64,000 bases of DNA from Bacteroidales bacterium (GTDB taxonomy: Bacteria > Bacteroidota > Bacteroidia > Bacteroidales > P3). The notes under the pieces are model-generated. The model did not search any database and was not told the DNA's origin. It saw only the letters and a list, made by a program, of their open reading frames with translations. Positions 1 through 64,000 of the stretch are shown here, in pieces. Location of the stretch: contig JAGCZH010000031.1 in NCBI GenBank assembly GCA_017960475.1, forward strand, positions 5,758 through 69,757. The letters are read 5' to 3'. Position numbers and translations under genes: made by a program. Numbering within the stretch: the first letter of the stretch is position 1; each line of letters begins with the position of its first letter.

Positions 1-186
1 GATATGGCTATCTATTGGTACAAAAAGTCTGCCGCACAAGGCCACGTCATGGCACAGTACAACCTGGGATTGGCTTACTATTATGGTACTGGCGTGGAGA
101 AGGACATCCAAGAGGCACGCCGCTGGTTGGAACTGTCTTCCAAGCAAGGGTTCAATCTCGCGAGCCGTATGCTCCTCAAATTATAG
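1..186 (+). CDS. Sel1-like repeat protein, C-terminal fragment (5' end lies outside the window)
   Basis: The frame is open from base 1. AIYWYKKSAAQGHVMAQYNLGLAYYYGTGVEKDIQEARRWLELSSKQG shows Sel1-type repeats (A-x-x-G ... Y-x-x-G-x-G-V-x-K-D). Confidence 0.6.
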   Translation, partial: DMAIYWYKKSAAQGHVMAQYNLGLAYYYGTGVEKDIQEARRWLELSSKQGFNLASRMLLKL

Positions 187-323
187 GAATAGTACTTGTA
201 ATGCCCTGTACGTATCAGGTTGATTTCAGAGGGTCAGTTGTATTTACCACCCCCTCTTTCCTAAACGATACAATTTTTTTGAGGATTGCACGTTAAAAAA
301 GAAATGATTAAAAATTACCGAAT

Positions 324-1373
324 ATGAAAAATTTCATGAGATTTTTATGTGCCGCGATGCTGTGTGTGTCATTTGCGGCATGCGACCCTGAAGATATGTT
401 CAACGTCGATGGCGACAACAACAACTACAGCACCCTCATTCTGGGTACTTGGCAGGTGGATCTGATGTCGGCCAACGGGCTTGACATGACCCCTCCGAAC
501 ATGCAGATCTCTTTCTATGAGAACGGGAGCGGCCTGATGAACGATGGCGGCGTGACCGATCACAACAACTTTACATGGGCCATCAATGGCAGTATCGTCA
601 ATGTCACTACTGATAAATATCAATTTGCCTTCACCATCGATTCGATCACCGCTACCGAGTGTGCTTTCCATGGCGACTTCATCGAGATGGACGGCTATGA
701 GATTAGTGGCGACATCCGCTTCCACATGACCAAGGCGGGCGGCACACCAGGCGGCGATCCCGACCCGAGCGACACCAATTGGGTCGACCTCGGCCTGCCC
801 TCAGGTCTGTTGTGGGCCAAGTGCAACGTAGGTGCCACTGTGCCGGAAGGCTATGGCGACTACTTTGCCTGGGGCGAGACACAGCCCAAGAGCGACTACA
901 GCTGGAGTACCTACCAATACTGCACTGTAAATGGCGAAGGAGGACTGGCCACACTGACCAAGTACAACACCTCGTCAACCTATGGAACTGTGGATAACAA
1001 TACCATACTAGAGTCTGGCGACGATGCCGCCACCGCCAACATGGGCAATGGCGCCTGTACCCCAACCAAAGAGAATTGGGAGGAGCTTCTGAACAATACC
1101 AGGGCTGAATGGACTACTCTCAATGGCGTCTATGGTCGCCGTTTCACTGCTACCAACGGCAACAGCATATTCCTGCCTGCCACAGGCTACCACAAGGACT
1201 CGGATTCTTACTTCCTTGGGGAATACGGCTTCTACAGCTCCGCCTCGCTCAGCGTGGAAAATCCATCCTACATATGGGATTTCTACTTCTTCTCGGACAA
1301 TCAGGAAGTGGTCAGCTACTACAACAGCCGATGCACCGGTCTGTCTGTCCGTGCTGTTAAGAGCTCCAAATAA
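324..1373 (+). CDS. Lipoprotein with a lipocalin-like N-domain and a Fib_succ_major/DUF1566-like C-domain
   Basis: Lipoprotein signal LCAAMLCVSFAAC. TLILGTWQV is a lipocalin-like start. The C-terminal half has WVDLGLPSGLLWAKCNVGA, YFAWGE, IFLPATGY and GLSVRAV, typical of the FISUMP/DUF1566-type domain. Confidence 0.55.
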   Translation: MKNFMRFLCAAMLCVSFAACDPEDMFNVDGDNNNYSTLILGTWQVDLMSANGLDMTPPNMQISFYENGSGLMNDGGVTDHNNFTWAINGSIVNVTTDKYQFAFTIDSITATECAFHGDFIEMDGYEISGDIRFHMTKAGGTPGGDPDPSDTNWVDLGLPSGLLWAKCNVGATVPEGYGDYFAWGETQPKSDYSWSTYQYCTVNGEGGLATLTKYNTSSTYGTVDNNTILESGDDAATANMGNGACTPTKENWEELLNNTRAEWTTLNGVYGRRFTATNGNSIFLPATGYHKDSDSYFLGEYGFYSSASLSVENPSYIWDFYFFSDNQEVVSYYNSRCTGLSVRAVKSSK

Positions 1374-1387
1374 TATTGATATTACAG

Positions 1388-1431
1388 CTATATTCAAGGG
1401 GTATGCCGCTAGGTGTACCCCTTGAATATAG
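1388..1431. terminator. Perfect 16-bp stem hairpin between convergent genes (likely bidirectional terminator)
   Basis: ctatattcaaggggta (1388-1403) pairs with taccccttgaatatag (1416-1431) around a 12-nt loop. It lies between the lipoprotein stop (1373) and the aroE stop (1462). Confidence 0.6.
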
Positions 1432-1461
1432 TCCTCTCCGAGATTGAAATAATGCGCACGC

Positions 1462-2226
1462 TTACAGCTGCGACCAGATTTGGAAGGCTTGGTCGGCTTG
1501 ACGATGTAGCATGGCAAGTCCGTCGACGGTTTTGGCGCCCATAAGGGAGGCTTGGCGCATGAAAAGGGTAGGGTAGGGGTTGTAGACGAGGTCGTAAACC
1601 AAGTGTTTGGGAGTCAGTAGTTCGGGATGTGCCCATGGCGAGGTGTCGACGTTGGGGAACATGCCAACGGGAGTGCAGTTGACGATGAGGAGACTCTTGG
1701 AAACTCGTTGGAATGCCTCTTCGTAGTCTATTTGGTTGTCGCCATGAGGTTGCCGGCTGACAAAGCAATGGTCTATGCCCATTTTTTTCAGAGCCCATGC
1801 CACGGCTTTGGCGGCGCCTCCAGTGCCAAGTATCAATGCTGATTGATGGTATGGCTGCAGATGTCTTTTCAAAGTGTCGGCAAAAGCGGTGGCGTCGGTG
1901 TTGAAGCCTTTAAGCCGATAGTTGTCACCATTGGTGCGGTATACAGCCACAGTGTTGACGGCGCCAATCTCGTTGGCGGTGCTGTCGATGTCGTCGAGAA
2001 GGGGGATGATGGCTTCCTTGTAGGGTATGGTGACATTGAAGCCGTCGAGTCTATTGTCGTCGATGAGTTTTGCAATCTGATTGACGTCGGACAGCTCATA
2101 GAGTTGGTAATGACCAGGGATTCCCATACGGTCAAATTTCTGGTCGAAATAAAGTTTGGAAAAAGAGTGCGAAAGTCTTTTGCCTATGAGTCCCAGATTG
2201 ATTGCTTTTGTAGATAATAAACTCAT
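1462..2226 (-). CDS. aroE: Shikimate dehydrogenase
   Basis: GLIGKRLSHSFS substrate motif, ILGTGGAAKAV dinucleotide-binding loop, NVTIPYK. I chose the ATG at 2226 (MSLLSTK), giving 254 aa. The longer track ORF runs into the divergent promoter region. Confidence 0.85.
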   Translation of the reverse strand: MSLLSTKAINLGLIGKRLSHSFSKLYFDQKFDRMGIPGHYQLYELSDVNQIAKLIDDNRLDGFNVTIPYKEAIIPLLDDIDSTANEIGAVNTVAVYRTNGDNYRLKGFNTDATAFADTLKRHLQPYHQSALILGTGGAAKAVAWALKKMGIDHCFVSRQPHGDNQIDYEEAFQRVSKSLLIVNCTPVGMFPNVDTSPWAHPELLTPKHLVYDLVYNPYPTLFMRQASLMGAKTVDGLAMLHRQADQAFQIWSQL

Positions 2227-2306
2227 TGATAGTAATGTATGGTGAGGGCTTGAGATAGTAAATGTATACAAAAATAATAAATAATTCGGAATTGCCTTTT
2301 TTTCTG

Positions 2307-2314
2307 TAAATTTG
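2307..2314 (+). promoter_or_regulatory. Bacteroidota -7 promoter element TAnnTTTG (taaatttg) upstream of the rhomboid gene
   Basis: Exact match to the sigma-ABfr -7 consensus, 21 nt before the ATG at 2335. The -33 TTTG element is not clear. Confidence 0.35.
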
Positions 2315-2334
2315 CAGTTCAAAAAAAATGTGCA

Positions 2335-3204
2335 ATGCAAGATAAAAGAGTTGGAAGTCAATTGAAAGATTTTCTACGCAGCGGCAGCCTGCTATCTATT
2401 TTGATTATCGTCAACGTAGGGTTGTGGCTGCTTATGCTGTTGTTCCCGATTGTAGATTATCTTTACGCCATGCCTTCGGGGCGTGCCCGTGACGGGTGGT
2501 ATGAGTGGCTTGCGTTGTCGTCGGATTGGGATTACCTTTGGTATCGCTCTTGGACTTTGTTGAGCTATATGTTTCTGCACGACGGATTCTGGCACATATT
2601 ATTCAACATGTTGATGCTGTTTTTTGGCGGAACGATGTGTTGCAGGTATCTTGGGACGAAGCGTTTCGGGTGGATTTATTTCATTTGTGGTATTGTTGGT
2701 GGACTTTTCTTTCTGTTGATATACAATCTGTTTCCTGTAGGAAGGGTGCATTCGTCGCAGCTTGTGGGCGCATCTGCCGCTGTTCTTGGCGTTTTTGTCG
2801 CCGTAGCGGTGTACAATCCCAACCAGGAGGTCGATCTTTGGTTGGTGCGTACAATACCGGTCAAATTGAAATGGCTGGCATTGGCGTTTGTGGTTATAGA
2901 TTTGCTGACGATACCAAAATCCAACGCCGGTGGGCATGTGGCGCATATTGGAGGCGCTTTGTGTGGCGCTGTATATGTGCTTGTTATGCGATGGCTGGCG
3001 GAGCGTAAAACAAAACCGCGCCACAAGAGAGAAAAAAGCCCCAAGGGCAATGCCTATGGTCATCGTCCTCTCAGTGACGACGAATACAACCGCCGTCGCA
3101 CCGCTGAGCAGAAACGTATCGACGAGATATTGGACAAGATATCACGTTCGGGCTATGATAGTTTGAGTAAAGAAGAGAAAGAGATACTCTTCAAGTATAA
3201 ATAA
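2335..3204 (+). CDS. Rhomboid family intramembrane serine protease
   Basis: Multi-TM protein with FLHDGFWHILFNM (H-x-x-x-N), GASAAVLG (catalytic G-x-S-x) and HIGGALCG (catalytic His). Confidence 0.85.
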   Translation: MQDKRVGSQLKDFLRSGSLLSILIIVNVGLWLLMLLFPIVDYLYAMPSGRARDGWYEWLALSSDWDYLWYRSWTLLSYMFLHDGFWHILFNMLMLFFGGTMCCRYLGTKRFGWIYFICGIVGGLFFLLIYNLFPVGRVHSSQLVGASAAVLGVFVAVAVYNPNQEVDLWLVRTIPVKLKWLALAFVVIDLLTIPKSNAGGHVAHIGGALCGAVYVLVMRWLAERKTKPRHKREKSPKGNAYGHRPLSDDEYNRRRTAEQKRIDEILDKISRSGYDSLSKEEKEILFKYK

Positions 3205-3250
3205 CCCCAGAGGAGCGTTTTTCGATGGATAATAAAAACAATAAAGGTCT

Positions 3251-4351
3251 GTGATTGGTAAGATATTTAAAATAGTATTCATTGTCATCAATTTCGTGCT
3301 TGTAGCGCTGATGATCTGTTCGACATTGGCAGGGAATAAGCCCCCATCGAGCGGCATGGCATTCTCGTTGCTGAGCTATTTCTATCTTTATCTTTTGCTT
3401 GTCAACGTGATATGTGTTGTCGGTTGGCTTGTCGTTGGCAGCAAATGGTTTTTGTTGTCGACGATAGCAATAGTGGCGCGTTGTGGCTTTCTGCCTTTGT
3501 ATTTCCAGATTGGCGGCACTGAGACTGTAGAGGAATCTGCCGATGACGGCAGTCCAATGGTGAAGGTCTTGTCGTTCAATGCGCATCATTTCCATGGGGT
3601 GGACTTCGACGATGCGCTCACCGATTCGAATATGCTGCTTTTCCTTGACATTGTCGACACAGAGAATCCCGATGTGCTGACAATGCAGGAGTATATTGGT
3701 CGTGGTGACACAGTACACCTCACCGATAGGTTGGAAAAGCGCGGATATAGTTACATGACGTCGGGATATGAGAGTGGCTCTATCACAGGTGAGGTGATAT
3801 TCTCGAAAATGCCAATAGTGCGTGTGGCACGTATCGATGGGCCTACAAAACTGTGTACAAGTATTCTGTGGAACTCTGACACGCTTCGGCTCTTTTGTAT
3901 GCACTTGAACTCGTATGGTCTTGACACCAGCGACAGCAGACACATACACAATATCTCGCATGGCAATATGGACAGCCTTACAGGTCGCAGCACCCTCCAT
4001 AAGTTCACGGAAACCATCCTGGCGCATGAGCAAGAGTGGAATACTCTGAAGCCGATATTTGAAAGCAGGGACCGTCTCACTATTGTCGCCGGTGATTTCA
4101 ATGAAACGCCAGCGTCGTATTTTTACCAGCAATGCCGCAAATATTACAAAGACAGCTATTGTGAGGCGGGTCAAGGTTTCAGCACTACCTACCATGGCAC
4201 TTTTACAAAGAGCCGACACACGACATTCCCGTCGTTCAGAATAGATATGCTGCTGCATACCGAGGATATGGAAGCAGTGGCATATAAGCGTATAAAAACC
4301 CAGATATCAGACCACTATCCGATTGTGGTGACATTAAAACAAAAGAAATGA
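3251..4351 (+). CDS. Endonuclease/exonuclease/phosphatase (EEP) family protein with N-terminal TM segments
   Basis: VLSFNAHH, VAGDFNETP and C-terminal SDHYPIVV are EEP catalytic motifs. There are three hydrophobic helices at the N-terminus. GTG start at 3251; the start is uncertain. Confidence 0.7.
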   Translation: MIGKIFKIVFIVINFVLVALMICSTLAGNKPPSSGMAFSLLSYFYLYLLLVNVICVVGWLVVGSKWFLLSTIAIVARCGFLPLYFQIGGTETVEESADDGSPMVKVLSFNAHHFHGVDFDDALTDSNMLLFLDIVDTENPDVLTMQEYIGRGDTVHLTDRLEKRGYSYMTSGYESGSITGEVIFSKMPIVRVARIDGPTKLCTSILWNSDTLRLFCMHLNSYGLDTSDSRHIHNISHGNMDSLTGRSTLHKFTETILAHEQEWNTLKPIFESRDRLTIVAGDFNETPASYFYQQCRKYYKDSYCEAGQGFSTTYHGTFTKSRHTTFPSFRIDMLLHTEDMEAVAYKRIKTQISDHYPIVVTLKQKK

Positions 4352-5001
4352 GGAAAGAGGAACGATACAGTCGATTGATAGCATATTTTGAGCAGGCTAT
4401 GCCTCAGGCAGAGAGTGAGTTGCATTACGATAACCCATTCCAACTCCTTGTCGCGGTTATGCTGTCGGCACAGTGTACCGACAAAAGAGTGAACATGGTC
4501 ACCCCAGCGCTGTTCAAGGCCTATCCTGACGCCAAGGCTATGGCATCGGCATCAGTCGACGAGATATTGTCTTATGTGAAGTCTGTGTCGTATCCCAACA
4601 GCAAAAGCGCGCATCTGAAAGGCATGGCCGAGAAGTTGGTGTCGGACTTTGGCGGCGTTGTCCCTGACGATGTCGACAAGTTGCAGACTCTTCCCGGTGT
4701 GGGCCGCAAAACAGCCAATGTCGTCGCGGCTGTCGAATTCAACCAATCTGTTATGCCCGTTGACACTCATGTCTTCAGGGTGTCTGAGCGAATAGGGCTG
4801 ACGACCAACTCAAAAACACCATTGCAGACAGAACTTACCCTTGAACAACACTTCCCACCAGAGAAAATCCCTATAGCCCACCACTGGCTTATTTTGCACG
4901 GCCGCTATGTGTGTACAGCCCGGAAACCCCATTGTCAGCAATGTGGCATAAAGGACATCTGCCGTTATTATTGCCGTAAGAGAAGTGAGCAAGAGCGATG
5001 A
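4348..5001 (+). CDS. nth: Endonuclease III
   Basis: HhH-GPD motif LPGVGRKTANVV, catalytic-region PVDTHV, and the Fe-S cluster C-x6-C-x2-C-x5-C (CTARKPHCQQCGIKDIC). ATGA overlap with the upstream stop. Confidence 0.9.
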   Translation: MRKEERYSRLIAYFEQAMPQAESELHYDNPFQLLVAVMLSAQCTDKRVNMVTPALFKAYPDAKAMASASVDEILSYVKSVSYPNSKSAHLKGMAEKLVSDFGGVVPDDVDKLQTLPGVGRKTANVVAAVEFNQSVMPVDTHVFRVSERIGLTTNSKTPLQTELTLEQHFPPEKIPIAHHWLILHGRYVCTARKPHCQQCGIKDICRYYCRKRSEQER

Positions 5002-5080
5002 CAGGGGACATACGATGTGAAATGTCCGTCTTTTCATAATGTAAACAAAAAACAATCTTTATATAAACTGCATTCCTTCA

Positions 5081-7183
5081 ATGATTTTCACCTACCCTTT
5101 GTTCCTTATAGGTCTTGTGGCTATGGCAATCCCCGTGATTGTCCATCTTTTTAATTTCCGTCGCTACAAGAAGATATTTTTCAGCAATGTCGAGAAATTG
5201 GAGGAAATGCAATCGGAGACTCGTCGTCAGTCGACATTACGGCAGATCCTTATCATGGTGGCGCGCATGTTGGCTATAGCCTTTTTGGCGCTCGCTTTTG
5301 CGCAGCCGGTGATTAAAAGAAGCGACAAAACTATTAGGGCAGGCAGAAATGATGTGGCTATCTTCATCGACAACTCGTACAGCATGCAGAATATCGATGG
5401 TAACGGTCCCATGATAGAAAAGGCCAAAGCCAAAGCCCGCGAGATTGTGGCGGCATTCGGCGAAGGCGACAGGTTCCATCTGATGACATGCGATGTTGAG
5501 GGGCGCCACTTCCATTGGCTTAGCAGAGATGAGATGCTCACTATGATTGACGAGGTGGAGCCTGGGAGTGCGTCGCCATCGTTATCGTCAATGATAGAGC
5601 GTCAGCGTGATTTTGTGCGTGGTGGCAGTGGCGAACATAAGGAGATTTTCGTGATTTCTGATTTCCAGACATCAGTAGCCGATATCGACAATTTTGTCAA
5701 CGACAGTGCTATTGCGGTGACCCTTGTGCCGCTTAAACCCTCGGAGCTTGATAATGTTTATGTCGACTCTGTGGCGCTAGGAGCTCCTGTATATTATCGT
5801 GGCAATACTGTTGAAACAGAGGTGTGGATTCGCAACGATGGCAGCGAGAACCTTGAAGGCGTGCCAGTGACACTGTATGTCAACGGGCGCCAGCGAGCTG
5901 TGGCCACTGTGGACCTTCCTGCCGAAGGCAGGACAGCGTTGATGATGCCTTTCACTGTCGATGCGACAGGTGTTTTGGACTGTCGTGTTGAATGTGGCGA
6001 CTATCCAGTCGTCTTTGACGACAGCTATTATTTCACGCTCAACATAAGGGAGTATATTCAAGGTCTTGTTGTTGAGGGTGGCGCCGCCAACGTCTTTTTG
6101 ACCCGTCTGTTTGAAGGCGATTCGGCTGTGAAAATGCAGACCATGAATGTGCAGCAGATGGACTGCAGCCGTGTCGACGGCAACGATGTGGTAATCCTTG
6201 ACGAATTGACATCTTTGTCGTCGGGTATGGTTCAGTCGCTGCGAACTTTTCTGGATGGTGGCGGCACTGTTGTTGTGGTGGTCTCCGACAAGGCCGATAA
6301 GGAAAGTTACAATTCGGCGCTAATGCAGTTTGGCGCTCCATCTCTGGAACAGCAGCATCGGGGTCGTGTGGCGGCAGGGACTGTCAGTATGGACAATGCC
6401 CTGTATCGAAATGTGTTCAATGGCCGCAATAGCGATATGGAGTTGCCGTCGGTTAACGACTATTGGCGTCTGACGACATCGTCGTCAACTATATATGAGC
6501 CTATTATCACCCTGTCCAATGGCGATGTTTATGTCAGTGTGACATCGTGTGGCTCGGGACGCATATACCTTGTGGCAGCGCCGTTGCGTGACGAACACAC
6601 CGATTTTGTCCGTCAGGCTCTCTTTGTGCCTACGCTATACAACATGGCGCTTTACAGCGTGCGGCCCTCATTGCCGGCGGTGTCGTTGGGAGGCAACACT
6701 CCCGTGCCACTCTCACAACGCTATGTCGGCTTGGAGAACATACACCTTGTCTCGGCGCAGTCCTCAATCGGAAGTAAAGACAGCAATGCGGCGATATTTG
6801 ATGTTATTGCCGATATCAGGGTTGTGGGGGGCGTGAGTAATCTGGTGCCTCACAGTAACTTGCATGAGGCTGGCAATTACTGGCTCCAATCGGATGGAAA
6901 AACCATAGAGGGTGTCTCTTTCAACTATTCCCGTCTCGAGTCGCAGATGAGCTTCTTGGAGCGGAGTCAGATATCGTCTATGCTGAAGGACTACAATCTG
7001 GACAACATATCTGTTGTAGACAATGTGGATAAGCCTCTTGACAGCTATTTGAAGGAACGTATGGATGGCAAGCAATTGTGGCGTTGGTGTCTGGTGTTTT
7101 CTTTGCTTATGCTTCTTGCTGAGATACTGTTGATACGTATTCCGAAAAAGAATAAAGTCAAGAGTGACGAACGGGCATCATGA
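5081..7183 (+). CDS. BatA-domain (aerotolerance-related N-terminal double-TM) membrane protein
   Basis: N-terminus FTYPLFLIGLVAMAIPVIVHLFNFRRYKKIFFSNV matches the BatA N-terminal domain pattern. There is a vWA-like region (DVAIFIDNSYSM) and a C-terminal TM. Confidence 0.6.
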   Translation: MIFTYPLFLIGLVAMAIPVIVHLFNFRRYKKIFFSNVEKLEEMQSETRRQSTLRQILIMVARMLAIAFLALAFAQPVIKRSDKTIRAGRNDVAIFIDNSYSMQNIDGNGPMIEKAKAKAREIVAAFGEGDRFHLMTCDVEGRHFHWLSRDEMLTMIDEVEPGSASPSLSSMIERQRDFVRGGSGEHKEIFVISDFQTSVADIDNFVNDSAIAVTLVPLKPSELDNVYVDSVALGAPVYYRGNTVETEVWIRNDGSENLEGVPVTLYVNGRQRAVATVDLPAEGRTALMMPFTVDATGVLDCRVECGDYPVVFDDSYYFTLNIREYIQGLVVEGGAANVFLTRLFEGDSAVKMQTMNVQQMDCSRVDGNDVVILDELTSLSSGMVQSLRTFLDGGGTVVVVVSDKADKESYNSALMQFGAPSLEQQHRGRVAAGTVSMDNALYRNVFNGRNSDMELPSVNDYWRLTTSSSTIYEPIITLSNGDVYVSVTSCGSGRIYLVAAPLRDEHTDFVRQALFVPTLYNMALYSVRPSLPAVSLGGNTPVPLSQRYVGLENIHLVSAQSSIGSKDSNAAIFDVIADIRVVGGVSNLVPHSNLHEAGNYWLQSDGKTIEGVSFNYSRLESQMSFLERSQISSMLKDYNLDNISVVDNVDKPLDSYLKERMDGKQLWRWCLVFSLLMLLAEILLIRIPKKNKVKSDERAS

Positions 7184-7220
7184 TATCTATAAAAGTTACA
7201 CGTTAAACTATAAACTTTAC

Positions 7221-8147
7221 TTGGCAGTGTTGATAGAGACTAAAAATATTGGAAAAAGTTTTGGCAGCCATTGTGCATTACGTGATGTCAGTGTCGGCGT
7301 GAGGGAGGGCTCTGTCTTTGGTCTTTTGGGTCCTAATGGCGCAGGCAAAACGACACTTATCAGGCTGATAAATCAGATTATTCTCCCCGACAAGGGTGAG
7401 ATATTGTTTGACGGACGTCCCATGACAGGCGATGATGTGCGTCAGATAGGCTATTTGCCCGAAGAGAGGGGATTGTACAAAAAAATGAAAGTCGGCGAGC
7501 AAGCGGTATATCTGGCTCGACTAAAGGGACTTTCACGCAGCGATGCCACTAGCAGGCTTATGCATTGGTTTCAGAAGTTCCAGATAGAGGAATGGTGGGA
7601 TCGCACCGTTGACCAGCTCTCGAAGGGTATGCAGCAAAAGGTTCAGTTTATAGTCACTGTGATTCATGAACCCAGGCTTCTTATCTTTGATGAGCCTTTT
7701 AGCGGTTTCGACCCCGTCAACGCCACACTGTTGAGAAACGAGATAATGGAGTTGCACAAAAAAGGGGCTACGGTAATATTGTCGACTCACAATATGACTT
7801 CCGTCGAGGAGCTGTGTGACGACATCGCATTGATAGACCACTCACAGGTTGTTCTGCACGGCAACTTCAAAGAGATCAGGGAATCGATGAGCACTAACTT
7901 ATACGAGGTCTCCGTCGACACAAAAGAGAACGAATCGACTGCCGCGGATCTGCCTTCGTGGTGTCATCATGTAAGTGTTGACGGCGATGGTAATGTTTTT
8001 AGATTCAAGCTTGATGAAGGGAAGAGTGCCAATGATTTGGTTGAGTTGCTATTGTCGAAATGCAGATTACTGTCGTTCCACGAGGTGTTGCCATCGATGA
8101 ATGACATCTTTATTGCCACAGTGACAGGAAAGGAGGTGGAGCAATGA
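7221..8147 (+). CDS. ABC transporter ATP-binding protein (ABC-2 type)
   Basis: Walker A GPNGAGKTT, signature LSKGMQQKV, Walker B LLIFDEP. The track ORF starts at 7164 inside the upstream gene. A TTG, GTG or TTG at 7221-7230 just before IETKNIGKSFG is more likely. Confidence 0.8.
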   Translation: MAVLIETKNIGKSFGSHCALRDVSVGVREGSVFGLLGPNGAGKTTLIRLINQIILPDKGEILFDGRPMTGDDVRQIGYLPEERGLYKKMKVGEQAVYLARLKGLSRSDATSRLMHWFQKFQIEEWWDRTVDQLSKGMQQKVQFIVTVIHEPRLLIFDEPFSGFDPVNATLLRNEIMELHKKGATVILSTHNMTSVEELCDDIALIDHSQVVLHGNFKEIRESMSTNLYEVSVDTKENESTAADLPSWCHHVSVDGDGNVFRFKLDEGKSANDLVELLLSKCRLLSFHEVLPSMNDIFIATVTGKEVEQ

Positions 8148-9517
8148 ATAAGATACTTCTTGTTATTCAGCGTGAATACTCTACTAGGGTGCGCAAGGTC
8201 TCGTTTTGGCTGTTGACAATTTTAGTGCCCATATTGCTGGCGGCGCTATATGCAATACCCATCTATATGGCCATGAAACCTCAGGACCGGGCGGTGGTGC
8301 TTGTCGCCGATGAGTCGGGCGCTTTTGGCGGTTTGGATAGAGATGATGCCAATCGTTCTGACAGCCGTTTCGTTTCCAATGAAGTTGTGGAATACCGTTA
8401 CGCCGCTTCGCTCGATTATGCTCGCCGTGTTATGGACGATGACGAAGATGTGAGTGCGATACTATACATCCGCAGTCGTGCCAGCGGAGCTATCCCCACT
8501 GATGCTTGTCTCTACTACAGGACAGATTTGCCTACACAGCAGACTCGTTATGATGTTGACTTGCAGTTGCAGCGTATCCTGCGTAACCGGCTTTTGCAGG
8601 CGCATGGTATCAGCGACGATGAATATGCGCTTATTTCCGGTACCAAAATCAACCTTCGTACCGAGGATTTAGAGACAGGACGTGAGGCTTTTCTGGGCGT
8701 TAAGACCGTTTTGGGACTTGTACTCGCTCTGCTAATCTATGTGGCCATTTTTATGTTTGGCTCCCAGGTTATGCGAGGTGTGGTTGAGGAAAAGTCCAGC
8801 CGCATTGTGGAAGTCGTGGTGTGCTCGGTGAAGCCATTCCAACTAATGATGGGTAAGGTGATAGGCATAGCCCTTGTCGGTTTGACCCAATTCCTTTTGT
8901 GGGTGGCGTTGACGGCGGTGGCTCTTGTTGGTATTCAGGCCGGAAACAGCGATCTTTTCGGTGCGGCGCAGCAGAAACACGCTGTGACAGAGATCGCCAC
9001 CAAGGGAAGTGAGGCGACGGCGCAGATGAGCCTTTCCGGCGATATGGCTGATGTGCCGCAACTTGTTGAAGGTATTGCCGCTATTGATTTCGGCGCCATT
9101 GTTCCCGCGTTCCTCTTCTTTTTCATTTTCGGCTATTTGCTTTATGCGACCCTTTTTGCCGCTGCAGGTGCGATGAGCGATAATGACACTGACACACAGC
9201 TCTTCTCGTTGCCATTGACGGTGCCGTTGTTATTGGTGTTGCTGCTTTTGCCGGCTATCGTCGACTCGCCGTCGGGCGGTTTGAGTGTGACTCTGTCGCT
9301 AATACCATTCACATCGCCTGTCGCCATGATGTTGCGCATACCCTTTGGTGTGCCTCTTTGGCAGCTATGGCTTTCTATGGCACTTATAGTCATAACATTT
9401 CCTCTATGTACCTGGTTGGCGGCAAAAATATACAGCAAATCCATCCTGAGATTCAATCTGTTGGCTTCATGGCGTCGTCGCCGAAATAACAATGTTGCCG
9501 ATGACAAAATGCAGTGA
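8144..9517 (+). CDS. ABC-2 type transporter permease
   Basis: Translationally coupled to the ATPase (ATGA overlap). It has an N-terminal TM, a large loop, then a C-terminal bundle of TM helices, as in NatB/YhaP-like ABC-2 permeases. Confidence 0.65.
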   Translation: MNKILLVIQREYSTRVRKVSFWLLTILVPILLAALYAIPIYMAMKPQDRAVVLVADESGAFGGLDRDDANRSDSRFVSNEVVEYRYAASLDYARRVMDDDEDVSAILYIRSRASGAIPTDACLYYRTDLPTQQTRYDVDLQLQRILRNRLLQAHGISDDEYALISGTKINLRTEDLETGREAFLGVKTVLGLVLALLIYVAIFMFGSQVMRGVVEEKSSRIVEVVVCSVKPFQLMMGKVIGIALVGLTQFLLWVALTAVALVGIQAGNSDLFGAAQQKHAVTEIATKGSEATAQMSLSGDMADVPQLVEGIAAIDFGAIVPAFLFFFIFGYLLYATLFAAAGAMSDNDTDTQLFSLPLTVPLLLVLLLLPAIVDSPSGGLSVTLSLIPFTSPVAMMLRIPFGVPLWQLWLSMALIVITFPLCTWLAAKIYSKSILRFNLLASWRRRRNNNVADDKMQ

Positions 9518-9542
9518 TAATTGTTTTGACTTTTTGATTGTA

Positions 9543-9559
9543 TTTCGTGGATTGTAACA
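9543..9559 (+). repeat. Left copy of the island-flanking direct repeat TTTCGTGGATTGTAACA
   Basis: Matches 21459-21475 at 16 of 17 positions in the same orientation. GATAATTA follows both copies (after 20 nt here, after 4 nt at the right copy). Confidence 0.7.
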
Positions 9560-9611
9560 TGTTTTTTCCAAAAAAATAAGATAATTAGAAACATTTTATA
9601 AGAAAAATTAG

Positions 9612-9619
9612 TATATTTG
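9612..9619 (+). promoter_or_regulatory. TAnnTTTG -7 element (tatatttg) upstream of the first island gene
   Basis: Exact consensus match, 78 nt upstream of the ATG at 9697 and inside the island just after the left direct repeat. Confidence 0.35.
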
Positions 9620-9696
9620 CACATTGTATATAAGTGGAAGAATGAGTGTGATAATGATTGCTAAATATTCATAATGAGATATTTCGGATAATTATT

Positions 9697-11477
<1,781 letters not shown>

Positions 11478-11599
11478 AAAATATAGTTATTCCCCACAAT
11501 TGGGTTGAATAATTGTCATGATTCTCACATTCTCACGCAAAACATCAAGAGACATATTATTTATACAAAATTATTTCAAGATTACTAATTAGATAGCCA

Positions 11600-12844
11600 A
11601 TGGACGTTTTTTCTCAAATTGACAACTCAGCATTCGAAAACGAACAAAAATCATCAAAAATTGATGAAACTAGAAGAATGCTATACGAAATTCGCGACAT
11701 CCCTACTTATAAAAATAGGGAATACAAAGGAGTTATTGTTCAAGACCCCAACAATCTTATTCTTGAAACAATTCTCGATTATTTGAAAAAAGGTACAGTC
11801 GATAAAACCGGCATTCTTCAGATTATTCAGAATGATAACAACGAGTTGAACTCTTATGTCGTAAAGAACCTTATGTCCCAAGGTGTTATCTGTGAGCAAG
11901 ACCTTCGCGAAATAGGAATCCCCGACACATTTATCGACATGCTCAACCGTAGCTATGAACCGATTAGTTTTCGACCGGGTGGTGCAATAGATAGAATCAA
12001 TAAGGTCTCAACTGAAATCTATTTCTGGGGAATACCTTCTTCGGGAAAGACATGCGCCATAGGTGCACTCCTCAGTACTCTGTCCAGACTTGACGATGGT
12101 CGAGTTATGAGAAAAGATAACGATTGCCAAGGATACGAATATATGACTTGTCTCTCATCTCTTTTCAACGACCAGACCGTCATGACACTTCCTGCTGGTA
12201 CTCCGGTTACAGCCACCTATGAGATGGCTTTCGATGTTTACGACAAAGCAAACCTGTATCATCCTATCACCATGATAGACCTGGCTGGTGAGCTGATTCG
12301 CTGTATGTACAAAAGCGATGCTCAAAGACAACTAAATCATGAGGAAGAGGAAACTCTTGAGACTATCACCAATCTGCTAGTGTCCCAAACATCCAAAAAC
12401 CAAAAGATCCATGTGTTTGTTATGGAATATGGTGCCGAAGAACGCAAATATGAGGGTCTGCCCCAATCTGACTATCTCGATGGTGCCATGAACTATATTG
12501 AACGTACTGGTATTTTCAGAAAAAACACCGATGCCATTATCCTACTTGTCACCAAGGCTGACAAAGCCGGCCATGATATGGAAACGCAAAGCAAAAAGAT
12601 TAAGGCTTATATCGAAAAATATTATAGTAATTTCAAAGGTGCTTTGGACAACCTCTGCATATCAAACGAAATCAACAACAAAAAACTCATAACGTTATTT
12701 ATTAGTTTGGGTGATGTCTGTTTTCAAGACTACTGTTTCTTTAGCAACAGACATGCTAAAAATGTTGTCAACAGAATTCTGTCACAGACATCTACTATTG
12801 ATACATCTCGTCGTGGATTATTTAAAAGTATCTTTGGAAAATAG
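11600..12844 (+). CDS. Island gene 3: P-loop GTPase (Ras-like/TRAFAC motifs) with an N-terminal extension
   Basis: G1 GIPSSGKT (12029-12052), G3 DLAGE (12278-12292), G4 TKAD (12551-12562), preceded by a roughly 140-aa non-GTPase N-domain. Confidence 0.7.
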   Translation: MDVFSQIDNSAFENEQKSSKIDETRRMLYEIRDIPTYKNREYKGVIVQDPNNLILETILDYLKKGTVDKTGILQIIQNDNNELNSYVVKNLMSQGVICEQDLREIGIPDTFIDMLNRSYEPISFRPGGAIDRINKVSTEIYFWGIPSSGKTCAIGALLSTLSRLDDGRVMRKDNDCQGYEYMTCLSSLFNDQTVMTLPAGTPVTATYEMAFDVYDKANLYHPITMIDLAGELIRCMYKSDAQRQLNHEEEETLETITNLLVSQTSKNQKIHVFVMEYGAEERKYEGLPQSDYLDGAMNYIERTGIFRKNTDAIILLVTKADKAGHDMETQSKKIKAYIEKYYSNFKGALDNLCISNEINNKKLITLFISLGDVCFQDYCFFSNRHAKNVVNRILSQTSTIDTSRRGLFKSIFGK

Positions 12845-12868
12845 ACGTATCTCAGAAAAAAATATATC

Positions 12869-14839
12869 ATGAAATTAGGTTTTGCAATCAATACGATCTC
12901 AGCAGGAGCTGGTAGTCCATGGTCGCGTAACGATGAGAACGGCTGGACAAAACATATTGGCGACCTGCGTCCTTTGCTTAATAGCTGGTCTAATCCTAAC
13001 AATGAACCGATTGATTTTATCAGGTTCATTGACGAAGGAGTGATGTTGGTCTCGATTATGCCTATCAGTGGACGTCCCAATGATCTTTGCTCCTATTATT
13101 TCTTTGTTCCGCGTCTGGCTCAGGTCACTGGCAAGGAACTCTTAGACATTGCCCACGAATTCATCGCTGCCAATGGCGCTGTCAAGGAACTGGAAGAAAT
13201 AGTGACTCGCGAGTTTCCTCAGCGTAAAAATCCATTTCCTTGCAAGCCTTCAGCGCAGACACCACGATGGGCATTGCGAAATTACGATGACGAGGCTCAA
13301 CTTGCCAAACTTATTGGTTCGGAATGCTATCAGAATTACTATGACGAATTCAACGCCATCTTCCTTGTCAAGAAAGGAACATCTGTAAAACCTGTCCAAG
13401 GAAGCCAGATAGTTGATATTTCTGACAAGAAAATTGTCGAAGTGGTAACTATGCTTCCTCCTTCGCCAGAAACATTGCAACGTGTGTTCGGCCGACGGAA
13501 TGTCGACATCTGCTTCAAAAGTAAAACGGGTGATATGGTCAAACTCCCGCCGGTAATCCTCCAGCGCGGCCAATCATTGTCTCTTTTCGCTATCCGTCCA
13601 GGCTTTGAACCTCTCAAGTGTATGATTACTGCCGACAACGACTATCAGGAAGGACGTCTACAGTCCGACATTGTCAAGTGGGTCTGTCAGATTAGTCCTG
13701 ATCGTTTTGTTGTTAAGGCTAGAGGTGATGTCAATGCCATTGTCGACAACTATGTCATCAAGCTCAACGGACACCCCATGGGTCCCAACGGCATCCGGCT
13801 TCTTGAGGAGGAATGCATGAGTTGCAACCTCTCGGTGACGGCCCCCGGCTACGAGGATTGGACCCCTGGCTTTTACCCTAACCAGATCAATATCCTCAAA
13901 TACGACAAGCTGGATATTTTCTTATCTCCCAGGAAATCGGAAGGCGGCAAATACTATGTCGAACTCGCCGACCATAGTCGGGCTGATATCAAAATTCGCG
14001 ACAATGGCGGCAAACTCTTAAAAGGCTACTATCTGGACAAGGATAAATGCTATTACTACAATGGTGCCCGTGCCATAACGATGACGCTCCTTGCTTTTTT
14101 GGCCGGTGTGTTACTTGTCGCTGCTATATGGGCAATTATTGGACATAGTTCAGGAACAGACAACGGTAAGACAAACGTGACACCAGAGGAAAAAATCGCC
14201 CAAGTGGTAAATTATCTGGAAAGTCATGATGATTTTCTCTCTGACGATTTCGTTAGATTAGATACATTCACAACATTGTTAGAATGCATGAACTGCTATA
14301 ACTATGATGCTCTTGTTCCAATGTTGACAGTCCTATCTTCTGATAGTTCGTCAAAAGCGGACGAACTCTTGAAATTCAAGGATAAAGGTATTGTTCATAA
14401 AGACTTGTTCGGTGATGGGGCTAAGCTGAATTATAATAAATACAAAGAGTCCCTTGAGGAAGGCGTCAAAATATACAACCTCCTCAGCGAAAAAAAATGG
14501 AACCTGGATGAATTCAAAAAATATCAACTTACAGAACAACTGTTCAATATACTCAATGATGGTAAATACTCACAAATAAAAAAAATGCCACGTTCTTTGA
14601 TTCAACATCCGAAGGTTAAGCCAATCTATGAGTTTATTCAAAATAAAAACTTTAAGGATTACCAATTCCAAAAAAACAATGGGCATTTCTTGCCCCAAAA
14701 AGACAAAGAAATAACAATTGATGGATATCTGACAATTATTAAACCCCTTATTGACACTCATAAAGAATCTCCTTCAAACAACAAAAAAAACACTCAAACA
14801 AAACAGAAGGCCGGTAGAAGTGACAGGGATGATAATTGA
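12869..14839 (+). CDS. Island gene 4: bitopic membrane protein (about 420-aa N-domain, one TM, about 215-aa helical C-domain)
   Basis: Single strong TM ITMTLLAFLAGVLLVAAIWAIIG. The N-domain contains beta-rich PEGA-like stretches (LFAIRPGFEP, LSVTAPGYEDW). No family recognised. Confidence 0.6.
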   Translation: MKLGFAINTISAGAGSPWSRNDENGWTKHIGDLRPLLNSWSNPNNEPIDFIRFIDEGVMLVSIMPISGRPNDLCSYYFFVPRLAQVTGKELLDIAHEFIAANGAVKELEEIVTREFPQRKNPFPCKPSAQTPRWALRNYDDEAQLAKLIGSECYQNYYDEFNAIFLVKKGTSVKPVQGSQIVDISDKKIVEVVTMLPPSPETLQRVFGRRNVDICFKSKTGDMVKLPPVILQRGQSLSLFAIRPGFEPLKCMITADNDYQEGRLQSDIVKWVCQISPDRFVVKARGDVNAIVDNYVIKLNGHPMGPNGIRLLEEECMSCNLSVTAPGYEDWTPGFYPNQINILKYDKLDIFLSPRKSEGGKYYVELADHSRADIKIRDNGGKLLKGYYLDKDKCYYYNGARAITMTLLAFLAGVLLVAAIWAIIGHSSGTDNGKTNVTPEEKIAQVVNYLESHDDFLSDDFVRLDTFTTLLECMNCYNYDALVPMLTVLSSDSSSKADELLKFKDKGIVHKDLFGDGAKLNYNKYKESLEEGVKIYNLLSEKKWNLDEFKKYQLTEQLFNILNDGKYSQIKKMPRSLIQHPKVKPIYEFIQNKNFKDYQFQKNNGHFLPQKDKEITIDGYLTIIKPLIDTHKESPSNNKKNTQTKQKAGRSDRDDN

Positions 14840-14927
14840 TTGTCAGTGTATTTAGCTTCTGGTTATTTCATAGTGGGTCTCTTAGCGCAACACAGGTTTT
14901 AATAGTTTATTATTTTCACTTATATTT

Positions 14928-15830
14928 ATGGAAATGTCGAAACCAATTAAAATAGTTATTCTTATAGTTGCAATAATTGCATCTGTTTCGGCTGTTTTGC
15001 TTTTCGCCAAAACCCAAGCCCAGCCACCAATTGACATGCATTTCCCTAATTCTCACAAATTGGCGCTGGAGCAGGATATTAAGTCTATGAATGAAGCATT
15101 TCCTAATGAGGACTTCTTTTCGCTAATAGTCAGTGAAATGGAATTTCAGACGAAGGAAGGTCTCATCGATACGCTTCAGAGGGATTCAGTGGCGGATCTG
15201 TTGATGATACAATATGTGCCTATTTTCCGTAAGTATTGTTGGAAATGTTTCGAAACTCAAGAATGGGATGCAAACAGTATGGCTGCCATTGAAAATCGTG
15301 TACGTGTATTGCAGTCATTTAAACATTTGCAATCCTCGTCAACAGTACTGGATAAATATGAGGCTCTATCGAATCGGGTGGATACTATTGTTCGTGTTGT
15401 TGACGACTATAATACTGCCATTAATCTGGTCCGACACACAGGTTTTGTATCTGCCAACAATTCCCGCAACGCTGTATCTAAAGCCAATGAACTAAAGAAC
15501 AAATATCCACTCAGGAATTATACTTCTCTGGTCGGACAACTTGACAGTCTTCGATATCAACTGGAAAGGGGTCATTATCAGTGGCTGAGTTCACGGGTCG
15601 ATATGTTGGATCTTGATAAATTACACAATTATTGGAGGAATAACCCGAAAGATTCTCTTTCTTTTGAGTCTTTCTGTTTGAGCCTTAACAATAGTTTGAA
15701 TGAATATGAGAATGCTTCTTTTTACCCTAATCGCCGAGATGTTAGTGGTTTGAGAAAGTCTTTATTGGATCGACGTAATGACGCCAAAAGTAAATACTTT
15801 ACGTTTAGAATAAATGGGAGAATAAGATAA
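14928..15830 (+). CDS. Island gene 5: N-terminally anchored helical protein
   Basis: Signal-anchor IKIVILIVAIIASVSAVLLFA followed by about 270 aa of helix-prone sequence. No family recognised. Confidence 0.55.
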   Translation: MEMSKPIKIVILIVAIIASVSAVLLFAKTQAQPPIDMHFPNSHKLALEQDIKSMNEAFPNEDFFSLIVSEMEFQTKEGLIDTLQRDSVADLLMIQYVPIFRKYCWKCFETQEWDANSMAAIENRVRVLQSFKHLQSSSTVLDKYEALSNRVDTIVRVVDDYNTAINLVRHTGFVSANNSRNAVSKANELKNKYPLRNYTSLVGQLDSLRYQLERGHYQWLSSRVDMLDLDKLHNYWRNNPKDSLSFESFCLSLNNSLNEYENASFYPNRRDVSGLRKSLLDRRNDAKSKYFTFRINGRIR

Positions 15831-15901
15831 TAATCTTCAAATAATAACTAGATGATGGCTTGTTATTCAAGTATTTTAAAATCAGAATAAAAAAAGATAT
15901 T

Positions 15902-16690
15902 ATGAAAAAAACACTGGTTGTTTTAATAAGTTTGCTTACATTTTTTGCTCTTTATGCTCAGAATGGTTCTGACGATTATGGAACAAAGGCAAAAAAACGT
16001 CCTTTCTGGGCAGTAAAGTATAATAAGTTATGCGACAAATACAATGCCCTTTTATTTAAATATCAGCAACTTGATTTGCATTTTCGGGATACTCTGAATT
16101 ATTATGAAGAGCGAGAATCTGCTTTCGTTGAAGCCTCACGTAAGTTTGAAGAAGATAGGGATAGTATCCAACCTACTCTTGACCAAATTCGTCTCGATAA
16201 AGAATCAATTGCAGAAGAAAAAGCCATACTTGAGAAACAATTAGAAAACTGCGATTGGGCTATAGCACGCTATTGCCATCTTAGACTACAACAGCAATAT
16301 AAAAAAGTCGCGGTTGAAAAGGCATTGAAGATGTGGAATACAATCACATCACCAGATGTTAAAGAGGTATACCTCGGAGTGGATGATATGTTGAAAAACT
16401 ATTATCGCTATTACAATGAAGTTAGAGCTGTTATTCAAGAGGCTCAAAATAGCCAGTTCCGCTACGATACATCTCCATTGTCAACATTCAAGAAAGACAT
16501 GAAAGACAAGATGATGAAAACAGAGTATCGTCGTAATAGGGATGATAATTATAAAATTGAGTTTCTTGATCAACAAATTGAGAATTTCTTTTATTGCCTA
16601 GATCATCTGGATCCTGAATGTGGCAAATATGATTTTTCACTGATTCTCGAGAAATTGTTTCCCAAAGTTGACGATAAACAAAAGAAGTAA
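15902..16690 (+). CDS. Island gene 6: secreted/periplasmic coiled-coil protein
   Basis: ATG at 15902. Signal peptide MKKTLVVLISLLTFFALYAQ, then charged heptad-like sequence (EEDRDSIQPTLDQIRLDKESIAEEKAILEKQLE). Confidence 0.55.
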   Translation: MKKTLVVLISLLTFFALYAQNGSDDYGTKAKKRPFWAVKYNKLCDKYNALLFKYQQLDLHFRDTLNYYEERESAFVEASRKFEEDRDSIQPTLDQIRLDKESIAEEKAILEKQLENCDWAIARYCHLRLQQQYKKVAVEKALKMWNTITSPDVKEVYLGVDDMLKNYYRYYNEVRAVIQEAQNSQFRYDTSPLSTFKKDMKDKMMKTEYRRNRDDNYKIEFLDQQIENFFYCLDHLDPECGKYDFSLILEKLFPKVDDKQKK

Positions 16691-16744
16691 TTTTGTTTGT
16701 GTTTGTATAAATCGGGACCTTATAGTAAAACCATAAATGATATT

Positions 16745-19513
16745 ATGATGGACATCTCTCGCGGTCTGCAGGCCTTTAAGTGCAATATGGACAGATTGCT
16801 CGCAGCTAAAAAGAGTGAGCTTTCGAACGAATTCGAGGAACTGCGTGGCTCAGTCACTGCTTATGTTGCCCAAATGGGAAGCAGCATGGATCCACTCAAA
16901 CTATCTGGTGGTGATGATGATGCCAAACCCATCGCTCCAACCCGTACTTCCCAACCCGAGGGTTTCCTCTTCGCAAACGAGCAGGTCTTCGATTTCGATA
17001 GAGGAAAATCTTTCGATTTTCCTCGTATTCACCGTTTTGTCGATGTGGCGGCAACAGCCATTCCAGAGGACTCGCGTTACAGCTATCTGCTCTTCAATTT
17101 CGCACTGATGGCAATATCATCTTACCCCATTGGCGACAGTAATGTTTTCATGATGGATTGCAATGTCGGTGGTGACTTCAACTATCTGTCTCCTATTTCA
17201 ACTCAAATTGACGAGGTCTCTATAGAGAAAAACAACTTTCATTATATTACCGATTTTGCCGAAATGAGCCGCGTCATTGATAGCCTCAAGGTGACGTGGG
17301 ACCGTAACATTCGCAATCTTCCTGCTGATTGTCCTGATCTGTTCCGGTACAACAAGCAGAATCCTGAGATGTTCCAGGCATTCAATTTTATCTTTATCCG
17401 CAATATTAATGAGACTATTTCGAATGCGGCATCGATAATGAAACTCTGCCAAATGGTAAAGTCGATGAACGCTACCAGAGCTGGAATCTATATCTTTTAT
17501 ACTTATAATTCGGCAAAGATAGCAGCTTCCGACAGTAATCGTTCTTATGACAATGTCGATGCCATCAAGGAATTGCTCAAACTCTCGTGCCGTATTGACG
17601 ATACCCCTCTCTGTAAACGCCACTCCACAATAACCCTCCGTCCCAAGGCTAATGCAAGGGTTGTGGAAAGAATACTGGAATTTGTCAGAACTGCTGAGCC
17701 CCCCAAGGTCGACATGTCGTTCCGTGACGAGATCATGAAAACCCTGGAACAACGCTCCCTTTGGAATCCACCTGCCAAGGACCGTAAGAAACATCTCCTA
17801 TTCCCAGTGGGCTTTGTTAACGCTACTACAAAAATGATGGTAGATGTGCCTTTCAACGCAGCACCCCATATCTATGTGGCAGGCAAGACTGGTAGTGGCA
17901 AGTCGATACTTCTTCACAATTTCATTCTCAACGGAGCTCTCCGGTATTCTCCCAATCAGCTTCGCTTTTTCTTGGTCGATATGAAAGGTGGAGTCAGTTT
18001 CATGACATATCGCAATCTGCCTCATGTGAGCGCTCTTTGTGCTTCGTCAAGTCGTCACTATGCGCAGAGTCTACTTGAAATGCTTTGCAGCGAAATCGAC
18101 AACCGCGCAAGGATATTCACTGCTGCTGGCGAGAATGTTTCGTCGCTTGACGACTACAACGAATATGCGTCGCAGCGCAATCTGCCGCTAATGCCTCACT
18201 ATTTCTGCATTATCGACGAGTTCCAACGACTATTCACAAATCATGATAGCATTTCCAGGAAGGCTGAAAAACATATCAGTTTCATACATGAGCAGGGACG
18301 CTCATACGGCATCTTCCTTGCACTCTGTACTCAGTCAGCCTCGGGCGATGTCAGCCGCGAACAGGTTGGAATTCGTCTGGCATTGAGATGTAACGAGCGT
18401 GTCAGCCAGTCGATTATTGGCAATGAGGGAGCCGCTAATCTTCGTGGCATAGGTCGGGCAGTTCTTAACAATTCCGAGAGCGGTGACGCTCGCTTCAATC
18501 AGGAATTCCAAGTGGCAAATATTAGCGAGAAAGATGACCTCCCGTTCTATGTGCGGACAATCAACGAGATATGGCTGGAACAGAACAATGGTACCGACCC
18601 GTTGTCCCATATGGTGTACTATGACAATGATCAGTCTTCTAAAATAACCGACAACCAATCGCTTCTCTCTCTAGGCTTTAACTCATCGGACTATCTAAAA
18701 ACTGTCTATCTTGGCAAGCCCTGCTTCTACCGCAAGGAACATGTCAAGTTTTTCTTCCATCGTGATTCCCAGAGCAATGTTATAGTCGTTGGCAACGACC
18801 GTCCCGCAGCATTGCGCTTGTTTGGTATCGTTGAGCATCAGTTCCGTCGTCAGTATGGTATGCATAAAACGCTGGTTTATATCTCTGATCTGCAGCGACA
18901 GACAGAGCCGACTTTCGGTAAACTCGATTTTCTGGCCGATATGGACGGCATCAGTGTTACCCATTCTGCGGAACTCAAAGATACCATAGATGAGGTATAT
19001 CAGTTGCTTACTATCCGAAAGTCAGACAGATCAGCTAGTGTCAATGCTCCAGAGGTGCTCTTCGCGATCGCCGACATTAAGCCGGATGACACTTTGAATC
19101 CTTCCTCAGGCCCATCGTTCTCATTCTCTCATTCTGCTGAAAAAACTTCACTTGCCATGCTGAAAGAAGTTGTCTGCGATGGCCCTGCTCTCGGTATCCA
19201 CACCATGCTTTATGGCTATAATATGGACAGCATCAGCAGATTCTTCGACAGGGAACTGCTTTCTATGTTTGAGATTAAGATTGGACTTTATGGTGGTAAC
19301 TCGTCATTGCTCTTCACATTCCAGGCTAACACCGAACTGGTAGGTAAGTGGGGTAGGGCTTTCGTACGTATGCCTGAGAATATGGGCATGAAATATGTCA
19401 ACGAGGATGTCCAGGGTGACCCATTCATAGTTTATAATACTGTCGGCGATACATATGTCGAAGATTCTGTATGGAATTGCCTTTTCAACAACTTGCCTAA
19501 CAGAGAGTACTAG
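16745..19513 (+). CDS. Island gene 7: soluble ATPase of three FtsK/SpoIIIE-like modules (degenerate, active, degenerate)
   Basis: The central module has Walker A GKTGSGKS (17882-17905), Walker B IIDEFQ (18209-18226), and LALCTQS and IRLALRCNE as in FtsK. The flanking modules align to it but lack the P-loop Lys and the acidic Walker B. No TM helix. ATG at 16745. Confidence 0.8.
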   Translation: MMDISRGLQAFKCNMDRLLAAKKSELSNEFEELRGSVTAYVAQMGSSMDPLKLSGGDDDAKPIAPTRTSQPEGFLFANEQVFDFDRGKSFDFPRIHRFVDVAATAIPEDSRYSYLLFNFALMAISSYPIGDSNVFMMDCNVGGDFNYLSPISTQIDEVSIEKNNFHYITDFAEMSRVIDSLKVTWDRNIRNLPADCPDLFRYNKQNPEMFQAFNFIFIRNINETISNAASIMKLCQMVKSMNATRAGIYIFYTYNSAKIAASDSNRSYDNVDAIKELLKLSCRIDDTPLCKRHSTITLRPKANARVVERILEFVRTAEPPKVDMSFRDEIMKTLEQRSLWNPPAKDRKKHLLFPVGFVNATTKMMVDVPFNAAPHIYVAGKTGSGKSILLHNFILNGALRYSPNQLRFFLVDMKGGVSFMTYRNLPHVSALCASSSRHYAQSLLEMLCSEIDNRARIFTAAGENVSSLDDYNEYASQRNLPLMPHYFCIIDEFQRLFTNHDSISRKAEKHISFIHEQGRSYGIFLALCTQSASGDVSREQVGIRLALRCNERVSQSIIGNEGAANLRGIGRAVLNNSESGDARFNQEFQVANISEKDDLPFYVRTINEIWLEQNNGTDPLSHMVYYDNDQSSKITDNQSLLSLGFNSSDYLKTVYLGKPCFYRKEHVKFFFHRDSQSNVIVVGNDRPAALRLFGIVEHQFRRQYGMHKTLVYISDLQRQTEPTFGKLDFLADMDGISVTHSAELKDTIDEVYQLLTIRKSDRSASVNAPEVLFAIADIKPDDTLNPSSGPSFSFSHSAEKTSLAMLKEVVCDGPALGIHTMLYGYNMDSISRFFDRELLSMFEIKIGLYGGNSSLLFTFQANTELVGKWGRAFVRMPENMGMKYVNEDVQGDPFIVYNTVGDTYVEDSVWNCLFNNLPNREY

Positions 19514-19515
19514 TT

Positions 19516-20682
19516 ATGAAATACTCAAATAAATATCAACAACTTGTAGATTCCGCCAAAAAGTTCAGCAATGATATAGTCGATGCTCATTCCTATGTTT
19601 TGGCTATGTCATCGGACTATTCTCAGCTGTCTCGTGCTGCTAATGATGTGAATTTTGCCCACAATTATAGCACTGCGATTCAGGACTTGAACAACATTAT
19701 TGCCGAATGGGATCTCAAGCGTCCAATCTCGAAGCTTAAGGAGGTAATCGATTCATTTGTTTCTGTAATCAAGACTTATGATGCAGCCATTATCACGCTA
19801 GAGGACAAATTCAAGAACCTTGTACGTCTTCCTGATCGCCACAACAAGGGAAACGTATGCAATACCTTGAAAAAATATATCGGCAATGTCGGTTCGGTTC
19901 ACTTTAAGGATGTTGAAAACGAAACTAAAAACGGAATACCTGCCCTTCTGAATTTGATAGACACACTGCTGGGTGATTTTTCGAAAGAAAGAGCCGATGT
20001 TATGTTAAATAACGAAATGGCCAATCAGCTTATAGATAGGCTTGAAGAAATCAAGGGTTGGCCAGATAGGTATAAGAAACAAGAGTTTGTGGCCAAATGT
20101 GAGTCAATCTTGTTTCAAGTTCTTCAGAACCCATGCAAAATTAACCCACAAGCTGATCAAAATAAATTATCGGCTGTGAAGAAAGGCATGGAGGGTTTCA
20201 AACAAATGTTTGAAAAGGAGATAATTGAAAACAAGAAACTTTTGACAGAACTTAAGAATAATAATAGTAGGGTATGGGAACACGATTACAAAAACCTGTC
20301 AAAGATGTTGAATCGGGAATCCATAGCGCACCTACAATATTCTCCGTCGGAATTAAAGAATCAGTACCTTTCTGCAAAGAACGATAAAAGTAGTTTCATC
20401 TCAGATATGGAAAACATACTTAGTCCTCGTATCAAAAAGAAATTCTCGGACCGGATTGACAAACTCTGTAATAGTTGTGTGACAAAGGACTTCGCCGAGA
20501 AACTGAAGCATGATATCGAAACGGACAAGAGCGATAACGTTAAGAAATGGCTTAAGTGGATTGGCATTGGTGTAGGTGGAGCTGGTGCGGTGATTCTAAT
20601 AATCAATTTTTACGAATATATTTTGATAGGAGCGCTGATATTAGGTGTTGTATGGTTCCTCCTTAGTATAATATTTGACTAA
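19516..20682 (+). CDS. Island gene 8: helical protein with a C-terminal double-TM tail anchor
   Basis: The ATG is 2 nt after the ATPase stop. About 340 aa of helical sequence, then WLKWIGIGVGGAGAVILIINF-YEY-ILIGALILGVVWFLLSIIF. Confidence 0.6.
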   Translation: MKYSNKYQQLVDSAKKFSNDIVDAHSYVLAMSSDYSQLSRAANDVNFAHNYSTAIQDLNNIIAEWDLKRPISKLKEVIDSFVSVIKTYDAAIITLEDKFKNLVRLPDRHNKGNVCNTLKKYIGNVGSVHFKDVENETKNGIPALLNLIDTLLGDFSKERADVMLNNEMANQLIDRLEEIKGWPDRYKKQEFVAKCESILFQVLQNPCKINPQADQNKLSAVKKGMEGFKQMFEKEIIENKKLLTELKNNNSRVWEHDYKNLSKMLNRESIAHLQYSPSELKNQYLSAKNDKSSFISDMENILSPRIKKKFSDRIDKLCNSCVTKDFAEKLKHDIETDKSDNVKKWLKWIGIGVGGAGAVILIINFYEYILIGALILGVVWFLLSIIFD

Positions 20683-20722
20683 TTAGTAACATGTTTTCTA
20701 TTAATCTTTAAAATAATTTATT

Positions 20723-28924: not shown

Positions 28925-31900
28925 ATGCCCTATTTCACCCATTTACATGTCCACTCGCACTTCTCGATTCTTGACGGAATGTCGAAAGTGCCCGACTTGA
29001 TAAAAAAATGCAAAAAAAACGGAATGTATGCCATGGCCCTTACCGACCACGGCAACATGTACGGTATTAAGGAGTTGGTGGACACTGTTAAGAAGGAGAA
29101 TGGCAACTTAAAAGACCAAATCAAGGAAGTTGAGGCCGAAAAATCAAAGATAGAGGCTGAGATAAAAACTGTTGAAAACGGTTCGCCACAAGCTGAACAG
29201 TCACAGGATGAGGACACAGCAAATCCTTTGTCGTTGGAAGAGCTCCAAGCAAAGCTTTCGGACCTTAACGCTCAGATTGAAAGCCTGAACACACAGTTTT
29301 TCAAGCCAATAATCGGTATCGAATCCTATTGCGCACACCGCACACTTTACGATAAAGACTCTAATGTCAAGGAATATGACCCCGAAACGGGCCGTGAACG
29401 TATCATGGACCGTAGTGGATGGCATATCATTTTGCTTGCCAAAAACAAGCAAGGCTATCGCAATCTCTGCAAATTGTCCAGTATTGCTTTCACAGAGGGC
29501 TTCTTCTACAATCCTCGCATCGACCACACTTTACTAGAACAATACCATGAGGGTATAATCTGCTGCTCGGCTTGTCTTGGTGGCGAGATACCACAAAAAA
29601 TCATGAAAGGCGACATTGAAGGCGCCGAAGAATCGGTAAAGTGGTTTAAGAACTTGTTCGGTGATGATTTTTACCTTGAATTGCAGCGCCACAAAACAGA
29701 CAAGCCCAATGCGGCTTACGACACTTTTGAAAGACAGCAGAAAGTAAACGCTTATTTACTTCAATTCGCTGAAAAATATAATATTAAATATATCGCCACC
29801 AATGATGTCCATTTCGTCGAGGAGGAACATGGAGAGGCTCATGACCGTCTGATATGCCTCTCGACCAAGAAAGACCTTGATGATCCCAATAGAATGCATT
29901 ATACCAAGCAGGAGTGGCTGAAAACTCCTGAGGAGATGGCGGCGATTTTCGCTGACATCCCGTTGGCGTTGGAAAACACACGTGAGATAGTCGACAAAAT
30001 AGAGATCTTCAGCATCGACAGCGACCCCATTATGCCCGTTTTTGATATTCCCGCCAGTTTCGGCACTGAGGAGGAGTATCGCAAACGCATTACGGAACAA
30101 GAGCTTTTCGACGAATTTACCCGCAACGAAAAAGGCGAGGTGGTGATGAGTCAGGAAAAAGCCGAAGACAAAATCAAGAAACTCGGAGGATACAGCAAAT
30201 TGTACCGCATCAAGTTCGAGGCTGACTATCTGGCGAAACTTGTTTGGGACGGAGCTCATAAACGCTACGGTGACGAGCTCACTGAGGAGCAGAAAGAGCG
30301 TATTATCTTTGAGTTGCACACCATCAAGACAATGGGCTTTCCGGGCTATTTTCTTATCGTCGCCGACTACATACGTGGCGCACGCGAGGAACTTGGTGTC
30401 AGCGTGGGTCCTGGTCGTGGATCTGCCGCTGGCAGCGTGGTGGCCTACTGTCTATGGATTACCGATATTGACCCTCTCAAATACGATCTTCTTTTTGAGC
30501 GTTTCCTGAATCCTGACCGTATTTCGCTCCCCGATATTGATGTTGACTTTGACGATGCAGGACGTGGAAAGGTTCTGGAATGGATTACCGAGAAGTATGG
30601 CAAAGAGAAGGTCGCACATATCATCACATATGGTACGATGGCCAGCAAATCGGCCATCGCCGATGTGGCGCGTATCCAGAAAATACCCCTCTCCACGGTG
30701 GCTCAGATTAAGAGTTATATCCCTGACCGAGGCTTTCCTGACAACATCAAGGACGAAAAGGGCAAGTCTCCAAAAGTAAATCTGAAAAACTGCTATAAAT
30801 ATGTTCCTGAGTTGCACCAGATCATGGAGGGTGAGGATTCGGAATTGAAAGAGGTCCTCACCTATGCCGAGGAGCTGGAGGATACCAACCGTCAGACGGG
30901 TATACATGCCTGTGGCGTTATTATCGGTGCCGATGACCTTACCAATTTCGCACCTATGTGTACCATCAAGGATAAGGACACCGACGAAGATGTCCTTGTT
31001 ACTCAGTATGATGGTCATGTCGTTGAGACGGTGGGACTTATTAAGATGGACTTTCTTGGCCTCAAGAACCTTACCATCATCAAGGACGCCATAAGTAATA
31101 TCAAACGTCGCCACAATGTCGATATCGACATTGACCATATACCTATTGACGACGAATTGACATATCAACTCTTTTGCGATGGCAACACTGTAGCCACATT
31201 CCAGTTTGAATCGGCGGGAATGCAAAAATATCTACGCGATTTGCAACCCCATGTCTTTGAGGACCTCATCGCTATGAACGCCCTCTATCGACCTGGTCCT
31301 ATGGAATATATCCCGGACTTTATCGATCGCAAACAGGGACGCAAACCTGTGGAATACGATATTCCATGTATGGAGAAGTATCTCAAGGATACTTACGGCA
31401 TCACCGTCTACCAGGAGCAGGTCATGCTTCTGTCTCGTGAGCTGGCGGGATTCACCCGAGGCCAAAGCGACACTCTGCGTAAGGCTATGGGCAAGAAGCA
31501 GATAGAGAAGATGAACGAGCTTGAGGTTCTTTTTTATGAGGGTGGCGAGAAAAGAGGTCATCCCAAAGAGAAACTCAACAAAATCTGGGAAGACTGGAAG
31601 AAATTCGCCAGCTATGCCTTCAACAAATCGCATGCCACTTGCTACTCTTGGGTAGCCTATCAAACTGCCTATTTAAAAGCTCATTATCCGGCTGAGTATA
31701 TGGCTGCGGTGATGACATCCTCGCTCAGCGATATCACTCGTGTAACCGAGCTTATGGCCGACTGTAAGAAGAACAATATCGAGATTCTCGCACCATGCGT
31801 GAATGAGTCGGAGATAAATTTCTCAGTCAACGAGCATGGTCAGATTCGTTTCGGTCTCAGCGCCATCAAGGGAATGGGTGAGGCTGCCGCGCAAGCCATT

Positions 31901-32899
31901 ATCGATGAGCGAGAGAAAAACGGACCATACACTGACATCTTCGACCTTTTGGAACGTATCGACATGAAGACTGTGAATAGGAAGAATCTGGAGGTGTTGG
32001 TGAAGTCGGGTGCTTTCGACCAGCTGAAGGGCATGCATCGAGCACAGTATCTGCATAAGGATGTAGAAGGTGAAATGGTGCCGTCATATCTGGAAAAACT
32101 GGTGCGTTGGCAGAGCCGCAAACGTGAGGCCGCAAGTGTTGCGCAGATGTCCATTTTCGATGTCTCTGACGAGATGAAGTCTGAAGATCATCCTCCTATT
32201 CCTGTGTGTGAGCCATGGACAAGTGTCGAACAGTGCAACTACGAGAAGGAGGTTATAGGTTTCTATATCAGTGGCCATCCTTTGGACGATTACAAGTATG
32301 AGATGGATAACTATGTCGACGTCAGCGTAGGAGCTCTCAACAATCTGGAGGCTTTGGTGCCTCGTCATGAGGTATCGTTTGGCGGCATAGTCACTGAGGC
32401 TCAGTCGGGCATATCTCAGCGAACAGGCAGGCCTTACGGCAGCATGACTATTGAGGACTACCAAGGGTCGTTCGAGTTGCGTCTCTTCGGAGAGGATTGC
32501 CTCAAATACAAGGAGTATTGTCAAAAAGGTCTGTTTGTCTATGTCAAGGTTGAAATCAAACAGTTCACTATCAAAAAAGAGGGTGTAGAGTCACGAAGTC
32601 CGGCACGTATCTACATCAAGAAAATCATGCCTCTCGGCGATGTTGTCGCCGCTTTCACAAAAACGATTAATTTCCATGTTGATATAGAAAAGCTTACCGA
32701 TGATTTTTGCAACAAACTAAAAAAACTTGCACACCAAAATCGAGGAGAGACCAAACTGAATGTCACTGTCGACGACAAAGAGCATGAAATGTCGTTGTTC
32801 ATGTCCTCTACAAATCTTAAGGTCGATCCTTCCACATTCGTAAAACTTTTGGAGGAAATGCCGGAAGTGAGCCGTGTCACTTTGAATGGGAAAGGGTGA
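28925..32899 (+). CDS. dnaE: DNA polymerase III subunit alpha
   Basis: PHP domain HLHVHSHFSILDG, polymerase core (PDIDVDF, FESAGMQ, ALYRPGP), an HhH region and a C-terminal OB region. 1324 aa. Confidence 0.95.
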   Translation: MPYFTHLHVHSHFSILDGMSKVPDLIKKCKKNGMYAMALTDHGNMYGIKELVDTVKKENGNLKDQIKEVEAEKSKIEAEIKTVENGSPQAEQSQDEDTANPLSLEELQAKLSDLNAQIESLNTQFFKPIIGIESYCAHRTLYDKDSNVKEYDPETGRERIMDRSGWHIILLAKNKQGYRNLCKLSSIAFTEGFFYNPRIDHTLLEQYHEGIICCSACLGGEIPQKIMKGDIEGAEESVKWFKNLFGDDFYLELQRHKTDKPNAAYDTFERQQKVNAYLLQFAEKYNIKYIATNDVHFVEEEHGEAHDRLICLSTKKDLDDPNRMHYTKQEWLKTPEEMAAIFADIPLALENTREIVDKIEIFSIDSDPIMPVFDIPASFGTEEEYRKRITEQELFDEFTRNEKGEVVMSQEKAEDKIKKLGGYSKLYRIKFEADYLAKLVWDGAHKRYGDELTEEQKERIIFELHTIKTMGFPGYFLIVADYIRGAREELGVSVGPGRGSAAGSVVAYCLWITDIDPLKYDLLFERFLNPDRISLPDIDVDFDDAGRGKVLEWITEKYGKEKVAHIITYGTMASKSAIADVARIQKIPLSTVAQIKSYIPDRGFPDNIKDEKGKSPKVNLKNCYKYVPELHQIMEGEDSELKEVLTYAEELEDTNRQTGIHACGVIIGADDLTNFAPMCTIKDKDTDEDVLVTQYDGHVVETVGLIKMDFLGLKNLTIIKDAISNIKRRHNVDIDIDHIPIDDELTYQLFCDGNTVATFQFESAGMQKYLRDLQPHVFEDLIAMNALYRPGPMEYIPDFIDRKQGRKPVEYDIPCMEKYLKDTYGITVYQEQVMLLSRELAGFTRGQSDTLRKAMGKKQIEKMNELEVLFYEGGEKRGHPKEKLNKIWEDWKKFASYAFNKSHATCYSWVAYQTAYLKAHYPAEYMAAVMTSSLSDITRVTELMADCKKNNIEILAPCVNESEINFSVNEHGQIRFGLSAIKGMGEAAAQAIIDEREKNGPYTDIFDLLERIDMKTVNRKNLEVLVKSGAFDQLKGMHRAQYLHKDVEGEMVPSYLEKLVRWQSRKREAASVAQMSIFDVSDEMKSEDHPPIPVCEPWTSVEQCNYEKEVIGFYISGHPLDDYKYEMDNYVDVSVGALNNLEALVPRHEVSFGGIVTEAQSGISQRTGRPYGSMTIEDYQGSFELRLFGEDCLKYKEYCQKGLFVYVKVEIKQFTIKKEGVESRSPARIYIKKIMPLGDVVAAFTKTINFHVDIEKLTDDFCNKLKKLAHQNRGETKLNVTVDDKEHEMSLFMSSTNLKVDPSTFVKLLEEMPEVSRVTLNGKG

Positions 32900-32927
32900 T
32901 GATTATTATGCTGTTGTGATTTGAGCT

Positions 32928-33851
32928 TTGAAAAAAATAATTATTGATACCGAAAAACCACATTGTCAATTGAAAGATATTAAACTAACAACAGATGTCG
33001 CTACTCCGCGAGCAGGATTCAGCATAGGATACAATGATTCAATGCTTTTCGTTGGCTCTTGTTTTGCCGAGAACATGGGTATGCGTATGTCTGATATGGG
33101 ATTTAAAGTTAATATCAATCCTTTTGGCATTATGTACAATCCCTTGTCGATGGCCGATGCGTTAAACCGCTGTTTGGACGGCAATACGATAGGGGAGAGT
33201 AATCTGGTTCAGCATGACGGGCTCTGGCATTCATGGCTTCATCATGGCCGTTTCTCTCATTACGACAAGAGTCAATGTCTTCAAGCTTGCAACCAAGCTA
33301 TTATGGAGGCTCATGCTTTCCTTGAAACATGCAACACGGTTATCTTTACCTTTGGCTCAGCTTGGCACTATAGGCTGAAATCTGATGACAGCGTTGTGGC
33401 TAATTGTCATAAAGTGCCGGCGGCAACATTTGAGAAGAGACTCGCGACGTTGGAAGAGTCGCTCAAGCTATGGAATCCTTTGATTGAAAGGCTGCTTGAT
33501 GGCGGCCGCCGTGTTGTGTTGACTATCAGCCCTGTGCGTCATCAGGCATATGGCGCTCATGGCAACCAGCTGGGGAAGGCTGTTTTGATGCTTATGGTTG
33601 ATAACTTGATGAGTAATTTCCAATCGAAAGGGGGACTTGAGTATTTCCCGTCGTATGAGATTGTCGTTGATGAATTGCGCGACTATCGTTTCTATGCCGA
33701 TGATATGGCTCACCCCTCATCTTTGGCTGAGGAGATTGTCTGGCGACGCTTCCAGAACGTTTTCTTTGACGATCAAACAAAAACAAGGTGCGACGCAGCA
33801 TGCGAGGAACTTCGCCGCAAAGCGCACAGACCTATAAACTCTACACGTTAA
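32928..33851 (+). CDS. GSCFA domain protein
   Basis: Literal FVGSCFAENMG motif followed by NPFGIMYNPLS. TTG start at 32928; the start is uncertain. Confidence 0.75.
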   Translation: MKKIIIDTEKPHCQLKDIKLTTDVATPRAGFSIGYNDSMLFVGSCFAENMGMRMSDMGFKVNINPFGIMYNPLSMADALNRCLDGNTIGESNLVQHDGLWHSWLHHGRFSHYDKSQCLQACNQAIMEAHAFLETCNTVIFTFGSAWHYRLKSDDSVVANCHKVPAATFEKRLATLEESLKLWNPLIERLLDGGRRVVLTISPVRHQAYGAHGNQLGKAVLMLMVDNLMSNFQSKGGLEYFPSYEIVVDELRDYRFYADDMAHPSSLAEEIVWRRFQNVFFDDQTKTRCDAACEELRRKAHRPINSTR

Positions 33852-33884
33852 ACTTTAAACTTTACATATAATACACAAACAATC

Positions 33885-34898
33885 ATGAAGAATATCGCTT
33901 TAGTAATGGGAGGCTTCTCAGGTGAGCACCAAATCTCTATCAATAGTGGATGTCAGGTGTATGAGTCGCTCGACAAAAACAAATATAATGTGTACAAGAT
34001 TGTTGTAGGTGAACTTACAGATGGTGTGATTGATCGCCAGAATTGGTATTGGCTCGCTGACAGTGGGGAACACCGTCCCATTGACCGTGGCGATTTCACC
34101 GTGATTGACAAAGGTGTCAAAATACATTTTGACCTTGCTTTTATTATCATTCATGGCAATCCTGGTGAGAATGGTGTTCTGCAGGGCTATTTCGATATGT
34201 TGGGTATTAAGTATACAACCTGTGGCTTCTACACTTCGGCACTGACTTTCAATAAAGGTTATTGTAACCCCGTGGTGCGTAATTTCCATATCGTTAAGGT
34301 TGCGAAATCACGTCTGTTCTACAATGGACAGCACATTGATACGGCGGAGATAGTGGGTAGTTTAGGTCTGCCGGTCTTTGTCAAACCTGCCTCTGGCGGC
34401 AGTAGTGTGGCGACTACAAAAGTGAAGAAAGCCGAGGACCTTATGCCTGCCATTGAGGAGGCTTTCACAGAGGATGACGCTGTCCTTGTTGAGGAGTTTG
34501 TCCATGGACGTGAGTTTGACTGCGGTGTGATGAAAATCAAAGGGAAGAAATATGTTTTCCCAATAACAGAGATTATTCCGAAGGGTGGTCATGAGTTCTT
34601 CGACTATGAGGCGAAGTATGATGGCTTTAGCGATGAGGTGACCCCTGCCGATGTCGAGTCTGCCATTGCCGATCAAATCCAGGATGTCTCGTCTAAACTT
34701 TATGACCTGCTTGATTGTAAGGGCGTGGTGCGTTTCGATTTTATTTACAACACTGAACGGGACCGCTTGTATTTCCTTGAGGTTAACACCATACCTGGCC
34801 AGAGCGCCGAAAGTATTGTTCCCAAACAGGCACGCGCCATGGGCATAACCACCACGCAGCTTTATGAGATGATTATTGAGGACGCATTGGCGGTATAA
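33885..34898 (+). CDS. ddl: D-alanine--D-alanine ligase
   Basis: N-terminus IALVMGGFSGEHQISINSG, HGNPGENG, ATP-grasp region VFVKPASGGSSV, and C-terminal EVNTIPG. Confidence 0.9.
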   Translation: MKNIALVMGGFSGEHQISINSGCQVYESLDKNKYNVYKIVVGELTDGVIDRQNWYWLADSGEHRPIDRGDFTVIDKGVKIHFDLAFIIIHGNPGENGVLQGYFDMLGIKYTTCGFYTSALTFNKGYCNPVVRNFHIVKVAKSRLFYNGQHIDTAEIVGSLGLPVFVKPASGGSSVATTKVKKAEDLMPAIEEAFTEDDAVLVEEFVHGREFDCGVMKIKGKKYVFPITEIIPKGGHEFFDYEAKYDGFSDEVTPADVESAIADQIQDVSSKLYDLLDCKGVVRFDFIYNTERDRLYFLEVNTIPGQSAESIVPKQARAMGITTTQLYEMIIEDALAV

Positions 34899-34910
34899 AG
34901 CCCCATCAAA

Positions 34911-34990
34911 CCTTTAAAACCTTTAAACCCCTTAAACCTATTAAACTCTTCCACCCCTTATAACCTTTTAAACCCTTTAAACCCTTTATA
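34911..34990 (+). repeat. 9-bp-period tandem array (about 9 units, consensus CCTTTAAAC) with no cassette gene
   Basis: cctttaaaa cctttaaac cccttaaac ctattaaac tcttccacc ccttataac cttttaaac cctttaaac cctttata. It fills the ddl-nitroreductase intergenic gap. Confidence 0.8.
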
Positions 34991-35521
34991 ATGGATAACG
35001 AAATATTGAGATGTTTACGTGAGCGTCGCAGTGTGCGCTCTTTCAAACCTGAGCAGATTACCGACGAGGAGCTTAGGGCTGTGTTGGAAGCCGGCACTTA
35101 TGCTCCTACTGGTATGAACTACCAAGACCCTTGGATTGTCGCTGTTCAAAATCGAGAGATTATGGACCAGTTGGTTAGGATGAACAAGCAATTCACTCAG
35201 CAGGAGGGCAACCCGTATTATGACGCACCGACAATAGTGCTTGTCTTCGCTTCTCGTCCTGAGAAGTGGAAAAACGGTATGGCTGATGGGTCGCTGGTGC
35301 TGGGCAACATGATGAATGCCGCGCATGCGATTGGTTTGGGATCGTGTTGGATAAATCGGGAACAGGAAATGTTTGACACCGAGGAGGGACGTGAACTTAT
35401 GACTCGTCTCGGCCTTCCTGAGGGACTTATGGGTGTCGGCGCTTTGTCGTTGGGCTATCCTGCCACCCCGCTACGTCCAGCCCGTCCACGTAAAGAGGAT
35501 TATTACAGGGTGATAAAATGA
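34991..35521 (+). CDS. Nitroreductase family protein
   Basis: RRSVRSFKPEQI FMN-binding start motif, GTYAPTGMNYQ, and C-terminal GYPA. 176 aa. Confidence 0.8.
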   Translation: MDNEILRCLRERRSVRSFKPEQITDEELRAVLEAGTYAPTGMNYQDPWIVAVQNREIMDQLVRMNKQFTQQEGNPYYDAPTIVLVFASRPEKWKNGMADGSLVLGNMMNAAHAIGLGSCWINREQEMFDTEEGRELMTRLGLPEGLMGVGALSLGYPATPLRPARPRKEDYYRVIK

Positions 35522-36267
35522 GTGTCCCAGAAGCCACAAAGCAGAGGCTGATTGCTTATGCTGATCAGTATGAGACGGCAGATTTTATTGTTGGCGACCC
35601 CTCATGGTGGATGCACCAAGTGAAAGGAATTGAGAACCAGGAAACGATGGCTTTTCTGGCTTCTGCTCTCAGTTATGGCAGCCGCAAGCAGTTTATGCCA
35701 AAGATAGGACAGTTGCTCGAATGGTCCGGAGGCGATGTACACGACTGGGTGAAAAACGGTGCTTTTGAAGATCAACTGAGGAGAGGTGATGAAAGTTGCT
35801 TCTATAGGCTTTACAACAAGGACTGCATGAATGGTTTCCTTTGCGCTTGTCGTCAGATGTACAAGGAATACGATACAATGGGAACTTTCATTCGCCATCA
35901 CGCTTGCGACGGTTTTGGGGCTGTGGACGCCATATGTTCGTTTTTCCGTAATCATAATGCAAGTCAGGTGATACCCAAGAACACTATGTCGGCATGCAAA
36001 CGTGTGTGTATGTTTCTTCGTTGGATGGTGCGTGACAATTCTCCTGTTGATTTGGGATTGTGGTCGGATTGTATTGACAAAGCGGATTTGATTATGCCGC
36101 TTGACACTCATGTATTGCAACAATCTGTGAAATTGGGGCTTCTGTCTAGTTCCACAGCGTCAATGTCAGCGGCGCGACGTCTTTCGGCGGCGATGTCAGA
36201 GGTTTTCCCTGGTGACCCCTTGCGTGGCGATTTCGCACTGTTTGGCTATGGGGTTATTTATGATTGA
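35518..36267 (+). CDS. TIGR02757/DUF2400-like protein
   Basis: DPSWWMH...ETMAFLASALSYGSRKQ and PLDTHV resemble the TIGR02757 pattern as I recall it. ATGA overlap with the upstream gene. Confidence 0.5.
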   Translation: MSVPEATKQRLIAYADQYETADFIVGDPSWWMHQVKGIENQETMAFLASALSYGSRKQFMPKIGQLLEWSGGDVHDWVKNGAFEDQLRRGDESCFYRLYNKDCMNGFLCACRQMYKEYDTMGTFIRHHACDGFGAVDAICSFFRNHNASQVIPKNTMSACKRVCMFLRWMVRDNSPVDLGLWSDCIDKADLIMPLDTHVLQQSVKLGLLSSSTASMSAARRLSAAMSEVFPGDPLRGDFALFGYGVIYD

Positions 36268-36626
36268 TTGTGCTGACGTTTTTGGATTGTTACTGTTTTT
36301 TTTTGCAACAATCTTAAGTGATTGTGTAAAAGCAAGGTAGAATGATTCTGAGGTTTAAGTGGGAGTTAAAGTGGACAAATGAAAATGTATTGTCCTGCGC
36401 GCAGCGCATAACTTCCTTTTTTACTCCCATCGAAGATTAACTTCCTTCTATTACTTCCCATTGTTTTACGTTATCATTTTGATATTTCTAAAAGTTTTTT
36501 TTTGTGAAGAATAAATTTTTTTTCAACATTTGATTGTTTATTCAATAAAAAGTTGTAATTTAGCGGTGTGAAAGGAATACTTTCATAGTAATTAAAAAGT
36601 GTGATAAATAATTAAAAAATAATAAC

Positions 36627-37325
36627 ATGGAAGCAAAAAAATCACAAAAGGCTGACCTTGAAAATAAGAAAGGACTGTTCCTTGAAATAGGTTTGGTATC
36701 CATTCTTGCTCTTGTGCTTGTAGCTTTCAACCTTCGTAGTTCTGATGATAGCGGCAGCGGTATGGATATGCGTATCGTTAGCGAAGAGATGGAGGAGGAA
36801 ATTATCCAGACTGAGGAAGAGCAGCAGCAGGAACCTGAGCCAGAACCAGAACAACCCGAACCAGAAGTCACGACAGAACTTGAGATTGTGGACAACGACG
36901 CTGAGATTGAACATGAACTTGGTATCGTTGACGCAGGCGACGACGCCAATAAGCAGCAGGAAGAAGTTGTTGTAACCGATGTTGAACAAGAAGAAGAGGT
37001 GGCAGAAGAGGAGATCTTTGTGTTCGTAGAGAAGAATCCAGAGTATCCTGGCGGTGAAGAGGCTCTCTACAAATTCCTCGGTGAGAACATCAAGTATCCT
37101 GATATGGCTCGCGATAACAACATCTCTGGTACGGTGGTTGTCAAGTTCGTTGTTGAAAAAGACGGTAGAATCACCAAAGCATCCATCCTCCGCGAGATCG
37201 GTGGTGGTTGCGGTAAGGAAGCTCTCCGTGTTGTCAACTCGATGCCTAAGTGGAGCCCAGGACAGCAGAGCGGTAAGCCGGTTCGTACCGAGTTCACCCT
37301 GCCCGTTCAGTTCCAACTTCAGTAA
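36627..37325 (+). CDS. tonB: Energy transducer TonB
   Basis: N-terminal TM, an acidic Glu/Pro linker (EEQQQEPEPEPEQPEPE), and a TonB C-domain (PEYPGGEEALYKFLGENIKYP...ISGTVVVKFVVEKDGRI...GKPV). Confidence 0.8.
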   Translation: MEAKKSQKADLENKKGLFLEIGLVSILALVLVAFNLRSSDDSGSGMDMRIVSEEMEEEIIQTEEEQQQEPEPEPEQPEPEVTTELEIVDNDAEIEHELGIVDAGDDANKQQEEVVVTDVEQEEEVAEEEIFVFVEKNPEYPGGEEALYKFLGENIKYPDMARDNNISGTVVVKFVVEKDGRITKASILREIGGGCGKEALRVVNSMPKWSPGQQSGKPVRTEFTLPVQFQLQ

Positions 37326-37390
37326 TTTGAGCTTTAACATCCTCGTGGATGATGGGTTCGCCCATTGTCCTATGGCATGAAATCAATATT

Positions 37391-37427
37391 ATAATATAGG
37401 CGAACGCTAGCTGTTCGCCTATATTAT
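37391..37427 (+). terminator. Rho-independent terminator after tonB
   Basis: 15-bp perfect stem: ataatataggcgaac (37391-37405) pairs with gttcgcctatattat (37413-37427). T-rich tail tgtttg. Confidence 0.7.
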
Positions 37428-37550
37428 TGTTTGATGGACAAAGGTTTGTTGTTCCGTTCATGTTAGACAGGACTATCCGAGTTTGCCGGTATGTCTGAAT
37501 GCTGTTCGTAAATTGTATTTCATCAACTATTAAACTCACTCTGACTTTCA

Positions 37551-39491
37551 GTGATTTCTGTAAACAATCTTTCTGTCCAGTTCACCGGTGTGAACCTTTT
37601 CGATAACGTTACTTTCAATATCGGAGATCGAGACCGTATAGGTCTTGTGGGTAAAAACGGTGCTGGTAAATCGACGTTGCTAAAGATTCTTTGTCATCAA
37701 CAAGAGCCAGAGACAGGTACCATTGTGATGGCTTCGGGGCAAACGGTGGGCTATCTTCCTCAGGAAATGATTCCCGACAGCGTCGGCACGGTGTTGCAAG
37801 AAACCATGAAGGCTTTCGCCGAAATAACCTCTCTGGAACATCGTCAGCAGCAACTTACCGAGGAGGTGGCGGTCCGCACTGACTATGAATCGGTGGAATA
37901 CGAGCGTTTATTATCTCAACTAAATGAGGTGACTGAACGTATTTCTATGCTCGGTGGCTCAAACCGTCAAGAGATGGCTGAGAAAATTCTTCTGGGACTT
38001 GGTTTCCGTCACAGCGATTTCAATCGTTTGGTCGCCGAGTTTAGCGGAGGGTGGCAAATGCGTGTTGAACTTGCTAAATTGCTTCTGCGTAAACCGGATT
38101 TTCTACTTCTCGATGAGCCTACAAACCATCTTGATATTGAGTCAATACAATGGCTGGAGAACTATCTTTCCACCTATATGGGCGCAGTGGTACTGGTGTC
38201 ACATGACCGCACGTTTCTAGACAATATCACCAAACGCACCATAGAAATCACTGCTGGTAAGATATACGACTATAAGGTGCCGTATTCTGAATATGTTGTA
38301 CAAATGCAGGAACGTAGGGCATCGCAAATGGCTTCGCTAACGAATCAGCAACGTCAGGTTGCTCAGATTGAGGCTTTTATTGAAAGATTTCGTTACAAGG
38401 CCACAAAATCCAAACAGGTCCAGTCTCGTATAAAAATGCTTGATCGGATGGAAGAGATCAAAGTCGATGAGGTCTCAACCGAAAGCATTCACTTCCAGTT
38501 TCCTCCGGCACCTCACAGCGGCAAGATTGTTCTCGAGGCAGCACACCTTGGCAAGGCTTATGGCGACAACCAGGTGTTTGATGGAGTGGATTACCTTGTC
38601 ACATCTGGCTCTAGGATAGCTTTTGTTGGTCGCAATGGTGAGGGAAAGTCGACAATGGCGAAGATTATCGTCGGTGAATTGGTCGACTATACGGGCACTT
38701 TTAAATTGGGTCATCAAGTCCAGATAGGATACTATGCTCAGAATCAGGCCGCAATGCTTGATGGAGAAAAAACAGTGTTCCAAACTATTGACGAGGCCGC
38801 TGTTGGTGACATTAGACCTAAAATAAGAAATATCCTGGGCTCTTTTCTGTTTGACAACGATGACATAGATAAAAAGGTGAAGGTCCTTTCGGGTGGTGAG
38901 AAAGCAAGGCTGGCATTGGCGAAATTATTGCTGACGCCATGTAATCTCCTTGTCCTCGATGAGCCTACCAACCATTTGGATATGGATTCGAAGGATATCT
39001 TGAAAAACGCTTTGCTCCAATACACGGGCACGCTCATAGTCGTCTCGCATGATCGTGATTTCCTTCAGGGCTTGACCGATTCGTTGTTTGAGTTTCGTGA
39101 GGGAGGAGTGCATGAGTTCAAAGGTGATATTTTCGAGTTTCTTGACTATCGAAAGATGGAGCACCTCAAAGAGCTCGACAGTGTTCGCGGTCATTCCTCG
39201 GCTGGACAGCCGCAGGCTGCGGTGTCGCAGAACAAATTGAATTATCAGCAGGCAAAGGAACGAGAACGCGAGTTGCGCAAACTTCGTGGCAATGTGTCCA
39301 AAATTGAGAAGGAAATCGCTGACCTTGAGGCGCAGATAGCTCAGAAAGAGGCTCTTCTATCATGCGGAGACACAGCCTCACAAGGGCCGGACTTCTTCAA
39401 TGAATATCAGTCGATGAAAGAGGAGTTAGAAGCCAAAATGTTGGCATGGGAAGAGGCATCTATCGAGTTGGAACTCAATGAGAATAAATAA
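37551..39491 (+). CDS. ABC-F family ATP-binding cassette protein
   Basis: GTG start. Two cassettes (GKNGAGKST / LSGGWQ / LLLDEP and GRNGEGKST / LSGGEK / LVLDEP) and a C-terminal coiled coil. Confidence 0.85.
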   Translation: MISVNNLSVQFTGVNLFDNVTFNIGDRDRIGLVGKNGAGKSTLLKILCHQQEPETGTIVMASGQTVGYLPQEMIPDSVGTVLQETMKAFAEITSLEHRQQQLTEEVAVRTDYESVEYERLLSQLNEVTERISMLGGSNRQEMAEKILLGLGFRHSDFNRLVAEFSGGWQMRVELAKLLLRKPDFLLLDEPTNHLDIESIQWLENYLSTYMGAVVLVSHDRTFLDNITKRTIEITAGKIYDYKVPYSEYVVQMQERRASQMASLTNQQRQVAQIEAFIERFRYKATKSKQVQSRIKMLDRMEEIKVDEVSTESIHFQFPPAPHSGKIVLEAAHLGKAYGDNQVFDGVDYLVTSGSRIAFVGRNGEGKSTMAKIIVGELVDYTGTFKLGHQVQIGYYAQNQAAMLDGEKTVFQTIDEAAVGDIRPKIRNILGSFLFDNDDIDKKVKVLSGGEKARLALAKLLLTPCNLLVLDEPTNHLDMDSKDILKNALLQYTGTLIVVSHDRDFLQGLTDSLFEFREGGVHEFKGDIFEFLDYRKMEHLKELDSVRGHSSAGQPQAAVSQNKLNYQQAKERERELRKLRGNVSKIEKEIADLEAQIAQKEALLSCGDTASQGPDFFNEYQSMKEELEAKMLAWEEASIELELNENK

Positions 39492-39562
39492 TCGACGATG
39501 TGAAGGGTGGGTGTGTTTATAGGCGCAGGTCTCCTGTTATGTGTTTACATTTTCGCGCTTGG

Positions 39563-40669
39563 CTACTTCGCTTTCTGTTTCAAGTATTTTGATGGTGAGA
39601 TTCCGTACTTTTTAACAAAAGAGCGTAGAAATGTGGAGTATGAGTTGAATCCGGACATGGTGGCAATGTCTTCGATTGATTGTCCGTTCTTGTTGTTCCA
39701 ATTGTCAAGTAGATTCTTGGCCTCTTTCAGCCGGAAATCATTGATATACTCATAGAAAGTCCTCTGTTTCTCACGGTTGATGAAATTGCTCAGATATTGA
39801 CGGTTTGTGCCTAAGAGGGTTGACAGTTTCTGTAGGGTCATAGAGGGATCCAGATAGTATTTCTTCTCTTGGATTATTGCATCGATATCGCTGTTGTACA
39901 ACACTTTGTAGTAGGAGTCCTGTGTGTTGTTATCTTGATTATCGTTGGAGGTGTTTTCTTGCTCAGGTATGACGAATACTTTCTGCTGTATTATTTTCTT
40001 GAATATTAACAGAATGTATGCAATGGTTATAAAACACCATAATGTGTCAAATATAAGGTTTTTGTTTATTATGTTGTTGTAAAACCATCTTTCCTGTGAC
40101 AAACTCTCGATTGCCCATATTAACTGAGCGATATATAGTACCACTAAAAGGAATGATACCCAGCGAAGATTGTAATTCTCAATGTCGCCGACATCATTGA
40201 GTAGCATTCTGTCGTATTTTTTGATTGAGATATTTAGCCAAATAAGAAGTACTGTTGATATTGAGATCGTATAAATCTGAACCCCATTATAAACCATGTG
40301 GCTGTGGGTGACCGCATATAATACCAGAGCTATAATATAGGGCACTTCAATAAGGAATAGTTGTGATGGTTTGTATCTGTCAGGGAATACTAAAGTCACG
40401 CAGAATATCATAAAACCGCCAACAATAATATAATCATACAGCAGCAACAATGTGTTCAGGTATTCAACATAATCCACTTTGCTGCATACTTCCATGATCA
40501 GGTTGTTTAAAAAACCTATGGCTAGCATTATCAATACCACAGCGAAGGAGCGTTTATATTGTACCTTGTTGTGGTTGCGGAACAGGAATATGCTTACCAC
40601 AATGAGTAGGCATTGCGTAAATCCTGAGGCGAAACACAATATCAGCGGATATATAAAGTCGGCGTTCAT
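39563..40669 (-). CDS. AraC-family transcriptional regulator with an N-terminal multi-TM domain
   Basis: About 7 hydrophobic helices, then a C-terminal AraC HTH pair (LSTLLGTNRQYLSNFI ... IEDIATMSGFNSYSTFLRSFVKKYGISPSKY). Confidence 0.8.
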   Translation of the reverse strand: MNADFIYPLILCFASGFTQCLLIVVSIFLFRNHNKVQYKRSFAVVLIMLAIGFLNNLIMEVCSKVDYVEYLNTLLLLYDYIIVGGFMIFCVTLVFPDRYKPSQLFLIEVPYIIALVLYAVTHSHMVYNGVQIYTISISTVLLIWLNISIKKYDRMLLNDVGDIENYNLRWVSFLLVVLYIAQLIWAIESLSQERWFYNNIINKNLIFDTLWCFITIAYILLIFKKIIQQKVFVIPEQENTSNDNQDNNTQDSYYKVLYNSDIDAIIQEKKYYLDPSMTLQKLSTLLGTNRQYLSNFINREKQRTFYEYINDFRLKEAKNLLDNWNNKNGQSIEDIATMSGFNSYSTFLRSFVKKYGISPSKYLKQKAK

Positions 40670-40787
40670 TATTTTGCAAAATTACGATTTTTATTTGACA
40701 ATAGACTCGGAACTCTTTTTATCGTTAATTTTTTATCTATTGCCACTCCGTTTTTACAAAATAAAACAATCGTGATTTCTTTTTTTG

Positions 40788-40795
40788 TATTTTTG
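40788..40795 (+). promoter_or_regulatory. TAnnTTTG -7 element (tatttttg) upstream of the WG-repeat gene
   Basis: Consensus match 37 nt before the ATG at 40832. Confidence 0.3.
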
Positions 40796-40831
40796 CACTT
40801 TGAGAGTCTGTTAAATTATTATTATAGAATC

Positions 40832-42010
40832 ATGAAAAAGAACTTTTTCTTCAGCACATTAATGGTTTTTGTGTGCTTATCCGTTTCTGTTTTTCTTGTC
40901 TCTTTCACCTCATTGTCCATAGGAGGAGACGAGCCTCGCTATTATTATGTGTTTGAGTCGAATGGGAAGATGGGTTTCATGGATCAGAATGGTAGGGTGT
41001 TGATACCCGCCAGATATTATTCGCTGGGCAATTTCTCAGAGGGATTGGCGTCGGCAAAATTAGGGGAGAAGTGGGGCTTTATCGATACCAATGGCAAAAC
41101 GGTCGTCAAACCGCAGTTCGATGGTGTGGCTTCCTTTGTTGATGGCGTCGCTATGGTATGGACGGAGGAATGGGGGGAAGACTATGAAATATTCAAATAC
41201 GGATTTGTCGACAAAACCGGAAGGGTCATTTGTAAGCCTCAATATGATCAAGCCTGTGATTTCAGTGAAGGGTTGGCGGCTGTGAATTTGGGCGATTACA
41301 GCGATCCAAAATGGGGCTATATCGATCGCAGCGGGAAGATAGTAATAAGTCCGAAATATACGAGGGCTGGAATATTCAGTGAAGGCCTCGCCTCTGTCGA
41401 GTTGGACGGAAAAATGGGCTATATTGATAAGAATGGCAAGATGGTTTTGGAAGTGCCGTATAGCATAGCAGGCTTTTTTAGTGAAGGCCTTGCTGTGGTG
41501 GGTGTGATCGAGAACAAGGTCAACAAGTTGGGCTATATAAATAAAAGCGGCGAAGTGGTTATTCCACTTCAATATTCGGAGGCATTGCCTTTCAAAGACG
41601 GTGTCGCATCGGTGAAAACAGGTGACAGATTTTCGGGCAAATGGGAATATATCAATCAAAAGGGCAATAAAGTTATGGCTTATCGCTCTCAGTATGAAGC
41701 CTCCATGCCATTTAGTGAAGGATTGATGGCTGTGAAGAAAGGAGGGAAGTGGGGTTTTGTTGACGAAAAAGGCAATGTGGTTATCACTCCTCAATATAAA
41801 GATGTTGGTTCCTTCAAAAATGGTTTGGCATTGGTGAAAGTCGACTACAAATATGGCTATATTGACCGTACTGGTAAGATGGTCATTACCCCTAAATATG
41901 ATGCCGCGGCGGCATTTTGGGGTCCTATTGCATGGGTGCGCATAGGTGAAAGGGTGATGTATATTGACAAAACAGAGAAAGTTATTAAAGAGTGGAGAGA
42001 GGAGCAATAA
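40832..42010 (+). CDS. WG-repeat (KWG) containing protein
   Basis: ATG at 40832 (MKKNFFF) with a signal anchor. About 9 repeats of the pattern GKWG[FY]ID..GK.VI.P.Y....F.EGLA.V. Confidence 0.75.
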   Translation: MKKNFFFSTLMVFVCLSVSVFLVSFTSLSIGGDEPRYYYVFESNGKMGFMDQNGRVLIPARYYSLGNFSEGLASAKLGEKWGFIDTNGKTVVKPQFDGVASFVDGVAMVWTEEWGEDYEIFKYGFVDKTGRVICKPQYDQACDFSEGLAAVNLGDYSDPKWGYIDRSGKIVISPKYTRAGIFSEGLASVELDGKMGYIDKNGKMVLEVPYSIAGFFSEGLAVVGVIENKVNKLGYINKSGEVVIPLQYSEALPFKDGVASVKTGDRFSGKWEYINQKGNKVMAYRSQYEASMPFSEGLMAVKKGGKWGFVDEKGNVVITPQYKDVGSFKNGLALVKVDYKYGYIDRTGKMVITPKYDAAAAFWGPIAWVRIGERVMYIDKTEKVIKEWREEQ

Positions 42011-42029
42011 ATGTTGCCACTAACTTTTT

Positions 42030-42066
42030 AATCCATCTTGGTCATTAGATCGAGATGGATTTTTCT
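42030..42066. terminator. Hairpin plus T-run between the convergent WG-repeat and flavoprotein genes
   Basis: aatccatct (42030-42038) pairs with agatggatt (42053-42061), followed by a T-run. Confidence 0.45.
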
Positions 42067-42069
42067 TTC

Positions 42070-43296
42070 TCAGCAACTGCTGCCGGCGGCATAGCCTGTG
42101 GTGAATGCGATCTGAAGGTTGTAGCCACCGGTGTCGGCGTCTAGGTCAAGGACTTCCCCTGTGATATACAGTCCGTCGACGATTTTTGACTCCATCGTTT
42201 TGGGATTGACTTCCTTCAGGCAAACTCCTCCTTGGGTTACAATCGCCTCCTCGAAACTTCCTGTTCCTGTGAGCTCGAATGAGAAGTCTTTGAGGAAATT
42301 GAGAAGTTTGTGCCGCTCGGCGCTGTTGATTTGGTTGAGGCGTTTGTAGTATTCTATGTGTAGGTGTTGCAGCGCTAGTGGTATTAATTCGGCCGGCAAC
42401 CACAGCCTCAGAGCGTCATGAAAAAGTCTGTTTCCGCTTGAGTTGAGATCGTTGATCAGTCTTTTGTCGAGAGTGTTTTTCTCTACGGCGGGTTTGAAGT
42501 CAATATGAGCTATTACGGATTCTCCTTTGTGCAGCGGCGCTGTCGCTTGCCGGCTTGCGGAAAGTACTATGGGGCCGCCAATGCCGTTGGGGGTGAATGT
42601 CATCTCGCCAAAGTTGTCGCTTATTTTCTTGCCATCAGGACGGGTGAGGGTAAGGCGCACATTTTTCAAAGGGAAATCCACCAATTCCTGTGGTATTTTC
42701 AGTTCGCACTCAAGGTGAACGAGAGCAGGATATCGTGGAGACAGTGAGTGTCCCGCTTGTTCCGCCAGGCGGTATCCGTCGCCAGTTGAACCCGTCAAAG
42801 GATAACTCATTCCGCCGGTGGCCAGAACTATGCTGCTGGCGCGGAGTACGGTGCCGTCGGCGCATCGCACCCCACAAGCGGCACCATCCTCTATGATAAG
42901 TGAGTCTACTCGGCAGTTGCGTCGTATCTCAACGTTTTCCATCTTTTCCAACGCTGTGATAATAGCCAGAAAGATGTCCAGCGATTTGCCGCTTTTTGGA
43001 TATACACGCTCTCCTCGTTCCACGACCAAGGGGACTCCGTTGTCTTCGAAAAACTGCATGAGGTGGGTGTTGAAAAACTGCGAGAAAGAGTTGCGCATGA
43101 AGCGCGGGTCAGAGCCTACATGTGTGAGAAAATCCTTGAGAGAGGAGGTGTTGGTGAGGTTGCAGCGCCCTTTGCCGGTGATGCGTAGCTTCAGTCCGGG
43201 TTGTCCCATTTTCTCGAGCATGATGACTTCGCGACCTCGTTGTGCCGCCGCGTATGCCGCCATCATTCCTGAGGCTCCTCCACCGATGACTATCAC
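42070..43296 (-). CDS. NAD(P)/FAD-dependent oxidoreductase (HI0933/BaiN-like flavoprotein)
   Basis: VIVIGGGASGMMAAYAAAQRG dinucleotide fold and C-terminal GEVLDLDADTGGYNLQIAFTTG. The track ORF extends to 43425 and overlaps the usp gene by 89 nt. A GTG at 43296 gives MIVIGGG and about 408 aa. The start is uncertain. Confidence 0.7.
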   Translation of the reverse strand: MIVIGGGASGMMAAYAAAQRGREVIMLEKMGQPGLKLRITGKGRCNLTNTSSLKDFLTHVGSDPRFMRNSFSQFFNTHLMQFFEDNGVPLVVERGERVYPKSGKSLDIFLAIITALEKMENVEIRRNCRVDSLIIEDGAACGVRCADGTVLRASSIVLATGGMSYPLTGSTGDGYRLAEQAGHSLSPRYPALVHLECELKIPQELVDFPLKNVRLTLTRPDGKKISDNFGEMTFTPNGIGGPIVLSASRQATAPLHKGESVIAHIDFKPAVEKNTLDKRLINDLNSSGNRLFHDALRLWLPAELIPLALQHLHIEYYKRLNQINSAERHKLLNFLKDFSFELTGTGSFEEAIVTQGGVCLKEVNPKTMESKIVDGLYITGEVLDLDADTGGYNLQIAFTTGYAAGSSC

Positions 43297-43336
43297 TCGA
43301 TTGTCGTGGATTCTGGTCGGTTTGCTGTTTTCTGTT

Positions 43337-44170
43337 TTATCGAGCGATGTCTCCAATGTCTTCGGGATGTATGCAAAGTACGGGGATCTGAGAGTTGTGT
43401 ACGATCTGTTGTGCGTTGGTCCCAAGGAAGAGGCGGGCGATCAGGCGGTCTTGCTCGGTGTTGATTACAACAAGGTCGGCGTTGACACTGCTGGCATAGT
43501 CTAACACGGTTTTGGAGTAACTCTCATAGCGGCGTCCGCAACTGTGATAGGGGATGCCTTTGTTGGCAAAGAACTCCTCGACCTGTTTGAGGTATGTGCG
43601 CAGGATTATGGCGTCTTGCGCGGTCTCAAGAAGTCCGAGGATGTGTACCTGAGAGCCAAAAATGCTGGCCATCTGTGCGGCAGGGCCGACTTTTTGACGT
43701 GAGTTGGCGTTGATTCTTATGGGTACAACAATGTTGTCCAACTTCTTGTGGAAGTTAAAGCCTTCGCGGATGGTGAGGGTGGGGCAGGGTGCTTCCTGCA
43801 CAATGCGCACAGCAGTGCTGCCCATCCAGTATTTCTCGAACCCGGAGGCACCGTTTGTGCCAATGACAATCATCGGCGAATCTTCCTTTTTGGCTTCTTC
43901 GGCGATGCAACCTGCGACTTTGCCTATCTTTATGGCCCATTCGATGTTTCCATAAAGCATGTTGGGTTGGTGTTTCTCACATAAGACTTTGAGTTTGTCC
44001 TCTGCGAGATGTGTTGTCATCTCCAGTTGCTCTCCGTTGAGGAGTTTCTTCTCTTTTCTGACCCAGAGAAGTTTGATGCCTGTTTTTAGCTTGTTTGCAA
44101 TGTCTACGGCTATTTCAAGAGCTACGTACGAGCCATTGGAAAAGTCCGTGCCAACTATTACCGATTTCAT
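43337..44170 (-). CDS. Universal stress protein (tandem Usp domains)
   Basis: ATG at 44170 (MKSVIVGTDFS). Two Usp halves, each ending in a G-x2-G-x9-G(S/T)-like motif (IVIGTNGASGFEKYWMGSTA and VVINTEQDRLIARLFLGTNA). Confidence 0.75.
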   Translation of the reverse strand: MKSVIVGTDFSNGSYVALEIAVDIANKLKTGIKLLWVRKEKKLLNGEQLEMTTHLAEDKLKVLCEKHQPNMLYGNIEWAIKIGKVAGCIAEEAKKEDSPMIVIGTNGASGFEKYWMGSTAVRIVQEAPCPTLTIREGFNFHKKLDNIVVPIRINANSRQKVGPAAQMASIFGSQVHILGLLETAQDAIILRTYLKQVEEFFANKGIPYHSCGRRYESYSKTVLDYASSVNADLVVINTEQDRLIARLFLGTNAQQIVHNSQIPVLCIHPEDIGDIAR

Positions 44171-44613
44171 AGTTTCCACTTTTATCTTTGAATTTTCAAC
44201 GTAAAAATCCTTATAATATTGTGTCGACAAATAAAGTTTAATGGCATAGTGTGTGAAGTTGTTTTAAAGGTATGTGTTAATTCCCGAGTAGTCAGTTTGT
44301 TGTGTGTTTTATTTGATTTAGAAGAAATGTTTTTCTATAATCTATAATCGGATGGTGTTTTTTACATTAGACGGATGGCTGTGGGTTCGCTATGAGTCCG
44401 CTAAGGTAAAGGAAAAATTGGATTGTTGGTGATGGGTATGCGGCGATGTATATTGCGGAATAAATAGGAACGTAATCCCGTTTCAAGGGAACCATCTTGA
44501 TTGTGTGCCTTTTTTATCGATTGTGACCATTATTCGTGGAATAATAATATAAAGATAGTGTGTTGTATAGCAACTGGTTTTGATGTGTGTTGACGAATGT
44601 CCAAATTTTTGTG

Positions 44614-44621
44614 TATATTTG
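44614..44621 (+). promoter_or_regulatory. TAnnTTTG -7 element (tatatttg) upstream of ruvB
   Basis: Consensus match 30 nt before the ATG at 44651. A TTG lies about 21 nt upstream (44590). Confidence 0.4.
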
Positions 44622-44650
44622 CATTTTTATTGGAGTAATATTTTTTTTGC

Positions 44651-45679
44651 ATGAACGAAAACTTGGATCCTACGGGCAATAGCCAGAATGCGCGAGAGCG
44701 AGAGGTGGAGCGTGCATTGAGACCGAAAGCGTTCGACAATTTCGCCGGACAGCAGCAGGTTCTCGACAATCTGCGTATATATGTGCAGGCTGCCAAAACG
44801 CGTGGAGAGTCGCTTGACCATGTTTTGCTACATGGCCCTCCTGGTTTGGGAAAGACAACGCTTTCGCATATTATCGCCAACGAGCTTGGCGTCAATATGA
44901 AGATGACGTCGGGCCCTGTTCTTGACAAGCCTGGCGACCTTGCGGGTCTTCTCACGTCGTTGGGTCCTAACGATGTGCTTTTTATCGACGAGATCCACCG
45001 CCTTTCGCCTGTCGTGGAGGAATATCTCTATTCTGCCATGGAGGACTATAAGATTGATATTATGATAGAGTCGGGTCCTGCGGCGCGAAGTGTGCAGCTT
45101 AATCTCAAGCCTTTCACGCTTGTGGGTGCCACCACTCGCTCAGGAATGTTGACGGCTCCTTTGCGTGCCCGATTTGGAATCACATGCCGTCTTCAATACT
45201 ATGATGCGGCAACTCTTACACAGATTGTCAATAGGTCGGCGGCGTTGTTGAACGTTAAAATCACCAGTGAGTCGGCCATGGAGATTGCACGACGCAGTCG
45301 CGGCACACCCCGTATCGCCAACCTGTTGCTGCGCCGGGTGAGAGACTTCGCGCAGGTCAAGGGTGACGGTACTATAACTCTCGATATCGCCCGTTATGCT
45401 TTGCAGGCTCTCAATGTTGACAGAAATGGATTGGACGAGATGGATATCCGTATACTATCTACCATTATAGAGAAATTTAAGGGAGGCCCTGTGGGGTTGA
45501 ACACTGTCGCCACTGCCGTGGGAGAGGATGCCGGTACCATCGAGGAGGTTTACGAACCATACCTCATTCAGGAGGGTTATATTATGCGCACACCTCGTGG
45601 ACGCGAAGTGACACAACTGGCATATCAGCATCTTGGCAAGTTCCGCGCCGGCGGCAGCCAGCAGAGTCTGGAAATTTAG
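44651..45679 (+). CDS. ruvB: Holliday junction branch migration DNA helicase RuvB
   Basis: RP..F..F.GQ start, Walker [10 protein letters not shown], Walker [10 protein letters not shown], sensor TLVGATTR, and a C-terminal winged helix. Confidence 0.95.
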
Positions 45680-45690
45680 TTGATTTAGGG

Positions 45691-45726
45691 CTTATAGGTC
45701 CTATAAGTCATATAAGCCCTATACGT
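45691..45726 (+). repeat. 9-bp-period array (4 units) upstream of the four-helix-bundle gene
   Basis: cttataggt cctataagt catataagc cctatacgt. Confidence 0.75.
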
Positions 45727-45753
45727 CAATCGCACTCAAAATCTATTCACTCT

Positions 45754-46320
45754 ATGCCAACCGACAAGACATTCATCCCTCAGCGCGGTAACTATCGTTC
45801 CCTGATAGTCTACCAGAAGGCGGAGTGTATCTATGATGTCACCTTCTTCTTCGCCCATAAGTTCTTGGAGAAGAGCGACCGCACCATTGATCAGATGGTG
45901 CAGGCGGCAAGGTCGGGGAAGCAGAATATCGCAGAAGGCTGCGCTGCCAGCACCACATCACGCGAGACGGAACTGAAGCTGATGAATGTTGCTAAGGCAA
46001 GTCTGCAGGAACTGCTGATAGACTATGAGGACTACCTGCGTGTTAGAGGGTTGGATCAGTGGGCGTACACCGACCCTCGCTATATTCAGACACGCGAAGT
46101 GGCATCAAGGCATAATGATTCGAGCTATTACCGCAAAGCCATTGAATTTCGTTCTGACGAGACGATAGCCAACATAGCTATTACGCTTATCCATCAGGCG
46201 GATGCCTTGTTCGTCAAACTTATTGAAAGCCTCAAGCGCCAGTTTGTCGAGCAGGGTGGTATACGCGAAGAAATGGCTCGCGCCCGCCGCACCTACCGCA
46301 ACCGGCAGCAAGGCTCATAG
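45754..46320 (+). CDS. Four-helix-bundle protein (family known from 23S rRNA intervening sequences) with a C-terminal extension
   Basis: LIVYQKAECIYDVTFFFAHKF...DQMVQAARSGKQNIAEG matches the four-helix-bundle (TIGR02436-type) pattern. Confidence 0.7.
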   Translation: MPTDKTFIPQRGNYRSLIVYQKAECIYDVTFFFAHKFLEKSDRTIDQMVQAARSGKQNIAEGCAASTTSRETELKLMNVAKASLQELLIDYEDYLRVRGLDQWAYTDPRYIQTREVASRHNDSSYYRKAIEFRSDETIANIAITLIHQADALFVKLIESLKRQFVEQGGIREEMARARRTYRNRQQGS

Positions 46321-46376
46321 GCTTTTTAGGTCCTATAAGACTTATAAGCCCTATAAGCCATATAGGTCATATTACA
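46314..46376 (+). repeat. 9-bp-period array (7 units) downstream of the four-helix-bundle gene
   Basis: ctcataggc tttttaggt cctataaga cttataagc cctataagc catataggt catattaca. Same orientation as the upstream array. The first unit spans the stop codon. Confidence 0.75.
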
Positions 46377-46470
46377 AAATATCTCATTGTTTTTCGCATG
46401 TCTGTTGTATGGATTTTGGGGAATATTTACAATATGGTAAAATAAAAATCACCATATGAGATTTTGTTTG

Positions 46471-46478
46471 TAATTTTG
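46471..46478 (+). promoter_or_regulatory. TAnnTTTG -7 element (taattttg) upstream of hutI
   Basis: Consensus match 25 nt before the ATG at 46503. Confidence 0.35.
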
Positions 46479-46502
46479 CACTCAATTTTAATTGATAAGG
46501 AA

Positions 46503-47738
46503 ATGAGAACAATAATCAAGAATATCAAGGAACTGGTTGGTGTTGAGACGACCACGCAGCGTCGCAAGCAGGGCAAAGAAATGGCGCGTTTGGAGACGAT
46601 AAAAGATGCTTATCTTATTGTCGAGGACGATAAGATTAAATCTTTCGGAACAATGAGAGAGTTGAAAGAGGAGAACGCAGACCTTGTCATTGACGCTACC
46701 GGCAAAATGGTATGTCCGTCGTTTTGCGATTCCCACACCCATCTTGTCTATGCCAATTCACGCGAGTTGGAGTTTGTAGACAAGATCCGTGGTCTCAGCT
46801 ATGAGGAGATAGCCAAGAGGGGAGGCGGCATCCTTAACTCGGCCAAGGCAACGGCGGCTGCAACAGAGGAGGAACTTTACGATATGGCCCAGCAACGCCT
46901 TGAAGAGGCTATGCGCTTGGGCACGGGAGCAATGGAGATCAAGAGCGGCTACGGCTTGACCACCGAAAGCGAACTGAAGCTGCTGCGCGTCATTCGTCGC
47001 CTGAAAGAGAACTCGCCCATGACCATCAAATCCAACTTCCTCGGCGCTCATGGTATTCCGATGGAGTATCGTGGACATCAGGAAGACTATGTCGACTTGG
47101 TCATCAACGAAATGATGCCCAAGGTGGCTGCTGAGGGTTTGGCCGATTTCGTCGATGTGTTCTGTGACAAAGGTTTCTTTACCGTCCACGACACAGAGCG
47201 CATACTGGAGGCCGGTATCAAATACGGAATGAGACCGAAGATTCACGCCAACGAAATGGCTATCTCGGGTGGAGTGCAGGTCGGTGTGAAATATGGCGCA
47301 ATCTCTGTTGACCACCTCGAGCAGATGGGAGATGACGAGATAGAGTGTCTGAAAGGCTCGGAGACAATGCCAACAATCCTTCCTGGTTGCGCATTTTTCC
47401 TCAATCTTCCCCTCTCGCCGGCGCGCAAGATGATTGACGCAGGTTTGTCAGTGGCAATGGCCTCCGACTACAACCCCGGTACTGCGCCGTCATTCAATAT
47501 GCAGCTCATCCTCTCGATGGCATGCATACGCTACCGTCTCACACCGGAAGAGGCTTTGAACGCCACTACAATCAATACCGCCTACGCTATGGGCATTTGC
47601 GACAGGTTGGGTTCCATTGCCGTTGGCAAGGTGGCAAATTTCTATATCACCAAGCCTATACCTTCTTATGAGTATATGCCGTATGCTTATGGCGAAAACA
47701 AAGTGGAACAGACATTCCTAAATGGTAAAAGGGTATGA
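46503..47738 (+). CDS. hutI: Imidazolonepropionase
   Basis: Amidohydrolase metal motif [23 protein letters not shown] and [11 protein letters not shown] at 46503 (MRTIIKNI). Confidence 0.85.
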
Positions 47739-48391
47739 TTAAGGTAGATCATCTTTGCAAGTCGTACGGTCCGTTGCATGTGCTAAAGGATGTGTCGCTG
47801 TCGATAGAGCGAGGCGAGTTGGTCTCTATTGTGGGGGCGTCGGGTGCCGGAAAATCCACCCTCCTTCAAATCATAGGGACCTTGGATGCTCCTGACAGCG
47901 GCAGCGTCACTATCGATGGCGTTGAAGTGACTCGTATGGGAGAACGGGAGTTGGCAAGTTTCCGTAATAGAAAAATAGGTTTCGTTTTCCAGTCGCATAA
48001 TCTGCTCCCCGAATTCACGGCTTTGGAAAACGTCTGTATGCCGGCTCTTATCGGCGGCTCATCGATGAGCGACGCTCGCAAGTTGGCGATGCCGTTACTT
48101 GATTTTCTCAATATTGCCGACCGAGCGAGCCACAAGCCTTCGGAGCTTTCTGGCGGCGAGCAGCAAAGGGTTGCTGTGGCGCGCGCTCTTATCAACAATC
48201 CAGCTGTTGTCCTCGCCGACGAGCCTTCGGGCAATCTTGACTCTGTCCATGCCCGAGAGCTTCACCAGCTTTTCTTTAATCTTAGAGAACGGTATCAGCA
48301 AACATTTGTCATCGTGACGCATAATCAGGAACTCGCCAATATGTCCGACCGCCAAATATCAATCAAAGATGGTGGAGTCAATGTCAGGTAA
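47735..48391 (+). CDS. ABC transporter ATP-binding protein (LolD/MacB-type)
   Basis: Walker [10 protein letters not shown], signature [15 protein letters not shown], Walker [16 protein letters not shown] overlap with hutI. Confidence 0.8.
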
Positions 48392-48445
48392 GATTGTGAG
48401 AAATGGGTGCTGCTTTTTGATTTTACAATAATATAGTTTTGTCAA

Positions 48446-49288
48446 ATGATAATTAATAAAAACTCGGGTCCTCAGTATCGCCATCAAGGCAATAAAGTGG
48501 AAAAAAATAAAGAGGGTGAAAACCAATCGTTTCACGTGAAACATAAAGAGAAAAACTCGGTCCAGATAGTTGCTGGAATGCGTCCTGTGATGGAGGCGTT
48601 GAATTCTGGTAAACAGATAGATAAGATTTTTATTCAGTCCAATCTGGAGGGTCAATTGGCACAGGAATTGAAGCAAAAAATCAAAGAGCTTTCATTACCA
48701 GTGCAGTATGTTCCTGTTGAAAAACTGAACCGCATGAGCGACAGCAACCATCAGGGCATAATCGCTACGATTTCCCCTATTTCTTACTATGCTTTCGCTG
48801 ATTTGTTGCAGAAGGTCGTCGACGAGGGCCGTTCTCCTTTCTTTGTCATGCTTGATCATGTCACAGATGTGCGTAATCTAGGTGCGATTGTGCGTACTGC
48901 TGAATGTGCAGGTGTTGATGCAATCGTTGTACCTGACCGAGGAAGTGCGCAGGTTAATGAGGATGCCATAAAGAGCTCTTCGGGAGCTCTTTTGAGGTTG
49001 CCCATGTGCAGGGAGTCGAACTTGAAGACAGTCGTGAACTTGGCGCGTCAGTATGGCATGCAGATATGTGCCGCTACCGAGAAGGGCTCTGTGTCGTATC
49101 TTTCGGTCGATTTCAGAAAACCCACATTGCTTATCATGGGAGCCGAGGATACTGGTATTTCAAACGAATTGCTGAAAATATCTGATGTAAGGGCGTCTTT
49201 GCCTATAGTCGGCGAGGTTCAATCCCTTAATGTCTCTGTCGCTGCAGGTGTTTTTGTGTATGAGATGCTCCGCCAGCGTTCTCTCTAA
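48446..49288 (+). CDS. rlmB: TrmH-family 23S rRNA 2'-O-methyltransferase (RlmB-like)
   Basis: SpoU substrate-binding region (GMRPVMEALNSGKQIDKIF) and SpoU methylase motifs (LDHVTDVRNLGAIVRTAE, LIMGAEDTGIS, IPIVGEVQSLNVSVAAG). Confidence 0.7.
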   Translation: MIINKNSGPQYRHQGNKVEKNKEGENQSFHVKHKEKNSVQIVAGMRPVMEALNSGKQIDKIFIQSNLEGQLAQELKQKIKELSLPVQYVPVEKLNRMSDSNHQGIIATISPISYYAFADLLQKVVDEGRSPFFVMLDHVTDVRNLGAIVRTAECAGVDAIVVPDRGSAQVNEDAIKSSSGALLRLPMCRESNLKTVVNLARQYGMQICAATEKGSVSYLSVDFRKPTLLIMGAEDTGISNELLKISDVRASLPIVGEVQSLNVSVAAGVFVYEMLRQRSL

Positions 49289-49350
49289 GTGATTTTACTG
49301 AATAAATGTTGCTTTAGGGCTGCACTCTATATTTTTTTAATGAAGTAGAA

Positions 49351-49377
49351 AGTATCTCGATCGAGATACTTTTTTTT
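49351..49377 (+). terminator. Rho-independent terminator after rlmB
   Basis: Palindrome agtatctcgatcgagatact (49351-49370) followed by a run of 7 T. Confidence 0.7.
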
Positions 49378-49657
49378 ATCTCACTTTGATGGTCAGTGTG
49401 TATCTATATAGAAAGCAAGAGTCAAATTTATTTCGTTTTTTCACATGTCACAATTTTATGATTTTTTAACAATACTGTTTCGTCTTTTGATTCTTTTTGG
49501 GGGCACTTATCATCAAGAAACAGAAGATGCTGCTATTTTTATTGATGAGGAAAGATTTGATTTATACAAAAGATTGAGATACAATGATATAAACGTTGCA
49601 TAATATATTAATAATTATAAAAATTGAAAAAAAATATAGTCATTTGACTTTTTTGTG

Positions 49658-49665
49658 TAAATTTG
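49658..49665 (+). promoter_or_regulatory. TAnnTTTG -7 element (taaatttg) upstream of the giant gene
   Basis: Consensus match 89 nt before the ATG at 49754, in a 465-nt AT-rich intergenic region. Confidence 0.35.
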
Positions 49666-49753
49666 TAAGTTATTTTAAACTATCGAAAAACTGAAATAGT
49701 TTTCGATGGTGTAATGTAATATATTGTAATAGAGAAAAATAAAAATATATAAT

Positions 49754-52700
49754 ATGAAGAAAGTATCATTACTATTGGGAGTGATTTTTCTGATTTCGGC
49801 TTTTGTCGCCAACGGTCAGATTGTTACTAAGTACCAACAGGGATTTGAAAGCACAGGAGAGACTTATTCCTATACATCTCAAGGGAATGTCTCTACGGTA
49901 ACGAATGTTTACTCTTCTGGTCAGCGTTCAATAAAACTACAGCAAACTGTTGGAAGTGATGTTATTGTTACATTGGATACTATTGACTTCACCGACAATA
50001 GTAATTTCCAGTATTTCTATCTGGAATTTATGCACATCTGTACAGTCGACCCCCTTACAGGTCCTGCGCCTAACTCTATCGCAATAGTGCAGGTGAAAAA
50101 ACCGAATGAGACCCAATGGAGTACTTTGACGGGAAACCTTCACTATGACGTCAACTGGGGAGGAGGTAGTTCAGACTATGTTAGCAACAACTCATTCTCG
50201 GAGCGTTCATATGAGGTATGGCGTGGTTCTACAATCAATAATTCATGGTGGAAGCGCGAACGTTATAAACTTGAGACCGTTTTGCTTGGGCAGGGAACAA
50301 GCTTGAGTGATCGTAAATTAGAGGTGCGTTTTGTACTCAAGGCAAGAAATTCATCGGCTGGTCCTACAACGGATGGTTGGTATCTTGATAATATCAATGT
50401 CAAGTGCAGCCCTAACTCCATGCTTCTTCCTGTAGCCACACTGGTGGACTACCCTGATTTGATGAATTATCCTAACAGTCGTAACACTCACATCTCTGCA
50501 GATATCAGTACGACTCTGGCTCAGGGGATGAACGCCGACTCTATCTATTGCCTTTATCAGCTTGGTAGAAGCGCCCCGATTCGCCGAGTCAAACTCGATG
50601 CGGTTCCAGGTGTCACAAACCGCTATGAAACATATCTTCCATTCTGTGGATACGACACAGTCGTTTATTGGCGCATTGTGGCCAAAGATAACACAATCAA
50701 CCATAATTCGGCCACAATACCTTCAGACGCCACGTCATGGAACAAATATAAGAGTGTGCGAGGTTCCGCTATTAATTCTGCTTTCACTACCAACAATATC
50801 GGTACAACTAGCGAGGTACCATTCTCTTCGTATGGCGACTACAAGTGTCAAATAGTATACGATAGTGCGGAGATGGCGCAGGTATTTAAACCCGGTGCTA
50901 TATCTCAAATACGTTTCCCTGTGGCTTCTAATGTGTCAAACTCGACTCGTAACAGGTTTATTGTAAAGATGTGTAACATCGGTTCGGATTTTGTTTATAA
51001 CGTCAATTACGATGAGAACAATTCGTACTATGGTGAATATCAAAAACTTGTATATGATTCTTCTCTTGTTGTAACACAGAATGCTAACACTTGGGGAACC
51101 ATAAATCTTCAGGATACATTCTATTATGCTGGCAAGGGTCTGCTTATCACTATGATTTGCGATAATACTTCAAGCAACCCAAGTGGTATCAATGTACGCA
51201 CATTCCCCTCGTCGTCCGGAACATATACAGCGGGCTCTATCTATAAAGGTTATGGTGCGGAGTATTCTTATTCCCCATTTGACCAACAGGTTTTTAACTC
51301 TGGTTTGAGAAAGTCCGTGCGTCCGAATTTCATGTTTAAAATCAACGCCAATTTGCCGCTGTATTACGATTGTGGTATCAGTGGTTTCATCAACCCCAAC
51401 GATTCAACCCCAGCCAACGCGGTAGGCACCAACGACGTGGTGGTGACATTAAAGAATTATGGTAGTCAACCCATTAATGCTGTCCGTATTTACTACAGTG
51501 TCGATAATGGAGCCCACCAGTATTTTGACTGGACTGGCAACCTGGCAGGTGGCGCTACAACCAATGTCACCATCAGTACTACGCAGACATATCCCGCCGG
51601 CTATCATGAGATGTTGGCATGGGTTGATGACTCAGTGCTCCATGCTGGCGTCCGCTATAGAGACCATGAGCCTTTTAACGATACGTTATGGACTCGCTTC
51701 ATTAGTTGCGACGGACCCATGAGCGGAGTGCGTACCGTTGGTGGTGCCAATGCCGACTATGTCGACTTGGAGAAAATGCTCTACGCGTTAAGCCAGTGTG
51801 GTGTTAACGGCCCACTTACAGTAAAATTGGCAGGAGGTTTATATGGTCCAATAGTATTTCCGTATATACCAGGAGCGTCGTCCACGAACTACATTCTGTT
51901 TGAGCCTGCTACCGCAGCTCCGGCCCACGATGTGCTTTTCAATGCTCCAACGCCATCGGTTACAATGTCGACACCTGTCAATTACATTGTCAACCTGCAG
52001 CAGGCACAGTATATCCGTTTCAAACGAATCAACTTTGGAAGTAATGCCACAGAAAGCCGTGCGACATATTTGGTTCGTATGGGTACCAACAGTGTGGGAT
52101 GTCAGTTTGAGGACTGTGTCTTCACAGAGGGTATGGGTATTGGTGTTTCTGAATCGTTTATGACAGCGTCGGCGCTGCTCTATTCTGGTGGTGCGGACTC
52201 TTTGATTGTCAAGAATTGTACTTTCACACGTGGTAATACAGGTCTAAGCCTTGTTGGTCCCGCTCAGGACAACATGGCCCATGGCAGCAAGGTTTTGGGC
52301 AACTATTTCCAAAACCAGGGTATCAACAGTATGATTGTGCGTAACCAATATGATGCCGAGGTTGACAGCAACACATGCGATGACGTTTATGCCAACTCCA
52401 GTTATTGTATCTTGCTGCAAGATTGTAGCGGCGCCACAAAAGTCACCCGCAACACAGTGTATGTGACTTCTGGTGCCTCATGTATCGGTGCCACTAATTT
52501 CTTTGGTTCTGCGACAGCCTATGCTGTTGTGGCGAACAACATGCTCGTTAGCGCTGACAACGGTACGTCCAACATGCTTACCACTCCTTTGAACATTATT
52601 ACTGCCAACTATGCTAAGATCCTCTTCAACTCTATCAAACTTACCGCTCCTACTCGTGGTGGCATAGCAACTGCAACATTTGGTGGCGGCGTTCTGGAAA

Positions 52701-55700
52701 ACAGCTATTTCTATAACAATATTATTGGATGCTACGACACTGTTAACGTCGCTTTCAGCTACATCCCAACAGAAGGCGCTACTAATTATATTGGATACAA
52801 TATATATTATAGCTTGAGCCCTGTGCTTAACAAATATGATGGTATCAACTGCTTCACAATGGCCAACTGGCAATCTCATTGCGCTATGGATGCCAACTCT
52901 CAAAATGTCAACCCTGCATTCCTTAACAGTTATCCCACGGACCTCCGTTCATATAGCCAGAATGTAAAAGAACATGGCATCCCCTTCGCTGAGGTGCAGA
53001 ATGACATCTTCGGCACGGCAAGAAATAATACCGCTCCCTGTGTCGGTGCGTTTGAGTTCTCTGCACTGCCTTACGACTTTGAAGTCCTAGAATATGTAGA
53101 GCCTTACGATGAATATTGCGTGGCACCTACAGCAGCGCCGCTTATTGTTGTGATCAAAAACACTGGTGTCAACGCCTACAACCCTGCGACAGCGACTACG
53201 CCGGTACAGCTTTCTTATTCCCGCTCCACAGCACCGGGAATCATGGTTCCTGGAGCCTCGGGTAATATTACTATTAACCGTACGATTCCAGCAACCGACA
53301 CTATAATATATAATACGGGGGTTACCATTCCATTCCCAACCCAGGGCATGAATGACACCACTTATAAGCTCTATACTTGGTTTACTTCCACCATCGACCC
53401 CAACCCCGCAAACGACACATCTTTCACTAACGTCACTTCCCATTATCATTTCCCGGCGCCAGCTAGCGTGAATGTAAACTCCGATTATGGTGATTCCGCT
53501 ACAGCGACAGTGACGGGCAATTTACAAACTTGGTACTCCAATGTATATACCGCCAGCCCAAGTCACCAGTCGTCAGTATACTGGTATAAATCCCCGACCG
53601 ATGTGGATCATTTCTGGGTAGGAAACACGTTGCATACAGATCCTCTTTACAATGATACCACTTTCTATGTACGTCAAAAACGTGACTATCCATTGGTGAA
53701 GATTACCGAGGTCCAGATTAAACGTACTCAACCTGGTGCCACATATCCTATGCCTTTGTGGATGAACTCTACATCCGATTTCTCAATCGAATTGACAAAT
53801 ATCGGTGACTATCCCGCCAATCTTTTCGGTGATACAATACAAACTGTAAGCAATACTAGCGCTCTTCGCAACGTTTTCCGGATGCCTAATGTCACTATCA
53901 TGCCTGGCCAAACCCTCGTTGTCCAGTTCGGAAACGGTATTAACAACGTTGACTCAACAATCACCATTGGTGGTAACAAGAGAATACAATTCCAGCAGAA
54001 TCAAAATATCGGTGTCATTTACAAAAGAGGAGGTGTTATTGCCGATGCTGTAGCCATCAATGGCATCCTTTCACAGACTCAGTGGACTTCTCTTAATGTT
54101 CCTCAAACAGTATGGTATGGTCCTGCAATACAGTTTGTCGACACCATTCCTTCGGCAGGTGTGTATCGCAAATCATGGCCCGCTGCCAATGCCTCTTATA
54201 GTAATACTGTCAACCGTTGGCAGATAGCTGACGACAACCATCGTATGACTCTCGGCCGTACCAACGAAAACCTTGTTCGTTTCCGCGACAATGGCTGTCT
54301 TGGTGATGTGGCTACTGTCAACATTCATCTCATCAACCATCCTGATGTGGATATGGCTATCGACAATTTCACTATCAATGATGGCTGTGGAATGGGACAG
54401 TCTCCGCTTACCATCACCGTTCACAATCATGGAACCCAGCCTAGTGGCCAGGTGGTGTTGAACTACAGAATTGTCGGTAGTGTCCAAACCCCCGGACAAG
54501 CCAATGCGTTGCAATTATGTAGTGACACCATCGCGGCAGGTCTTGCCCCTGGCACTACTATCAACCACACCTTCAGTCTTGCTCCTGACTTCACCGTCAA
54601 TTCCGCATCGGTCGATTTCGACATGTTAGTGTGGATTAATAAGATCTCGTCGGATATCGCCAGCTTTAACGACACTGTACATCTCTCATTGACTTCGATG
54701 TTTACTCCAGGATTGCCCAATGTGAATACTTATGACACGGTTTCCTATGGCAATGTTGCGGTGCTGCACTCAATAACTCCGCCTACAGACTCTCTTGCAT
54801 GGTACGACAGAAATATGAATCCGCTCGACACATGCAATGTTTATACTACTGGCTATTTATATGAGCCCGACACATTCTATGTCTCATCGTTTGGCGCCAA
54901 GTTGAATAACGTTCATGTGGGTACTCTTGCCACCTCTTCGAATGCCTCTGGCTATCCTTCACCATACAACCCCAAAAAGAAGTATGTCAAGGAACAGTAT
55001 CTATTCTTGGCACAAGATCTGATTGACGCAGGACACACTGCTGGTAACTTCCAAAGCCTGTCGTTCTATCTTGATACCATTCTGGGCCCTGCAGGCACGA
55101 TGACTTTCACAGACTATGTCATCTCTTTGGGAACAACCACTTCCGCCACTTTCACTAGTAATTCCAACTGGCAGGCGGTTACTCCTTATTATTCTGCTTC
55201 TAGCCTCACCCTCACTAACGCTGATAAGGGTTGGGTTAATCACTTCTTTACAAATTCTTTCTACTGGAATGGTGTCGACAATATCGTTGTCCAAATCACC
55301 CGTTCTATCAATCCTGCCATATCTCAGGGCGCAAGAACCCGTTATACCAATGGCGGTAACAATAGAGTTTTGTACAAGAATGACGACAACAATGCCGACT
55401 TGGCAAACTTCACAGGCACAGGATCACGTTCCGCCAATCGTCCGGATATCCGTTTCGGCTTCATCGACTTTGGTTGCGAAGGACCTTCGAAGCCTGTGTA
55501 TATAGCTATTACAGACATTCCTAACGCTGACGCTTCCATATCATGGGCGGACGACACTGTAATGACATTCAATTCGTGTGATACTACAGATATCGATATT
55601 GCAATCCGCAATATGGGTATTCAGGCCATCAATGGTGGCTTCACCGTTGACTACTGGATTGACAATGTACATGGTGTTTACAACGGCACATCGACAATTG

Positions 55701-58700
55701 GTCACAACCAGACTGTCAACCTTACAGTGGCTAAGCAACTATTCACACCTGGACGTCACTATATTCGCACTGCTGTGACTCTGCCTGGCGACACTGTCCA
55801 AACCAACGATACTATTGCCAGAATGATAAATGTACGTTTCTGTGCCGGTACTTATGCCATTGGAGCCACAGGACTGTATCATACTTTTGGTGCTGCTGTT
55901 GACACTCTGACCAATGCAGGTGTCGATGGACCCGTTGTCTTCTCTGTTCAGGATGGATTATACAACGAGCAAGTCACACTTGGTCCAATCGACGGTGCTT
56001 CGGCTATCAATAGGGTACGCTTTGTGGGCGACCAGACAGATCCTTCTTCGGTTGTTCTTTACTCGGCTCCTACAGCCAGCGACAACTATGTGCTTAATAT
56101 CGATGGAGCTCAGTTCGTCGGATTCGAGGCCATCACATTCCGCTCCCGCGGTACAACAAACAACAATAATGTTATCACTATCTCCAATGCTAGTCAGATT
56201 CGTTTCGATACTGTGGTTGTCCGTGTTAAGGGTGGCGTGAACAATAATGCCGCTTCATGTATTATTGTCGGTGACAACGTACATACTCTTTATGTCAACA
56301 ACTCTGAACTCGATAGCGGTTACTATTCTATAAAGGCCTCGGTAAGCTATGAGGGTATTAGCGAAGGCGTTTACGTCACCAATAATACTATTCACAACTT
56401 TATGTCCACAGGTCTGCATTTCAGAAAAGTGAACGATGTGTACATCTCGATGAACCAGATTACCACTGGCGCCAATGCCAACCGTGCGCTTACGGGTATC
56501 TTTGCTGCTCAGATTGATGGACCTATCACAGTACTCCAGAACAACATTGTCCTCAGTGACAATTATACTGGACAGAAACAGGGCGTTAAACTTGTTAACA
56601 TTTCTACTGTCAGAGCAACAGCTAGCCTTGTCGCCAGCAACGTTTGCGCTATGAATGGCAAGAACAATAACAACAACTCTGGTATTTGGATTGATAGCTG
56701 TACATGGATGAATGTGTTCTTTAACACCTGTCGACTCACTTTCCCGACTTTCGCCTCAAATCAAACCAGCAGCGCTATGCATGTCGGTACTACAAGTTCG
56801 GAAATTAATGTCATGAATAACATATTATGTCATGATGGTACTGGATACTCCTTATTCGTTCAGATGGCTGCCAACATCGGCAACTGTGACTACAATGACT
56901 ACTGGAGCGCACGTCTTCAGCGTGTGGCAAGCTGGGAGGGTAATATATGCATTGGTCTTGAGGAATTGCGTGTCCTAAATCATAAGGACAACAACTCTCA
57001 CGAGATTAAACCATATTTTGTTTCTGAGACCGATCTTCACCTTACTATTGGTAATCTCTGCGAAAGAGCTCAGTATAATACTTTGGTGCCTAACGATTTC
57101 GATAATGAAATCCGTCCTCAGATTCCTAACCCGACAATCGGTGCCGATGAGTTCTTCCGCAAGAATCACAATATTGCTGTTGTTGAGATTTATACACCCT
57201 TCATTGATTACGAGAGTAATACTCTTCCTGCCAATATTGAGGGTGACACTCTTTGGATCAAGACAAAACTCACCAACGACGGTACGTCGACAGAGAGCAA
57301 TCTCCGTTGGTGGGCCTATGTCAAAGACACCGAGCCGCTGTTGCGTACCACTGACCACACTATTATGGAACTCCTGCCTCAGGAGAGTGTGGTTGACTCT
57401 AACTTCATTGTGATGCCTCTTGGCGTCATCGACACTCAGACTATCGTTGTGGTATTCCCGTTGTCTAATGATAGTGTACCTGAGAATAATGTACTCGAAC
57501 AAAGATTTTTCCTCGACCCCGCTTACAACTTCCGTGCAGCGACTGCCTTTATATATGATGAAAGCGGTTGCCGTCTTTTCAATACTCCCGTTGGTGTTGA
57601 ACTTACAAATGTTGGTCGTAAGACCTTCCCTGCAGGCACAATGGTCCCTGTGGGGTTCCAGGCTGTCCTGAATACACCCAATATTACAGTGTCTACGCTG
57701 CCAGTTCAGTGGGAAGAGAGCGTCGCTTTGCCTGTCGATGTTGAACCTAACGCCTCGGTAATTCTCAATTACTCTCAAACAGCCAACCTTTATCCTACTG
57801 GCAACGATAAGGACATTGTTGTTAGAGCAAGGGCATGGTCCAAATACCAGTATGACTGGAAACCTGCCAACGATACCACCAATTACATTAACCACAACTC
57901 CTACTATACGCCTAAATCGCCTGTCGGCGTCGATATCAATATTCCTTATGCTACATGGGATACCCTGTTTGCTAGCCAAACCGATACTCCTCCTAATGGC
58001 GCCAGCGTGATTCATAGACCCATCCTTTGGTTCCGCGACTCTACGCAGTCTCCGTATCACCCCACAGGTAATATGGTTAACAACTACAATCGTTCGACAT
58101 GGTGGGAGACTCCTCAGTATTTCCATGATTCGACTTACTTCCTCTGTTGTGTTAGCGCACATGGTAGCGACGTGGCTAAGAATTGTACAAGCTATTTCAG
58201 TCCAATCCATGTTAATATCAATCCACGTGTTCCTGTTGATATGGCCGTTCTCGACGTTGTTGAGCCTGTCGGTAACCGTGTGTATATGACTCGCGATTCG
58301 GTCAAGGTGGCTCTTATAAACTATGGAACTCAGCCGCAAACCAACATTCCTGTAGTGTACGAATTGTACAACCTGCAGAATAATATGGTTCAGAGTGTGA
58401 GAGAGATATGCACAGCTACAATCCAGCCAGACTCGGTATATGTGTTCCGCTTCGATTCGTTACTTAACATTCCCAGCTGGTCCACATCACAAGCGTACCA
58501 TCTCCGCACTTGGACCGACATGCCCAACGAATTGATTCGCCTTAACGATACATTGCGTGAAAGGATTCCTTTCTACGCTGTACCCGACAATGTCTATCCG
58601 GTGGTTCAAGTTGACAATAGTTTAGGTTTGGATATTACTCGTGTGGCCTTCAGCTCACTCGACAATCAGACTGCTCCTGCAGGCCATGCTTATTTGAACT

Positions 58701-61700
58701 TCACCAACTCGAGTACCAACAACGCTTCTATCAATTATCCCACAGTCGTCGATACTTTGTTGACCGACTACTGCGGCAACCGCAACATGCAGAATCTTGG
58801 TCAGTACCGTGCACTCCACTTGACCAAGGGTACTGTTGATACCATGATTGTGGAATGTATGAATAGTGACCGTGCAGGCGACATGACTACTTCAGGATGG
58901 CTTTCTGTCTGGGTGGATGTTGACCGTGACGGCTCATTCCGCTGGTCTCCAATGCATAACCCCGATAGCACCGCAGATCCAAGTGACTCTCTGCTGTATA
59001 ACTATCCTTATACCGAAATAATTTACCAGGATACTATCGTCAGTGGGCATCCTAAGAAATTTGTCTTCCAGCTCCCAGAGGATGTGCGTACCGGTTATAT
59101 GCGTATGCGTGTCGAGGTGCGGCAAGGTTCCACTAAACCCCAAGACCCGACTACCTCTATGCAGTTCGGCCAAGTCCAGGATTATCTGTTATATGTGCAA
59201 GACGTTCCTCGTGACATAGATCTCGCCGCCGCACGTGTGGTATCTCCACGTGAACAGCAGATTGGTGGCCTGTATGGTTATGGCAGTGATACCGCTGTGA
59301 CTGTCACAATTCAGATTGCTAACAAGGGTAGCCAAACCATTACTTCGGCAGATGTCAACTACCGTTATATCAATAGTCGGTCAGGTCAGGAGCGTGGCAG
59401 CTTGCAATGGACTGGTCTACTTGAACCAGGACATAGCACTGTTGTGGAACTACCGGCACGTGTGTTCCCCGAAGGTGTTACCGACCTTATACTAAATGTG
59501 TCAACACCAGGTGATGTGTTTGTCAAGAACGATACCCTCCGTTATCAGTACTATCGTTCTCCATTACGTACTCTCTATTATACTGTAGACTTTGAACGCG
59601 ATCTCGATTGGTTCATACCTAAAGGATACACTCCATATACTCAGAACCTGTGGCAGATGGGACACTCCAACAAACCTAATATTGTGGCATGTGTAAGCGA
59701 TTCCAATATTCTTGCCACTAACATTAATGGTTTGGTCAATGTCGCTGCAACCGGTAATGTGAGCTATGCTTATACACCAATCTTCGATATAGCCACCATA
59801 CGTCCCGACACAGTTGAGTTGTGGGTGGCTAGAGATATGGCTTCAGGACACTTGGCTCGTATCGAGTATATCAACTATCTTGGACAATGGACTCCTGTTG
59901 GAACAGGTAATGACACTCTTTGGTACAATGCTGGATCTTCATGGGATTCTGTAAGCTCTGGCTATGGCTATGATTACTGTCGTTTCTCGTTGCAGAGTAT
60001 TGCCAGCGACTTCATGCAGCGTTTGCAGTTCCGCTTTGTTTACAAAGTGGCTCCAGGTTCGTCTGTCTGCGATGGTGTCGCTTTCGACAACATCAAGATT
60101 GGTCGTGCCGACCGTCCGCTGGATGTTGGTGTTATCGCAATTACCTATCCTACAGAGCCTAAATTCGGTCAAACTATTTCTCCAAGGGTTGTGGTGAAGA
60201 ACTTCGGTTTGGATACTCTGCATTCTATAGCCCTTGCATATCTGCCTTACGGAGCCAACCTGCCGAAGATTGGTACCTACACCTCCACGGCTGGCTTGTT
60301 GCCGGGTCAGACCGATATATTCGAATTCCCCACGCCCTTCGTGGTGAAAAACGACTTCCCCGACACATTCCAGATTTGCGCATACTCCATTGAAAACATG
60401 GATATCTACAAAGACAATGACACTGTTTGCAGCGACTTTTTCCTGTCTCCTCTTGACAATGATATGGGTCTTGTGAGCATTATTAACCCATTGGAACGTT
60501 GCATCGCTGGTGACTCTATCGTTGTTACCGCCCGCATTCGTAACTATGGTCAGGCTCCGGTGTCTAGTACTAGAATATCCTATGTGTATAACAACACCTT
60601 CCTCGTTACGGAGACTGTTGACTTTAACGAGATTATCGGACATGATTTGCAGTCGTTCGAATATCTGAATTATTCTTTCAAACAGAAATTCCGTTCTTCG
60701 ATGGGTATTATGAACCTCATGGCTTATGTCCAGATGGATAATGACGACTATCCATATAACGATACTGTCTCAATGAAGGTTGAGGGTCTATCGGCGATCA
60801 CTGACCTTAAAGCCCGTGCTATTGTGGTCGACACCACTACCCAAAACCAGGTCAAGATACAAGTTATTGTCGACAACATCGGCGCACATGCTGTTAACGA
60901 CTTCAAGATTGGTTTCTGGTACTATAAAGATACCTCGACAAGAATAGAAACTGTTTATCATGGCGATATGGCTCTGCCGGCACTGCGCTCGCTGTACTAT
61001 AAGTTCCCCGATGTGCTGCCCGCTCATAGCGAATTCTATAAGTATGTCACCGCTTATGTTTATGCGGATGGCGACAATGATAGAACCAACGATACGACAG
61101 AACTATTTGAGAATCTCAGGGTCGACCTCAGACCTATCAGAGCTCTGGTGGAGGAGAATCGTACCGACTCGTGTCGCGTGCGTGTGGAATATGAAAACAT
61201 TGGTACTCTGGTAAGCCGTGACGACCAGCAGCTTGAGTTCCGAGCCACTATCAACGGAACAAGTCTCAAACTGAAGGGCATTCACAGAGCTGTACATCCG
61301 GGTGATATTGAGACCGTCGATTTCACTACTAAGATCCCGAAGAGTCCCACACGTACATACAATGGCTCTCTGAGACTGTTGTTCTCCGACGCGGATACTT
61401 CTAACAACCACACTACTCGTATCGAGGTTGTCAACTATCTGACCATTCCTTTTGTCGAGTCTTCTAACGGCATGATGCTTGAGCAGAACTACCCCAACCC
61501 GTACGAGAACACTACCCGTATCGATTTCTATCTGCCTACCGCAGGTGATGTTAGGTTCTTCGTCATGGATGAGCTTGGACGTCTTGTATTCCAAAGCGTC
61601 AAGGCATTCGATAGTGGCAACCAAAGCATTGACTTCAATGGCAGTGACCTCACAACAGGAACCTACTATTACGGCATTGAGAAAGACGGTGAGCGCTTGA

Positions 61701-61726
61701 TGCGCAAGATGGTCCTCAAACGCTGA
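49754..61726 (+). CDS. Giant (3990 aa) T9SS-sorted surface protein: MAM/choice-of-anchor-J-like domains, two beta-helix modules, many CARDB-like Ig repeats, a GEVED domain and a T9SS type A C-terminal domain
   Basis: Signal peptide MKKVSLLLGVIFLISAFVANGQ. N-domain GFES...GWYLDNINV. Repeated modules ending in N-D-T (for example VVVTLKNYGSQPINAVRIYYSVDNG...WTGNLAGGATT...GYHEMLAW...FNDT). NN-x-I beta-helix rungs. GEVED-like FGQVQDYLLYV. The C-terminus NYPNPYENTTRIDFYLPTAGDVRFFVMDELGRLV...GTYYYGIEKDGERLMRKMVLK is a Por/T9SS sorting domain. Confidence 0.85.
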   Translation: MKKVSLLLGVIFLISAFVANGQIVTKYQQGFESTGETYSYTSQGNVSTVTNVYSSGQRSIKLQQTVGSDVIVTLDTIDFTDNSNFQYFYLEFMHICTVDPLTGPAPNSIAIVQVKKPNETQWSTLTGNLHYDVNWGGGSSDYVSNNSFSERSYEVWRGSTINNSWWKRERYKLETVLLGQGTSLSDRKLEVRFVLKARNSSAGPTTDGWYLDNINVKCSPNSMLLPVATLVDYPDLMNYPNSRNTHISADISTTLAQGMNADSIYCLYQLGRSAPIRRVKLDAVPGVTNRYETYLPFCGYDTVVYWRIVAKDNTINHNSATIPSDATSWNKYKSVRGSAINSAFTTNNIGTTSEVPFSSYGDYKCQIVYDSAEMAQVFKPGAISQIRFPVASNVSNSTRNRFIVKMCNIGSDFVYNVNYDENNSYYGEYQKLVYDSSLVVTQNANTWGTINLQDTFYYAGKGLLITMICDNTSSNPSGINVRTFPSSSGTYTAGSIYKGYGAEYSYSPFDQQVFNSGLRKSVRPNFMFKINANLPLYYDCGISGFINPNDSTPANAVGTNDVVVTLKNYGSQPINAVRIYYSVDNGAHQYFDWTGNLAGGATTNVTISTTQTYPAGYHEMLAWVDDSVLHAGVRYRDHEPFNDTLWTRFISCDGPMSGVRTVGGANADYVDLEKMLYALSQCGVNGPLTVKLAGGLYGPIVFPYIPGASSTNYILFEPATAAPAHDVLFNAPTPSVTMSTPVNYIVNLQQAQYIRFKRINFGSNATESRATYLVRMGTNSVGCQFEDCVFTEGMGIGVSESFMTASALLYSGGADSLIVKNCTFTRGNTGLSLVGPAQDNMAHGSKVLGNYFQNQGINSMIVRNQYDAEVDSNTCDDVYANSSYCILLQDCSGATKVTRNTVYVTSGASCIGATNFFGSATAYAVVANNMLVSADNGTSNMLTTPLNIITANYAKILFNSIKLTAPTRGGIATATFGGGVLENSYFYNNIIGCYDTVNVAFSYIPTEGATNYIGYNIYYSLSPVLNKYDGINCFTMANWQSHCAMDANSQNVNPAFLNSYPTDLRSYSQNVKEHGIPFAEVQNDIFGTARNNTAPCVGAFEFSALPYDFEVLEYVEPYDEYCVAPTAAPLIVVIKNTGVNAYNPATATTPVQLSYSRSTAPGIMVPGASGNITINRTIPATDTIIYNTGVTIPFPTQGMNDTTYKLYTWFTSTIDPNPANDTSFTNVTSHYHFPAPASVNVNSDYGDSATATVTGNLQTWYSNVYTASPSHQSSVYWYKSPTDVDHFWVGNTLHTDPLYNDTTFYVRQKRDYPLVKITEVQIKRTQPGATYPMPLWMNSTSDFSIELTNIGDYPANLFGDTIQTVSNTSALRNVFRMPNVTIMPGQTLVVQFGNGINNVDSTITIGGNKRIQFQQNQNIGVIYKRGGVIADAVAINGILSQTQWTSLNVPQTVWYGPAIQFVDTIPSAGVYRKSWPAANASYSNTVNRWQIADDNHRMTLGRTNENLVRFRDNGCLGDVATVNIHLINHPDVDMAIDNFTINDGCGMGQSPLTITVHNHGTQPSGQVVLNYRIVGSVQTPGQANALQLCSDTIAAGLAPGTTINHTFSLAPDFTVNSASVDFDMLVWINKISSDIASFNDTVHLSLTSMFTPGLPNVNTYDTVSYGNVAVLHSITPPTDSLAWYDRNMNPLDTCNVYTTGYLYEPDTFYVSSFGAKLNNVHVGTLATSSNASGYPSPYNPKKKYVKEQYLFLAQDLIDAGHTAGNFQSLSFYLDTILGPAGTMTFTDYVISLGTTTSATFTSNSNWQAVTPYYSASSLTLTNADKGWVNHFFTNSFYWNGVDNIVVQITRSINPAISQGARTRYTNGGNNRVLYKNDDNNADLANFTGTGSRSANRPDIRFGFIDFGCEGPSKPVYIAITDIPNADASISWADDTVMTFNSCDTTDIDIAIRNMGIQAINGGFTVDYWIDNVHGVYNGTSTIGHNQTVNLTVAKQLFTPGRHYIRTAVTLPGDTVQTNDTIARMINVRFCAGTYAIGATGLYHTFGAAVDTLTNAGVDGPVVFSVQDGLYNEQVTLGPIDGASAINRVRFVGDQTDPSSVVLYSAPTASDNYVLNIDGAQFVGFEAITFRSRGTTNNNNVITISNASQIRFDTVVVRVKGGVNNNAASCIIVGDNVHTLYVNNSELDSGYYSIKASVSYEGISEGVYVTNNTIHNFMSTGLHFRKVNDVYISMNQITTGANANRALTGIFAAQIDGPITVLQNNIVLSDNYTGQKQGVKLVNISTVRATASLVASNVCAMNGKNNNNNSGIWIDSCTWMNVFFNTCRLTFPTFASNQTSSAMHVGTTSSEINVMNNILCHDGTGYSLFVQMAANIGNCDYNDYWSARLQRVASWEGNICIGLEELRVLNHKDNNSHEIKPYFVSETDLHLTIGNLCERAQYNTLVPNDFDNEIRPQIPNPTIGADEFFRKNHNIAVVEIYTPFIDYESNTLPANIEGDTLWIKTKLTNDGTSTESNLRWWAYVKDTEPLLRTTDHTIMELLPQESVVDSNFIVMPLGVIDTQTIVVVFPLSNDSVPENNVLEQRFFLDPAYNFRAATAFIYDESGCRLFNTPVGVELTNVGRKTFPAGTMVPVGFQAVLNTPNITVSTLPVQWEESVALPVDVEPNASVILNYSQTANLYPTGNDKDIVVRARAWSKYQYDWKPANDTTNYINHNSYYTPKSPVGVDINIPYATWDTLFASQTDTPPNGASVIHRPILWFRDSTQSPYHPTGNMVNNYNRSTWWETPQYFHDSTYFLCCVSAHGSDVAKNCTSYFSPIHVNINPRVPVDMAVLDVVEPVGNRVYMTRDSVKVALINYGTQPQTNIPVVYELYNLQNNMVQSVREICTATIQPDSVYVFRFDSLLNIPSWSTSQAYHLRTWTDMPNELIRLNDTLRERIPFYAVPDNVYPVVQVDNSLGLDITRVAFSSLDNQTAPAGHAYLNFTNSSTNNASINYPTVVDTLLTDYCGNRNMQNLGQYRALHLTKGTVDTMIVECMNSDRAGDMTTSGWLSVWVDVDRDGSFRWSPMHNPDSTADPSDSLLYNYPYTEIIYQDTIVSGHPKKFVFQLPEDVRTGYMRMRVEVRQGSTKPQDPTTSMQFGQVQDYLLYVQDVPRDIDLAAARVVSPREQQIGGLYGYGSDTAVTVTIQIANKGSQTITSADVNYRYINSRSGQERGSLQWTGLLEPGHSTVVELPARVFPEGVTDLILNVSTPGDVFVKNDTLRYQYYRSPLRTLYYTVDFERDLDWFIPKGYTPYTQNLWQMGHSNKPNIVACVSDSNILATNINGLVNVAATGNVSYAYTPIFDIATIRPDTVELWVARDMASGHLARIEYINYLGQWTPVGTGNDTLWYNAGSSWDSVSSGYGYDYCRFSLQSIASDFMQRLQFRFVYKVAPGSSVCDGVAFDNIKIGRADRPLDVGVIAITYPTEPKFGQTISPRVVVKNFGLDTLHSIALAYLPYGANLPKIGTYTSTAGLLPGQTDIFEFPTPFVVKNDFPDTFQICAYSIENMDIYKDNDTVCSDFFLSPLDNDMGLVSIINPLERCIAGDSIVVTARIRNYGQAPVSSTRISYVYNNTFLVTETVDFNEIIGHDLQSFEYLNYSFKQKFRSSMGIMNLMAYVQMDNDDYPYNDTVSMKVEGLSAITDLKARAIVVDTTTQNQVKIQVIVDNIGAHAVNDFKIGFWYYKDTSTRIETVYHGDMALPALRSLYYKFPDVLPAHSEFYKYVTAYVYADGDNDRTNDTTELFENLRVDLRPIRALVEENRTDSCRVRVEYENIGTLVSRDDQQLEFRATINGTSLKLKGIHRAVHPGDIETVDFTTKIPKSPTRTYNGSLRLLFSDADTSNNHTTRIEVVNYLTIPFVESSNGMMLEQNYPNPYENTTRIDFYLPTAGDVRFFVMDELGRLVFQSVKAFDSGNQSIDFNGSDLTTGTYYYGIEKDGERLMRKMVLKR

Positions 61727-61731
61727 ATGCT

Positions 61732-63060
61732 GTGATTGAGAAATTTAAAAACTTTATTGAGAGTGAGCACCTGTATGCCCAAGGGCAACAGGTGCTCCTT
61801 GCTGTTAGCGGCGGCCGGGACTCGGTGACTTTGGTCGACCTTGTGTCACGCTGTGGCATCCCTTTCGGGATAGCACATTGTAATTTCCATCTTCGTCCTG
61901 GCGATTGTGACCGTGATGAGTCTTTTGTGCGTCACCTTGCTTCACGACATGGTGTGAAATGCTATGTAGCCCAGTTCGATACCGAGAGGTTTGCCGCCGA
62001 TAACAGACTGTCAATAGAGGATGCTGCACGCCGCCAACGATATGAATTCTTCGAGAAAGTCAGAAAAGAGGAGAACTATGATCTTGTGGCCACAGCGCAT
62101 CATCGTGATGACTCTATTGAGACTTTTTTTATTAATCTCATGCGAGGAACAGGTATCGCTGGTCTGCATGGCATATTGCCTCGCAATGGTTGTATAATCC
62201 GTCCATTGCTTTCATTCTCCCGTGCCGAGATAGACGATTATGTGGGCAGACAAGGTCTTGATTATGTTGATGACTATACCAATGACGAGACCATTTATCT
62301 TCGAAACCGTGTAAGGTTGAAGTTGTTGCCCCTGTTTCGTCAGATGTCTCCTTCATTCGACAGCGTTATGGACGAGAATCTGCGCTGTCTTCGTGAAACG
62401 GAAGAAATTTTCTCAAAGGCTGTTGACGTGGTTGAGAATGAGGTCGTAAGCAGGAAAGACGATATGGTTTATGTTGACATTGATGCTTTGCGGCGTTTTT
62501 CTCCCATACGTACCTATCTGTTTGAGATACTTCGTCCCTTTGGGTTCTCATCGTCGGTAATCGATGAAATAATCCATTCTTTGAATGGAATTAGCGGCAA
62601 ACAGTTCTTTTCGCGAACTCATAGAATTGTGAAGGATCGTGCCAGTTTGGTAATAACCCCATTGGTGTCAGATCTTAGCGATGATAGTATTATTCTGAGC
62701 GAAGAGGATGTTGAGAAATGCGAGGTGGTTGACTTGAGATTCTCTGTCGCAAATAATGAGCCGACAACAAAGATTTTACTGGACTCCGATTCTGCATGGT
62801 TTGACATGGATAAATTGCATTTCCCGCTTACGTTGCGTCATTGGCGTCATGGTGACCGCATAGAGCCTTTTAGAATGACGGGGAGCCGTAAGCTTAGTGA
62901 TATCTTCAGCGACAAGAAACTAAGCCTGGTTGAGAAAGAACGTGTCTGGCTGCTTTGCGACAATAGGGGTGAGGTCCTATGGATTGTTGGCATCCGTGCG
63001 TCAAGACATGCTTCGGTGGCAGATTCCACAAAGCGTATTCTAAAGGTCGGGAAAAGATAA
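61732..63060 (+). CDS. tilS: tRNA(Ile)-lysidine synthetase
   Basis: PP-loop LLAVSGGRDSVTL, ATAHHRDD. GTG start 5 nt after the giant gene's stop. 442 aa. Confidence 0.88.
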   Translation: MIEKFKNFIESEHLYAQGQQVLLAVSGGRDSVTLVDLVSRCGIPFGIAHCNFHLRPGDCDRDESFVRHLASRHGVKCYVAQFDTERFAADNRLSIEDAARRQRYEFFEKVRKEENYDLVATAHHRDDSIETFFINLMRGTGIAGLHGILPRNGCIIRPLLSFSRAEIDDYVGRQGLDYVDDYTNDETIYLRNRVRLKLLPLFRQMSPSFDSVMDENLRCLRETEEIFSKAVDVVENEVVSRKDDMVYVDIDALRRFSPIRTYLFEILRPFGFSSSVIDEIIHSLNGISGKQFFSRTHRIVKDRASLVITPLVSDLSDDSIILSEEDVEKCEVVDLRFSVANNEPTTKILLDSDSAWFDMDKLHFPLTLRHWRHGDRIEPFRMTGSRKLSDIFSDKKLSLVEKERVWLLCDNRGEVLWIVGIRASRHASVADSTKRILKVGKR

Positions 63061-63078
63061 TAGACCTTATGTGTTCCA

Positions 63079-64000
63079 TTATCTTGTAGCAGTCTTAAAA
63101 CCCACAAGACGGTCGTATCGGGCTCCCGGGGCTCGGTAGTAAACGAAAATGTTGTATGTGTTTGTCATCACAGCATGATCGCCCTCGATACGTGACGTCT
63201 CCGCCTCAGACTCATTCGTCGGCAGGAACAGCAGCTGGTATGAATAGTAGCCTTGTTTTAGTAGAAGTCTTTTGGTGTAGGCGTTGTATTTCTGATTCCA
63301 GTCCATACGGCTGTTGTCGTCGAGACTCCACATCGTCAAGTCACCGACAATGTATATGTTGCCGTCAAGAAACGGGCGTTCAACAGGAAGACTGAAATTG
63401 ACCCATACATAGTCCGATTCGATATGAGGGTTGTTGCGGTCGCGGATGTTGGTTTTCATTCCGCCGTTAAGGCTGTTGTATTGTGTGTATGCTTTCCGTC
63501 CACGTATATCGTCGGGTTGTAGAAAAGCAAAAACGTCATTCCCGAGCATCTCAATACGAGCAACATGATACATGGCGGCACGCAGGTTGCTGATGTCGAA
63601 ATATCGGAAATGGTTGCCACCAGGGAAGACATTCTCCTTTTTCCAACGATATACCAACGACTCTCCGCTATAGTTGCTGAAAGGCATGACTCTTTTAAGA
63701 TCTTCGCGTCTGTTTTGCTGGACAACGACGTGGTAATAGCTCGACTGTTGGAGAAGGAAGCTGTTGCGTTGCGGTGTCACAGATATTGACACTTCCTGAT
63801 CGTTGTTAATGTTGCCGTAGCCACTTGTTGTCTTGTCGACGGTGGCGTTGATGTCGGCAATGTCTTCACATACCACAAAGCGGCGAGAGAAAAGAACACT
63901 GTCGGGATAATCTGTCGGGAATACCTCAAGGATGTAGTTGCCGGAGATTAAGAAATAGCCATTAGGGTCAGGGAGAAGCTGATAATAGTTTGAGTAATTC
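63079..64000 (-). CDS. DUF5103-like protein (family named T9SS plug protein), 3' part; the ORF stays open to the window end
   Basis: My own reverse-strand translation has no stop up to base 64000 (...GNYILEVFPTDYPDSVLFSRRFVVCED...). The C-terminal beta-sandwich resembles a CBM48-like pattern (IYIVGDLTMWS...LLLKQGYYSYQLLF). The family assignment is from memory of the DUF5103 pattern only. Confidence 0.4.
   Translation of the reverse strand, partial: NYSNYYQLLPDPNGYFLISGNYILEVFPTDYPDSVLFSRRFVVCEDIADINATVDKTTSGYGNINNDQEVSISVTPQRNSFLLQQSSYYHVVVQQNRREDLKRVMPFSNYSGESLVYRWKKENVFPGGNHFRYFDISNLRAAMYHVARIEMLGNDVFAFLQPDDIRGRKAYTQYNSLNGGMKTNIRDRNNPHIESDYVWVNFSLPVERPFLDGNIYIVGDLTMWSLDDNSRMDWNQKYNAYTKRLLLKQGYYSYQLLFLPTNESEAETSRIEGDHAVMTNTYNIFVYYRAPGARYDRLVGFKTATR

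Follow-up and report, generated by a model that had tools for sequence, protein, structure and literature searches.

The gene at 11600-12844 of the window, by which we mean the whole 64,000-nucleotide stretch analyzed here, probably encodes an active, guanine-specific GTPase of the TRAFAC class that is the constant subunit of a membrane cassette and, to judge from its motifs, its modeled fold and analogy with described systems, would act as the GTP switch of a predicted conflict- or stress-type apparatus. An earlier note, made from the letters alone, had read the same gene as a Ras-like GTPase regulating a T7SS. That reading is attractive, but we correct it as unsupported. The unit that can be defined, namely the GTPase with A, D and E as fixed partners and two alternative neighbors (SrfB/SrfC/subtilase or an EssC-like ATPase module), is concrete and testable. 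It bears on the role of the widespread srfBC genes outside enterobacteria and on EssC-like ATPases without transmembrane (TM) segments in diderm bacteria, and it concerns a large, unstudied GTPase family of common gut and rumen Bacteroidales. The features on which the analysis rests are as follows.

9658 to 10872, + strand: gene A, a polytopic membrane protein of 404 aa as an ORF (likely ATG 9697), the first gene of the cassette
10869 to 11477, + strand: gene B, a short N-terminal module followed by a long PEPEPI-type linker (likely ATG 10896)
11104 to 11404, + strand: a 24-nt tandem repeat in 12.8 copies, coding for the Pro-Glu linker of B (score 350-396 in Tandem Repeats Finder)
11600 to 12844, + strand: gene C, the predicted GTPase, 414 aa from an ATG start, with an N-terminal helical domain (aa 21-120) and a G domain (aa ~135-400)
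12029 to 12052, + strand: G1/Walker A of gene C, GIPSSGKT (aa 144-151), after β1 in the AF2 model
12191 to 12223, + strand: switch I of gene C, PAGTPVTATYE (aa 198-208), with T201 as the G2 threonine directly before β2 (207-214)
12272 to 12292, + strand: G3/Walker B of gene C, MIDLAGE (aa 225-231), DxxG followed by Glu at the position of Ras Gln61
12551 to 12565, + strand: G4 of gene C, TKADK (aa 318-322), an [NT]KxD guanine-specificity motif, where β5 (310-318) ends in the AF2 model
12704 to 12727, + strand: G5-like SLG of gene C (aa 369-371) and then VCFQDYC, conserved in the 262-sequence alignment
12869 to 14839, + strand: gene D, a bitopic protein of 656 aa with an N-terminal cytoplasmic part, a β-sandwich (PEGA-like), one TM segment (aa 405-428, nt 14081-14152) and a C-terminal helical region
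14928 to 15830, + strand: gene E, 300 aa, with an N-terminal membrane anchor (TM aa 9-27)
15860 to 16690, + strand: gene F, an exported or anchored coiled-coil protein with an N-terminal hydrophobic signal (likely ATG 15902)
16697 to 19513, + strand: gene G, an EccC/EssC-like ATPase of the FtsK family (likely start 16748), the first gene of the G-H-I module
17882 to 17905, + strand: Walker A of gene G, the central P-loop and the sole intact one
18209 to 18226, + strand: Walker B of gene G, in the central domain
19516 to 20682, + strand: gene H, a helical protein of 388 aa with a C-terminal TM hairpin (TM segments in aa 345-387), a constant partner of G
20723 to 21421, + strand: gene I, a helical protein of 232 aa with an internal duplication and two xGVPxQ turns (G47, G169), a constant partner of G

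The four motifs that the earlier note had named in gene C (G1, switch I, G3 and G4) were all found at the places and in the order that it gave. We scored their conservation in a MAFFT alignment of 262 members of the family. In the P-loop, K150 is kept in 261 sequences, and G144 and G149 are invariant or nearly so. The switch-I residue T201 is kept in 244, the G3 residues D227, G230 and E231 in 253, 258 and 252, and the G4 residues T/S318, K319 and D321 in 260, 259 and 261. A G5-like [ST]-[LIV]-G is present at 369-371 in at least 252 of the 262 (S/T369 in 252, G371 in 260), and the cysteines close to it, C374 and C379, recur in 204 and 250. C152 and C353 are further conserved cysteines of gene C. 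The G1 Lys, switch-I Thr, DxxGE and [TS]KxD are thus 93-100% conserved across the homologues, and the set of predicted nucleotide-binding motifs is far beyond chance.

An AF2 model of gene C (pLDDT 82.8, pTM 0.82) placed these motifs in TRAFAC order, with β1 (138-144), the P-loop and α1 followed by T201 ahead of β2, by β3 (219-227) and DLAGE, and by β5 and TKAD. The β2 strand pairs as a hairpin with β3, the DxxG strand. The earlier note had let its G4 assignment hang on a structural model, and in ours TKAD does sit after β5. When the model was compared with the PDB by Foldseek, we obtained 229 matches at E<=1e-3, and those listed are all GTPases (Nog1-like PH1320, EF-Tu, YcjX, Gα, SRβ and atlastin). 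By sequence, single-sequence and profile searches of the PDB gave no relative of the GTPase domain; the sole match was a BamD-like repeat match, to the N-extension of canonical homologues. The N-terminal extension, put at roughly 140 aa by the earlier note, is real, spans ~135 aa and is modeled as a helical domain (pLDDT 81-96 over residues 21-120). What had been described as a C-terminal region of roughly 90 aa turned out to be mostly the rest of the G domain (α4, β6, G5 and α5), with no extra domain. From motifs and fold together, gene C is predicted to be a genuine TRAFAC-class GTPase under selection.

The gene C family is a large, uncurated, Bacteroidales-centered, new GTPase family. Its profile matches 3312 clusters at 50% identity, the homologues number 1159 at 90% identity, and among 185,579 species representatives we confirmed 120 loci. 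Members are confined essentially to Bacteroidales and occur in common gut and rumen groups, among them Parabacteroides distasonis, Bacteroides stercorirosoris, Prevotella, Alistipes and Muribaculaceae. Members are 414-540 aa long, extra domains included, and share a conserved insertion, the EYGAEDRKYEGL stretch at aa 276-287. Where the source annotations name them, they are "hypothetical protein," and no Pfam or NCBIfam model covers the window protein.

Classification by profile search did not bear out the label "Ras-like/MglA-type." Gene C shares with Ras and MglA the G1-G5 motif order, the switch-I Thr and DxxG, and a switch role on an envelope-associated machine is plausible for it as well. 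However, the Ras, Roc, Arf and MglA profiles of Pfam and NCBIfam gave no match to the family, even at E<=1. Unlike the compact ~20 kDa G domain of Ras and MglA, its members carry a large N-terminal domain and insertions, the position of the catalytic Gln61 of Ras is held by Glu231, and the Foldseek TM-scores are only ~0.3, with Ras-like chains not preferred. The nucleotide-binding profiles that recurred in the family were those of the DO-GTPases alone, all sub-threshold: DO-GTPase1 in nine and DO-GTPase2 in three of 22 members, and one or the other in six of a further nine. The best match of any member reached 4e-5 and 23.5 bits, and the window protein scored 19.0 and 15.4 bits against the two models, all below the Pfam gathering threshold of 27 bits.

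The DO-GTPases (PF19975, DO-GTPase1; PF19993, DO-GTPase2) belong to the GTPase-centric conflict systems described by Kaur, Iyer, Burroughs and Aravind (eLife 2020, PMC7159879), and Glu in the Walker-B motif is their hallmark. Like them, the gene C family is of predicted TRAFAC class, carries a conserved Glu behind the DxxG of Walker B, is the constant part of a multi-gene, membrane-proximal operon, has a conserved partner gene immediately 3′, and shares a pool of associated genes (Hsp70-like ATPases, proteases, vWA-PP2C-kinase triads, GYF and TM proteins). Unlike them, its cassette has no GAP1-N/M/C, GASH or FNIII partner and one GTPase gene rather than a paralogous pair; gene C has no N-terminal zinc ribbon and a single Cys (C98) in aa 1-135; A, D and E belong to orphan families; and the gene C family itself keeps essentially to Bacteroidales.

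The conserved membrane cassette A-(B)-C-D-E-F (9658-16690), its genes all in one orientation, has gene C as its constant soluble subunit. We followed the cassette through 80 genome loci that carry a GTPase homologue, 63 of which have enough upstream flank for context. Gene A, with hydrophobic segments at aa 25-43, 51-69, 85-103 and 315-344, has a homologue upstream of the GTPase in 74 of the 80. Gene B, whose place is between A and the GTPase, gave tblastn matches in 19 loci. Its orthologue in canonical loci is a ~240-aa protein composed of an N-module, an acidic linker and a DUF805 membrane domain (sequences from L007 and L061); PF05656 (DUF805) was detected on the B orthologues of L169 and L170, and the window copy is without the DUF805 part. 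The N-module of B also heads the canonical GTPases of 537 aa, and the 414-aa GTPase of the window has no N-module of its own. We considered whether B and C are a split version of these 537-aa homologues and rejected this, as B is orthologous to the separate N-module/DUF805 gene.

Gene D always lies directly 3′ of the GTPase, with a gap of 24 nt in the window, and was found in 72/80 loci by tblastn and in 80/81 by clustering. A Pfam scan of 39 D-family members found PEGA in nine and GAP1 families in none, and the D profile had no match in the PDB. The AF2 model of D, from a four-sequence alignment, reached a pLDDT of 45, and Foldseek returned nothing below E 0.4. A GAP of the Roadblock/MglB type, which the earlier note had suggested looking for in D and the other neighboring genes, gave no Pfam match in any of A, D, E, F, H and I, and the model of D is too poor to decide the matter by structure. 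Gene E was found in 65 of the 80 loci; E has no Pfam family, and neither A nor E has a recurring Pfam domain. A positional equivalent of gene F (~230-290 aa) follows E in most loci; its sequence similarity is weak (tblastn matches in 5/80 loci), yet F is 45% identical in contig L081. Identities are 19-29% for D and 21-31% for E as against 36-49% for the GTPase, and the cassette partners evolve faster than the GTPase.

The usual genomic context of the cassette is an SrfB-SrfC-subtilase block. SrfB was present in 58, SrfC in 59 and an S8 subtilase in 59 of the 63 loci, and 55 have the exact order SrfB-SrfC-S8 subtilase and then cassette gene A. In this canonical context SrfB is Hsp70-like, SrfC has a P-loop and the subtilase is in the membrane. 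The genes that follow the cassette encode variable proteases (caspase, trypsin, M54 and TPR-aspartyl). SrfB and SrfC (PF07520 and PF10139), known from the srfABC operon of Salmonella and Xenorhabdus, are therefore the usual upstream neighbors of the GTPase family in Bacteroidales; srfABC is described as a three-gene operon, and cassette A-F is not part of it. Gene C as a paralogue of SrfC was considered and rejected (hhalign probability 0.24). The window has no Srf genes, and contigs L081 and L088, introduced below, lack the upstream DNA. A literature search on SrfB in Bacteroides and on T7SSs in Bacteroidota found nothing relevant.

In the window the cassette is followed by gene G. The nine genes A-I form one co-oriented run with gaps of -4 to 122 nt, in which G lies on the same strand as C and ~3.8 kb downstream of it, and the gap from F to G is 6 nt, or 57 nt when counted from the likely ATG at 16748. 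The island has a G+C content of 40.8%, between flanks of 48.3% and 45.8%. Cassette and ATPase are joined in only one monophyletic lineage, that of the window, L081 and L088, which together with P0002, a leaf without context data, form a four-leaf clade among 119 sequences in a neighbor-joining tree without bootstrap support. The GTPases of this clade span 39% identity. In L081 the ATPase belongs to another lineage (25% identity) and the cassette is 45-77% identical to ours, which indicates modular replacement of the ATPase. The claim of the earlier note that the GTPase is embedded in an FtsK-ATPase operon thus stands for strand, distance and recurrence in L081 and L088; it fails as a description of the defining context, since the ATPase was found at 0 of the 80 GTPase loci. 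Likewise, the linkage of homologues to the ATPase on which that note had staked its reading is absent from the 80 loci and present in the two contigs of the window lineage. The linkage is not reciprocal either, as 9 of the 11 distinct contexts of G-H-I lack the GTPase cassette.

The G-H-I module is an autonomous mobile module of the defense-island type. Gene G matches PF01580 at 6e-26, and its best sequence matches in the PDB are EccC, EccC5 and YukB. It has neither a hydrophobic or TM segment nor an FHA region. Its N domain is a degenerate copy that aligns with the central domain (hhalign E 0.0018) but has lost Walker A and B; its C domain also appears degenerate, judging from GNDRPAALR in place of the P-loop and from a second matched stretch in the EccC hits. 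PADLOC and PHROGs returned only generic FtsK/HerA/SspH matches for G. Gene H accompanies G in L082-L093 and L171-L173, and its equivalent in L081 has the same architecture and a WxKWxGIG motif. Gene I gave tblastn matches in 13 loci of the G family (L082-L087 and L089-L094), often in two copies. vWA-PP2C-kinase genes follow G-H-I in L084-L087, L171 and L172, and the window has recJ after I.

These properties recall the EssC-like ATPases without TM segments, with only the central domain active, that Bell et al. (eLife 2024, PMC11090510, citing Anantharaman et al. 2012) describe beside vWA/TerY-P genes. Gene G resembles them in its EccC/EssC-type domain, in having no TM helices, in keeping Walker A and B in the central domain only, and in belonging to a mobile module whose G homologues are followed by vWA (one to three copies), PP2C and Ser/Thr kinase genes. 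It differs in having no long N-terminal coiled coil, in its partners H (TM hairpin) and I (duplicated GVP turn), which are not recognizable as WXG100 proteins, in the lack of nuclease or McrBC genes nearby, and in that the window copy follows a GTPase cassette rather than vWA genes.

The adjacency of the cassette to G-H-I could reflect island clustering, and it is conceivable, if on balance somewhat unlikely, that A-F and G-H-I are two unrelated and independent systems brought together in the same variable, defense-type island. Both modules are common, and complete, where the other is missing. In the nine other contexts G heads its own module: either no gene directly precedes it, or the preceding gene is small or reads in the opposite direction, and the gap reaches up to ~1 kb. 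At 16688, immediately ahead of G, there is a -7 motif of the Bacteroidetes type (TAnnTTTG), though scans of the window for promoters, terminators and Bacteroidetes -7 motifs gave counts not above shuffled expectation. The modular replacement in L081 is also consistent with independent systems, as are the genes for TIR, nSTAND and Macro-TIR proteins close to G-H-I in L172 and L173. Against this, the juxtaposition is kept with GTPases that are only 39% identical (L088) and has outlasted the exchange of one ATPase lineage for another (L081), which chance adjacency would not lead one to expect. The co-orientation of the genes and the 6-57 nt gap between F and G point the same way, and the window lacks the usual SrfB, SrfC and S8 genes, as if they had been replaced. 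A coupling of the cassette to the ATPase within this lineage is accordingly plausible.

For the cassette itself we favor the GTP-switch reading, which we draw from genomic context and from analogy to the pairing of DO-GTPase with GAP1 in Kaur et al. 2020. On this model GTPase C would be a nucleotide-dependent switch, in which GTP binding (G1, G4 and G5) and hydrolysis (Thr201 and Glu231) would change how C associates with the N-terminal, cytoplasmic portion of D and perhaps with A, and so control a membrane-embedded conflict- or stress-type apparatus. We infer the contact between C and D from gene position, because the N-domain of D is poorly modeled. The N-terminal helical domain of C and the N-module carried by B may be docking adaptors. 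In the window lineage, the EssC-like ATPase module would probably take the place of SrfB/SrfC as the NTPase engine.

We consider it unlikely that the cassette is instead a housekeeping system for envelope or cell-surface assembly, for example in membrane remodeling or SrfABC-type toxin delivery, with the GTPase as an assembly factor. The very wide spread of the cassette, in a fixed gene order, across Bacteroides, Prevotella, Alistipes, Parabacteroides and Muribaculaceae would fit such a role, as would the several membrane or exported proteins. SrfABC is reported to act as a tripartite toxin in Xenorhabdus (PMC6950479; preprint 10.64898/2026.09.18.752743). In addition, PADLOC found no defense model and PHROGs no match for A-F, and a tblastn search of plasmid and phage collections with the GTPase gave no match. 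However, the number of confirmed loci, only 120 among the 185,579 representatives, implies that the cassette is accessory and not universal. Its island-like G+C content, fast-evolving partners and variable downstream proteases (caspase, trypsin, M54 and aspartyl) are likewise not what a housekeeping role would lead one to expect.

A bolder form of the GTP-switch reading, which we regard as a long shot, is that A-F is a modular, GTP-gated membrane platform that docks alternative cytoplasmic NTPase engines, usually SrfB/SrfC and here a hexameric EssC-like ATPase without TM segments, and so would constitute a previously undescribed trans-envelope apparatus for export or effector deployment. If this is true, the GTPase would license a T7SS-type ATPase that has no membrane anchor of its own, in diderm Bacteroidales.

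We know of no GTPase in any T7SS, and the proposal that gene C is the regulatory subunit of a T7SS-like export machine, gating or positioning an FtsK/EssC-type translocase in the manner of MglA, is very improbable. The ATPase domain of G is indeed of the FtsK type found in EccC and EssC of the ESX/Ess systems and is nearer to these (4nh0 at 5.5e-45, YukB at 8.6e-37) than to FtsK (4e-23). Proteins H and I are helical, like T7SS substrates and partners, and the helical-hairpin architecture of I may resemble WXG100 at the level of fold; the window copy of I even carries a WKG turn. The linkage holds in three contigs of one GTPase lineage, and a TM-less ATPase would require membrane proteins, of which the cassette supplies several. 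However, G has no membrane anchor or FHA region and one intact P-loop, and its scores for the EccCa and EssC equivalogs are 127.8 bits (TIGR03924, cut-off 509) and 104 bits (TIGR03928, cut-off 778). The Trp of the WKG turn is not conserved across the family of I, only GVP is; Pfam and PDB profile searches gave no WXG100 signal for this family, and the match of H to LXG was not significant (E 0.75). More broadly, Pfam and NCBIfam models for WXG100, LXG, EccB/D/E, EssA/B, EsaA and mycosin (MycP) found nothing significant in the nine proteins. The host is a diderm of the Bacteroidales with T9SS cargo in the same window, the ATPase and the GTPase are mostly found apart (0/80 and 9/11, as above), and the Ras/MglA profiles and the Pfam scan for an MglB/Roadblock partner gave no match. 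The label "T7SS component" is thus unsupported for the GTPase.

Lastly, that gene C is a P-loop NTPase working with ATP, or a pseudo-GTPase scaffold without activity, seems scarcely credible to us: it has no sequence match among solved structures and Glu stands where the catalytic Gln is usual, but the [NT]KxD, G5-like SxG, P-loop Lys and switch-I Thr are essentially invariant in the 262 sequences, G4 follows β5 as it does in real GTPases, and a pseudo-enzyme would not be expected to retain all of the GTP motifs.

The product of gene C is an intact and strongly conserved GTPase, and all four motifs that an earlier note had read in it were found in the open reading frame:

11600-12844, + strand: GTPase ORF, ATG start, 414 aa
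aa 144-151 of the GTPase: G1, GIPSSGKT
aa 198-208: PAGTPVTATYE
aa 225-231: MIDLAGE
aa 318-322: TKADK

Judging from their conservation across 262 aligned family members, these are not chance strings. The P-loop Lys is retained in 261/262 members, Thr201 in 244/262, Asp227, Gly230, and Glu231 in 253/262, 258/262, and 252/262, and Lys319 and Asp321 in 259/262 and 261/262; a G5-like [ST]-x-G (aa 369-371) is present in at least 252/262. An AlphaFold2 model computed from a 22-sequence alignment was confident (pLDDT 82.8, pTM 0.82) and had the expected order of elements: β1, P-loop, α1, Thr201, β2/β3, DLAGE, β5 (310-318), and TKAD. Since the model places TKAD after β5, its position as G4, named beforehand as a point on which the GTPase reading could fail, held. 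The "90-aa C-terminal region" described earlier is mainly the remainder of the G domain. When the model was compared with the PDB by Foldseek, 229 matches were obtained at E ≤ 1e-3; those listed are GTPases (Nog1-like PH1320, EF-Tu, YcjX, Gα, SRβ, and atlastin), with TM-scores of ~0.3 and no single GTPase family prominent. Four cysteines are retained by 204-250 of the 262 homologues and may form a metal or redox site: C152 immediately following the P-loop, C353, and C374 and C379 in the VCFQDYC sequence that follows G5.

No Pfam or NCBIfam model reached threshold for the GTPase. The sole GTPase profiles that appeared and recurred across the family were DO-GTPase1 (9/22 members of a first set) and DO-GTPase2 (3/22), one or the other of which also matched 6/9 members of a second, more divergent set; the top match had an E-value of 4e-5 and 23.5 bits, against a cut-off of 27. 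Because these sub-threshold profiles alone recur and no Ras-, Roc-, Arf-, or MglA-type profile matched, the label "Ras-like" is too specific. DO-GTPases are by definition TRAFAC GTPases whose Walker-B motif contains a conserved Glu; in their membrane-proximal conflict systems, a GAP1 protein encoded downstream is the partner (PMC7159879). The family of gene C shares this Glu (DLAGE) but has no detectable GAP1, no zinc ribbons, and no paralogous second GTPase. It is thus a TRAFAC family in its own right, not yet curated, with the DO-GTPases as the nearest relatives described. It is large and centred on Bacteroidales, with 1159 matches in a 90%-clustered database, 3312 clusters at 50% identity (E ≤ 1e-3), and 120 confirmed loci in species-representative genomes. 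Members are called "hypothetical protein" where any source names them, and plasmid and phage collections gave zero matches.

For the GTPase cassette (genes A-F), window proteins were compared by tblastn with 80 genome loci, including as much as 10 kb of flanking DNA per locus where the contig permitted. The GTPase has fixed co-occurrence and order with three partners (A, GTPase, D, E), found in 74/80, 72/80, and 65/80 loci for A, D, and E, respectively:

9658-10872: gene A, polytopic membrane protein
12869-14839: gene D
14928-15830: gene E

Membrane topology signals are present in the partners, and the only Pfam assignment among A, D, and E is a PEGA-like β-sandwich, seen in a subset of D proteins. 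Divergence is faster in the partners (identities of 19-29% for D and 21-31% for E) than in the GTPase (36-49%). Upstream, ORF clustering and Pfam identified SrfB (PF07520), SrfC/Virul_Fac (PF10139), and a ~917-aa membrane protein with a C-terminal subtilase (S8) as the usual genes. Where the upstream DNA reaches at least 9 kb (63 loci), they occur in 58, 59, and 59 loci, in the exact order SrfB-SrfC-S8-A in 55. Downstream of the cassette, the proteases encoded vary between the other genomes (TPR-aspartyl protease, caspase C14, trypsin-like, M54). Canonical loci have, between A and the GTPase, a gene for a ~240-aa protein in which an acidic linker joins a short N-module to a DUF805 membrane domain; its N-module also begins the canonical ~537-aa GTPases. 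Gene B (10869-11477) is the orthologue of the ~240-aa protein without the DUF805 part, and the window GTPase, like its 77-78% identical relatives, is a short form that lacks an N-module.

The cassette has two alternative neighbour modules, the second being that of the FtsK/EccC/EssC-type ATPase G:

16697-19513 (likely start 16748): gene G, one clear FtsK_SpoIIIE domain
gene H: 388 aa, C-terminal TM hairpin
20723-21421: gene I, 232 aa, internal duplication, two xGVPxQ turns

In profile searches against PDB sequences, G was closer to EccC/EssC (5.5e-45 to 2.2e-36) than to the DNA translocase FtsK (4e-23). Its N-terminal region is in register with the central ATPase domain, with Walker A and B lost (hhalign E 0.0018). 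The published description of EssC-like ATPases that have no TM segment and only an active central domain, lie between vWA genes beside TerY-P triads, and are considered a mobile unit (PMC11090510) fits G. The earlier proposal of a GTPase-regulated T7SS is unsupported: G has no hydrophobic segments and scores well under the EccCa and EssC equivalog cut-offs, and Pfam, NCBIfam, and profile searches of the nine-gene block (A to I) detected neither WXG100 nor LXG nor any further core family of T7SS. The window is from the MAG of a diderm Bacteroidales (NCBI J6Y98_08470 matches D at 100% identity), and a 3990-aa ORF (49754-61726) with GEVED, CARDB, and Por_Secre_tail (T9SS C-terminal sorting) domains confirms a Bacteroidota host with type IX secretion. 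The ATPase domain type is therefore the one basis left for a T7SS reading. The duplicated I is reminiscent of the pairs of WXG100-like proteins that have been reported next to EssC-like ATPases without TM segments, with no sequence-level support. In I and its homologues in L082-L094, the helices of each half are linked by an invariant G-V-P turn (G47, G169), and two paralogous copies are encoded in many loci.

The cassette adjoins an FtsK-like ATPase in the window and in two other loci, L081 and L088. In the 80 GTPase loci compared by tblastn, G, H, and I were found in 0/80, and Srf-S8 genes are the usual neighbours. In L081, the cassette (identities of 77% for the GTPase, 59% for D, 49% for E, and 45% for F) precedes an FtsK-like ATPase only 25% identical to G and an H-like partner; in L088, the GTPase (39%), D (40%), and E (33%) are followed by a G-type ATPase at 38%. 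A neighbour-joining tree of 119 G domains, without bootstrap, groups the window sequence, P0002, P0003 (from L081), and L088 in a clade of these four alone. The window has no SrfB, SrfC, or S8 genes. All genes of its nine-gene block (9658-21421) point the same way, separated by -4 to 122 nt, and the G+C of the block is 40.8% versus 48.3% and 45.8% in the left and right flanks. Taken together, this recurrence, the clade, the missing Srf/S8 genes, co-orientation, and G+C argue that one lineage swapped its Srf partner for an EssC-like module, and for some functional coupling of the two modules in the window lineage. A serious rival is that the cassette and G-H-I are mere island neighbours, since each is autonomous elsewhere: G, H, and I co-travel across loci, and in 9/11 distinct contexts whose upstream DNA is long enough, no GTPase cassette accompanies them and G is the first gene. 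G+C and position suggest that the block is an acquired island; it has an ABC-2 transporter pair on one side and recJ on the other. Scans for promoters and terminators were uninformative. The Bacteroidetes-type -7 motif TAnnTTTG occurs on the + strand just 5' of A, D, and G (9612-9619, 12829-12836, 16688-16695). As it is not enriched in the window (54 observed vs 44 expected), it gives no more than a hint of a separate promoter for G-H-I.

The GTPase would alternate between GTP and GDP states, with hydrolysis aided by Thr201 and Glu231 (the Ras Gln61 position), and pass its nucleotide state to the N-terminal, cytoplasmic half of D, to A, or to both. It could thereby gate an apparatus of conflict or stress type that is embedded in the membrane, as has been suggested for pairs of DO-GTPase and GAP1, with the GTPase N-terminal helical domain and the B/DUF805 N-module as putative docking adaptors. 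More speculatively, the platform of the window lineage might recruit a soluble EssC-like hexamer via H or the cassette membrane proteins. Each element has a known kind: multi-gene conflict systems with TRAFAC switch GTPases, and EssC-like modules without TM segments. The GTPase family of gene C, the partners, and the two contexts in which it occurs are undescribed in profile libraries and in the literature that could be searched.

Several further features were observed around the two modules. G-H-I is often followed by vWA (1-3 copies), PP2C, and Ser/Thr kinase genes, and in L084-L087, L171, and L172 these form a TerY-P-type triad with GYF_2/DUF805 proteins; DUF805 proteins therefore adjoin both the GTPase cassette and the ATPase module. 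TIR or STAND genes are sometimes close (TIR, nSTAND1, or Macro-TIR in L172 and L173). Three genes directly adjoin the cassette on its 5' side, encoding a BatA/vWA membrane protein at 5081-7183, an ABC ATPase at 7164-8147, and an ABC-2 permease at 8144-9517; they have no counterpart 5' of the cassette in the other 80 loci. Gene B contains a 24-nt tandem repeat (11104-11404; 12.8 copies, 77% match) that encodes a PEPEPI-unit linker [14 protein letters not shown] and could vary in length between strains; its orthologues elsewhere have an acidic, non-repetitive linker and then the DUF805 domain. Lastly, the canonical loci L061 (16079-19400) and L013 carry a second D-like paralogue further downstream, so the cassette can be duplicated in part; in L061, it is preceded by a 526-aa BamD/TPR-like repeat protein whose C-terminal part could be a β-barrel.
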